Shown here piece by piece: positions 1 to 64,000 of a DNA stretch of 64,000 nt; the stretch's first letter is position 1, and each line of letters begins with the position of its first letter. A program made the translations under genes and the position numbers. The stretch covers positions 29,939-93,938 of the forward strand of contig ADNK01001577.1 in the NCBI GenBank assembly GCA_000320545.1. Direction: 5' to 3'. The DNA comes from Bigelowiella natans CCMP2755 (Eukaryota > Protista > Cercozoa). Below the pieces are notes generated by a model that saw only the letters and a program-made list of their open reading frames with translations, did not search any database and was not told the DNA's origin.

Positions 1-609
1 TAGACACACACGCGCGCGGAGAAGTCACGATTTGCTCGAAGCACGGAATTGTTTGGTGGTCGCGCATTTGTGATGGCAAGGGGTTGCGTTGGGTGTTCTC
101 CTTACTGGGGAAGTGTGTTGGCGGTGAGATCCAGGAGGCTGATATTGTTGTTATTGCTGTTCTTATTGTTGTTGTTGTTGTTGTTGTTTTTGTTATCGGC
201 ATCAACATCAAGTTCAGAGTGTTTTTATGCTTTTGAGTAGAGCTGTGTTCTTTTCGAGTGATACCCAGCAGGGGGGGGGGGGGGGTAAAGTTGATTATGA
301 TGAGGAGGAGGAGGAGGAAAGGGGGGGGAGAGAGAGGGAGGAGAGCAGCACATACCCCAAGCCGACGCATATTATCATCGCAACGACAAACCCAACGCTA
401 ACCTGAAGCAACACTCACTCTCAGATATATCGCCTTTATTATTTTTCCTTGAAGCTTCCGAATGATGTATCTTGCAATAATTGTGTGCGCGCGCATGTGC
501 TTAAAGAGACTACCAGGGATTGATTCACACCAAACGGCTGCAGAGATGCTGAAGAGCTAGATATGACCTCAAACGCAGGATAATACCGAACCGCAAAGGA
601 CTGTGTATG

Positions 610-683
<74 letters not shown>

Positions 684-1357
684 TCCTTATATGTCAATAA
701 TTGCGATATTTTACTTGGTGATGATGATGATGATGATGATGATGAAAGTACCCTTCCAGTAAGAGCAATAGCCATTGCGTCCAAAGCTTGAGCGGACACC
801 TGATGGCGCACAACATACCCAACAAATCCTCTCATATCGACAAGAGACTTCTCCTTTTCAAGCACATTTTTGCATATTAGGAACAAGGCAGGGGTAAAGG
901 GCGCTGATGTAGAAATGCTGAAGGAAACGCTCTCCTCTCCCCACCCCCCCCCCGTCGTGTTGAAGGTGGCTGGCTACCGTGATCTGGGCAATGGCGAGAG
1001 ACCCCAGTGTAAGAGTTAGCATTATCAAAGCAACTTTGAATAATATAGAACATATACATGTTAAATGAATATTGTGTTTTCCATCGCTCCTTCTCTCTCT
1101 GGGAGAAAATGAGAGATTCACGAATATTGAGTCAATAATCCAACAACTTATAGACGATGCAGCAACTTTGCGGTTGGTGAGAAGATGATATGGGATTCAG
1201 CCCGCCCTGGAAATAGGCACAGTCCTTCCTCTCATTCTTATACGAATTCGTCTTATTTTTCTCTCTCCTCTGCTTCAATGCTACTACCCGTCTCCCACAC
1301 AGGTCCAAAGTGAATTCGCATAAGATCAGTAAATTCCAATTCCATCCTAAAGAGTGT

Positions 1358-1395
<38 letters not shown>

Positions 1396-1973
1396 CCGCA
1401 AGTCATCAAGCATCGATCAACGATAATCGATAGTAAACTTACTCAAAGTCGAAAGTGGCAATCTTGGTGGCGTGGATGGACTCCGCTAATATATAACCTG
1501 GTCCATTCACACACCATGTTTCAACGCTTTACATTTGCCAAACATACATATTCGTGCTACTCGTGCATTCTTACATGTCCTTGTCGTAACCCAAGCCATC
1601 ACCGCGAGCGCCATTATTCCTGGAACCAGACCGCATTCTGCTAACGTCTGGCAAGATGGGGGGTAGATGTACAAACACATACACACACAACACACACACA
1701 CACACACACACACACAAAACATAGTTACAAAACAAAACCAGAGCAAGAAACACATATTGGCTGCGAGATGTATGAATCTAATGAACGTAAGACAACAGGG
1801 CCACAAGAACAACGATCTTTAACAATATATATTAAATCATTTATCTGCCTTAGGTAAAGCCAGAAGTCCAGGGCCATTCATCGTATTCACGCACAAAATC
1901 TTTTCGAAGGGGCGGGGGAGGGGAAGAGGAGGAATTGGAAGAGGATCAATAAGTCGGTACGACATTGTCTCCA

Positions 1974-2025
<52 letters not shown>

Positions 2026-2707
2026 ATATATTCACACTCTTCATTTAGGGAAAAAAAAGGCGCACAAACAATAATTTCCTGCACGCCGAACTTGTACTTT
2101 TCCTCTGGATCTACTACTCCTCCTAGCAAAGAGGTAATGAAGATGTTGGTGAATAATGATAACAACGGTAAGAAGGATACAGGTGATAAGGATACTATTG
2201 CTGGTCGATCTGGGGTCTATATCAAAAAGGCTGGTTATTATTCGAAGATAAAGCGTATGGGGGGGGGGGGCGGGGGGGCTCGCTTCATTGTATATCGGCG
2301 ACATGGTCACTTGGTAACGTACACAAGAATAGGAAGCGCTTTCTATCACAACTTTTACCTCCCCCACCCAACGAAGAAATTGAGACTCTTGATCCAGAGA
2401 GGCTGCTACCCCCTGCATTCAGCTTGCTGCTATGGAACCCTCCACCAGTGTTGCCTCGATTCTGTTTGACCCTAATTGCAGCACCGGACAGCCCATACCA
2501 GCACAAAAAGCTTCATTTTCGGATTACACTAAAAAGCATCGATGCCTATTCTAGACAGCGAGAAGTACCTCTGACTGGCTGTAGGTATTTCTAAGAGCGG
2601 GGTCCCTTCGCCTGAACATGCACGTCACACCTTAAAACTTCACAAACACCACGCCGCCCACGCATGGCAGCCTGGCCGGCCCCACCTGCAGAGTTGGCTT
2701 TCAACAT
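1..2707 (-). CDS. Amino-acid transporter (Aa_trans/AAAP family), multi-exon, 3' part outside the window
   Basis: Exons spliced by eye give ILCVNTMNGPGLLALPK|TLAECGLVPGIMALAVMAWVTTRT..GYILAESIH..GSLAIAQITV..VSAQALDAMAIALTGR..VSVGFVVAMIICVGLG. This matches the AAAP TM1 (NTxxGxGxLALP) and TM2 (AFxxxGxVPG) pattern. 5' end uncertain. Confidence 0.72.
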
Positions 2708-3084
2708 ATTTCCGTCGATGACCACAAGGTGGGGGAACGGCCGAAAGACTGCAAGAAAGATGGATTTCCCTTCCGAGTTTGTCTTTTCGGGGGAGGGGTT
2801 GGGTCGACGTGCCACAAGGAGGCAATTTATGTCATAAACGCAGACGATTATTTCCAGAAGACATTCCAATTACCGCGAATTTATTTACTTACCCCCCGCA
2901 TTCAGCTTCACGATTCGCATTTTTATCGGCGAAACTACCAAAGGAAGTCGAAAGACTGTGCCTGCTTTGCCAGGCGAAAAAGTCAAGTTTTCCTGATGAA
3001 AACTTCATGATATTTTATGGATATTTTTAGTATAAAATTTTGTCTAAAGGACAGAGAGACGAGAGGCCCCCAGCTGAGCTCGCA

Positions 3085-7036
<3,952 letters not shown>

Positions 7037-7912
7037 TACGTAGCTCGTGGTCGCCACAAGGCCGCCTCTAGCGCCTGCATTAGTTGTTATGGCTCGATCT
7101 GTTGTGCGTGGTTGTTGCCTCTGCGCTGCTGCTATACTTCTCATTCGATCAGTAAGATAGATAATGAAATGATTACATTTTTCATTTATTCTCATCGCGA
7201 ACATATGTATATACGCGCACACATCGTCAGCATGGAATCTTCTGCTTTGCATGCTAGCATGGCTAGTAAATGGCTGCAACGCCGCGTACGTCTAGTAGGC
7301 GAATTCATGCGTAGTTCATTTTTATCCTTTGCGCCATGTAGTAGTCTACGCCCAGTGCTAGCAGTAATATGCAATATAAATTGCCGCCGATCTTAAGATT
7401 TGTGTGCAGCGATGAATGAATCTCTTTACAAGTATACGTACTAGCTAGCTAGCGTATAGCATAGCAGGAAGCATGCACGATCGACGCAAGCTATAGCAAC
7501 CAGGCAAGCATGCAGCTGTATGCGCGCTAGCGCGTACCTAGGTATGACAAAAAAAATGGATCCCTTGCGTCCACATGCTAGCATGGCTGTAGTGGCATGC
7601 TACACTAGTATATCTCAAGATGACGCCTTCATCAGCTAGTTATTTGCAAAACCAGACCTAGCAAACATCTAGATATGCCATGCTAGCACACAGCATGCTC
7701 ACTGCGATGTACTACTAATCGTATCATCCATCATCATGCGGGGTCGCTGGCAACTGGGCTCGCACACAGCGGTTCTAACTTCTACCCGCTATGCTTTGTT
7801 CCCCCACCGAAACAACCCAAGGACGCACTAGAACGAAATCTGCAATGCCTACCACGCGCTCTGTTACCAACGCACACACGACGCTGTCAAGCTGCTCTTT
7901 CCACCACCAATT

Positions 7913-8049
7913 CTACGAGTACGTGACCAGGTGAGCGATGAGGACCACGGCCACCATTTGCACTAATAACCTGTATATCATTACACCCAGCAGGCAAGGG
8001 AGACGCATTCACATCAGCACCCACCACGTTGGAAAGCATAGTGCGAGGG

Positions 8050-8084
<35 letters not shown>

Positions 8085-9705
8085 GGGGGGGGAGAGAGAG
8101 AGAGAGAGCGATCTTTTTCTCCCACGGATTATTCGATGCATAGCTCTGAGCACAATGCGACACTCACTCACCTCACGACGCCTTGTACACAGCCGTGAGA
8201 TGCCTCCGGCTCTATCGTTGCATCAACAGGGATGAGCACATACGACTTATCCATCGACGCCGACACCTGAAGAACAACAAAACGGCAAGAGAAACACGGC
8301 TTCATATGACTGCACAACACTTACGTACAGAGTCGTAGTAAGTATCAATAAACATAGATATGAGTGTTAAATACATTACAGATCACGTACCAAAGTGTCA
8401 CCAGCGCTTGTGAAGCATAGCGCCGTGCCTGAGTTATAACGCGCACAAATTTCTTCCCGTTAGCACAAGTTGACAAAGACCGCTCTCCGCACTCGATCCA
8501 CGACATTATCTTAGCATCCCCCCCCCCCCTCCCCCCCTTCCCAAATGATAGATGCCTGGGGTTTTGGCTGATTGACCTGGCAGGTGGTGGCAGTTCTTTA
8601 CCTCCCTGATTCGAGCCATCGTCAGCGTATTGATGACCTGAGGAAAACAACCGCGTTGATGCCATGAAAAATATGAGCATCACTCATCCTCCCCTCCCTC
8701 CTCTGCACAGACAAACAGTACATAACAACAATGCACAGGCACGACGGGTCAATATTCTATCCTTGTAGAGTCGTAAGAGGCCAACTCCTCCCCAAAGACG
8801 CGCAAAACGAGGCTGCAAGCGATGTCGCGGATAAAAATCGCCGGTACTCCTCTAGCACTGACTCTTTTGCTAGCAACCACCTCCCTCCCCGATTTGTCTA
8901 AGGCCGATGCTTGTTGTTGCCATTGGAATCAGCCACCCCCTCCCCTCCCCCCCTCTTCTTCTTTCTCTCGTCAAGATCATCATTTTGTGATGATTTATTT
9001 TTTCATCATCAATCAATACGAATACGCCTCATGAGCTATACACTCACCACAACTGAGCCCTGGCTAGTGTTAAGAGCTACCGACACCCCGTCATTGCTGG
9101 TTTTCATGATGCGACAGGCATTTCAAACAAATAACGCTCATCAGGGGAAAGCAAATCGAGGAGAGCACGATCAAAGGAGGCAACATGCTTGTGCGCTTGT
9201 ATTCGCTACCTGACCGAACACGATGTCACGGTCTCTTGAATCGCGCGCACAAGGCCAACAATCTTGTACTCGTTGTTTTCGGTGCTAACTTTGGCCAGAT
9301 AGCTCCACCCATTTCGCGCGGTTTCGACCTGGGGAGGAAGGGGGAAATTGGGGGGGGGGGGGGGGGGGTCAAAAAGACAACAACGCCCCCCAAAAGTCCT
9401 CCTCTCTCCCGCTTTGAATCATCAACGCAGCACCTGCTCAGCATCATCATCATCGTCGCTGCCATCTCCCGTTGTGCTCTGAGGCTGCATTTTATCGGTT
9501 GTGGAGGAGGTCGTTTCTGGGCCGTGTTTCTTCGGGGGAATGACCGTCCACGAATCGATGGGCTCAAACGACTCTCCCACAGAATCAGTCAGAAACGCGT
9601 ACACCTGCATTGTAGGCGGAGAAATGAAGAGATGGCGATGATGATGCTGCTGATGCTGCTGACAATGATGATAATATTCTACGAAACCATTTCAAGCAGG
9701 GATGG

Positions 9706-9751
<46 letters not shown>

Positions 9752-10370
9752 CACTGCCCTCCATGCTGACGGCGATTTCCGACCCGCACGGATGCTCAGC
9801 GATGCAGTTGACTAGCTTATCGTTGCTATCAAACGTAGCAAACGGCACCAGAGCACAGTTCGGCCTCACATCGTAGATCTTGATGCCGCTGCCCACCCCC
9901 ATTCCTTGGAGGAAAACAATGGTAGGAAGGAAGAGAGTTTGACACGATCAGATTGGGAGGATGTGAAGAAGAATGGAATCGTATCATCACTATCATCAGC
10001 AGCAGGAGAAGGATAATCATGAAGTCTATCACCTGCCATGCCCCCTCCCCCCGCCAGGGCAATCCTCCCATTCTTCATCCCAATTCCGGCGAAAATGGGG
10101 AGGTCGTCCTTCCAGTGTATCAAATCCTCCCCCTCAGAACGAGAACCTGTATTGAGGTTTTATGCCGTGCAGATGTTAAGTCGGGTGAGCGGGGTGGGGG
10201 AGGGATTTGAAACCCAGATCTTCTCTATGATTTAGAACACCGAAAGCTAAACCCCCCCCCCCCCCCCCACACCCCCCTTCGCCGAATTTAATAGCATTAC
10301 CACATCCGCAGTTACGACCGCTAGGTGGTAGGGGGACCATCATCTTCTTTCTTTCTCCCGGATCAGCCAT
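7913..10370 (-). CDS. SEC12: Sec12/PREB-like WD40 Sar1 GEF with C-terminal transmembrane anchor
   Basis: LPIFAGIGMKNGRIALAGGGGMA..NGVGSGIKIYDV (K-loop GGGG motif), WD-like exons (VNCIAEHPCGSEIAV; VKNCHHLP; VSASMDKSYVLIPV) and last exon LLVQMVAVVLIAHLVTYS-stop (TM). Confidence 0.75.
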
Positions 10371-12394
10371 TTTGTAGCTGTGTGGTGGTGGTGATGATGA
10401 TGATGATGATGATGAATTTGATGAATTTGATGATGACGAGGAGGACGATGCGTGTGTGCGTGTGCTGTGTGGAAAAATAACAATAAGACTAAAAACATGC
10501 GAAACTGTAACTTGATACTCGTACGATATACCACACACACACTCTATCCCTCCCCCCCCCCCCCTTCTCTCTGGTAAAGACCAAAACGATGCATGCATAA
10601 ATATAACAAAGTCTGTTGGGCGAGGAGGAGGACTGACAGCATACCTTCCGACCTCCCTCGGAACAGGCCCGAGGCCATAGAATGGAGATCCAGCGGTAGA
10701 GAACTCAGACAACGATGGGAAACCGTCCTTTGAACCCGAAGCAAATGACGACGTTAACGTCTTAATGTCGCTATCGATTGAGGTGTTGGAGGGCAGCATC
10801 CTTGCCCGTCTCTCCGAAGAAGAAGATGGCGGGACAATCTGAACGACGACACGATGGGAGGATGATTGAGAGCATGAAATGGCGATGCTGGTGGCTGCGT
10901 TCTTCTTCTTCTTCTTTTTCATCATCATCATCATCTTCTTCTTCTTCTTCTTCTTCATCTTCTTCTTCTTCGTCGTTGTCATCTCTGCTGTGTTTTATTG
11001 AACGACTCTACGAATGCGTATTGGATGCACACACACACACACACACAACGCAAGTACCTTTCCAGGCGTAAGCGGTTTCGCGGGAGAAGGTGTCGGTTTG
11101 AAGCCTGGGGGAGGGGCATCTGAAGGCGGTTGTTGTTGTTGTTGTTGTTGTTGGGAGGATGGCGGAAGTTTGCTTGGGGAGAAGCTTGTCGCCGATTTCT
11201 GACTTCTCGTTGGAGGGGCTCCTACTCCTTTCTCACCATTCACCAACGCAGCAGCCTTATTCACTGACTCGGCCTGTTCCGCCCCTGCCCCCTCTCCATC
11301 GTGGTTCTTCGTCATCTTCTTCTCCTCCTTTTTTTCGGTCGTTGGGGGGGCCGAGCGGTTCGGGGGAAGACCCCTTAACCTTCCTCCAGCAGTCCGGCGT
11401 GGGGGAACCATCACTCCTCTGGGAGGGCCTATTCTCCCTTTCAACAGGGGGCGGGGGGCCGGCCCCCCGCCCTTCCGCAGCGCCGCCGGTGTTTTCCTCG
11501 GCGGTGCTGCGAAGCGGGAAGGGGGCGGAAAGGGGGAGCTCTTCGACGCTGCTGAGGGTAGCAGCCCGTTTTGTTTGGGGGGGGGGAGACCAGCACCGCG
11601 GGGGGGTGGAAGCCCTCCTCCGCCGCCTCCTCCTAAGACAGGGTTAGCGTTGTTAGGAGTGGGGGCAATGACTGCTGCATTTTTATTAGCGGACAAGTCA
11701 CCCTGCCCCATCCCCTGCGCCGGTGTTTCTTTTTTTGGAGGGTTTGTAGGGTTGAGGGCAGGGGTAGGCGCTGCTGGCATTGCTGCTGTGCTGCTCTTGC
11801 CTCCCCCTCTCTCCGTGTTCTCGCCACCATTCTTTTCCTCCTCTTGCTCCGATTCGTTTGCCTTCTTCTCGCTGTTGGTACTATCTCCGTCGTTGCCAGT
11901 CTTCGCGTCCTTTTCTTCTTTGTCCTTTGCAGGATCTCCACTGCCGCTAAGGTTGCTGCTTGCAGCCTTCAGGCTGCTACTGCTGCCTTCCCCCTCAGGC
12001 TTTGCACTTTGATCATCGCTACTCTTTCCTGTCGTTGGAGGTGGCAGGGGGCGCGGGGTCATCTTCGCTCCTCGGAAGGAGGCAGGAGGAGCCCTCCCTC
12101 TCATCATCGGCTGCCCCCTCAGCATCGGTTTTCGCATAGAAGGCGGCATGCCTCGAAGGGGGGGGGGCATCATTCTTCCGCCGCGTTGAGCGGCTGTGCC
12201 TGGCCGCTGAGGCGGAGATCCTAAGAAAAATGGAAGGGGAGAAAAAGGGGGGGGGGGAAAAAAGGGGAGGGGAATTTAAAACAATCTTCTAAAGCCCTGT
12301 CACAAAGTAAAATCGGTAGCGTTTTTCACTGCAGATCTCAATATTTCCGCCTTGTTATTGTTTCATAGTTATATCTGGTTGAAACACTATATTT

Positions 12395-12425
<31 letters not shown>

Positions 12426-13821
12426 CTCCAAAGGCCCTGAATGGCCCTGCCAATGGACTCGTTCGTATGGAGCCGCTGCTTTCATTGCTTAGCGGCTTCT
12501 TTGGGGTAGAGGGATTAGGTGGCAGCATGCCACTAGAGCCTGAGGTGGGGGGGGGGGAGGGGGGGAGGATAATAATCATATCCATTGTTTCTGTCGTTTT
12601 CATGGAGAATTGGACTTTGGAAGAGAGAGAGGGAGAGAGAGAGAGAGTATTGTATTAGCCAGGAGAGCATCATACCAACCCTCACCCCACTATCATGTCC
12701 ACAACACTCGAAAAGCGAGAGAATAGATCCATATAAACTCACCGCCTTGGACGGCAGCCGTAGAGGGGTTGTCGTCCTTCTTCACTGGTGCTGCTATGGC
12801 CTCCTTCTTATCGCTTTTCTCATCAGCTTGACTATTTTTCGCTCCATCGCTATTCTTAGGTGCTTCCTCACCGATATTGAGAGGCTCGGCCCCCTCAGAA
12901 TCAGAATCTTGGGCAGGAACAGATGTCCCCTTCTTGCTTTTATCGTTACTACTATCGTTCTTTGCGTTGATCCCATCGGCCTTCTCCCCCCCCCCATCAC
13001 TAGCAATGGGTGTCTGATTTATGGGCTGCATAATCGTCGCCTTAGGGGCTGGTGCTGACGAGGAAGTCGATGATGATGACTGGATATTGGTGGGTGGTGA
13101 TTGGAAGGGGGAGAAGGAGGAGGAGGAGGGGGTTGCCGAGGAAGGAGGGGGTACTTTTTGTGCGCCCATGGTTGGAGGCATTGCTGCGGAGGAGGACGAT
13201 GCTTCTACCGCGGGGGGGGGAGGGCCTGTGGTAACTCCCCCAGATCTTGGGGGTGGGGCAGCTAGTTTTCTCATCGGCCGGCTTGTGAACGGAGAAGCTC
13301 CAAATCCACGGAATTTCGAACGCGTTGAGGAGGCAGGAGGGGCTAATGCAGCTCGGGGTCTCGCTACAGGTTTCTTCTTGGGCATTGCATTGCGCACACG
13401 TGGTTTGGGTGCATTGCGGAGCTGAGGACGTGGCTTTCCCCGCAATAACGTAGCTCCACCTACGAAAAGGTTGGAGGTGGGAAGACTACTAATCGAAGGC
13501 ATCGGAGAGGTTCATGACTAAACCAGAGGCATCGGTGAACACAAGCGTGTGTTATTAAATGGGGAGGGGGGGGGGGGGGGGGGGGGTTCACATTTTTTTT
13601 TTTATGCATATGAAAATGCTGCCGCTGAACGAGACTTGGCGTGCGATTATTAATCGTTTGGGATATGAACCGAAAACAGCAAAGTTATCCATCTATCGCA
13701 ACAAACCTCCCGGTCTCGCAGCAGGGAGTCCTCCACCGGGGCGAGGCGGCGGCATACCGCCACCCCCTCCTGGGCCACGGGGAGGGGGCAAGCCTCCGGG
13801 ACGTTTCGGAGGCATAGACAT
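10371..13821 (-). CDS. Pro/Gly/Arg-rich low-complexity coding exons, possibly the N-terminal extension of the Sec12-like gene
   Basis: ATG at 13821 (MSMPPKRPGGLPPPRGPGGGG). Long ORFs 12693-13502 and 10995-12173 are joined by phase-compatible GT-AG introns, and no stop is needed before the Sec12 exons. Confidence 0.7.
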
Positions 13822-15275
13822 TCTGCTTTTTTTGGAGATTCGTCAGTCGAGCCTACCTTTTTCAAAAGAAAATGATAGCAGAATGTTGTCCAATTAGTTT
13901 GCTACAGTTGAGTGACTTAAATAGAAGAGAACATAGCCTAGCCCTCACGTCCCGTGGATAAAAGTAAATAGCTAATGCCGCTAAATGTAACGCAGACGAA
14001 TCGCATCTAACCACAGCCTATACTGAATCGCAGAATAAATTTTAAAGTTGTTTCCACTTCCTTTCCCGACTCGCATGCAGGATATGCATTAACGCTTAAC
14101 ACTCAATGTGGTTCATCAACCAGGAATTTCTAAAACCCAAGGGGATATCCGAAAAAATGAAGAACGGGAAAGCACGATTCGATTATAAATTAAATATTTA
14201 ATCATAGCCTAACCCCCCCCCCCCCCCACCACCACTACCTCCTGTACCTTGATGACGTTGCAAGTGCCTCCCTGTCTGTACGCTAGAAGCCGTGAGTTTT
14301 GGATTTGAAATATTAAATTTCATTTGTCGCTAATGTATTATTACCTTTGTTGCATAAGTTTCCGGTTGGTCACGGACATTGAAGTGCCGTTTGTTTTCTC
14401 AACTCCGTCAACTTAAATTTGTTGTCGATGTTAATTGTATTGATATAAATTACAAAGCCGATAAATTAACAACATCTTCGAAATTTCTCTGATTTCCACA
14501 ACAAAAGGCCATCGGCGATGCTAATCTTCCTTGTTTATTTTCATTTTTCTAACTGGCTAGTTTTGAAATTTATAAATCGGCTAGCCGCATTTTCTAAAAT
14601 TGCAGCCTATTTTTTCGTTGCCGAAAAGTTTGAAAAATATCATTTACAATTATGATAATTAGGTGAATTCACCAAGTCCATAATCATTGTATTATTCCAA
14701 CCTATCATGCACATCTGTAAAGATGACATTGAACAAATATAGGATATTTCATGAATATTTATGCTAATTCACGTAGAATAGTTGAAATTCGACCGGAAAA
14801 GCAACCCCGTATTTTTTCGTAGATGGCCACACTAAATGTCTACGGATGAAGTAGCGCAGTCGCTCCCAACCTTGGTCATTTCCTATACCAATGATGAATT
14901 TTCAATGTAATTTAAACATATACAGCCGACATTGCACAAAATCATGATAATTTTCACGCCAATTATGAAATATATATTTTATTACCGGAACTACGGGTAA
15001 AATCTACGGATGAATGAAACGCTGGATTAAAAATGTGTACATTTTATAGTGCTTTTATGATATACGTCAAGTATATTTGGCACATTTTGCGGATGATGAA
15101 ATGGAACATGATTCTGTAGAATTTTTGGATGAGCTTTATGAAACCGCAAAGTTTATTTTATGGAAAAAACTCTTGACGACTTGTAAAACCACGAATATTT
15201 GACCTATATTATCGCCTAATTTTGTACCTTTACAATTGAATAAAATATACTAGATCTGAAAGATACTCGTTAGAA

Positions 15276-16379
15276 ATGGCTCCTCTACGCCTCTCCACCC
15301 TCTCGCTCCTTTTTCTGGTTCTATTTCAAGCCACACTCGCTGTAACAAGCAACTCAAAGTCTAAAAATAAGGTACAACTACACCATCTTAGAAACTTACA
15401 TCATTTCGGACTTTGTTATAAGTTACGTTTTTATTTCAATCATGCAGTTGGGGGAGTTTAAAACATCCCAGCATTATTGTCCTTACTATGTTCTCATTTC
15501 CTTTTGATTTATAACTTCATACAATTCCACTTGTTTGTATTCTCCAGTTTTCTGGATCAACCTTTTTAGCTGCTGGGTCTCCTGAATACACGGACTCATA
15601 TGACACAACCTATGGAGAAGCATACGCTGATGAACCCTCATATGGCCTCGAAGATGATACCACCTTCGATGAATACCGCTTCAAAAGGTGCGATGCGTAA
15701 GAATTTAAAAAATGAAAGGACATGCATGTACTATAAACTTTGCAGTCCTGCATCATCATTTTTTTTATCCCACCATACCATGTATCTCATAATTTTCTTC
15801 TCTTTCTCAGCCCCGTTGTCCGTAGAAGAAGGCGCAATTTGATGGAGACGGAGACTAGCGCTAACTCCCAATCCAATTCTCAATCACATTCACAGTCACA
15901 GTCAGGGGCAGGAATTGATCCAGTATGTCAAGCTGATAGCATTTCCTGAAATAACTAGTTCATGAAAATCAATTGCTTGCGAAATGAGTTCTCAGAATTT
16001 GATTGCTCTGAATCTATAACTCATTGTATTTTCTGCTTGTATTTGATGTGCTCTACAAAAAAAGTCTGCTCTAATGGGAGGAAGCTCCTCGCAGGGCTTT
16101 ATGGGATATCCCTTGTCAACCTGGCTCTTGATTGGGCTCGTCGTTTCTGTCATCGCAATTCTATGCGTAGTCGGTATTTTCTTCTTCCGCAAGCATTTGG
16201 CAGCTGTGATCTCGTGCGTCGAGAACTCAATTTGGTATACGATCAAATATATGTGCATTCTCCCTGTTCAATATTTGATTCGGGGCTTGCGATGGGCCTC
16301 CTACCCAATTAAGGAGGGCTGTGTAGACTGCTGTAACAGCGTCAACAACTATTACAAGCCGTACAAGATTACGAGTTGA
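15276..16379 (+). CDS. Small type-I membrane protein of unknown function (signal peptide, acidic/Ser-Gln linker, one TM, Cys-containing tail)
   Basis: MAPLRLSTLSLLFLVLFQATLA signal peptide; internal exons ~15549-15688 and ~15811-15923; last exon with TM LSTWLLIGLVVSVIAILCVVGIFFF. Confidence 0.65.
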
Positions 16380-17719
16380 GATAACTAAGGGAGTCGATGA
16401 ACGTTGTCCAAATCCACTTTAAAACAAATGATTCTAGATGGGCATAAGGACTAGTGAGTCCGAGCGTTCAGACTGCACCGCGTAGATCTTCATCGAGCTA
16501 GTTGGAGCTCAGAATTTAATGATGAGACGATGCATATTCCATGTGCCGTGAGTATGTGTACAATTGTATTTTTGTAGTAAATAATTTTCGACACTTATTG
16601 CGATAATTAATTGACGAACGACATTTGCATGCATCTTGACGTTTGTGAGATCGAACCACATTGTGTAGGCTATGTGAGTTGCACAGCATAATATCGCAGC
16701 GCATGCGATGCATCGATGACAAACGAAAATGGAATGATACGATGTGCGCGCAAGCTAGATGCGTTGTGTTGCTCATAGTGACACTGCCACAAGTAGCATA
16801 GGCGAATTGCGCAATACAAGTGTTCTAGCAGGAGCTAGAGCCGAAAATTCTGACAATCATCATGCGGTGTGATCTAGCTGTGCATGCTAGTGCGGCCACG
16901 CACGATCAATAAGTGAACCTGACGTGACGACGCAATGAGATCGCGCACCTGAAACACACCACAATTGAGCACATGACCATCCTGATGGGCATGTAGCCGG
17001 GAACTCTAGGCATGACGAAAATTATAAAATGATCACGTACATATACGTGTAGCTGCGAAATTGCATGAGTGAAGTGCCTTCGAAATTTTGCGGGATTTGA
17101 CTTTAGGCCTCAAATTTTGTCACAAATTGACCTCCAGCAGATTCAAAAATTGAGTTTTTTTTCTCGATCTAAGCCAAAACGTATTTTTTGCACACAAATC
17201 ATGCAGTGCCGCTACATATTATAGGGAGCTAAAGTCCCTATACGTGTAGGCCGTCTACGACATGTGTACATCGTATACTTCACATGTACCCTTAGCTACA
17301 CATGTGCCGGGCTTAAAGTCCCTATAATATTGCTTCAATTCTTGCAGGAATCGAAACATGCGAAACCGTGAAATCTCCGGGTTTCGCCTAAAGTTTTGGG
17401 CTACACTGCGCTCCAACAATTGCATGCATGCTTCAGCAGGTCACCATGCATCACTTGATGAACACGCACGGCACCTCCGCTCATGATTTGCACAGCTACA
17501 TGAGGATGGAGACCATTGAACAAACATAATTTGATTCATTACATCCTTCTTACATTTGGCATGTTGATTGTTATTGCATATGTGCGTTGAGAACCGCACG
17601 CACCAGCCTCTGTACACAGCCACCTTATCATTCACAAAAATTAAAAATACTCGTAATGGGCCGGAAAATCCGATTTTGACAATGCTAGTCGTTATAGTTG
17701 GATGACAAATTGGGACCCC

Positions 17720-19074
17720 TTTCGCAGCAACTCCATCGTGCAAACATCGAGGCAACATACTGCCCACAATGGGCCAATCGTGGTTTTTCGAGCGAGAGGA
17801 CTACCGAACAACAAGTCACATCAGAGTTTGTATGAAATATTATTACAAAACTCAGATCCTCCGTCTACATGTAGAAAGTCTGCATCGTCGCCCTCTAATT
17901 TGAAACTTATGTGATGATCAGAATTGAATGGGTCGGAATCAGCTTTTGCAAGTTTTTCTAGTTCTTTAGTTGACCTCTCTATGACTAGCTTTGTTTTCTA
18001 CATTGCCATCACACCAAGCAGCCATCGCATGTGATTTGTATCGTTTAGATATAGTGGATCGGAACAGAAGCAAGTGTAGTAATCATCATCTGTGGATTTC
18101 TTGAACCCCACAATCCTGAAAAACTCTCCGTTGAACAGTAAGCCTATCTTGAGATCGTTCTCATTAGAATAATCTTTCTCGTTGCCGCTTTCTACATAGC
18201 TAAGCAATTGTCCCAGGACTCCGTTCGATTTCAGATTGTTGTCTGCCTTCTTGAATTAAATTGGAATGACCGGCGGAAGTGAAAGCGTCTCGCCGATAGA
18301 AACACACAGCACAGCATCTGGTTTCAGCATTGAATGTTTAGGCGATACTTCTCTTGTGGAATACGATTTTCCGGTCAGGCCATAGTGCCTATTTGTGCTT
18401 TCTAACGTAGTATCAGGACGCAAAGCTTGATGAATACGATGATCAAATTTTATAGTAATGGAGATATTTTCTTCACTAAAGAATCTCTTTTTACGTGGGC
18501 TGATGACGTTCCGATATAAATCTTCGACTTCGCTTTCTTTACTTCTGTTGTAGACCATGTTGTCGAAACTGTACACATCGCTATCACGTTCGGTATCTGG
18601 CAGCTCAAATATTTTGTAATCTTCGGCTGGAACGTCCACTACATAGTCTACCATGGATTGGAAAGCTGAACAATAGGAACTTGAGAACGCGTTTTCTTTA
18701 CTAGGTTCATCAACTTTGAATATCTTGTCATTTTGTTTCCGCTCCTCTACCACATTTTGCATGTGTGTATCTTTGATATCCTCAAACGAGGGTTTTACAC
18801 GGGCACTGGAGGTAGGAAAACGGATGGGTTGAGTGTGATCAACACTATAGCTCCGACCAAATTGAAAGGTGACAACGGAACTGTCAACTTTGGGTACACG
18901 GTGTCTACATCTGGAAGCCATTGAAACAAGCGAATGGAACGGCCCTGCCTTGGCAGCCATGTAGGAAGGTTTTCTTGAATAAAGAAAACGAGAATATCCA
19001 ATAGGAGAACGAAACATCGTGAAGGAGCTTTTATGGGCTAGATAGTAGTAGTATCCTTTGAGATTTGAGTGCAA
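17720..19074 (-). pseudogene. PD-(D/E)xK restriction-endonuclease-like ORF of Crinkler/RHS type, disrupted
   Basis: ORFs 18256-19074 and 17998-18207 share a frame: LKPDAVL...VIPI*FKK...LGQLLSY...IGLLFNGEFFRIV. TAA sits where E of ExK is expected, and a second in-frame TAG is at 17998. No introns seen. Confidence 0.6.
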
Positions 19075-19557
19075 ACATAATGCTTAGCCAGCCATTGTGA
19101 TAAGCAGTAGCAGTTAAAGTTGTAGCTACTTCAATGGAGGCTCACATCTTCAGTCCAAGCGAATGCAGGCCATTTTATTTGATAACTATACTGTTCTCTT
19201 GTGACGCAGTCACTTTTGTGCTTCAACATTGTTATCAACGTCCTTTGACACTTGATAGCGCTCGGTGATGAAGAAGAGACAAGTGTCACGCACTCCCAAT
19301 CTTGCAGATACTGATTAGTTTCTGAATCGGACGTATTGTGTTGCCGAATTGTAACAAAATGCCTTCAATTGCTACCTAACGTTGATTATCGAGGATACAT
19401 CGGGATCTGAATTGAATCTCCAGACATTATTACCTCAAAGGCGAATGGATGAATGACGAAGTATAGATAACGACTGATTCCTTTGGAGATAATCTCAGAC
19501 GCAGTGCAATTTTCTCTGAAGTGATTTGGATTTGGTCAAATCAACTCAAGAAAGCTC

Positions 19558-19615
19558 AATTGATAATACCAATCGACCAATCAGAGAATTGATGATACCA
19601 ATCGACCAATCAGAG
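19558..19615. repeat. Tandem 2 x 29-bp duplication holding four CCAAT boxes, between two divergent ORFs
   Basis: AATTGATAATACCAATCGACCAATCAGAG / AATTGATGATACCAATCGACCAATCAGAG. Confidence 0.85.
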
Positions 19616-20128
19616 CTTTCACCCGAGGGAAGTGGCCCTCGTACCAACGCTATTGCGCGACACGGCATCTTCGAGTACAGATGCTGTTGGTGAAATGTCG
19701 AAAAGAAATGGCGTTTTCCCATGACGACATGTATTAATTTCCTACCAGAAAACTAAAACGGCTCATGAACAGAAGAACCCTCACATGTCAGGAGCACTGC
19801 ACTTACGAGGGACGAGTACCAACTGAGGACAGACCAAATTGCAGGCCAATTCAGTCTTTGCGACATCCTTTTTCTGTCAGATCCATCTGAGCCATTTGAT
19901 TCCGATTCATCGGCTAGCTAGACAAAACAATAGACTTAACTTGACTATCTATATGGAGAATTTCTAGATCGTTTTTGGTTTACAGATTAGCTTAAATATG
20001 ATCTCACAATTTTATATTCAATTGTAATAGGTTATATTGGCGATATAATTTAAACTGATCAATAATTTAAACTGAAGCCTAACTGACAACGCCCTCTCTC
20101 CTCGCCTGGCAACTATGCTGGGCCACGG

Positions 20129-21712
20129 ATGGTTTCGAAGCTTTTAGTTAGACGATTCAAAAGGCTTCCAGGTTCTACATCCGGTTATTCGCACGCTCAT
20201 AAAGCTTGGAAAGAAAATTTCAATCGCTTTAAAGAACTACATTATGGTTGGGTGCACAGTGACAACCGCCTTGCTGAGCTTGAAAAAAGGATCCAGCAAA
20301 GAGAAGATGGGATTGAGAACACCTCGACTGAGTTCAAAAACATTGAAAAATTGAAGGAAGAGTTTCAGGTTGTAGCGAATGAGGCGAAGGAGAAGCTGCA
20401 AAAATCAAGAGACTATAGAGAGGTCGTTCTAGAATCAGCATACGAGACGTGCTGCCGTATCCAAGACAGGGAAGTTTGGTGGAAGCCAATAGATCCACAA
20501 AGCATAACAACAGCAAATGAAGTAATAGTCAGTAGTTCAGCAACCTCAGCAAATGATAAGGAGTCGTACAGTTTGCAAAAATTGAGACAGATCTGCAACT
20601 TGGTCCTCCAGCCAGCTGCTGATGGTTTTCATCTCGTCGATTTCAGAAAGGAATTTTTTTTCTCAGAGTTCTTGCTTTTACCTTGTTCGTATTTTCAATC
20701 AGTACGTTTTATCGTCGGACCCATAATATTGTCAGAGACAAAAAATGGATGTTTCAGTGAGAAGCAAATGGCGAAAGTTTTCCAGGATGTTCTTACAATA
20801 CATCATAATGCAATTCATCGAAGAAGATTCGGAGCCATGCTTTGGGACGGACAGTATGGTCAATGCCTTGAAATAGCACCTGCGCCTCGTGGATTCAAAT
20901 GTATTCGGTCTCCTGTGTTGGACAGTACGAAGTCAACGGATAGGCAGCTGTTGGTCGGTTTTTTGTCTTCAAGTGAGACGTGGGGATGGAACACCTACAA
21001 AAGCGTAGAAAAATTAGGTTGCAAGGAACCATTTGGCATTGGAATAAGTGCCATAGTATTCGAGCATATCCACAGTGATGGTATTGTGAAGGTTCAATTT
21101 CATGGATGGGAACATAGCATTCATGAGGAGCGGGAAATCTTGCGCCAATTGGAGAACATGAAATCGGACTTAATTCCAAATTTGAGCGAGTACGACGAGG
21201 ATGGCAGCGATCACCTTGTGATGCACCCCATAAGATATCCCACAAGAGAAATAATTCCATTATCTCATGTCGCAGCTTTGGTCATTGGTTGTCTTAAAGA
21301 GTTACACCAAGAAGGATACGTTCACTACGACCTGAAACCTGAGAATCTAATGTGGAAATACGATGCGAATGAAGTTTCGATGGAAGAAAATGAACTTGCA
21401 ATTGTAGACTTTCATACCATGCGAAAAATGAAAGATCGCTTTGTTCCTAGACATGGAACACCTACGTTTACCGCAGAAGAGGTGCATATCGCAGGATTGG
21501 AGGAAATGTCATCTCTCCGTCTCCGTCGCATGATTTGGAAACGATTGTCAAAGTTTTGTTATTTGTTGTCTTTGCCTAGGAATGAGGCTTTGTCATTTCA
21601 TAAAAAGACGGGAAAATTAGCAACAGTTCCCTACAAGCTGATCAATTTCTGGATATCCAGGCTGGAAGATAGTGCTCCATGGTCATGCATGCTGTCGGCA
21701 GCTCGATCATGA
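20129..21712 (+). pseudogene. Intronless coiled-coil plus protein-kinase ORF (Crinkler/FunK1-like), frameshifted near the 3' end
   Basis: GIGISAIVF (Gly loop), IVKV, HEEREIL, GYVHYDLKPENL, IVDFH, HGTPTF. Subdomain IX HDLETIVKV lies in another frame at ~21530 and is followed by stops. Confidence 0.72.
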
Positions 21713-22638
21713 AATCACGCAAAACTTGCAAGTCTCATTCGGAAAGAACTGTGTTCATAACACTTCGCTGAAGATGTTCAAACTTTACGCTGTTTGCAAG
21801 TAAAAAAAAGAAATTGCAAACTGACATCAGCGTACGCATGATTGCATGATCGCATCACATCTTTTTGGCATTTTGCACACCTCCACAATAGTCCACATCG
21901 TAGTGTTCATGTAGCAGTGCGAACACAAGCGATCGCTAGCGCGCACCTCATGGCATTTTAGTATTATCCAAATGGGCCATACTAGGGCCAAATCACATCG
22001 CAGCGTGAAAGCTAGCTCTGGAGCTAGCTAGCGCATCACATGAACATGCAATGGATGTGCACATTTGCATTGCAAATGCAGCTACACATATGAGTATAGG
22101 ATGACTATTGAACAAATTTAATTGATTAATTGCATCCGTCTCATTACATTTGCACGCCACATGTGAATCGTTTTATAGCGTGCTTTTAGCCAACAAACGC
22201 GCACTTCATCTACTAGCTACGTACGCCATGCAATGCTCGATGTGATCTTACACAAATACATGGACATAATAAAAAATCGATTGTTTTGCTGTGGAGTTAG
22301 GGAAACGAGATTAATGATGCGAGCATCCATTCGTGTTGGAATGCCACGAAACGAATGAAAAAATGCATGTCAGCGAGCACTGAAGCCTCTTATTGCGGGA
22401 GATTATTCCGACTAGGTATTTCTATGGCAAAATGCTCATGAATTTCGAATGCCAACCTTTACCGGCAAGATAATGATCAAAGATATGTACGATGAGGTCT
22501 TTATCTTAACAAAAACAGGAACCTGGCAATTCACCAAGACGGCAATCCAAAACTAATCGTGATTGTCCCCGCGTGAAAAAATTTTGGCTTCCAAGCTGCC
22601 TAGCTTGCTTCCCCGAAGAAATTAAGTTCGTTTCCTCT

Positions 22639-25600
22639 TCAGCTCCGGAGGAAATTTATCTTTCTAATACGCATGGTGAAGATCTTCCGCGTGCGGTGCG
22701 CAACGAACAGAGCACGGGAGGCTTCCCGATCGTCCTTAACAGCTGTGTGGTCAACTTCGTATATTTGCATGCCCCTTCGGATGCCTTGCGCCTCTGCCTG
22801 CGAATCCGCATCCACATTCATGACGATGAGTCGCTTGTATGAGAACCCAACGTAGCCGGCCGTGAACATGTAAACGTCCTCATTCGCTTTCTCAGCACTA
22901 TTCGGCGCCGCGCAGCAACACCATGCCAGGGGAAGGAAGCACAGGGCCTCGAGAATGGCAATCTGGAGGATGCGGAAGCAAAAGTCCTGTCCGAAGGACA
23001 GGAACGTGCTCTCCAGCCAGACCGCCGCATTGAATTTCATCTTCCATGATAGCACAGAGGTGATGAAGCAACAGCCTAGGATTACAGTGATTCCCAGCGC
23101 GAAGCCTATCCTGTCCCATTTCGTCCACACGTGATTGTCATCAGGCTCCTCCTCTTCCCGAACGCCCTCTCCTGCTTTGGACCTGCTGGACCTGGCGGGG
23201 GTGAACACCATGTTGCCGGTGCGCTTCGATACAAACATCTTGCGTTTGCGCCGAAGCTCCTTCTTTTCGCGATCATCACTTAAAACCCCTTCTCCTCCTC
23301 CTCCTCCTCCTCCCCCTAGATTGAATCGTTTGCTACTGCTTCCCCCGTGCGATGCCAGCAAGTTTTGGTTGGAGGTCGTAGGTACATCTGACACCTTTGG
23401 AGAGGACTCCTCGCTTGGGTTGCTGCCTTCAGGACCGCTAGTAGGAGTAGCCCCTGAGCAGAGAGATATAGATAGGCAGATATCGGGCAACCACACACGA
23501 AAACATAAATAACGAAAGATTAGGTACTTTCTCTTCCATACATTTCAACCGCATAAGTAGCATCCCAAACTCTCCCTCCCCCCTTTCCTCTTTCTCTCTC
23601 TTTCTCTCTCTGCTTCCTACAACAGTAACCTGGAAGAGAAAAGTTGTGGTTTTGCAGGTTGAGCTCAAGCCTGTCGGCCTGTGAGTCAGCTGAGTGATCT
23701 TCACTCCCAACAAGCACCTCATCCGATACAACCGTCGATGAAAGCTCCGGGTTCGCACTGCGTTTTTGCTCATGACAATTACGGCGTCCAGATAATTCGT
23801 TCGGTCTGGAGAGCGCGGATTTTGCTGCTGCTTCCCGTCCCTCCATGGCCTTTCTCTCCTTGGCGGGGAGCGCCGGCAACACGCCGCCAGCAATTGTGCG
23901 CGATCTCGCCTTAAATGGCTCTGCTTCATTAGAGTCATGAGTCTCGGAGCTTGCCGGGAGAACGTATAGCAAGCCTGCCTCTTTGGCTGCTGATTTTGCT
24001 TTATCTTCCCTCTCCCCCTTCGATTTTGACAAGAAGTTCTCACCGCCAGTGGCTGCAACGGCTCCGGTCGTAATGGCGAGGCCCAGGGACCTAGTGTGCT
24101 TTGCATCTCCTCCATCTTCATCACTGTCAGATGATTCGCCTTGATCTTTGTTGTGCTCATCGTCGTCAGCTTCGTCCAGATTATCATCGCCGTCCTCCTC
24201 CTCGGCGTCCATCCCTTCCCCGTCGTCATCCCCGCCCCCCATGTCCTCGATCATCAGCTCTCCGCCAAGGAGTCCGGAGAGGAGCAGCATCCAGCCGAAA
24301 CAAGAGGAAAGATGGTCCTGCCCGACTACGCTTACCGCAAGATGCTTTGGAACATGACGACGAAACACCGTTGTCATCGTGATGGGAATCGGTAGTGCCA
24401 TTAACATCGCTATAAGAGCAGTAGAGACCCCCACGCCCATCATAGGCAGCTGCTGCTCTTGCCCGACTAGCAGCGCGCACAAAGCCATCGTGTTGAAAAC
24501 CAGCACCGTGAGGATGAGAATGCGCTTCATGGAGGTCACGAAGTCGCCGGGATGGCGAATGCACAGAGCCATCCACGGGTGCTTCCTCCGCAACGACCAA
24601 TACGAAACCTCCCTGAAGGTTTTGAGCGATCTTGCCATGCTCTGCACTCGGATCTTGCGCTGGTAGTTGAAGTCTCTCCAGAAGTCCACGGAGAAGTTGT
24701 CGTCGCTTGATTGGATATGAGAGTCGTAGAAGTACGTGGCCACGAGCGCCAGGACGGCTAATCCGATGATGGATATCGAGGCTATGAATACCGTATTTCC
24801 AAGCGAGAACACGTCCTCGTTTACATCGTCCTCACCGAACGTATTGACGCCGACACTCAATCGCATGTGCACGGAAAACATCGTCAGGTGCGACGATTTG
24901 CAGTTAATCTGCTGCTCATTACCCGACGCCGTCGCGTTAGTTTGCAAGCCGCTTTCGGACCACGACTTAGACGTTTCGTCCCAGAATACGCAGGTGGGAG
25001 CACGGGGGCCATTTACTGATAATGAGGAGGCTGCAGATGGCATTGCGCCAGCCGCTGCTGGAGTAGCAAGAGAAATCCGAAAAGCGTCGGATGAGTCCAA
25101 CCCGGTCACGTTGAGTATCTGGCCTTCCTGCGTCTCAAGCTCCACGGCCATTGTTCCACCTATATCACTCGCATTGATTCGCTCTTGATTAGCCGTCTTC
25201 TCCGCGTACAGCCCCCCCGCCCCGCCAATCGACACCAGACTCACTCCCAAGCTTCCATCGTCGTCAGAGGAGGAAGCGGCCGAGGTGGAGGCGCTACGAA
25301 GTATTGCCAGGAGGGCGCTTTCGCTTGGCAGCTGAATAGAGGAGTTTTGGCTTGTGGTATAGCGTTTCTCTCCCAGAGATGCTATTGGAAGCCGTTGCGT
25401 TAGAACCTCCAAGATAGAAGAGCTGATGGTTTGTGCCTCCTCCCCTGTCTTCGCATTCTTTAAGCTGCCTCTCGCCAGCTTCGAGAGGCTAGTCTCCACC
25501 TGTAGATGTTCAAAAGGAGAATGAGTTTTCAATAATACAAATCCCCTGGTGGGGCGCGAAAGCAGGAGAAAGTCAAGAGAAATGACGAGCCTCACGTCCA

Positions 25601-27473
25601 TCTTACGCTATGTGAATGCGGATGAGATGTAGAATGTGTGTTGCTATTTTAGAAGTCGTTTGTGTCTCCGCCGCTGCCACCGCCGGAGTCGTATCGTTAT
25701 CTATCTTCCAACCAAAATCGCTAGCTTAAAACTCACCTGTTCCGTAAGAGCAGTGCGCTGGCCTAAGGCACCATTCTCATCTTCACTGTTTTGAATGAAG
25801 GAAATGACGCCGCTAACGGCGGAAGCGATGTTGGTGGAAATCTCGTCGGAGAACGTATTGAGCGCGTCGTCGTTGAGAGTCTCAACCGCGCTGATGATTG
25901 ATTCGCACGCCTCTGCATCTAGCTCGCTCGGCCCCCCGCTCGAGTCCGTCTGCGCGGCACTACGAGCCATCTCCGAAGGCAGCCTGACCTGAAGTTCCTC
26001 TGTCCCAAGTTTTCGCGCGCTTAAGTACGTTTGCAGCGTAGATGCCATGCTGCGCCGAATACTCACCCTCGTGGCGGTGTTGACCGCGCTATCGCTTGCT
26101 CCTTCTAGGTACGATGCGAGGCCGGTCATGACCACGGCCGCTGCAGCGGGGTCTCCAGAGAGGGCGCTCTCGTTCATAGCCTTCTCAAGATCTGAGATTT
26201 TAACGGGCGTCAGCACCGGCTGCGTGACGCTCACCGAAACATTGACCGGCGCTGCGAACGCGCGGTAGTAGTCCGCAACGTGAATTCTAATGGTGAGGGG
26301 GGAGGGTGTTCCAGGGTTGGCTGCTGCCTTCGCGGGGGAGGGCAGCAACGTGCTGCAGCTGGAGTAGACGCCAAGAGGGCAGAGTATAGACGGAAGAGCC
26401 GTCTCCGTTCCGGTAGTCCTTTCGGGAAGGAGGAGAGCTTCAAAGGCATATCTGATTGGAACGTCAGTATCTGCCCAGCCGCTGCACGAAAAGGTGAATT
26501 GCGTCTCGAGGGCGTCCCCAGAGCTCCTGTCGCTGCTGCATGCGCCGCCGGTTGGGGCGCTGTTGGTTGTGAAGGCTATGGTCGCGACGGAAGAAGAGCC
26601 TCCGGCCAGAGCTGTCGTAGTGGCCGAGAACACGTAGGAAGTGCCCTGTCACATAGCAAACGATTCCGGGGGCATGCGTGTTGATATTAGTATACGCGCA
26701 TTGCATGTACCGGGCTTCCCATGAACTTACGTGATGCGAATTCGCTCGTTAAAAAATATTTAAGCGTGGGCTTGCGCGCGCGCGTGTGTATGTGTATTTA
26801 ATTGTCAAATCCCGACTAACAAGTGCCTCCTCAGCCTAGTCTTCCCCCCCCTCTCTTCATACTACTACTACTACTACTACCGGAAGCAGAGCATTCGGTC
26901 TGAACACAAGCGAAGGGGAGTTGATGCCGGTCCTCAGCGTTTGACTCCTCGTCGCACCGTCGTTGAGGTCCAGCCCGCCAGCGCTGCAGCCCCACACCAC
27001 ACTCAGCCTACTCACGGCAACGTTGTCCGATTTGAGAGTGAGCGAGATTTTGTCGCTTGCGGCAGGGGGGTTCGGTCCCGTGGCATCGATCTGGATGCTG
27101 ACGGTGGGTGCCTCTGACTGTGCGGCGAAGATGAGCTGATGTGCTTCGGAGCTGCGGGGCGTTTCGAGGCCCCTGCTGTCTTTGAGAGGGATCCCCGTGA
27201 GCTGCAAGGTGAGGCGATACTGCGTATTCGGCGTGAGGCCGTCCGATGGCACGTACGCTTTCAAAGGATTCGTGGCGTCCGTGGTCTATTGTTGGAGACA
27301 ATGGTTGTTTGATCATGGGCGCGGTTAGTGATAATCATTAGATGATGCGGAAAAACTGAAATATTATCAACCTAAAGGGGACCCTTGAGGACACTCATAC
27401 GTATAAATGAGGCCTCAAACACCTACATACCCCTCCCCCTCCAAGAATCCCCCGAACTCTCTCTCTATTTCTC

Positions 27474-27513
<40 letters not shown>

Positions 27514-29508
27514 GTACAAAATTTGATATATGTATCTATTTGAGGAGTCCCTCAGCAAAACCAACCACGGCTGGCGAACTGCCGCCGCCAAGAGCTTGAA
27601 GCGTCCAGTTTGCCAGCGGCGTCTTCGTCCTATTGGCAGGGTCAAAGGAGGCCTCCCCCGAAAAGATAATTTTGTATCCAGGGCTGCTGCTGGATGTAGC
27701 AACAGTCCTGTTCGCACCTCCTCGGATAGCAGCATAGACACTGCGCTGTCTCACAGCCAGGACAACGACCTTGCTTGAATTTCCAAGGAGCGTCGGCGAT
27801 TGCAAACCACCACCACCACCAGCAGCCGCAATAGCAATATCTTCGGACGATGCGGAGACTTCAAAAGCGTAACGCTGACCCATGCGCAGGTTGCTAGGGG
27901 CTATGCTCAGCAATGAGGCGGACTGTGATGAGGCGAGGGTGATGATGTGGTCGCTAACGTTACTGGCAAACTGGGTTCCCAGAAGCAAATCCGAGCTTCC
28001 GAACACTTGCCTCCACCCCCTCACCCCGGTGCGGACTAGGGCATTGCCCTGTAGGCACGGTGCAGGCGTCGCCGAAGCCGAGACCGATACCGTATCGCTT
28101 GCATCAACCCATAACATCTGCACTGCTGCATCACCAAGCCCCCCCCCGAGTGCGATTCTAGGCTGTTTTATGCACTCTGACGGTGCAGTTGTCGCCGGGG
28201 ACGCAGTGGCCGGATGGCTCGTGGGCGAGGCCGTCAGTAAAGCGGGGGAGGATGTTGCTGGAGACGCGGAAGGAGACGTCGAAGGAGCGTCACTCGGAAA
28301 TGCCGTAGCTGGAGATTCCGACGGGCTGCTGGTTGGATTTTGTGAAGGATTGGTCGTTGGGTGTGTGGTACTGGGCGATATCGAAGGACTTGTGGTTGGC
28401 TGCGCACTGGGGGACACCGAAGGGCTTGTGGAAGCGACCGGCTGAGAGAGGGAGACGAAGGAGCAGGGAGTTAGTTGTGGGCCGGTGGGAATCAGAAACT
28501 TCACAATGCGATTGCATTGGCAATTGAGAGAAAAAGTATTTTCCAGGAAAAATGAAAAAAATAAGAAACAAGTGACGCTATCCCAGAATGGTAAGCTTCT
28601 CGATAGCGTTTTAGATTTGGGGTCGCAAGAGACAGGTTATTATGAATATCATTTTGGAAATGCACAATGAATAAATCTGCAAATAAATTCTGACGGAATG
28701 AAATTCAGCCGAGAGAACTAAAATAGCATCGTTTGTTTGGCAGCATGAATTTTTCATCCCGCACAGGTGAATAAAGTCAACAGGAAAAGTGGGAATCAAC
28801 TTTAAGTACGAGCATTCGATTATAAGCCATGTTTTGTGCTGACTCAGCTACCTCGCAGACGCATATTTTACTTATTGCATCGGTATATGAGCAATTCAAC
28901 GCAACCCCTCGATTACAGTATCTAATAAAAAAAGGGAAAATGGCACTGAAACATTTGCAACTGAGTGTAAAAAACCGTGACCCTGTCGCGAAGGAGACAT
29001 GATACGTTTGTATGGGGAAAAGTAGCACCAAGTATGCTTCTTTAATACTTACCGTTGCATCCCAGAGTAGTCATCATCGTAAGATTCTTTGCATTGCATC
29101 TTACCTCCTGACCAGGTGGTGCAGATAGTGGTGCAGGTATGCTTTGAACTGTCCCAATCATAAACCTCACACTCTGTGGCGGATTCAGCACACTTTTGGC
29201 CAGCGACAGTGCTGCTGAAGGATATATCGACCAAAGTGAATTCTGTGATGAGATCGCAGGCGCCTGTTGGTACGATGGAAGAGATTATAAAAAAGGAGAC
29301 AATTAATCCAAAATGGTAAGTGTTCTCATGCCTAATCGTCAACACCAATCTCCCCATCACTCCTCGGGTGTTTCCCCCTTTGAATTGTAACTTCAGTGTT
29401 CGTACCCTTAATCTATTCGCTACATAATAATTCGAGACCTGCATCGGCTTCTGGTAGAGATAGGCAAAGCCAGAGAAGAAAGGCCAGCACCGACGCCATT
29501 TTCACCAT
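22639..29508 (-). CDS. Polycystin-1-like receptor: signal peptide, Cys-rich module, Ser/Thr/Pro stalk, REJ, GAIN/GPS, about 5 TM, C-terminal PDZ-like domain
   Basis: MVKMASVLAFLLWLCLSLPEADA; TxxPS repeats; REJ motifs (SGEASFDP; TNSAPTGGAC..GDALETQFTFSCSGWAD..PIRYAF); GPS PTCVFWDETSKSWSESG..CKSSHLTMFSV; RRKHPW..FVTSMKRILIL; PDZ-like GYVGFSY..VMNVDADSQAEAQGIRRGMQIYEVD. Confidence 0.82.
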
Positions 29509-29879
29509 GTGTTTTAGCTATCTAAATGCTGCTCTGTGCCACTGCTTGAAGATGGCGCTATGAGGTATGGGATGTGCTGCTGGATACAATACCAGTGTAG
29601 AAGACCTTCATCATGAGTGTAGAGCGTGTGGTGATACTACGAAATGATACATGTATACGGGATGGGGAGGGCGCAATGCACGATGTAACCGTAACATTCA
29701 ACACGCCGTTATTTTCTTACGACATGAGATTGTTAGAAATATTCACATGATTACAGGCATTTTCCTCTAGTTCGAACTACCTATTTCACAGATGATTTGT
29801 TGGGTTTGAACCCGCACAAAATTAGATAAACTAGTAAAAACATGTATTTCTCCTTGTCGCAGTGATGAAACGCCATCTA

Positions 29880-30950
29880 AACGCACAACCGAACCTAAAA
29901 ACATGCTGTGCTCCGATCGCTCCGTGAGTCAAATTCCGCCATGACAAGATGGAGTGGACAAGTCTGGCACCTCTGGCGATCCTTGTGATCATCCTTGTTG
30001 GGATCATTGTTTGTCAGCTCTGGAGCTGTGGTGCCCATTGAAATTGCTTCACTCGCATCGCTAGATCGGCCCAACTAGCCAACCAGTCACGTGCTGTTCC
30101 ACGCTAGCTAGCTAGTCAGCTAGCACGTGCGATGCCGCACTGTCTCTGGCAATTTGAGCCCTGGACCAGCAAGCGCCATTTAGCTAGCTAGACTAGCCAC
30201 CTAGCCATGCTGGCATTTGTGCAACGTGCAGATGCGTGCCAGACACAGATCTAGAGATGCCCATGCTGGCTAGCATGCGATCGATGGACACAGCTAGACA
30301 GCGTCGAAAGTTGCGATCGAAGGAGCATTCTGGCATTCTGTCTGCGTCATTGTGGGCACGTCGCGCATGCGCGATGCGATGCTAGGGTGAGCTAGTGAGT
30401 GTGAACAGCACGCATGGAGACGTTAGACACATGCATTCAGCACGCAGAGACCAAGTCTCCATGCACGCGGAAATGCTAGCATGTCTAGATGTGGCAGTCT
30501 AGCAGTAGTCCATCTAGCCAGTGCTGAGTGTGCTGCGCAATGCCGCTTTGCATGCACGTGCTAGCGTGCAGCAGACCACCACACCATGCCCCACATTTCA
30601 TTTCCCATCTGCCGTCAGTAGGGGAACGACACAAAATTTTTGAAATGAAAATTCACCTACTGACGACCTACTGCTGAACTGAATTGCTAGAATGACATGG
30701 CAAAATCGCACGAGCATGACATGACATGTCAAGTGCTCACATTTGATTTCCCATCAGCAATCAGTAGCAAAATGTGCGAAAATGCGCAACATGAAAGCTT
30801 TGCCTACCATGTGTTTTGTGAAAACGATCTTTGTTAAAAATGACATAGCAAAATCCACAGCAGAGCATCACGCCATCGCTACATCTAAAATTCTAGCCAC
30901 AGTAGTGTGCGCCTCACTCATCGCTAATGATCGCTTCAACCTTTCGGATT
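29880..30950. other. TpA-depleted, CTAG-rich hypermutated intergenic patch
   Basis: In 30061-30600, 23 TA by hand count: 20 in CTAG and 3 in NTAG. TG/CA and CpG are abundant. Confidence 0.85.
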
Positions 30951-30960
30951 TCTCTTAGAT

Positions 30961-33032
30961 TCATTTTCTAAGTACTTCCTGTAATTTACCCCAAAATCTT
31001 ACTGGATCGAGTTTTACGACTACGAACCTCAAGTGCTTATGCCAGGTTTTCTTCCACGCTTCCTGGTCAGATTTTGACACGTCTTTGTAAACGAAATTCA
31101 CACGGAATGTATGATGATGCTTCTCCAAAGTGTAGTAGTAAATCGTGACAACTTTCGTATACACAAGAACCTCGTCTTTGTGTTTGACTTTAAAGTCGTG
31201 AACATTTCCTTTAGCCATCTGATGCAGCACCTCAGCACTTGAAGCACCATCTATGTTTGTGTAGTTCGGAGGGCAAATGACCAGCGTGCTCGAATCCTTC
31301 AATTCGCGGATTTCCTCCAAGCACTTATTCTTTTCTTCCTTACTATTTTCGCGATGGTGAATCACTCGTTTGTGTCGACTAAATGAGACAGTGGTAGTCT
31401 TGCCTTTCAATTCTTCTGGTAAATGTGAGCCGACATGTCGGCCTTCAAAATTTCCCCCATTCTTTATGAGGTGAAACCACCTTCTTTCTGCCTCTAAACC
31501 AGACATACTTTCACTCTGCTTAGACTGTTCCCCGGCAAGCGCCCCTACCACTCTGGATTCTACATAAGGGCTCAGGAAATCCAGGACAAAATCCGAACTA
31601 GTGTGCGAACCGTCTTCAAGAATGGGGCGGATGCAGAACACGGAACTTGGTAAAGCGACATCCCTAGGTTGTATCATCTCCACGTTTTCGCCAATCTTGC
31701 CCTAAAACTTTCGCAACATGTGGTCTTGGGAGTCTTGAAACTTCTTGAACTTTTGCTCGTCCACAATGTGCCGCAATATCCCCCCGGCTATCTCGGATCG
31801 GCTTTTTAAGTCCTCGACAGTACAGTTTCCATCCGCCCCGCCACTCTCATTGTTTCCCGCAGAAATATCGTTGAATTCATCTTCTTGGATGACATCCGCA
31901 TACAAGGTGAGATCCCGCTTCTTCGTTCCGGCCTTAAGGAGTTTCTCGAATTGCTTCCACTCCTTATTGGGCGAGCTTGCCACTACCACAAAGGCTTTTG
32001 TGACGTTGACATTTAGGTGCCCGAATCCGTTCTCGGGATCGACGACAAGGTGTGTCGATTTAGAGTCAAATGCTTCCCAATCAGGATGTTCTGTCCATCC
32101 CTCGTCAAGAACTTTCAGTTTTTTGCAATAGACCCTTCCGCTTTGAACTTCCAGAAGGTATAAACATTTCTCTGGCACGGAATAGAACGCAACCTTCTCG
32201 TCATTTTCAAGCGCCACCTTGATGTACATTAGCAAAAAGGCCACACTCTTGGCTATACCACTTTGCCCAGAGAGTATACAGCAATCAATGCTCGACTTTC
32301 CCTCACGGTAAAGTTGATAACGTTCTCGAAATCTGCGTACTGCTTCTGAAAATGCCTTGCGGTAGAAAAGAAGGGTGCTTGGACCCCCGAATCCAACTAG
32401 CACGATGCCCAGGTACGAGGATGTTCTTCGTTATGCGCACAAGCTGCATTGCAGTCCCTTCTGTGAACGGAGTGTCTCTCAAAGCTTGGAAAAATTCTTC
32501 GACATCCGTGTCAATCTTGAATCGTTTGCCTGTGTATCCACGTAAAGCGGGACTATCAAACGATACTTAGAGAGGATGAGTCTAGTCACCTTTTGTTTTG
32601 CTTCCTCGTTCGTAATCCGATATGCTTTTGCGCTTCTCCCCTGAAATCAAATCACAATAAAAATTAGAACAATAGATTATTTGCACAGAGACATTGGGCA
32701 TCACCCCCCCCTCCGCTTTCCTCAAATTCCATGGCTGAACACACACGCAAAAATATCTCAGCACACCGATTGTTCCTCAGATGTTGACAAAATTCATAAC
32801 CTTGGGTTGCCTTTTCATATTTCTTTGTTATTTCCTCCAGCTTTGCCTTCTCCGCCTGGATTTCCTCGTCCAATTTACCAATAGCACCCTTGAGCGCCTC
32901 TTCTTTCTCCTTATTCTTCTCCTTTGCCCAAGCGATGCTCAAAGCTTTTCTTTCTTCCCTCAGTTCCAAGATTTCCTTCTTTGTAAGTTGGATCTGAATT
33001 CCCCATACCTCAGAACGCTGAGAACACATCAA
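30961..33032 (-). pseudogene. Crinkler/RHS-type P-loop NTPase plus REase-like protein, disrupted
   Basis: CILSGQSGIAKSVAFLLMY (degenerate Walker A), HLVVDP, VVVASSPN, IAGGILRHIV, then CPPNYTNIDGA..VLHQMAKG. In-frame TAG at 31702 splits ORFs 31702-32403 and 30961-31683. N-terminal coiled-coil exon ~32790-33032. Confidence 0.72.
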
Positions 33033-33319
33033 AGCTGCTTAAGCTCCCGAACGCAGGCCTCGTAGGATAAGTACCTGCATCGTATTGCTTCCTTTCCGAG
33101 GAAGGTCCACCCCGCTTCTTCATCGACTCTAATGAGTCTCGTCTGTGAAGATCTTCACGTCTCCCAGCTGCGAATCCCAGGAGAGAGCATTATTGTCCGT
33201 TAGTGCCCGTTAGTGTCGGTTAGTATCCGAAGATTAGGGACTCCCATTTATGAGAGTCTCCGGTGAAGAACTGACACGTGTGGCAATATCATTTATCATT
33301 TTCCCGGGCACACGATGCC

Positions 33320-35020
33320 TCAAAGCTCCAGTCCAGTGATGGTGTCTTCGTACCCAGGTTTTACCCATTGATCCTCAAAGCCATCTTCAAATTCAATGTC
33401 CTGAGGAGTGTATTCACCAAATGCTGGGTAGGTCTGTTGATTATTTCGACTAAGATTGCAATCCACACAAGTTAATCTACAGTTGTTCCAGAGATGGGGT
33501 AGATTATTATCAATTCTATCCACAGAAACATCATCAGCAGTAAACTTACATTTACACAGGGGACAAAAAGGATATTTACCAGCAATTCTACTTACCCATT
33601 TATCATCAATATATTCTTCATCTTTCCAAGTTCTACCAGCTCTTTTATCTTGGGATTTATATGAAGATACTTTCATTCGTAGTTTTTGGGTAATCATACT
33701 TTCCTTTAATCTGTAGCATTCTTTATAGCTGTGCTGATATATTTGTATCTGTGAAAGGTCAGTTGAACGAGTTATAGCAGTCCAGAGCCACTTGCGATTA
33801 ATTCTACAGGTGTTAGCATCAATACGGTGATCGGGCCATCTACTGATAATCCTTGAAAACTATGACAGGTAGAGGCATATGATAATCTAAAATGCATACT
33901 AATTAATTCTATAGGAATTCTTATTTCTTCCATATCACATACATCTTGTATTACAATTTCTTTTTTGTTTACTTTGATAATTTCATAAGTGTAGTTCACA
34001 TATAGTTTTGGTTTCTTGTTATACTTTTTACATACAATCTCCATACCAGCATAGTAGCAAATACCATCTACATAAACTCTTTTTCTCGGTTTCTTTTGTA
34101 GGCTATGGATGTGCTTACCTACTGAACGGGATCTAAAGTTGTAGAAGGTAATATTGTTAAGTGTCTTTACTTTTTCCATACTTTTCACAATTTAAAATGT
34201 TTTTTTAATGCATCAAATGGTTTAGTTTTTACATCAAACATTTCTTGTTTTAATTGTGCGAGAGCATTTCTTTCCTCATTTGTTTTTACTCTCTTACACA
34301 TTTTGAGAGTCATGACATTAGGAAACATGGCATTCATAGCTTCAGTTGTTCCAACATCAAGGTCTTTGATGTCATCAAACAGATGTTTGTTTTCAATCGG
34401 ATCTAACTGACAAAGATCACCAGTAGCAACAAATTTTTTATCAGTGTGCTCATCCATGAACAACTCAATTTTTGACAGTTGATGTAGTGAATGCATGTGA
34501 ATCTCATCAAAGCAAACAACATCACATGGTGAAATGTCAAATTTTCCAATGCATTCACATTCGTTGTCATGAATGTTGAGACCAAATGATCTGTGATGAG
34601 TGATGGCATCGTGATCGCTGTTTTCTTTTGTGCTCTGACATGAGTTGTTGAATGGTGCTACGAACAGTGTTTTCTTTCCTTTGCATGTTTCAACTGAATG
34701 ACTCTCACCACTGCCAGGTGGTGAGGCATTCACAAGCATTCCATCATGCTCATCAAATGCATTTGTGATTTCTTCTGCATTTGTGATTTCTTCTGTATTC
34801 CATTCATTCATGATGTCAATCACATCAATGTCAATTGTTTTGGGTTCTGCCAGTCTAGCAGTTCATTTTCCAAAGGAACAAAGTGTTGACCCACAACTTT
34901 GGTTTTTTCTTCCAATTTCACACAACCGACATTTGCATTGAAATCAAAGTGAGGTTTGATCTCATCAACTTCATCTATTGCAACAATGCAATCAGTTTCA
35001 ATGGCTACACAGCACATTGT
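33320..35020 (-). pseudogene. Fragment of a virus/Polinton-like replicase: PolB-like (K)TDC end, SF1B (RecD/Pif1-like) helicase, HNH/Zn-finger endonuclease; three frameshifts
   Basis: VAIETDCIV; PGSGESH (motif I); VVCFDEI (II); ATGDLCQLDP (III); SYASTCHSFQGLS (V); KWLWTAITR (VI, shifted frame); CPLC..VSVDRIDNNLPHLWNNCRLTCVDCN. AT-rich and intronless. Confidence 0.8.
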
Positions 35021-35384
35021 TGCAAAAGCATGCTAGCCATGCCAGCATGCAATGCCAGAATGATCGACATTGCTGCAGCACGCTGCCACTTGTCACTTGC
35101 TAGCTTGTCCTCACCATTCATTTTTGTTTCATGTCATGATGTAAACGTCCAAAGGCTCACACCTAGCTCTAGAGCTAGCTAGTAGGTGCTGTTACATGTC
35201 TGCAACAATGAGACACATCCCGGTGTGCGCATGTCGCATGCAATAACGCGTGGCGCTGCGATGGTTTCAGCTCATCTAGTCATCAGTGAACTCATTTTGT
35301 GTGTTGATTCGAAATACAGGCCAACCAGCGTGTGCAATGTGTGGCCATCCGCGCATGGCATTGTCACTGTTGGCCATTGTGCTT

Positions 35385-35729
35385 TCATTCGGAACACACA
35401 ACGATAGTGTCGCCAGATGCTATTGGATATTGTCGCAAAGGTAATGATTCCCCATCAAGAACCATCGTGTGCCCATCCTGCAAAAAGGAACATCAGAAAT
35501 ACAACCAACGTAGAATGGTAAGAGACTGCTGCACGAACTCAGCACTCATGCCCTTCGTTTCAACGAAAAGGGGTCAGTAGACACACACTACAACAGAAAT
35601 CAATATACCCCATAAATATCATCAGTAATTGCAGTAGTGCTTTTCATTTTTATTTCCTCCGATATATTGGCTTCTTATTTCTAGCAGACGAGTCTACACA
35701 CTTGTGTGCGCCCCGCTGGTTTGTGTGTA

Positions 35730-35767
<38 letters not shown>

Positions 35768-36924
35768 ATATATTACGAATATTATTTTTTAGGGAAGGGC
35801 CCTCATACCTCTTTGGAAGTGAGTCGCAACGTTATATCCGCCCGTTTGTCGAGGCGAAACAACCGTCGCGACAACAGCTTCAGCTTCGAAACCTATCATA
35901 GTTGTGCGTTTTGGTCTCTAGCGGGCTTTAGACAAACAATGCCACTCATGTAGTGAATGGGGGCTATCAGATGAAAATAACGATCTCTATGTTAAAACAA
36001 TAACTCTTTTTTTTTTTAAAAAAAGGAAAATATTCGTTCTCTATCCCCCCCTTCTGCCCTCTATCCTCTCGATGTCTGTATGTGTGTGTCTGTATGTGTG
36101 TGTGTGTGTGTGCGAATATGTGTGTGTATGTGTGTGCGTTTGAGAGCCATATTTAAAACATAACAGTTTGTGTGTGCTTCATCATCGTCGTCATTATGGC
36201 TAGAAACACGTTTACCTGCATAGTTCCAGGAAGTTTTTTTTCCTTCGATTTCTTTGTTTCATCGCATTGCAATGTGATTTTCATTAGCTTTGAAGAGAGC
36301 TATTGATTGGGAAGGAGGGGGGGGGAGGGGTGAAGGAGAGGGGGCGAAAACTTTAGTTTCAAGGCCATGCATACACATATGTTCTACTCTCGTGTGTGTG
36401 TGTGTTTGTGCGTGCGTGTGTGTGTGTGTGTGTGTGCGCTTGCTTTTATGAAACTTGACCATGTACACGCAAGACTAATTATCAATGAAACAACCAATTG
36501 AGATATCCCCAACCGCCTCCCCCCCCCCTTCCCCTCCCCTCTCCCGAACTAGCTGCAGATATTCCGACCTTGGCAGCTTTTTGTGCATGAGCGCTACTAG
36601 CATTGACCACGCCATGGCGTTCTAGATATTCCTCGTAATACCTTTGCGTATGAGAGCTCTCGTGAGCATGTATAGCGGTCTTATGCTCGATGGCGGAGAA
36701 CCAACAGCAAGGGACATCGCCATCATCATCATTTACCATGTATCTCAAAAAAGATGTAGACGTGAAAGTACAGCTGCGCGAAAGGTGAAGGCCACGTCGT
36801 CGCGGCAAAGCGCTGCTTTGGAGGTGGGATGTGTGCAAACTTACGGTATTTGCTTCAGGAAGGCGGCCCCTTTCGATTCCAAATATGTAGATCTACACCT
36901 GTTGTGATTCAGTCATTGATTATA

Positions 36925-37008
<84 letters not shown>

Positions 37009-37130
37009 TCTCTCTTATAGATTCTAAAGGAGGATTCCTGTGGAAAAGACCCAAACACAACAACAAACTTAGATGTACGTCATTCTCCTCAATGCGGTCG
37101 AGGGTTGACGGCTACGAAACAGGAAGTTCT

Positions 37131-37180
<50 letters not shown>

Positions 37181-37760
37181 AAGGTGTGTAGGTGTATGTG
37201 TATACAAACAATATTCATCATAATAACATTTCGCAGCGCTGGCGTCCGTTGATATCAATAATAACATTTCCAAAGCGCCGCTGGTGTCTCTAGACAAGAC
37301 CTGATTATTCTCAAATGCTTCAACTGCGGAGCTATGCGCCGGATGATCGAGGCAGCTCTTACTGCAGGCCTCGGCCCGGAAATCTCATATGTTTTCCCGA
37401 CTAAATTGTCTTGGAGCTGTAACGTTGTAAGAGATGGGAGAACAAGGGTATTGGAAGACGGGGTAGGAGGAGGGGGGGGGGAAGGAGTGCTGCCCCCTCC
37501 CCCCTTGCACTCTTCTAGAGCCGTGATCTTGTTGCTGCCCAGCATCAGGGTTGAGAGACTGTGTATGGTGAAAGTGAGACTTATACATATATGGGTTGTT
37601 GTTTGTCATTGAGATTGTTATTTCTTAGTGTTTGCGAGGGTATCAACCTTTTATATTGAGCAAGCGTCATTTCATCATTTTATGTATTAGAAACCTCGAT
37701 TGCCCCTTACTACCACTACTTTTTACTACACGTCTACTATTACTTCTATTATCACTACAC

Positions 37761-37792
<32 letters not shown>

Positions 37793-38623
37793 GTTCTCTC
37801 GTCGTGTGGATTAAAACTATCACTTGGGTAAGTATTTCAGTGGCCGAGCCGCTCCTTCCAACGACACAAAGCTGTTGTACTCGAGGTTAAGCTAAAACAC
37901 ATATGCACGAAGGCAGTCAGCTTCCTCCTCTTTCCTTGTCGGTCTCCCGCTTTAGAAGTAACATCTACACGGTTCCCAATGCATGTTTGTATGAATCCAT
38001 CTCGGCTCTCGAGTCGTCGCAACGCGCATTCTCACTGCCATCACACTAACCAACCAGATGCAGCTTCGGGAGAGCGTCCTTGGCGGAGAACAGCTCCTTG
38101 GGCAAAGAGGAGAGCTGAGGGGCAGTAGGAAAGAATGGGAGGGGGGGGAAGGGAGGGGAAGGAGGGAAGGAGGATGGAGATAAAGCTACGTGTTACTGTT
38201 TCACCTTTTCTTCTCCTTTTCCTTCTTCTTTTGGTACTACTATTACTGTTACTTGCAGATTCCATCGCTACAACTGCCAACTTAGAAAAAGCTTAGAACC
38301 CCTCCCTCCTCACCACCCACTAGTAAACAGGGCAATGCAGCTTCCTACCCCTCCCTTCGGATGGTGTGTATGCTGATTTCGTGCATACTACTACGCACAG
38401 TCGCAATATCTTATGGCATCGCGTCATCACTGACATCGTTCTTGCACATGTGAAGTTCCTCGAGGCTTGTCAGCAGACCAAAGCGAACACCCAATGCTAT
38501 TGAACGACAAGGCAAACAAGCACATTGGCAATACAAAGGACCATCAGTTTCAACCCGATATACACTACGCTCACACACTCAATCACACGCATTATAATAA
38601 CTGTTGCGCACCCTCACACATGT

Positions 38624-38678
<55 letters not shown>

Positions 38679-39654
38679 ATATTTATTATCTAGTATGCGG
38701 TTATTGCTCGGGCCTACCCGTGACCGCCTCACAGGAGTACGGAAATCTATTGAGCACCAAGATCTGCACAGGTGTCATCGGCTTAAAAACGCACGCGTGG
38801 AGATGCATTTTAACCATATAAACAACAGAGCATTGCATAACATTTCACTTTCCTACCTTAAGGTTGGAGAGCGGCTTCGGCGAGTCGTTATTCCCACCGG
38901 AAAACATCGATGAAATCTCTTCCAACGCAGGGGACTTTGGCGGCAGCGACAGGAGATTCGGGAGGTTATTCTCACCCATTCGGAGCTCCTCTAACGTTGG
39001 TAGGCCGCAGCATATCACGGCAATCTCTTTCCACGATCGAAGTAGGTTGTTTTCCAAGCTGAGGCTCTTAATACCAACGAGCTCTGAATATGATGATAAG
39101 TTTTTCTTATATTCGGAGTCTACGGAGACTCCCCCCCTCCGACAAACTTATCCCCCCCCTCCCCCTTACAGTTGCGCTGGCCCTCGTCATGAGATTTAGA
39201 GGCGTTGTTATCATAAGGTAAGAGCTGCTTATTTCCCTTAAATTTGCCCACACCTTTGAGCTCTTGGGAAGGGCCTGCACGAGAGATACGCATGCTATCC
39301 ACTCCAACCTGAGGAAGAACATTATTCGCTTCATATATCTGCGTCAATGATTTATGCGTAGAATGTATATCCACCAACTTCTCTATTGCTTCCTGTCGCT
39401 CTGTTACGTTGCGATCATGGTGACTCCTCCCCTCCTCCGCCTCACCCCCCCCTCCCCCATCAATTTCTCGATTATTTTCGTCTTAAAGTCGCTCACGTGG
39501 TCCAGGCTCCGATACTGCTTCAGCCTGCTACGTATCTTCTCCTGTGGAATAGTAGCGAAGAGAGGATAATGAATCGTGGAGAAACCTATCCAATTATCTA
39601 GACCAAGGGAAAAGGTACTAATGTAGTGTACACGGAAAGAAATCCCTTTTTCTC

Positions 39655-39691
<37 letters not shown>

Positions 39692-40737
39692 ATGTGATTT
39701 GCAAAACTCGCGATGATGAGGTGCCCGACCTCCCCAACGAGTTTGAAATGGACGCTACTACTATTTCCCTCGGAGCTCATTGGAGGATCATCTTTCTTCC
39801 GCGCTGCTTCTGCAGAGCCCTCCCCTTCGCTTTTCCTTCCTCCCAAGCTTTGTTGTGTGGTTGTGGGCGGGGAGGCTGACGCGGACATCGCTTCGCGTTT
39901 GGCCTCATTTCGGCGTCTAAAGGCGGCTATTCTTGCCTCATCTGGATCGCATTTGCCACCGTATTGTATCTCCACAGCTTCGAAGAGGGTCATGCCCACC
40001 AACGCCTACTCAGCGTGGAATGAGTGCGAGTGAGAGGCCCAACACAGGGGAAGGGAAGGGGGGGTGGGGGGGAAGGGAGCGGGACGGGAGAAGTAGAGAG
40101 GCAGATGCATTTGCAATTTTTCCAAAACCGCCGAAAGGAGCGTAGTGCAGTGGCCGCGCTACCTATCTCTCTAGGGAACACATGGCAGAGCAACAAGCAC
40201 ATACGTACCCGTTTTGGATGAATGCAAGATCCGAAGCCAGGGGGGCAGGTGAAGTAGCGATTGCCTTTCACTGTACCGTCATGGCCTCTGATATGCCACA
40301 CATAATAGACGCCGGCAGACCCAATAGACCGTTGCCAAATGTAATCAATGGAGAACAACTATCGTCTTCACGATCAGTACAAGGGTGGGGGGGAGATGTC
40401 ACCCGAAATATATCACCGTTTAGCAGCGAATATTACCTTTCGCGCTTCAGATCCCATTCAACACCAACGTAGAAAGGGTTCTTGGCGCCGCGGATTGGGC
40501 CAACATACCGAATAGTACCCTGACATACATAAACGATGACCTGTAAGCTCAGACCGTCCGTTTTCTTACAGCGAAGCTTCCTCATCACCCATGATTTACA
40601 ACTGCTTGTGCGAGCAGACTCTACATTTGGCACTGTATAGTAGTCCCACGTTACACCTTTTCGCCGTCTGGGCTATCAAGTTGAATCCTGACACCCGCTT
40701 TTAGCGAGGGGGGAGGAGATGCTGAGCCGGAGGCCAT
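35385..40737 (-). CDS. TBCE: Tubulin-folding cofactor E (CAP-Gly, LRR, ubiquitin-like)
   Basis: GTIRYVGPI..YVGVEWD..RGHDGTVKGNRYFTC (CAP-Gly); LENNLLRSWKEIAVICCGLPTLEELRMGENNL (LRR); VSKLKLLSRRLFRL and last exon LDGESLPLRQYPIASGDTIVVCSE-stop (UBL). Confidence 0.88.
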
Positions 40738-41143
40738 GTCGGACACCGCCCGTTGTCCGTGTTCTCCGTGCTTTGTAATTTAGAAAAAATATCATCCACC
40801 AAATATCCTAATATCACCTTATATATAAAAAGGACTGCTCCGGACCAACAGTTGTCCGGAACACTTCCGAAGTTTTGGTTCTTAAGGAAAACTAGTGAAA
40901 TTGGAGATAATTTTGTTGTCGCAGATTTAAAACGAAGGCGATTACCGTAGTAAATTGCGCGGGAAGGCCCTTCCACGAAAGGCATGCACAATGGATTCGA
41001 CCTCGCCGTCCCCTCCCATCGTCGAACAAAAACAGGGTATATGTTGATGGGGCGTCAATAATTCACTCTATTCTCTAAATTTCGAACATTTTAACTTAGT
41101 AGGCCAGCACAAGATAGCGGAAGCATCACCATGCTCCAGACAG

Positions 41144-42698
41144 ATGGATTGTGAGGTGAATATGAATGACCATCCGAAGAACAAAAGGTCTCACGATGTC
41201 AAGACTAGCAGTCGCTTGGGGAAATCTTCGTCTACTCATTCATCTTCATCAACGCCCGCTCCATTACATTCGGAAACTGCGTTCGCACTACTTAAAAAGA
41301 CAGTCAAGAAGCCCGTGGCGACGGGATTGGATTTCCTCGATCGAAGGCTTAAAGGGGGGGGTAGGATTAACGCCGACTCGTGACATCTGTTGTGCTATAT
41401 TCGAATGTAATATGCACAATCATCGCTAGGTTTGATGCCAGGCGAGATTTTGGAAATAACCGGGAGAAGCGGAACGTGCAAGACCACCATGCTGTATCAC
41501 GTGGCCCTTCACTCTGCTCTTCCGAGAGAATTCAATGGGGTACATGTGGGGGGGCAGGACCGCTCAGTTTTGTTCGTTGATCTCGACAATAGCTTCAACC
41601 TTCCAAGGTTTTAAGAGAGAAGGCTTATCGGCTCTTTTGCCTCATGAACGCCTCTTACTTTGCATTTTTTCAATTCAATACCTCGACCCGAAGCTTCTGA
41701 TGAGAAAGTCCTTCTGCTGCTATATTCGTGCAGGTTCCGGGAGATACTGGATCACTTAGCCTATTCCGCTCTTAAAAAACACGCTACAGAGCAGCAACTA
41801 GGAAGCCTTCTCCAAGATGACTGTGCATCGGCATTTATCGATGAGTTATTCTCCCTGACGTTGAGTCGCTTAATGCTCGTCCCTTGCGCTACTCCGAAGC
41901 AGCTGTTTAAGGTGTTAAAAGAGACCCACGGGGTAGAGCAAGCGACCATTCAAGCTGCGAAGCTAAATAAACGGTAATGAGCTACTGTGATAATTCGCTG
42001 ACAGCAGCAAGCGCGTTTGACACCAAATCTACCAATAACACGCACTTTTTTGTGTATTGTGCATACACCGAGAGAGCCGTACTCGAAATAAATTTCATAA
42101 CCATGCATATTCTGAATTGCCCTAGACTAAATTAAGTCTTACTCTGTCTCGCATTCTCCTCAGTACTGTGCCGCTGCGGCTACTGATTGTGGACAACATC
42201 TCGGCCTTCCACTGGCAGCACGTGGCTGCTGGCGACAAGAAGTTCTACGACAATCTTGGAGTGCATCTTCGGCTCGCCATGAGAAACAAACACCTCTCCA
42301 CGGTGCTGACCTCAAACTTGCTCATAAAGAAAAATGTAAGGCTGGCCCAGGATCGGCTGGCGTGGGAGGGTCCAGGCTATATTAGAATGGCATCCACGTC
42401 GATAAAGCGGGTGCTGCTGCGATGCGACTACCCCACGCCGCCATTTCCTGTGCCGTCCCATGGCAGTCACTATTCGTCTCAACATCAGCCTCTTAGCTGT
42501 TCTTTAGGGGAAGAGGTGTCAGTGACGATGCTTGTTTGCCGCGATGATGCGGTATACTCCGGGAGGTTTGTTGGGAGGGGGCAATGCGATGCTGGCTGCA
42601 GCAGTAATAGCACTGCCACGAACCTATTTCGATTTTCCGTGTCCGATGCTGGGATAACGGAGATTCAAGAAAAGAACAGTGAGACAGACAATGCCTGA
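41144..42698 (+). CDS. XRCC2: RAD51 paralog XRCC2-like
   Basis: ETAFALL..TGLDFLD; GEILEITGRSGTCKTTML..LP..GVHVGG..VLFVDLD..F; LLIVDNISAFHW (XRCC2-type Walker B context). Head-to-head with TBCE. Confidence 0.85.
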
Positions 42699-43362
42699 TC
42701 CCTGTAGTACACATATGATACTAACCAAACGAGGTAGACATACCCGTTGTGTCATGTATATGTATCAACGTCATATCGATGTCTTCGATGAATTTCTACC
42801 TGCTCCTCACACCAACAACGCACAGCTAGTGATCCAATCTCATTTGTTAGGATTAATTTGAGTTGGGATATATTCTTCATGAATGATCCACACACTTTCG
42901 CGCCGGTCAATGAAGGAGTAAATATGCATCAGTATGTTGTATGTATCGTCCCAGATGAAGCTTCCTTTTTTTAGCACAATGCAACGACAGCCTGCTAGCT
43001 GATAGCGCGCGGAGCCATGCTGCATGCTCTAAGCTACACAGCGCAGAGTCAAATATTTTGTGTACAATATGCGCTTTTTACATGCACTAGTGCAGGCTGA
43101 GCACCTCTAGACCTTTGTGTATTAGCGCATTAGCCCATATGTTTCATATATATGGAGATGTGTGTGTTCGTAGCCCCCAAATGCAAGATGTATTAGCGAG
43201 TAGATTGCATTGCTTGAGACGGATGTAATGAATAAGTTAAAACTGTTCAATTGTCACCCTAACGTGGCTGTGCAAAGGCTTGGTTACCGCGCTTATAAAT
43301 TGTACTTTGCATATGCGAATGGTATTGTACAATGCAGTCTAAAATGCATCGTGATATGTGTA

Positions 43363-43404
<42 letters not shown>

Positions 43405-43563
43405 AGCCGGAAAACACATTGCTGTGGATTAGAACTACACGCAGACCATGTCAGAGGATTTTGACATTTTCTCAGCTTCTATCTTCTTTGCAGAAGCCTT
43501 TTGCAGCTGTTTATAGGAAAATAAATTACAAAGAAAATAATAGCTTTCAGTGAAATTGTTTTC

Positions 43564-44312
43564 TTACGATACCGCTGCGTCCGTTTCCGTAACAAGCTGC
43601 GCCGAGATTGTGTTCAGCTGTTCGATGACTTTCCCAGCCACTTCGCACGCGAACAAGTATTCTTGTGCCTTGCCATCTACAAAAGTAAGAAAAGGGAGGC
43701 AGTGAAGTCAGAGCTCTTATTCGTGACAAATGGTATATCAGAAAAGTACAAATAGTATTGACGCGAATGATAGCACTTGGCGGCGAATCGTTACTCCCTC
43801 CATAATCTAGGCTTAGATTACCTTCTTCTTGTACGATTTTAAATTTATTATTCGCCGACCCCCAGCCGAGGAGTTTCCCCATATGCAGAATTTTCGCAGC
43901 ATTTTGTCGCTGGGCACTTCGATAGAGATGGAGGCCTTTCTGCTCATGAGCGACGCAATATAGCGACGGAAGGGGAGGAGAAGTAAAGAGGGAGAGAGGG
44001 ATAAAGTCTTTGTTCAGTTAAAGATATCGTAGTTTTTGTGAGAGCATGACAGGGGAGAGGGAGGAGGCATTTTTTAATATCTTCATATGTGTGAATATGC
44101 TGCACAATAAATTATGAGCATTCAAATCTAGATGGTCCCAAAGTATCCCATGAAATTCAACAGAAGTGAAGAATATATTTTCGATGCAACATGGCATGTA
44201 CCCTGTTGATGACGAGATACAGGCGCTGGGGCAGCTTCTGTGGGGCTTTCAGAGGAGATACGACAAATGGATCAAATTCGTCCCCTTCGCGAGATGCACT
44301 GCACGCGCCCAT
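43564..44312 (-). CDS. 113-aa N-acylated stand-alone FERM-C/PTB-like (PH-fold) protein, 3 exons
   Basis: Exons 44312-44202, 43939-43822 and 43676-43564 splice in frame: MGACSAS..FVVSPLKAPQKLPQRLYLVINRKGLHLY..KLLGWGSANNKFKIV..QEYLFACEVAGKVIEQL. Confidence 0.68.
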
Positions 44313-44720
44313 GAGATCTTTCCTCCCCCGCTTCTAGATCCTCTATCTAGCAGGGAGGAGAAGTACAAGTTGTTCTATCTCGCAAAGCTTTCCAGGTTAG
44401 GACAAAGCAACGCGTTGTGTCGGGGGGGAGAGCCACTTCATGTATGCATGATCCTAACGTTGTTTTTAGTAACGATATCTGGTTGTCGCTCCGAATAAAT
44501 CCATTCTATTTCGTCATAGTCGCCTCAGGATCCATGTATTCTCACGTTACGAGCGGACGAGGATGCTCGCGTGAATTCCTCACACTGGATCTCGTGCCTG
44601 CGACATGGAGAAAATTCTAAGAAATCGCCTGTGTCTCTTGTTCTGCGACAAGGGAAAATCAAGTCGTAGGCGACAATCCAACGTAGGGATTTCTGGCGTA
44701 TTTGGTTGTTCTACCACACA

Positions 44721-45665
44721 ATGGCCTCCTCCTTGGCCGGGTGGCTGAACGAGCGATGCTTCGCCGACGAAACCAGAGGGGACGTCAAGTTTTCGGAGAG
44801 CCTCTTGGTATCGATACTGCGCGTTGCATACGGGGTGCTTCCTAATTCCGAGGACGCGGTGAGTGCACGATAGGGATAGAGCTCTGTTCGGAGCAATGAC
44901 GTCGTGGCAGCTTCTTTTTGGATCCCCCCCCCTTCTCACGCAACCCTCCTACCCTTTTCACGTGTGTGCGCAATGTTGTGGCGCAAAAGGGGGATCAGAG
45001 CTCAATCGGGACTGAGAAAGTGATGGCAATCCTTGCGAAACACCTCCTGACCCAACACAGCACGAGTGCCGTCGACGTGCCAGATCGAGCATCATCTCCA
45101 AAAACTACAAAGGATTTCGCCTCAGTTCTCAGCGTTCGAAAGTTCCTATCAATCTTCAAAACCATCATCTCGATCCGTATACAAGTGTGCAAGCGACTGC
45201 TCAAAGCATATCGGGCGATGCACGTGATCAAAGACTTTACAGGTAGCACGTTTGGTTTAGATAAGTATAGCTATCTGGTGAATGCCCGTCTTGTTTACAT
45301 TTTCTCAATCTCAACCTTCTTTGATGGATTATTCTAAGGTTTTCTTGCTGAGGAAGGACGACAGATCGTTGGTAATAACATCTCGCGGCAGTGTCAATTG
45401 CTGATTAAAGACGATGCCTGATCTCTGCATCACCATCTTTCACACATCAGAGGGTGCTCGAGTTCTTCGTCCTCTCGAGGATGTGAAGGATGCCTTGTCG
45501 ATATGTAGAAAACCTACTAAGACATCATCTGGAACAGGCATTTTGCAGAGCAGCAGTGCCGCAACAACAAGCTACGACAGTGACAAAACATTGATGAGAA
45601 GGATAGGGAAGATAAGCACAATGTGGTGGCAACTATCGTTCCAGCATCTCGTCTATAAACTGGTT

Positions 45666-45704
<39 letters not shown>

Positions 45705-48312
45705 CAAACTAGTTATGAATTTATATCGCTTGCGTGCAAGTTGCTTGCTTCAATAATTCCTTCGATTTCTTGCAACTCACCGCAGGTGTTAAATGACGAA
45801 ATTTGCGTCAAATACCCCCCCTGTCCTAAGTATCGGTACCTGTTTATATCATCGTTTCAAGCGGCTATTTCAGACGCTATGAAAGGGTTCATATCTTCAA
45901 GAATCGTTGCTTATATTAGCCAATAATCCGTTTGGGTTGTGTGAATTTGTGCTATTTTTATTTGATGAATCATTACCATAATCTGCTAAGGTGCGAGCTC
46001 CACACGATAATGACCCAAATACGAAGAGAGCTAGGTCAGTATAAAAGAAGCAATCTAAGAAGCGACGACGAGATTGCTGATTATCAACAACTCCACCAAA
46101 GACAATTCGGCATTCGTTAGTATTTGCATCGACTTCTCATACGAACGACGACGGGGCGAGCAATGATTGCTTTTACCCATCATTGAATTGAAAAATCTTA
46201 CGTTGGAAGAGACGATTCTTGATACATTTATTCTATGCATACTGATGACGCATGGTTATTCTCTCCACAGCGGCATCGTCAATAGCAAAGGCGCCTTATA
46301 GAACCTTCGACGTACGACACACAGCCTGCATTCATAGTGCTGATGGCCGTGCTGAAAGAGGGAGAAATGGGGACGATGACGAAGAAGACATCAAGGGTAA
46401 AAACCTGTCGAAAACAAAGCGTGGAGACTCAAAAAAGCGAGCATTCACTGGAAAGGAACGAATAGTGCCCATTACTGTGCAAACAAGTAAGTATCAGGAG
46501 ACGAGTGATCTCTTTGACCTTTCGAATCTCTTAGAAACTAGGAAATAAATTTCCATCAGTAGCTGCTAATCTATCATCCTTGATGAGACGTGAAGGACCA
46601 TACTTCACACCCTTGCCGTTTTCAGCGTCTTCTCAGTCAAACGTCTCCTGCTGGGTATGGCCTGGGGCAATAATACTAGCGGACTACATCTTATCGCACC
46701 CAGAAATCGTAAGCGGGAAGAGAGTCTTGGAGCTTGGATCTGGGACAGGTTGTGGCTGGTTGACGTGTCGAAACTAGACGAATTTCGCGCTGATCCTGCA
46801 TGGAATGTAGTAGTGATCTTCTTCGCGCGGGTGGTGTGCAGCGCGCTGCTACTTCCCAGAGCATAGTCCGCAACCAAAGCGTTATTAAAAGTATAGTGTG
46901 CCGTACCCAGACTGTCGCGCTTCTTTGTTGTGCTTTCTCTGATTAGGGATTCTCGCGTGTGTCCTAGTACGAATGCTGCACGATGCCCCACCCTCTGCCC
47001 TTCTCGTCACAGACAACGATGATTACAGCTTGGAGCGTATAGAGACGAACTTGGCCATCAACATCAACGATAAGGGTGGAAAGAACCGACGAGGAGGAGA
47101 TGGGGAGGAGGGGGGGGGGGAGGACGAGGAGGACGGAAGGAGAAGCAATTCTACAAAGACGAAGAAGGACAGGGAAGAACATCGGATTGAGGCCAAAGAA
47201 AATCCCCGGAGGTAATCTGGAATTATATGTTGGGGCAGATTTTTAACTAAAGGACGATCCTACAAACGGCAAGTCACGTGTCTCGCAATTTGATCAAACA
47301 CGATTGCCCGCATATTCTGCTCCTCCTCTGCCTCTCAATCAAACGTATCACCTACCGTTCTAACATTCCCATATGATAATTGTGTAGGAGCTGTAATCGG
47401 AATAGAATTGCTAACAAGATAGAAGCATCGAGTGCCCTCGACAAAGTCCACAAGTCTTATTGCCAGAACGCCACTAGCTACAAGGTGCTGAAACATCTCT
47501 CATATTCTAATGATTCTCCTACAAAGCATTCAAGAAGAAGACCTCGAAACGAATAGGGCAAAATCAATCTAATTGCGTACAATACTGAAACATGCCTGAC
47601 CTATATCTTGCGGTTTTATTGATTCGGCAAAGCCCATTACTCTTCCATAGATTTTCAACTCTTCCCTTTTTTCAGACGTCATTCCTTGATTGGGAGAACT
47701 TCGACGTGAACATGCTCAAAGCGTACGGGGCCGATGTAGTTCTTGGATCTGACCTTATGTGCGTATTTCTACCATTAATATGGATGGCAGCCGTTTATCA
47801 AATTATGTATTGAAAGGGGCTGCTACGGCTAGGGCGGGGAAAGTGATGATGATAATGATGAAGAGGATGAAGCATGTTCTAAAAATTTTCATAACTTGTG
47901 TATATTCTATCAATACCAATATTATATATTTGAATTGTTATATATGTACAATTCTCTCATCGTAATTTCATTTACTTCTTCTCAAGCAGATATTCACCTC
48001 GAGCATTTGACCCATTGCTAGAAGTCATCGAGGCGTGTTTGCTCGTCGCTAACCCTGCGTCAATGGTGAGTTCCTTCGTATAAAAGATAACAGATACAAT
48101 TAGGATGAGAATGAGTAAAATCATCAACATTATTTTCACCATTTTCTTCGCGTACATATCGGCATTTTGCTGTCGTGTAAAATCTTCTTACCCCCTTTCT
48201 TGCTCTATGACCACTCAAGGTCATTCTAGTCTGCATGGTCCGCGACCTAGACACGTTCGCAGCCTTTGAGCGGAAGCTCAGCCTCCGTCAGCGCATAAAG
48301 GCTTCACGGTAA
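44721..48312 (+). CDS. EEF2KMT: eEF2 lysine methyltransferase-like (FAM86 domain plus Methyltransf_16)
   Basis: EICVKYPPCPKYR (FAM86); SCWVWPGAIILADYILSHPEIVSGKRVLELGSGTG; LLVTD; LDWENF..ADVVLGSDL|YSP. Ends approximate. Confidence 0.8.
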
Positions 48313-49046
48313 CCTTTATAGACGCATCCTCGAAATTTGAGCAGGAATTAGTTTGATTGGTATGATAAGCTTGTCCTTAATGACTAGTAAGAGCCAACAA
48401 CGAAGGCGCATAAAAACACAGCGTACATTTTAACGTTATATAACATTGATGTTGCGTATGGCAGGTTGTCGTTACCCGACGTTTCTCATTTTGACATTGA
48501 GTTCACTGGAGGTCTTAATACGTCCTGGTTTAAGACGCCTTCGAAGGCGAAAATTATGAAGATAGTGGCTGCCAGTACTCAACAGGACATATCGTGTACA
48601 GAGTGAGGCCTGCAATGAAATCCTAGGTAGAGCTAGACACGCAAGCTGTGTATATTGTATGGATGCTATATCTATGTATTGGCGAAATAATGTGATTATA
48701 CATGCTAGCATGGCGGCGGCGCCGCGAATGTAAAGTGCATGCAATCATTTGAATGAAAGTGTATATGTTTACACTCGCTACATGCACAGCAGCCGCTAAA
48801 TCTATTATGGGTGTACGATATAGTACTGCTAAAGTAAGGGGGCGTTGAGTTGCTCATGTTGTACAAAAAGGGTGCAATGTAGCAGCGACAGCTGTCAAGT
48901 TGAACTATACGTTAGCCTCTTCATTGCATATAGTGCTTACACTTTTAGTTGCGGGGTACACATTGAAATAACTGAGTGCATATTTAACACGAATTCCGTT
49001 TGCTGCAACTGAACAACCGCTAGCTCATTTTGTCATTATAGGTTGT

Positions 49047-50327
49047 CTATGTGTTGTAAGCATGATAAACATTAGATTTGGTCTCTTCGTCGCCATTCTT
49101 TTCCTTGCGCAGCATGTCCACATTCAAGTACCCCTTCTCCTTCCTGGCTAGTACCATGGCTGCTGCTGCTGCCAATCGAGCCATGACAAATGCAACTCCC
49201 ACAGCCGCAGGGGGAAAGGCATATGGAGAGTATGTATCAGCATTTTTCCTTAACAAGGTCATTTCCCTGCCTTTCCAAACAACACACACGCCGCATATAG
49301 ACGCAACAAGAGAGGTTGCGAGAATCATGGATCTCCAACGTAGAGGTATCGAGGGAGCGCTTCTCAAGGCAGCAGATGTGGCAGCCATCGCGACTGCCGG
49401 GCACAGAAATAGAGCAAACGGCCACCAATGAAAAGCCGCAGACAACAGGAGAATGCCGGCAAGGGCGCGGTGCATACTAACGAATTTCGCAGCGATAGCA
49501 TCGTGGCGTCGAAAGTACGCTACAGAAGTGTGTCCGATGAGAAGTAGGCAGGTGATCAAACCTGCCCAAAATATCAGGTTTTCGCCTCCATTCTTCAGAC
49601 TGAAGTCCCGGAGATTCTCACTAGAAACGTAAATTAGCTCTCCGAGGGCATGAATCGCCCCCCAGCGGCACGCGGACCAGCCAATTAGCTTGTGGATCGT
49701 GATGAGTTCTGACTTTGACCACCCTGTAAATTCGGGCACGATGTAGCTAGCTGAAGCGGGGAGAGCAACCAAAGATAGGTGCCAGGACAGAGGAAACGCG
49801 GCAGCGATGGATATGGCTAGAATGACTCGATAAGTGTTTTGCTGGTAAAACGGACTCGAAAGATAGGCTGCTGCAGGGACTGCAAACCAGAGGACTTCCG
49901 CCACCCGCCACACAATGAGAACTCCACTGCTCAAAGAGCTTCCATTATCGCTAGCTTGGGCAACTTCAGCAGCGACGTGAATTTGTTTGCGCTCATCCAT
50001 GTGCTTTGCGAGGAAGTGCGACGAGATGGAGAAGACGGCAAGTGGGGACACCCAGAGCAAGAACACAACCAGCCCAAACGTAGTAAACCCCAAAATTGCG
50101 CCCGGAACGAAACAAATGTCAGGGCCAAGAGCTGCCACGCGACCTCCATCACATTCCCAGGCGGGCCATTGATTGGTCAAGCCACCCACACCGCCAACAC
50201 CTCCGACGCTTTCGCCAAGGCGGTGCAAGGAGTTGCGAACGGGTTCGTAGAGCAAACTCCAAACGAAAAGGAGGACTACGCTTGCGCCTGAGACATTGAA
50301 GGCGGCCATGGGGCCCAAGACCTGCAT
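49047..50327 (-). CDS. Intronless multi-TM protein with ferric-reductase-like bis-heme transmembrane domain
   Basis: 426-aa ORF; His pairs ITIHKLIGWSACRWGAIH and VSMHRALAGILLLSAAFH; no FAD/NADPH-binding domain. Confidence 0.75.
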   Translation of the reverse strand: MQVLGPMAAFNVSGASVVLLFVWSLLYEPVRNSLHRLGESVGGVGGVGGLTNQWPAWECDGGRVAALGPDICFVPGAILGFTTFGLVVFLLWVSPLAVFSISSHFLAKHMDERKQIHVAAEVAQASDNGSSLSSGVLIVWRVAEVLWFAVPAAAYLSSPFYQQNTYRVILAISIAAAFPLSWHLSLVALPASASYIVPEFTGWSKSELITIHKLIGWSACRWGAIHALGELIYVSSENLRDFSLKNGGENLIFWAGLITCLLLIGHTSVAYFRRHDAIAAKFVSMHRALAGILLLSAAFHWWPFALFLCPAVAMAATSAALRSAPSIPLRWRSMILATSLVASICGVCVVWKGREMTLLRKNADTYSPYAFPPAAVGVAFVMARLAAAAAMVLARKEKGYLNVDMLRKEKNGDEETKSNVYHAYNT

Positions 50328-50849
50328 GCGGGCTCAGATGTTCCGGCGCCGCCCCCACTCGGGATGTTGTCTTCGATCGAGTTCTATCCGTCAGGGTCGC
50401 GAACGGATCGCATCGGACTCGCACATTGCGGGCTCGAGGAAAAATCACCTGCGTCATGGAATTTGGGTTGTCGCTGTCGGGTTGTTTGGCCGCAAATGAT
50501 GCTCATTGAAATAGAGTACGGGCTATCCTATCTTACTCTATTTCTAGTATTTTTCGATTACATACTTTGTCGTTCAACAAAAATTTAGCGTATTTTGTCT
50601 TGCTCATTGCTTCCGCCGGGGATTCTCGAGGATTCTCTAAACCCGTAGTGACGGCGAGCTTCTCACTCGCACAATGGAGGGGCATTAAAGCAAGTTCGCT
50701 GCATTGAAAGAAAAAGACGACATGATCGCGATCGTCTTTGTTGGGGACAGAGGTGCTGATTAGACAACTCACATTGTCAATGCATTGGGAACCCCGCTCT
50801 GAAGGATCAAGATGCCGCGAGGGCTGCGTTGGCAACGGAAGTGGCCCAT

Positions 50850-51830
50850 GTGGGAAGGAAGTTCTGCGGGCATCTTGCGTGCAGATTCCACAGCAGATTC
50901 ACATTGCATTTCAGACCAACCATGTTTCTGTGCTTTCCACGACTATCCATTCTCCTAAACGTGTTACAGGTGCGTGCAAGCAAAAATGTGCAATGTACAC
51001 TGATGGTTGCGCTGCGGAGATCACTGTGGATTGCGATTCGATCGAATTGCGTGCGTGTTCCGGTGGGACTGATCGTGTTCAAGCAGGCCTGTGCACGATG
51101 ATGCGCGATGATTCATCGCGCACATCGATCTGCTGACTGCTGTGCATTGCATCCATCATGTGGCAATGTGGCAGAGTTGATTATGTTGCAGCATGCATGT
51201 GCACAAAAGAATCACGCACACCAGCTACCGCACCACGGCACATGCTGAACAAGTGTTCTCTGCGGTCGTAGAATGAGCGATGCTTCTCAACATTCCTAGC
51301 TACAGCAGATTTCTATGTGCACAACACAAACTGACAAAACGTCAAAGAACATAAGGCTAGATGGCATAGAACAATGGACACAGTGACGTCGTGTGCAGAA
51401 TTCATGTGAATTGACATGTGCATGCATGGCATTGCATGTCTGTCATCATTATTGCATTAGATGCACATGATGCATCAAACTGATCCAATTTAGCAAGAAT
51501 CTTTGCCCAATTCGTGACAACACATTTGCGCATCATCACATATGAATTACGGACCACATGGTGAAAAGAGTAGTGCATCTTGTGTGCATGTTTGTGGAAA
51601 TGGCATGCACATGAGCTCATGGAGCACACGCGAGCTACAAAGCACAAGTGGGGTTCTTTGAAGCTAATATATAGAGAGCCATCGTTGTGCCTTGCAACCG
51701 TGATAATTAAAGACGTCTTCTTGAACCCAAGTAGAGCGACCCTGACACAACAACACACCATGTCATGTCGATGATTACATATGTGATGCAATGGGGACAA
51801 CGTACTATTCATGTGCTTCTCTTGTGTGGA
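50850..51830. other. TpA-depleted hypermutated intergenic patch
   Basis: Dense TGCA/CATG/GCAT words, few TA, CpG kept; spurious His/Cys/Met-rich ORFs. Confidence 0.7.
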
Positions 51831-51836
51831 AGGGCT

Positions 51837-53922
51837 TCATATGAAGCCCTGTTTCAAGAAGAGCACATATTTGACATCCATTAAGTATTGAGACAGGCTC
51901 GACACAATGATCATTAGCAATGGGAGTATTGTTTTCACGATCTCACAGATTGGGGGGCCAAAGATGGAAACAGCCGCGAGAAGGCCAAACAGCAACGATT
52001 CTGGTCCCGACGACAATGAAGACGATGAGGATGTAGGTTCACTGCCCCTTTTACACTTTTTAACGTCCTCCTTTGAAGATGTAGGTACGCCCTTCCCCTT
52101 CCCAACGGCCGCTCCTGCGGTTTTGACGTCTACAGGACTGCTGTTGTTGTTGTTGCTGTTCTTCTCTCTCTTCTTCTTCATGTTGCCGCTCTGACCTTCT
52201 GCCAGCTTCTCATTCTGGTTATCATGCACATGCGGGGGCGTATATAATGGGTCAATTTGCTGGTATTTTTCGAGTTGGAGATAGGGAGGAGGGAGAGTGA
52301 GAAGAGGGGGTGGGATGTTATGCTTATGACTGATAAAACTTCAATTCATTGGGCGCATGCCCGCAGAAATATCAAGGTCTAAAGTTGGTGTGACTTTTCA
52401 AATGATTTTTATTTTTCCTCATGCCCTTTTGCTCGTCTTAAATGCACACATCCTTTCCACACGCACAAGAGAACCTCCTATTCCCACTAATTCTAGTGCT
52501 ATCAGCGCCCTCGTTTTGTTTCCTCGGCCGATATACTTCTTTTATGGCGTCTATCCACTCTCTCCCTCTCTCAATATATACAGTTATACTTTCTAGTGTT
52601 TACCTTTTGGTCCGCTCTAAATATTTTTGTGAGCTCCATATAGATATCCTTTAAATAACAACATGGACATCTGACCCCAACCCCGATGTCCTCCTTTGAT
52701 TTTAGTATGGCCCTCCATTTTCTTTCTTCTTCTTCGAGTTTACAAATCCATTTCAGTTTTCCTTCTTCATTCTCCCTCGCAGCTTCCTTAAGCTCTTCCT
52801 TCTTATGTTGGAATTCTATGTAGAGGGTTCATGTTGATGTCTGTTCAAGCTATCACCCCTGGTTAGTTGTTTTTTTAGATACCTAGACCAATTCGTTCCC
52901 TTTCTATTTCGAGCTTCAGATATAACTGCGGGATAACCATCGAGGTGATAATTCTTTAGTTCAACAAGGCAAGTAAACCAATAATACGAAAATCCAAGAC
53001 AGTGTGCGTGTGATGAGTATGCTTCTGTACTTTTTGAAGATCTATGTAGTCCTGCCGGAGATGCCAGACCTCCCTACTGCTGCATAATGGACGATCCGAC
53101 ATCAAATATAGCTTCGAGTTCTTCCGTTTAGAAGGAGGGGAGTTCCCGTTACCCTGGTTGGCAACACATTAATTGTAGTGTAGAGTTATAATTTAAATTC
53201 GTAATTTGAACCACGCTTAAACCCTCACTGAGGACGATGCGTGCGTAAAACCTCACTGTAAACGGACAGTTTTGTCACAATCTTCTAACACTTGCACTTA
53301 CCGCACGTGGTTTGTCTTTCTGGGTGCCCTCGATTATAGGCCCGTTTTTCTGGTTGTTTGAAGAGATAAATTTGGCGATTTCCTGTCTGTTTTTTATCAT
53401 GATGCAGCTGGAACGTCGTTCCACAGGAAGTTGTGACTTCTTTATTGGATCAGATCCCAGCGGTGCATTATTGACTACTGGTAAACCTTTCCCCTCCTTA
53501 TCAACTGGCCCGCCATCCTTCTCTTCACTCGGTTTTGAAAACTCTTCTTCCAGCGTGTAAATCTCATCAAGATCAGGGAGCGCATCAATCTTATGCTGGT
53601 CCTCTGTATGCTTCTTAATGATCTCATTCACCGCTTTCATAACGCCTTTGAACTCTAGTTCGCCCCCTTCACTTTTTTTTTTTTGGGTGTCTTTGCCATA
53701 CTGAGCTTCTATGAGCTCGGCCCACTCATTGAGGTCTCTCTCTCTGAGGTATCCTTTCATACCTTTGATATTTAACGAAGGCCCCTCTACAAACTTCTTC
53801 AGTAGGTCTAAGTGGACTGCGCGGAAAAAATTCACAGTAACATCATACTGAAGGTCCAGCATCCCGGATCGGTAGCTTGCCAGCTCCACAGCGTTCCACC
53901 CTCTTGGCGTATGCACCTTTTC

Positions 53923-53962
<40 letters not shown>

Positions 53963-54462
53963 AAGAGCTAAGTGGGGCACTTTACTTGGAAACCTAATAA
54001 CCCACCTTAGAGTTAGCCCCAGCGTTCAAGATTCCTTGTACGACAGTTCGGGAGCCAAACATACACGCAAGGTGTAGAGGCGTGTATCCCACTTCCTCCT
54101 TTTTCTCATTCTCTAAAAACCTCGGCCACGTTAATTTTATGTGCTCTTCGATAGCCCCCAGCTTCTCAGTAGTTTTAATCGACACATGTTCGCTGAGGCT
54201 TCGGTGCAACTCTCTTGAAGAAAACACCCAATCACTGCCCGGGATCGCAGTTACAAGATGCCAAGGATGAAACCCCTGAATACACACAATCGAGTTATCA
54301 TTCCCCCTGAATGAGAGTAGGTTTGATCTCTAAATTTCGAACGGTCGATTCACTAATCGTCATCACTTTGAAGTTCTTCCCCCCCTCCAGCGCATTCTTA
54401 ACAATTTTTTTGTTCTTATCCCGAACAGCATTCTTTAGCCTCTCTAAGCCCTTGGCGTCCAT
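51837..54462 (-). CDS. Ankyrin-repeat protein, multi-exon, possible C-terminal hydrophobic anchor
   Basis: MDAKGLERLKNAVRDKNKKIVK; GFHPWHL; GYTPLHLACMFGSRTVVQGILNAGAN; TPRGWNAVELA. Linkage of the 3' exon 51837-52250 is inferred. Confidence 0.65.
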
Positions 54463-54971
54463 TTTTTCCAAATTTCTGTGAGCGTTACGCCTTGTTTAAT
54501 ATGCTGCGACAATGAATTCCACCAATTTTCTTGAGCATTCCGCATTGTTTCATGCGCTGCGACAATGAATTGTGACGCAGCCGTCAAGAGTCTCTTTCTT
54601 GTTCGTCGTCAATCGTTCTTGATGAGCTGGCTCCCATGCGGTTCTTGCGATCGAAGGCTGTGAGACAATGGACACATGGGACATGTGTAGTTCACGCAGC
54701 GAAATGATTCAGCTAGTCAGCGCAACGTTCCTGCTCCAGTTTGCTGAGCTTGCTGACAAACCTGCACTTGTTTCCATGATGGCTTGGGAGCATTTGTGCA
54801 AATCAAATCAATGCTGCGCTGTCTCGAACAACAACTCATCTGGATGCTGTCATTTTGTCTACCTCTAGCTGGACCTTGCCTGATCGCAATCATCTTTTTG
54901 TGGTGCACCTGTCGGTGGCTCGGTCAAAGCTCACTAGCTAGCTAGCTCACATGATGCCATGACTGCCATGC

Positions 54972-55297
54972 TGTTGCGCGTAAGGTGTTCACAGGCCGAG
55001 GCGCTACGTGCACAAGTAGGCAGGGGGGGGGAAAGGCACGTTTGCTTCCTTTTGAAGAGTTGTGTTTATTTTTATTAAAGATTATATTTTTATTAAATCG
55101 TGCACTGCGTAATCATTCGCGAAGCTTTCGCGAATGCCGCCGCACGTGGGGCAGCACACTTCCGGTGTGCTGCCATGAGTCCCGCCGGAACCCACGTGCC
55201 TATGCTGTATTAATATCTACGTTATCTATATTCTATATCCGCGACAACCCCTTTGTTGTCGCACGTGACTTGTGCCCGCGTAGTGGTACGCGCTACA
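54972..55297 (-). repeat. 3' LTR
   Basis: TGTTGCGCGTA...TACGCGCTACA (10/11 terminal inverted repeat); direct repeat of 60095-60420. Confidence 0.97.
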
Positions 55298-55305
55298 CCT
55301 CCCCC
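55298..55305 (-). other. Polypurine tract
   Basis: Minus-strand GGGGGAGG abuts the 3' LTR, with a longer AAGG-rich run just upstream. Confidence 0.85.
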
Positions 55306-55348
55306 AAGTCACGTTGCTCCTTCCTTCCTTCCTTATTCCCTTAGACCT

Positions 55349-58300
55349 TCATCGCTTTCGGAACTTCACCAACCACCAGGTAATAGATTCCTCTCTAACC
55401 TTATCTCCTTTGTCGCTTACCCAGAACTCACCTTCGTCCTTAGGTTCGTGTCCATACCAGCCCTCTGCATCAAGGTCCCCCAGGACCTTATACCAGTGCT
55501 CAAAGGGTAAGTCGGGAACAGCTAGGTAGAGTAGCTGATATTTTCCGTCCTTTATTTTCATAGCTACCCTCTCCATATTTCGTAATCCAGGGTAGCCTAG
55601 ATAGACAATCTTCATGCGCCAATCGTCGTTCACCCTGACCTTATTGTTTCCATATTCCACATCGAACTTAGGTCGGGGTCCTAAACAAGGCATTGCTCGC
55701 TCCCACACAGTAGGGTTTACTTTAACATCCTCTAGGAGCTTCTCACCGATATCATAATTCTTTAGGTGACTGATGTGGCGCAAGGTGACCCTGTTCCCAT
55801 CATAGATGTAGTACTGCTTCCTCCCCTTCCTCTCGGTAACCTTTGCAACGCCACCCCAGAAGGGGTCTTGTTTATTTCTCGATCTCAGATTTACCTTGGC
55901 CCTAACATACTGTCCTTCCTTTAGAACTCGGCCATCGTACGGGACCTTCTCGTCTTCGCTCTCGGTATCGTCGTCGTTGTCGTCGCCTTCTTCCCTCTCC
56001 TTATCCTTGATACCTCCCCCAGACGTGAAGGTGTCGTTTACTAACCCTTGTATCTTGTCTGGTGTGGTGCTATTTATCCTGCTTAGGTTGGCCAAGGTGC
56101 GGTGGAGTCGCTCTACCTTGGAGTTGGACTGGGCATAGTATACAGGTGAGGCATCAATATTAGGGTGTGGTAGCTGTAGAAGAGAGGTCTCATTATCCAC
56201 ATGTAACTTCTTTGGTATCTTGTTTATGCTAACTTCATCAGGGATAGCCTGGAGCTCAGACTCCCAGGTACGGTAGCAGTTAGTAAGCCTCTGCTTATAT
56301 AAGCCTTTGTTCTTCTTAGCAACGTTGACCTTGATAATCTTTTTAACCCAGCACTTTCCAGTGGCCACATCAACGAAGGTAAGGTAGTGATAGCCATCGT
56401 ACTTATAAACATCAATTTGCACGATATCTAAGAAGTTCCTTGCTTTGATTTTCTTAGATGCACGGCTCTTGCTGGACTCCTTGGTGGCGACGCCTGCCGC
56501 CTTCAAGCTGGAGCACCTGCAGCCACGCAGGTATGTCCTTATCTCTTTTAGCTTGTAGGGCCAGTAGTAATGGTAGAGTAGAGCAGTGATATGGTTTTCT
56601 CCTACGTGTGCAGGTCCATGGGCGGTAAAGAGAAGGGCTCCCCTGGTCCGCCGTGGCACGTAGGTACGCCTAACATTATTAGTGTATACATATATCCTAT
56701 CACTAAGTACCTCATGCTTGTGTTTGTATTTATCCAGGTGTTCTTGAAGGTGCCGGAGCTCCTCTGGCTCAGGCAGGAAGTCGCCGTCCTCGAAGGTAAT
56801 CGCGTTAACCATAGGGGTGACCTGGGTAGGGACTTTCTTTTCGAACAGCCTGCTGAAATAGTCAGCAAGCTGCTTGTCTCCTGGTGCGTAGACCACTGTC
56901 CTCTTGTCCCTAAACTCTTCCGTGTCCGCCCTCATAGCTGCATACTCATCGTTAGGCGCTTCGAGCTTGCGGTCGATGCCTAGGAGGGGCTTGTGGTCAG
57001 TCATTAAGGTGAAGCTGGGCACCGACAGCAGGTAGTATCTTAGTTTCCTCTGCGCCTCAGTCATGGCTTTATACTCTCCTTTTGTAGGGCTGTACTTGGC
57101 CTCAGCTGCTGTGCAGGCCCTGCCCCACACCCGTATGATCTGCTGGTCTTGGGTAAGTACAGCAGCCATACCTAGCTTAGACCCTTGCTGTAGTGCTGCT
57201 ACTTTCTCGGGGTTTGGGGTGATGCGGCCTTGCTCCAGGTAATATCCACACCACTTGATTCTTGTAGCTAGGAATGTACACTTCTGCAGTCTAATAGTAA
57301 AACCGAAGTGTGCAAACCTAATAAATATATTTTCCAGGAGGAAGATCTGAGCGACGACTGTGTTGGTACATATTATGTCATCATCCACATACACAAACAC
57401 AAACACCCACAACACAGACGCCATCCCATCATGTGTGTATGCCCTGTAGTTCTGACTACTGAACGCATCCCCTGATATGCTTAGGCCGTAAGGGAATACG
57501 ACGAAGTGCCACTTCCTGTGCCTGCTGGAGAACGCGGTAATGGGGCGGGAGGTTTTGTGGATGGGTGTCTGCATGTATGATTCATTTTTATCTAGGGAAG
57601 AGTAGTATTTGTATCCTATGACGTGTTCAATAACGTCATCTATCCTTGGTGTAGGTGTCTGGATCCTCTTTATTACTCGGTTGTGGCGGATGAAGTTGTG
57701 CGCCAGGCGGAAGAAAGGGTAAGTAGGTTTCTTAGCTAGCACATGTCTCACGTTCCATGGTGAGTTGCTTGGCTCTATCTTCCCTTCCTTTGCCCATTCA
57801 TTGATCTGCCACTCTATCTTTTCCCAGTCCGCTTCCGGTCGCCTATGTTCTGGGTCATTGATGATGCACTCTTCGTATCCCTTCTTTAGCTCGATCTTTA
57901 CTGGGGTAAGCTTGCTGGAGGGCTTCGTCGTCGGCTTGGTGATGTCAGAGTACTTCTCGTTTAATATTTTATTAATGTACTTTTTGCCTTTGTCGATATC
58001 CCAATCATCAGCTGGGGGGGTCTTGTCCAGTAGCTCCGTTATCTGTCGGATGGTCTTGCCGGGGTTCTTCTTCCGTAGCTCGGTAGGTGTAGGTAGCTTG
58101 TTGTCCGCTAGGTCCATAAACTCTAACGCATTAACGCTTGACTCAGAGGTCCACTCGTCAAGCCGTATCATGTTCTGGCTGATGGTCCTGCCTGACTTCT
58201 TTGGCAACTTAGCAAAGTATATCTTGTGATTGTAGAATGATATGATCCCCCCTAATTTTTCTAGGGCATCCTGTCCGAGGAGTAGTTCCATGGATAAAGT

Positions 58301-60055
58301 CATGGCTACTCGGGTCTTGATTTGGGTCTCCGCGTCGCTGCCAGGTATCTGTAGCTTTAGCATTAGCTCACCGACGGTCTTCATGGAAGAGCTTCCGTCT
58401 GCTTGAGCATATTTACGTTCTTTCTTAGTCACTTGATCCAATAGTCCTAACCTTCTTACTGTGCTTAGGCTTATGAAGGACTTCGGCATGCTGCCACTAT
58501 CCCAAAGGGCAGGTAGTTTCTTGTAGTCTCCGTAGCTGTCTTTAACTTTAACCTTGGTCATAGCAACTTTGATAGTCCTGTTAGCGTCTTCGTCATTAAT
58601 GTTGCATACTCCTAAGTTCTTTATGTCGTCTAGGGTCATGGGCTTGTCTTGGTCCTGCGTTGCTGGTACTGCTGTCTTCGTCGGCGCCTGCTTAAGGTGA
58701 TCTAATATTCCGTTTATCTGCTGCTGTATAGCATTGATACTGTTCTGCTTTTTGTTCTTATATTTATTGTTCTTCCCGTTGTTGCTGCCTTGCCATTTGC
58801 TGTTGTTATATCCTTGTCCTCTGCCTTTCTTTCTCTTTAACTTCTCGTAGTGTTCGTTGAGCTGCCTGATCGTCATCCTGGGTCGTCCTTCTTTCCTGTC
58901 TCTGCAGTCTTTAGCGGTGTGTTTCCCTTTACGTGAGCAGTATCCGCAACGTCGGTTACCTTCCCTGTCCTTGTACCAGTCTCGCTGCGGCTTAATAGCG
59001 TTAATGTTTCCTATGCCAGGTACCTTAGGGCTGGTAAACTTGCGGTCCTGCTCCTGCTCGCGTAGGGATATAGCCTGCACTGCTGCCTCCATCGTGGTGT
59101 AGCCTTTCTCCGTAACGTAAGTGGATTCCTTTATCTTTAACTTGAACTCTTCAAACCTTGCCTGATCATCACCTGTGTTGTAATTAAAATCATGTAGTTC
59201 GTCGATCATATCCTGGAAGCGCGTGGCAAAGTCTCTAACAGGTTCTCTCTCATGCTGCATCATTGCTCTGTATTTTCTAATAGCCTGGGGTAGGGAGTTA
59301 GCATCCTGTTCATTTACAAAAGCCTTCATTATCGCCTCAACGTCTCGTAGCCCACTAACTGTAGTGTGTATTTTCTCTAGCTGCCTGATCCGGGTCCTGC
59401 CTGTCTCGTAAAGGTCCATGGCTTGCTTTATTATAGCTAGCCATTTGAGCTTGTCGTTTTCGGTGGGGTTAGGGGTAAAGTCGCAGAGTATACTCCTAGC
59501 GTTCTTCCACCACCTCCTTGCCTCACCTCTTTTCCCGTTGTATTTCGTTATCATAACCGGTGCTGTTTTAACAGACATGAACTGGGTGTTCCGCTGTACC
59601 GGCTGCTGCTGCTTGACGGTGCTCTGGGTCGTCCCCCGCGAGGCGCCCAGACCCCCGTCGTTCCTAAACAAAGCTGCCCACTCTGGAGGTAAGTCTGCTT
59701 CGTAATCCATGATGTCCTGCATGATAGCTGCCCAAACATCATGTGTCTGATACTTGTATTCTATCGATACTTTCAGTTTGGCGTAGTTGCTCGCCCTGGG
59801 TCGCAAGGCTCGTAATGCCATTACGACCTTCTTGCTTTCGGCGGCCACGTCCTCGTCGTCCGCCTCGTAGAAGTTCTCCAGTGCCTCTGCTGCTGCATCT
59901 GCTTTCTTAATCCCGGGTGCTGGTCCCGGCGGTGCCTGTGGAGGTGTTCCTCCTCCTTCCTTAGCGTCCGTATCGCCCTTCCTTTCCTGTTTCTGCTCGT
60001 GCCCTTGCACGGCCTGCGAGCCAAAGTCCTGCTGTTCTTCTAGCTGCTGTGACAT
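55349..60055 (-). CDS. Single Gag-Pol polyprotein (1568 aa) with extra C-terminal Dam-like domain
   Basis: Zn knuckle CGYCSRKGKHTAKDC; protease ALWDSGS; RT FPYGL..YVDD; partial RNase H (YSPTKGE..TDHKPL..ADYFSR); IN H..H..CxC, QID, HVDN, KVER; SH3-like module. Confidence 0.95.
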   Translation of the reverse strand: MSQQLEEQQDFGSQAVQGHEQKQERKGDTDAKEGGGTPPQAPPGPAPGIKKADAAAEALENFYEADDEDVAAESKKVVMALRALRPRASNYAKLKVSIEYKYQTHDVWAAIMQDIMDYEADLPPEWAALFRNDGGLGASRGTTQSTVKQQQPVQRNTQFMSVKTAPVMITKYNGKRGEARRWWKNARSILCDFTPNPTENDKLKWLAIIKQAMDLYETGRTRIRQLEKIHTTVSGLRDVEAIMKAFVNEQDANSLPQAIRKYRAMMQHEREPVRDFATRFQDMIDELHDFNYNTGDDQARFEEFKLKIKESTYVTEKGYTTMEAAVQAISLREQEQDRKFTSPKVPGIGNINAIKPQRDWYKDREGNRRCGYCSRKGKHTAKDCRDRKEGRPRMTIRQLNEHYEKLKRKKGRGQGYNNSKWQGSNNGKNNKYKNKKQNSINAIQQQINGILDHLKQAPTKTAVPATQDQDKPMTLDDIKNLGVCNINDEDANRTIKVAMTKVKVKDSYGDYKKLPALWDSGSMPKSFISLSTVRRLGLLDQVTKKERKYAQADGSSSMKTVGELMLKLQIPGSDAETQIKTRVAMTLSMELLLGQDALEKLGGIISFYNHKIYFAKLPKKSGRTISQNMIRLDEWTSESSVNALEFMDLADNKLPTPTELRKKNPGKTIRQITELLDKTPPADDWDIDKGKKYINKILNEKYSDITKPTTKPSSKLTPVKIELKKGYEECIINDPEHRRPEADWEKIEWQINEWAKEGKIEPSNSPWNVRHVLAKKPTYPFFRLAHNFIRHNRVIKRIQTPTPRIDDVIEHVIGYKYYSSLDKNESYMQTPIHKTSRPITAFSSRHRKWHFVVFPYGLSISGDAFSSQNYRAYTHDGMASVLWVFVFVYVDDDIICTNTVVAQIFLLENIFIRFAHFGFTIRLQKCTFLATRIKWCGYYLEQGRITPNPEKVAALQQGSKLGMAAVLTQDQQIIRVWGRACTAAEAKYSPTKGEYKAMTEAQRKLRYYLLSVPSFTLMTDHKPLLGIDRKLEAPNDEYAAMRADTEEFRDKRTVVYAPGDKQLADYFSRLFEKKVPTQVTPMVNAITFEDGDFLPEPEELRHLQEHLDKYKHKHEVLSDRIYVYTNNVRRTYVPRRTRGALLFTAHGPAHVGENHITALLYHYYWPYKLKEIRTYLRGCRCSSLKAAGVATKESSKSRASKKIKARNFLDIVQIDVYKYDGYHYLTFVDVATGKCWVKKIIKVNVAKKNKGLYKQRLTNCYRTWESELQAIPDEVSINKIPKKLHVDNETSLLQLPHPNIDASPVYYAQSNSKVERLHRTLANLSRINSTTPDKIQGLVNDTFTSGGGIKDKEREEGDDNDDDTESEDEKVPYDGRVLKEGQYVRAKVNLRSRNKQDPFWGGVAKVTERKGRKQYYIYDGNRVTLRHISHLKNYDIGEKLLEDVKVNPTVWERAMPCLGPRPKFDVEYGNNKVRVNDDWRMKIVYLGYPGLRNMERVAMKIKDGKYQLLYLAVPDLPFEHWYKVLGDLDAEGWYGHEPKDEGEFWVSDKGDKVREESITWWLVKFRKR

Positions 60056-60071
60056 TGTTAGTCAAATCGTT

Positions 60072-60089
60072 TCCCGTGTGTGGAAGCCA
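60072..60089 (-). other. tRNA primer-binding site
   Basis: TGGCTTCCACACACGGGA, 5 nt inside the 5' LTR boundary. Its complement ends in GCCA and resembles a Glu/Asp-type tRNA 3' end; tRNA identity not certain. Confidence 0.75.
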
Positions 60090-60094
60090 AAGGT

Positions 60095-60420
60095 TGTTGC
60101 GCGTAAGGTGTTCACAGGCCGAGGCGCTACGTGCACAAGTAGGCAGGGGGGGGGAAAGGCACGTTTGCTTCCTTTTGAAGAGTTGTGTTTATTTTTATTA
60201 AAGATTATATTTTTATTAAATCGTGCACTGCGTAATCATTCGCGAAGCTTTCGCGAATGCCGCCGCACGTGGGGCAGCACACTTCCGGTGTGCTGCCATG
60301 AGTCCCGCCGGAACCCACGTGCCTATGCTGTATTAATATCTACGTTATCTATATTCTATATCCGCGACAACCCCTTTGTTGTCGCACGTGACTTGTGCCC
60401 GCGTAGTGGTACGCGCTACA
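60095..60420 (-). repeat. 5' LTR
   Basis: Identical to 54972-55297; minus strand holds a TA-rich promoter-like tract and three AATAAA signals. Confidence 0.97.
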
Positions 60421-60968
60421 ATGCCATGAATGAGCAAGCAATTCTGCCGCAGGAGACACATTGAGGAGACACAGTCATGTGTGTGCATGGACAACGCTAG
60501 AATGTGCTGTTGTACATCATGCCATGCATAGCATGTGTGCTACACATGATCTGGACTATGTTGTTACTGTGTCCACAAAGGACAATGTGAACGCACATGT
60601 GCTCAACACCATTTGAACTGAGTTGCTTCTCTAAATCACATTGAGCTAGCAGCAGAATGTTGGGTGAACGTTGGGTCTATGGTCAGCGAAATCCCTCATC
60701 TTCAATGTCCATTTGTTTGCATCCGCATCGTACCCTACCCATCCCAGCGGTGTCACCATGGACATGATGATGAATTACAATCGCCAAATGATCATGCTGT
60801 CAATTCTGCGTTTGCCTTTCTTCGCATATTCTGCCACAACGAACACGTACACAAGTGAATATGCATAAATAGAAATATGTATGTATGTGCGCGGTAAAAA
60901 AAAAAATCGATACTCTTTTCACTGTTTATTTTTGTTCTGTTTTTTTTTTTTTTTTTTTGAGAAAGAGA

Positions 60969-61014
<46 letters not shown>

Positions 61015-61585
61015 ATCGTGATATAGGAAGAGTCTGCACGATTTGAAGTGCCTCTCAAAACCAATGGAATGGCCCTGATGCCTCTTCATCCATACTTAAT
61101 AATGATCGATAATAGCGTCCCTACCCCCGCCCCCCCCCGCGCTCTGTTTCTCTCTCTTCCATGTGCAAAACTGTGCTCATATCTCTGGCGATAATGCTCT
61201 TACTCGCAGATACACAGACTCCCCTCGCCGCCTTCGTTCAGCGTTTCTCGCTCGAAGGTGTGCCCTGTTGACACGAAGGAGAATAAGGGACAAGCAGAGC
61301 AGAAGGGGGGGGGGGGAGGAGGACTGGGCAACATAAGACCACTTATGCTACTCTAGATCTTTAGTGCACATAGTCGCATATCTTCTTTTTGAAGTTGAGA
61401 GCTACTAACAAGAGATCTAGTCCTCCCGTTTGTACGATTTCGTCGTTGTCTTTTGGCGCAGCCAGGACTCCATTGCGCGCTGCTCGTAATAACAACGTTG
61501 CCAATAACACATCACACCACATCTTAGTACGTCAGATCCCACGCACACACACACACACACACACTAACACAAACATACGCATAAT

Positions 61586-61622
<37 letters not shown>

Positions 61623-61994
61623 TTAAGTCAATTCTAGAAGCAGCACACAACTGTCCTAACCGCTGCTTTTCGCTCTTGAAGACCGCTCCGTGCCATCCTT
61701 CACTTTACCAATGCCACTTCTTCGACTACGACTATGAGCTTCGCTGCTCGTCCAGTCGATATCCTTCGATTCTTCGGCATGCGAAACCCAATTTCTATGC
61801 TGCCCACCCCCATGTTTATGCGCTAGATATTCCAGAAACCGAGGCCATTCGCGACGCCGCTCCGCCTGTTTTGGTACATTTTTGCTGTTGGCGCTTTTCT
61901 TTCTTTTTCCTCCAAGATGTTCTTTCGAATTCTTACATCTCCGAGCTCCCCCTGGTATGGGGGACATCGGACTCGCAGGGCATGCGAGTGTAGA

Positions 61995-62031
<37 letters not shown>

Positions 62032-62044
62032 GACGTGTGTCTGT

Positions 62045-62078
<34 letters not shown>

Positions 62079-62188
62079 TATATATAAATAATACATGAAT
62101 ATGTATATACCTGCCGTCTCATGATCTCCGACACAAGGGTTGATTCATCTTGGCTGGTACTAACAACCCACCATGGGTAGATAAAGAT

Positions 62189-62224
<36 letters not shown>

Positions 62225-62244
62225 GACACACACACACGTACACA

Positions 62245-62287
<43 letters not shown>

Positions 62288-63182
62288 GTGTGCGCACGGC
62301 TGCACAGAGATGGTGGCAAACAAACCGTCTTCTAGCAGCGCTTGTGGAGCGACTTCGGCTCTGCTTTGCCCCAGAAGTGCTGGTTATGATGCATGGAAGG
62401 TTGTCCCTTATACCAAGGTACGGTATGATGGCCTCGGCGGATTTTTTGGGGAGGAAGGCCCGAGAAGATCCTCGGAGCGATGCTGAAAAGCTGATATGAT
62501 TGGATTGTTACGATATATTTACGCGTGATGTGAGTGCGGGTGGATGGCGATTGCAAAGACTGCGTCAATACTGCTATATCGACCAAATTGTTTGCATTCA
62601 TTGTGCTAGCCATCGAAGAGTGCCATAACAACAAACCACGCACACGGAACTCTAAATCAGGGGCCGGTGTGAAAGCAAGAACGCGTACTTTTGAAGCGTT
62701 CCAGAGATTATGTGGTGATGAAGATGATTGAGAAACCGCGGCACATCTTCGTTCGTAGAGCATGGAAGGTACATCAGCACCATGCTCATGTTTCCCTGAT
62801 ATCAGTTTCGTCGTCATTATTGGCGAGAGCGTTAGGGAAACGATATATGATATTTAACAGAGCGTAGGAAATGGCGAAGTAGTAATGCTATCAGTCAAGA
62901 ACGATGGAGGCCGTGCTTTCACCATCGCATAGTTAGGTAGCCGTCGCTGGCCGTGAGAGCCCACAGAATAATCGAGTTTTATGACACACAAGATGCAACT
63001 CGCCCGGCTGGGTGTGGCGTGTTTGGTGCGTGCTTTGTTTACAGAGATTGCACATGTCAGAACAGGTCGGCTGTGTTTTGATGGCTATGGGATTCGGATC
63101 AACTTGGAAGCGATTGTAGAGGCCTCGAAGGTCCTTGTACTCCTCGCGAGATCCCTTGTATCGTTGCCTTTTAACAGCACAC

Positions 63183-63221
<39 letters not shown>

Positions 63222-63238
63222 TTTTATCTTACATAATA

Positions 63239-63276
<38 letters not shown>

Positions 63277-63432
63277 CATTTAATTTTAATGTTGTCGGCT
63301 CATCATGTGCTGCAGGCGTACGTGTGAGCTTCGATCTCGTCCATAGTTAATGGCTTTGCGTGCATCTGCGATTAGCAAGAAAATGACAATTCCATTCAAT
63401 CATTTTGGCCTTCAAACGTAAAGAATGCGTAG

Positions 63433-63479
<47 letters not shown>

Positions 63480-63504
63480 ACACACACACACTCTCTCATC
63501 TAAC

Positions 63505-63640
63505 TGGGGAACTTTCTTGACAAGGGAGCAAGCAGGAGTGCAGAAGTCTCCCTGGACACCCTGGATCTGAACAGCGATTTCATCAGACTCGCAGCCCGCC
63601 TTTGGGTCACCGTAGTGGGGTGGTAGCGTTGAGGTAATCA
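63505..63640 (-). CDS. Exon encoding a small Cys-rich protist secreted-protein module; rest of the gene unresolved
   Basis: HYGDPKAGCESDEIAVQIQGVQGDFCTPACS. Further probable minus-strand exons at ~61660-63170 could not be joined confidently. Confidence 0.5.
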
Positions 63641-64000
63641 GCAACGAAGTTAGGGTGAAGCTTGACGAGCTGATTCGGGAAAGAGAGAGAAAACGGGTGC
63701 ACATGAGTCTCCACTGTTCTCAAGATATACACACTGTTGACAGTGGGGTGAGTGCGAGAATGCTCGACTCTAGATGGGTGTTTCGCGGGCGCGCGCAGTG
63801 TCCACAGCACCCCTGTTAGAGATTACTAGACGTGTATAGCTAAACAAAGTATAGAATAATGATATTACTTGACTAGCGTCAAGTTATCTATTTGGCTGCA
63901 GAGATGAGCAAATAGTCGCCTCGCGCTGTCGACACTTTGCGCACGGGTTGTTGGAAGCCTCGACACCAACACGGATAAGGGGCGCATGGCTTGTAATGAC

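Follow-up and report, generated by a model that had tools for sequence, protein, structure and literature searches.

In the genome of Bigelowiella natans CCMP2755, a broken, virus-like helicase gene has lost most TA dinucleotides from its 5′ half, where they now read TG or CA. The gene lies in a stretch of 64,000 nucleotides of contig ADNK01001577.1 (hereafter the window, to which all coordinates refer), and its composition almost certainly reflects TpA hypermutation of foreign DNA, with A:T→G:C changes on both strands. The process itself is not new: it was described for B. natans in an April 2026 preprint, on the basis of mutation-accumulation data and with ADAT2 as candidate enzyme (Mettrop et al., bioRxiv 10.64898/2026.01.13.699255). 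The initial annotation had proposed an undescribed genome defence, and the locus is thus no discovery. In the openly accessible literature searched, only this 2026 preprint describes the process. The annotation's core proposal, that virus-like DNA was hypermutated from A:T to G:C specifically at TA and on both strands, with changes to conserved residues, was upheld by the analyses described here.

Recounting gave 4 TA in 34441-34860 and 38 in 33841-34140 (Fisher p 1.4e-11), exactly as first reported. The TA-depleted, TG/CA-enriched patch spans 34195-35420 (no strand assigned; patch limits here and below were set by eye from composition scans), with a TA observed/expected ratio (O/E) of 0.28, a CA/TG O/E of 1.88, a core at 34340-35010 and a graded edge at 34200-34350. 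In 100-bp bins, TA O/E was 0.84-1.12 from 33500 to 34200, 0.52 at 34200 and 0-0.38 from 34300 to 35000. TA O/E thus falls from ~1.0 to 0.1-0.2 across ~150-200 bp at 34200-34350, within one gene, and eight of the nine TA surviving in the edge zone (34193-34337) are TTA-flanked. Within 34501-35000, TG O/E was 1.79 and CA O/E 2.25. Beyond the gene, the patch ends in a more eroded, CTAG-rich non-coding tail (35010-35420, no strand; 7 CTAG in 411 bp, GC 0.49).

The loss of TA is visible in the encoded protein. The 212-aa ORF at 34185-34823 contains no Tyr, 12 His and 8 Cys, the 65-aa ORF likewise lacks Tyr, and the 138-aa continuation of the gene has 9 Tyr, all as initially counted. The broken motifs GSGE, IETDC and DEIHMH are each present, and each is located at a TG or CA whose reversion would restore TA, in agreement with the claim that conserved motifs break at this dinucleotide. 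The Walker A Lys is read as Glu (ggt GAG; 34704-34706, minus strand), a second K>E replacement lies in the xTDC motif at 34999, and the Walker B region DEIHMH (34491-34499, minus strand) carries, from its sequence, two Tyr>His replacements via TA→CA. Homologues share neither feature, a point on which the annotation had staked its reading: the Walker A Lys is found in 143/143 homologues with the motif (152 examined), Tyr content across the 152 has a median of 5.7%, and among 97 matches, 70 have Lys and 2 have Glu immediately before TD. Events on both the coding and the template strand were found, yielding both TG and CA products as predicted, and the TA rule turned a sense codon into a stop in 0 cases, again as expected.

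Three further claims of the initial annotation fared less well. Intact A-runs hold for the coding patch, where AA+TT stands at 215 per kb vs 203 in the unmutated part, but fail in the most eroded, non-coding stretch at 29900-30600, which has 0 runs of at least four A and 67 AA+TT per kb. TAG is not spared, since its A does mutate: TAG→TGG accounts for 3/32 inferred TA changes at the protein level and 2/18 at the DNA level, and the surviving sequence is CTAG. Lastly, an 18-bp tandem repeat had been cited for a TA versus CA difference between its copies. The duplication consists of two identical units (34758-34775 and 34776-34793; together 34758-34793, no strand) and gives a 6-aa insertion; the difference exists with a 7-bp partial unit only and reflects a Thr codon ACA vs an Ala codon GCA (Val in the homologues P0001 and P0005), so it does not represent a mutated repeat copy.

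The gene itself is preserved as four pieces in 33401-35008 on the minus strand, with frameshifts between them near 34853, 34190 and 33823, one of which lies in the unmutated part. By tblastn, the pieces align to aa 724-1262 of the metagenomic proteins P0001 and P0002 (1200-1290 aa) at 42-66% identity; the gene is truncated 5′ of about 35010 and only its 3′ 40% is present. The first piece (34853-35008) is the hypermutated end of a putative inactive family B polymerase-like domain with the xTDC motif (tblastn to P0001 aa 724-775). It is followed by the hypermutated SF1B helicase core of the putative polymerase-helicase fusion (34188-34853), which contains the 212-aa ORF, matches AAA_30 (E 4.3e-07) and P0001/P0002 (tblastn, 54-56%), and in which the TA rule explains 26/44 replacements. 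Past the frameshift, the helicase continues at 33823-34191, where TA O/E is about 1 and the TA rule fits 1/12 replacements, and past a further frameshift the helicase C-terminus and a putative HNH-like zinc-finger nuclease follow at 33401-33820 (66% to P0002 aa 1122-1262, with the pattern CxxC...DRIDN...CxxCN); neither of these pieces is hypermutated.

The homologue family comprises 507 representatives at E <= 0.001, and a 40-sequence family profile matched RecD2, RecD and Dda structures and, weakly, PacI (E 0.28). No polymerase match was found in Pfam or PDB, the window retaining only the xTDC end of that domain; the nearest clusters to P0002 aa 480-790 have DNA_pol_B_2 in 11-25% of their members (score 0.94-0.95). 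By these sequence matches, the gene is identified as a putative 5′-truncated, frameshifted polymerase-helicase-HNH fusion of a polinton-like virus. In the available part of the relevant paper (PMC5499653), a fusion of an inactive pDNAP, an SF1 helicase and an HNH domain (the Tlr1-like helicase) is described from polinton-like viruses, Tlr1 and transpovirons, and the polinton-like viruses of B. natans carry its HNH form. The homologues of our fragment share with the Tlr1-like helicase, as portrayed there, a length of ~1200-1400 aa and an SF1B helicase, accompanied by a putative polymerase-like part and, at the C-terminus, a putative nuclease. The fragment differs in being a frameshifted 3′ 40%, and genes for a capsid, a packaging ATPase or an integrase were not seen among the ORFs listed near it. 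A scan of viral contigs gave no relative of the fragment, and a metagenome scan gave three distant loci (33-43% identity), which were used solely to control for composition and to stand in for ancestors. Judging by summed contig depth, 30600-34500 is present several more times in the genome. An RNA run (X21, ~6% of the run) had almost no reads on 34496-35107, which is too weak as evidence of silencing.

The direction and context of the changes were examined in the protein at positions identical in P0001 and P0002. The mutated part showed 53 replacements; A>G/T>C accounts for 36 of them, and 30 of those 36 lie wholly in TA, an excess that is smaller than it appears because 61% of the G/C sites of the patch lie in TG/CA, so that the DNA comparison is the cleaner test. 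The TA rule fitted 30/53 replacements in the mutated part vs 1/16 elsewhere in the gene (p 3.7e-4), and replacements needing G>A/C>T numbered only 5/53. When single rules were fitted to 44 replacements, CG-based rules explained at most 2, AA→AG only 2 and GA→GG none. We also applied 16 dinucleotide reversion rules, guided by P0001/P0002 in the same way for every rule, and scored the products against a profile built from 60 long homologues. TA reversion performed best, raising the score from 216 to 258 bits in line with the rise that had been foreseen for TG/CA→TA reversion; the runner-up reached 238 bits while sharing most TA-rule sites, CG rules gave 216-218 bits, and P0001 itself scores 288.

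At the DNA level, other copies were compared with 34180-34580. Among the 40 differences listed out of 69 there were 31 transitions and 9 transversions, and where the window has G/C and the other copies A/T, 18/21 listed transitions fell in TA (null 0.31, p 3e-7). The other copies thus point to TA, in place of the CG or context-free origin that the annotation had named as the outcome against it. Transitions in the opposite direction fell in TA in 1/10 listed cases, or 4/10 when neighbouring differences are allowed. Outside the patch, 13/29 listed inter-copy transitions lay in TA (null 0.19; 40 of 407 differences listed), indicating that the copies carry a lighter signal on top of ordinary divergence. 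TA is still abundant in many near-identical copies of the 3′ helicase and of the adjacent repeat.

The patch is present in genomic DNA, as sequencing runs reproduced it. Run contigs X1, X3 and X9 matched 34346-34922 (X9 to 34801), 34894-35700 and 29600-30596 with 0 other letters, so that part of a second patch (below) was likewise unchanged in three runs, and X2, X4 and X5 matched 34346/34358-34580, again with 0 other letters. As the six runs share one species label, are represented by contigs and include one that is possibly the source of the assembly, they exclude a single-assembly error without counting as independent strains. The compared patch parts were unchanged across all six, with few TA left there to change and with contigs that drop rare variants.

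Other copies of the gene bear the same signature. The closest named paralogue, B. natans Bigna1/144381 (P0003, 72%), shows 107 TA-type replacements vs 1 in reverse and has kept 1/51 conserved Tyr. P0003 covers eight Tyr sites that became His or Cys in the window, and the copies differ at five of them, all His in the window and in P0003 four times Cys and once Tyr, which fits separate mutation with either strand first. Across 150 homologues, the median TA-type fraction was 0.09, and only P0003 (0.61), P0005 (20/40, a JGI record) and P0119 (7/14) stood far above it. P0119 comes from Norrisiella sphaerica (EukProt); being a 69-aa fragment with a protein-level signature only, its 7/14 TA-type changes are a lead.

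Four more patches were delimited in the window, none with an assigned strand. The second (29900-30900) has 20 CTAG vs 3 other TA sites, and its surviving TA in 29900-30600 are nearly all CTAG. The third (50640-51900) has a TA O/E of 0.43 and a CA/TG O/E of 1.72, with no Pfam match in 4/4 ORFs scanned; over all patch ORFs scanned, 8/8 gave none. The fourth is split into a left half (54500-54971, TA O/E 0.27) and a right half (60421-60800, TA O/E 0.43, CA/TG 1.97), and the fifth (16600-17620) is weaker (TA O/E 0.72, CA/TG 1.49). Low-TA windows at 50001-50500 and in GC-rich exons were rejected as patches for want of a TG/CA excess, and in the exon at 20129-21712 CA/TG was no higher than 1.21, in keeping with host genes being spared. 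A host ORF at 49047-50327 has a letter-for-letter counterpart in EukProt. No repeat copies of the patches were found inside the window, where the sole long repeat is an LTR pair.

This pair belongs to an intact, unmutated Ty3/Gypsy element (54972-60420, minus strand) that interrupts the fourth patch. The element has identical 326-bp LTRs, a TA O/E of 1.11 and a 1568-aa ORF encoding RT, RNase H, protease and integrase, and an ATGC target-site duplication links the patch halves around it. The fourth patch was mutated before the Ty3 insertion. A younger element left untouched inside an old patch, together with a half-mutated helicase, would point to episodic, local tracts. The Ty3 element also provides an internal control and a relative date, and so far its location in an old patch has left no marks on it.

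Beyond TpA itself, a wider sequence context was apparent. The base two positions 5′ of the mutated A was C in 0/32 protein-level events (expected 12-14%, p 0.008-0.04) and in 1/18 DNA-level events (p 0.16), the two sets overlapping, which suggests that the mutator may avoid CTA, at most as a disfavoured context. Across patches, CTAG O/E was 2.22 vs 0.68 in reference regions, and nine other TA classes dropped to 0.21-0.81. CTAG reached 17.4 per kb in the most eroded non-coding parts, and the highest value from 11 models with 4 stand-in ancestors was 6.8; the real ancestors were possibly CTAG-rich, so this excess stays unexplained by the models tried. Trinucleotide simulations did not separate CTA from TAG models, their outcome depending on the ancestor; a next-codon comparison on P0003 (A-in-TAG 1/3 vs T-in-TAG 2/15) had too few events, and a count of the TAH pattern across the whole window was uninformative. 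A bolder reading, which we consider doubtful, is that the mutator reads beyond TpA, with a C two bases upstream blocking it and a slower second reaction feeding CTAG as the end state of old targets. Such a code would misfit ADAT2 and might point to a DNA-editing enzyme or pathway not yet known, one that would parallel RIP on adenine and be common to chlorarachniophytes (Norrisiella).

As to mechanism, we lean towards a chain of events that centres on an adenine deaminase. The host process known from B. natans would likely act on integrated foreign DNA, and deamination of the TpA adenine to inosine is its likely candidate chemistry. Because half of one gene was hit, the target may be picked by regional state, such as silenced chromatin, instead of by sequence family. 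Inosine would be copied as G, so that TA ends as TG or CA depending on the strand hit first, and a C two bases 5′ of the A might slow the reaction, so that CTAG lasts longest. The local tracts of 0.4-1.3 kb, the graded edge and the differing outcomes among gene copies are observed. Sequence alone cannot tell A-directed from T-directed change. As the 5′ truncation and the frameshifts also broke the gene, the mutator is only a candidate for having killed it in defence.

An error-prone polymerase of the Pol eta or iota type could leave similar tracts by placing G opposite template T while filling gaps linked to repair or silencing, with TA as a strong and AA as a weak target. Pol eta has a WA signature, with frequent AA hits and transversions. 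Patches with a graded edge would be expected of such filling, A-runs are lost in the most eroded patch, AA→AG makes up 2 of the 3 listed window-derived DNA changes outside TA, and an excess of AGCT (11.8 per kb observed) is approached only by models with AA→AG (7-10 per kb). We nevertheless judge this explanation unlikely, as the A/T→G/C changes of Mettrop et al. in two hypermutable regions were all on TpA, the A-runs of the coding patch are intact and the AA→AG rule explains only 2/44 replacements.

It is rather improbable that the altered base was instead thymine or a methylated adenine, that is, a silencing mark at TpA in the form of a miscoding oxidised thymine, or of 6mA that is then deaminated, following a RIP-like logic. 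5-formyluracil does miscode and 6mA can be deaminated, A→G and T→C are symmetric in the sequence, terms in T give a simple rule in which the T of TAG is rarely hit, and regional, episodic targeting suits an epigenetic mark. However, known eukaryotic 6mA occurs at ApT, not TpA, the patches show no depletion of AT (O/E 1.08-1.41), and a literature search on Bigelowiella with TET and JBP found nothing.

Acquisition of the mutated half by recombination or gene conversion from a mutated copy would make the boundary a crossover, altering how the boundary is read and not the process. Several copies of the gene exist in the genome and the frameshift at ~34190 lies beside the boundary, but TA falls off gradually, over 150-200 bp, and leaves TTA-flanked survivors at the edge, as for a partly mutated margin, and we regard this origin as very improbable. 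An assembly or base-calling artefact, ordinary CpG decay or a native composition of the element is refuted: although the runs share one species label, CpG is low in the gene (O/E 0.35-0.47) and the metagenomic relative L002, one of the three, has a lowish TA O/E of 0.48, the six runs are identical over the compared parts, CG rules explain at most 2/44 replacements with CpG equally low in the unmutated half, and the Tyr and Walker A Lys of the homologues and a TA O/E of about 1 in the other half of the gene speak against native composition.

The locus bears on several wider questions. A natural, targeted A:T→G:C mutator of DNA in a eukaryote is rare and touches on genome defence, adenine base editing and the annotation of GC-rich, hard-to-annotate algal repeats, in which gene models like Bigna1/144381 are fossils without Tyr and rich in Cys and His. 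As handles, the locus offers a boundary within a gene, a Ty3 insertion that can be dated and, for candidate enzymes, a CTA/CTAG context. The CTAG over-representation, the Norrisiella homologue signature and the intact, unmutated Ty3 element in a patch go beyond the main text of the preprint, which makes no mention of CTAG, TAG, trinucleotides, context, thymine or a polymerase and covers no other chlorarachniophyte in its analysis.

Mettrop et al. (10.64898/2026.01.13.699255) followed 15 B. natans mutation-accumulation lines, in which 231/302 new mutations fell within two viral inserts; 230 of these 231 were A→G/T→C, all on TpA (TpA→TpG/CpA), at a rate of ~6e-7 per site per generation, about 1000-fold above background. 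They further reported 124 TpA-poor, CpA/TpG-rich clusters, drew a comparison with RIP and proposed ADAT2 (Bn78255) as the enzyme. Their main target was single-copy, so repeat pairing is not required (10.64898/2026.01.13.699255). The helicase patch resembles this process in its TpA→TpG/CpA changes on both strands, its virus-derived target and its occurrence in local patches. Under the single-window cut-offs of the preprint (1-kb; Rho TpA <=0.43, Rho CpA+TpG >=1.52), 7 overlapping windows (starts 34001-34601) and 3 others (starts 50601-50801) qualified among 631 scanned. Unlike the loci of Mettrop et al., however, the patch is a fossil of ~1.2 kb that covers half a gene and is too short for three-window clusters, and none of the patches in the window forms a cluster by their rule of three consecutive windows.

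Two better-known systems resemble the process in part. Like RIP, it consists of dinucleotide-specific transitions on both strands of mobile DNA that erase coding capacity. RIP creates TpA and stops and lowers GC, whereas the process here is opposite in chemistry and direction, removing TpA and raising GC without introducing stops. RIP is moreover a C→T process (Mettrop et al., discussion; 10.64898/2026.01.13.699255). A Rhizoctonia paper on RIP indices (PMC7884421) is not relevant here. With hypermutation of viral RNA by ADAR, the patch shares A→G clusters and a 5′ U/T preference, yet ADAR acts on dsRNA, and the target here is a DNA-virus-type gene hit on both strands of genomic DNA. ADAR prefers UAG, and a 3′ G is not favoured in the patch (3/32). 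A 5′ T/U preference is typical of TadA-type enzymes. It is typical of ADAR as well (Mettrop et al., discussion; 10.64898/2026.01.13.699255).

Closest in enzyme class is amphioxus ADAT2/ADAT3, a natural A→I editor of DNA of the same class as the candidate of the preprint. In the accessible portion of its description, amphioxus ADAT2 is nuclear, converts A to I in DNA and prefers GAA (for A), TCG (for C→T) and hairpin loops (PMC10354150). The window, in contrast, shows a TA context and no C→T excess. The GAA/TCG preference of the amphioxus enzyme, as far as that portion documents it, would therefore count against a simple ADAT2 model of hypermutation in B. natans without excluding ADAT2.

Within the most eroded of the hypermutated, TA-poor patches (29900-30600, 35010-35420, 54500-54971, and 60421-60800), CTAG and runs of AGCTAG greatly exceeded expectation, an excess that was reproduced by none of the 11 mutation models run on four stand-in ancestors. 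In the graded margin of the patch on the polymerase-helicase gene fragment, eight of the nine surviving TA dinucleotides (34193-34337) were preceded by T on the plus strand, which hints at a rate order among TA contexts in which ATAT and ATAC would be mutated first. Inspection of the same fragment also revealed an apparent, diverged 8-bp tandem duplication (34846-34861), located at the same place as the frameshift that separates the polymerase-like end from the helicase core.

The patch flanking 54972-60420 is split by an intact retrotransposon of the Ty3/Gypsy type, whose two 326-bp LTRs are identical and which is bordered by an ATGC target duplication. It carries a single ORF of 1568 aa, whose product had no exact match in the protein collection searched. 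The element itself is unmutated, and its host site is an older hypermutated patch.

Near the helicase fragment, a multicopy element on the minus strand (30961-32403) carries two ORFs of 240 and 233 aa, and its further copies are 98-99% alike. The 233-aa ORF resembles P-loop proteins of the retrotransposon hot spot (RHS) type (Atlas score 0.95), which are connected as a family with Crinkler-like elements. A short repeat with internal direct repeats (30600-30900) is present in very high copy, at about 100x the single-copy level based on summed contig depth. RNA reads over this repeat break off into unaligned poly(T) at 30814, which suggests that a polyadenylated transcript from a related copy terminates at this position.

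Elsewhere, the window holds a single-exon ferric reductase-like gene (PF01794; 49047-50327, minus strand), the closest named relatives of which are dinoflagellate proteins (~41-42%), an ORF of 527 aa that encodes a partial kinase domain (20129-21712, plus strand), and a large multi-exon gene (22639-28504, minus strand) that by eye resembles an REJ/GPS (polycystin-like) membrane protein.

Among relatives of the helicase, one of the three metagenomic loci used as composition controls (L002, 1-2577) had a TA observed/expected ratio of 0.48, with two 500-bp bins near 0.3, and its low TA may reflect either native composition or partial hypermutation. The annotated B. natans gene model P0003 (Bigna1/144381; 932 aa), with one Tyr and 100 Cys plus His, is a hypermutated fossil, and Tyr-free gene models could serve to list such fossils. 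At the protein level, the homologues P0119 (Norrisiella sphaerica, EukProt) and P0005 (a JGI record) display the same Tyr>His/Cys, Ile>Val/Met, and Leu>Ser signature as the window, suggesting that the hypermutation process may also be present in other chlorarachniophytes.
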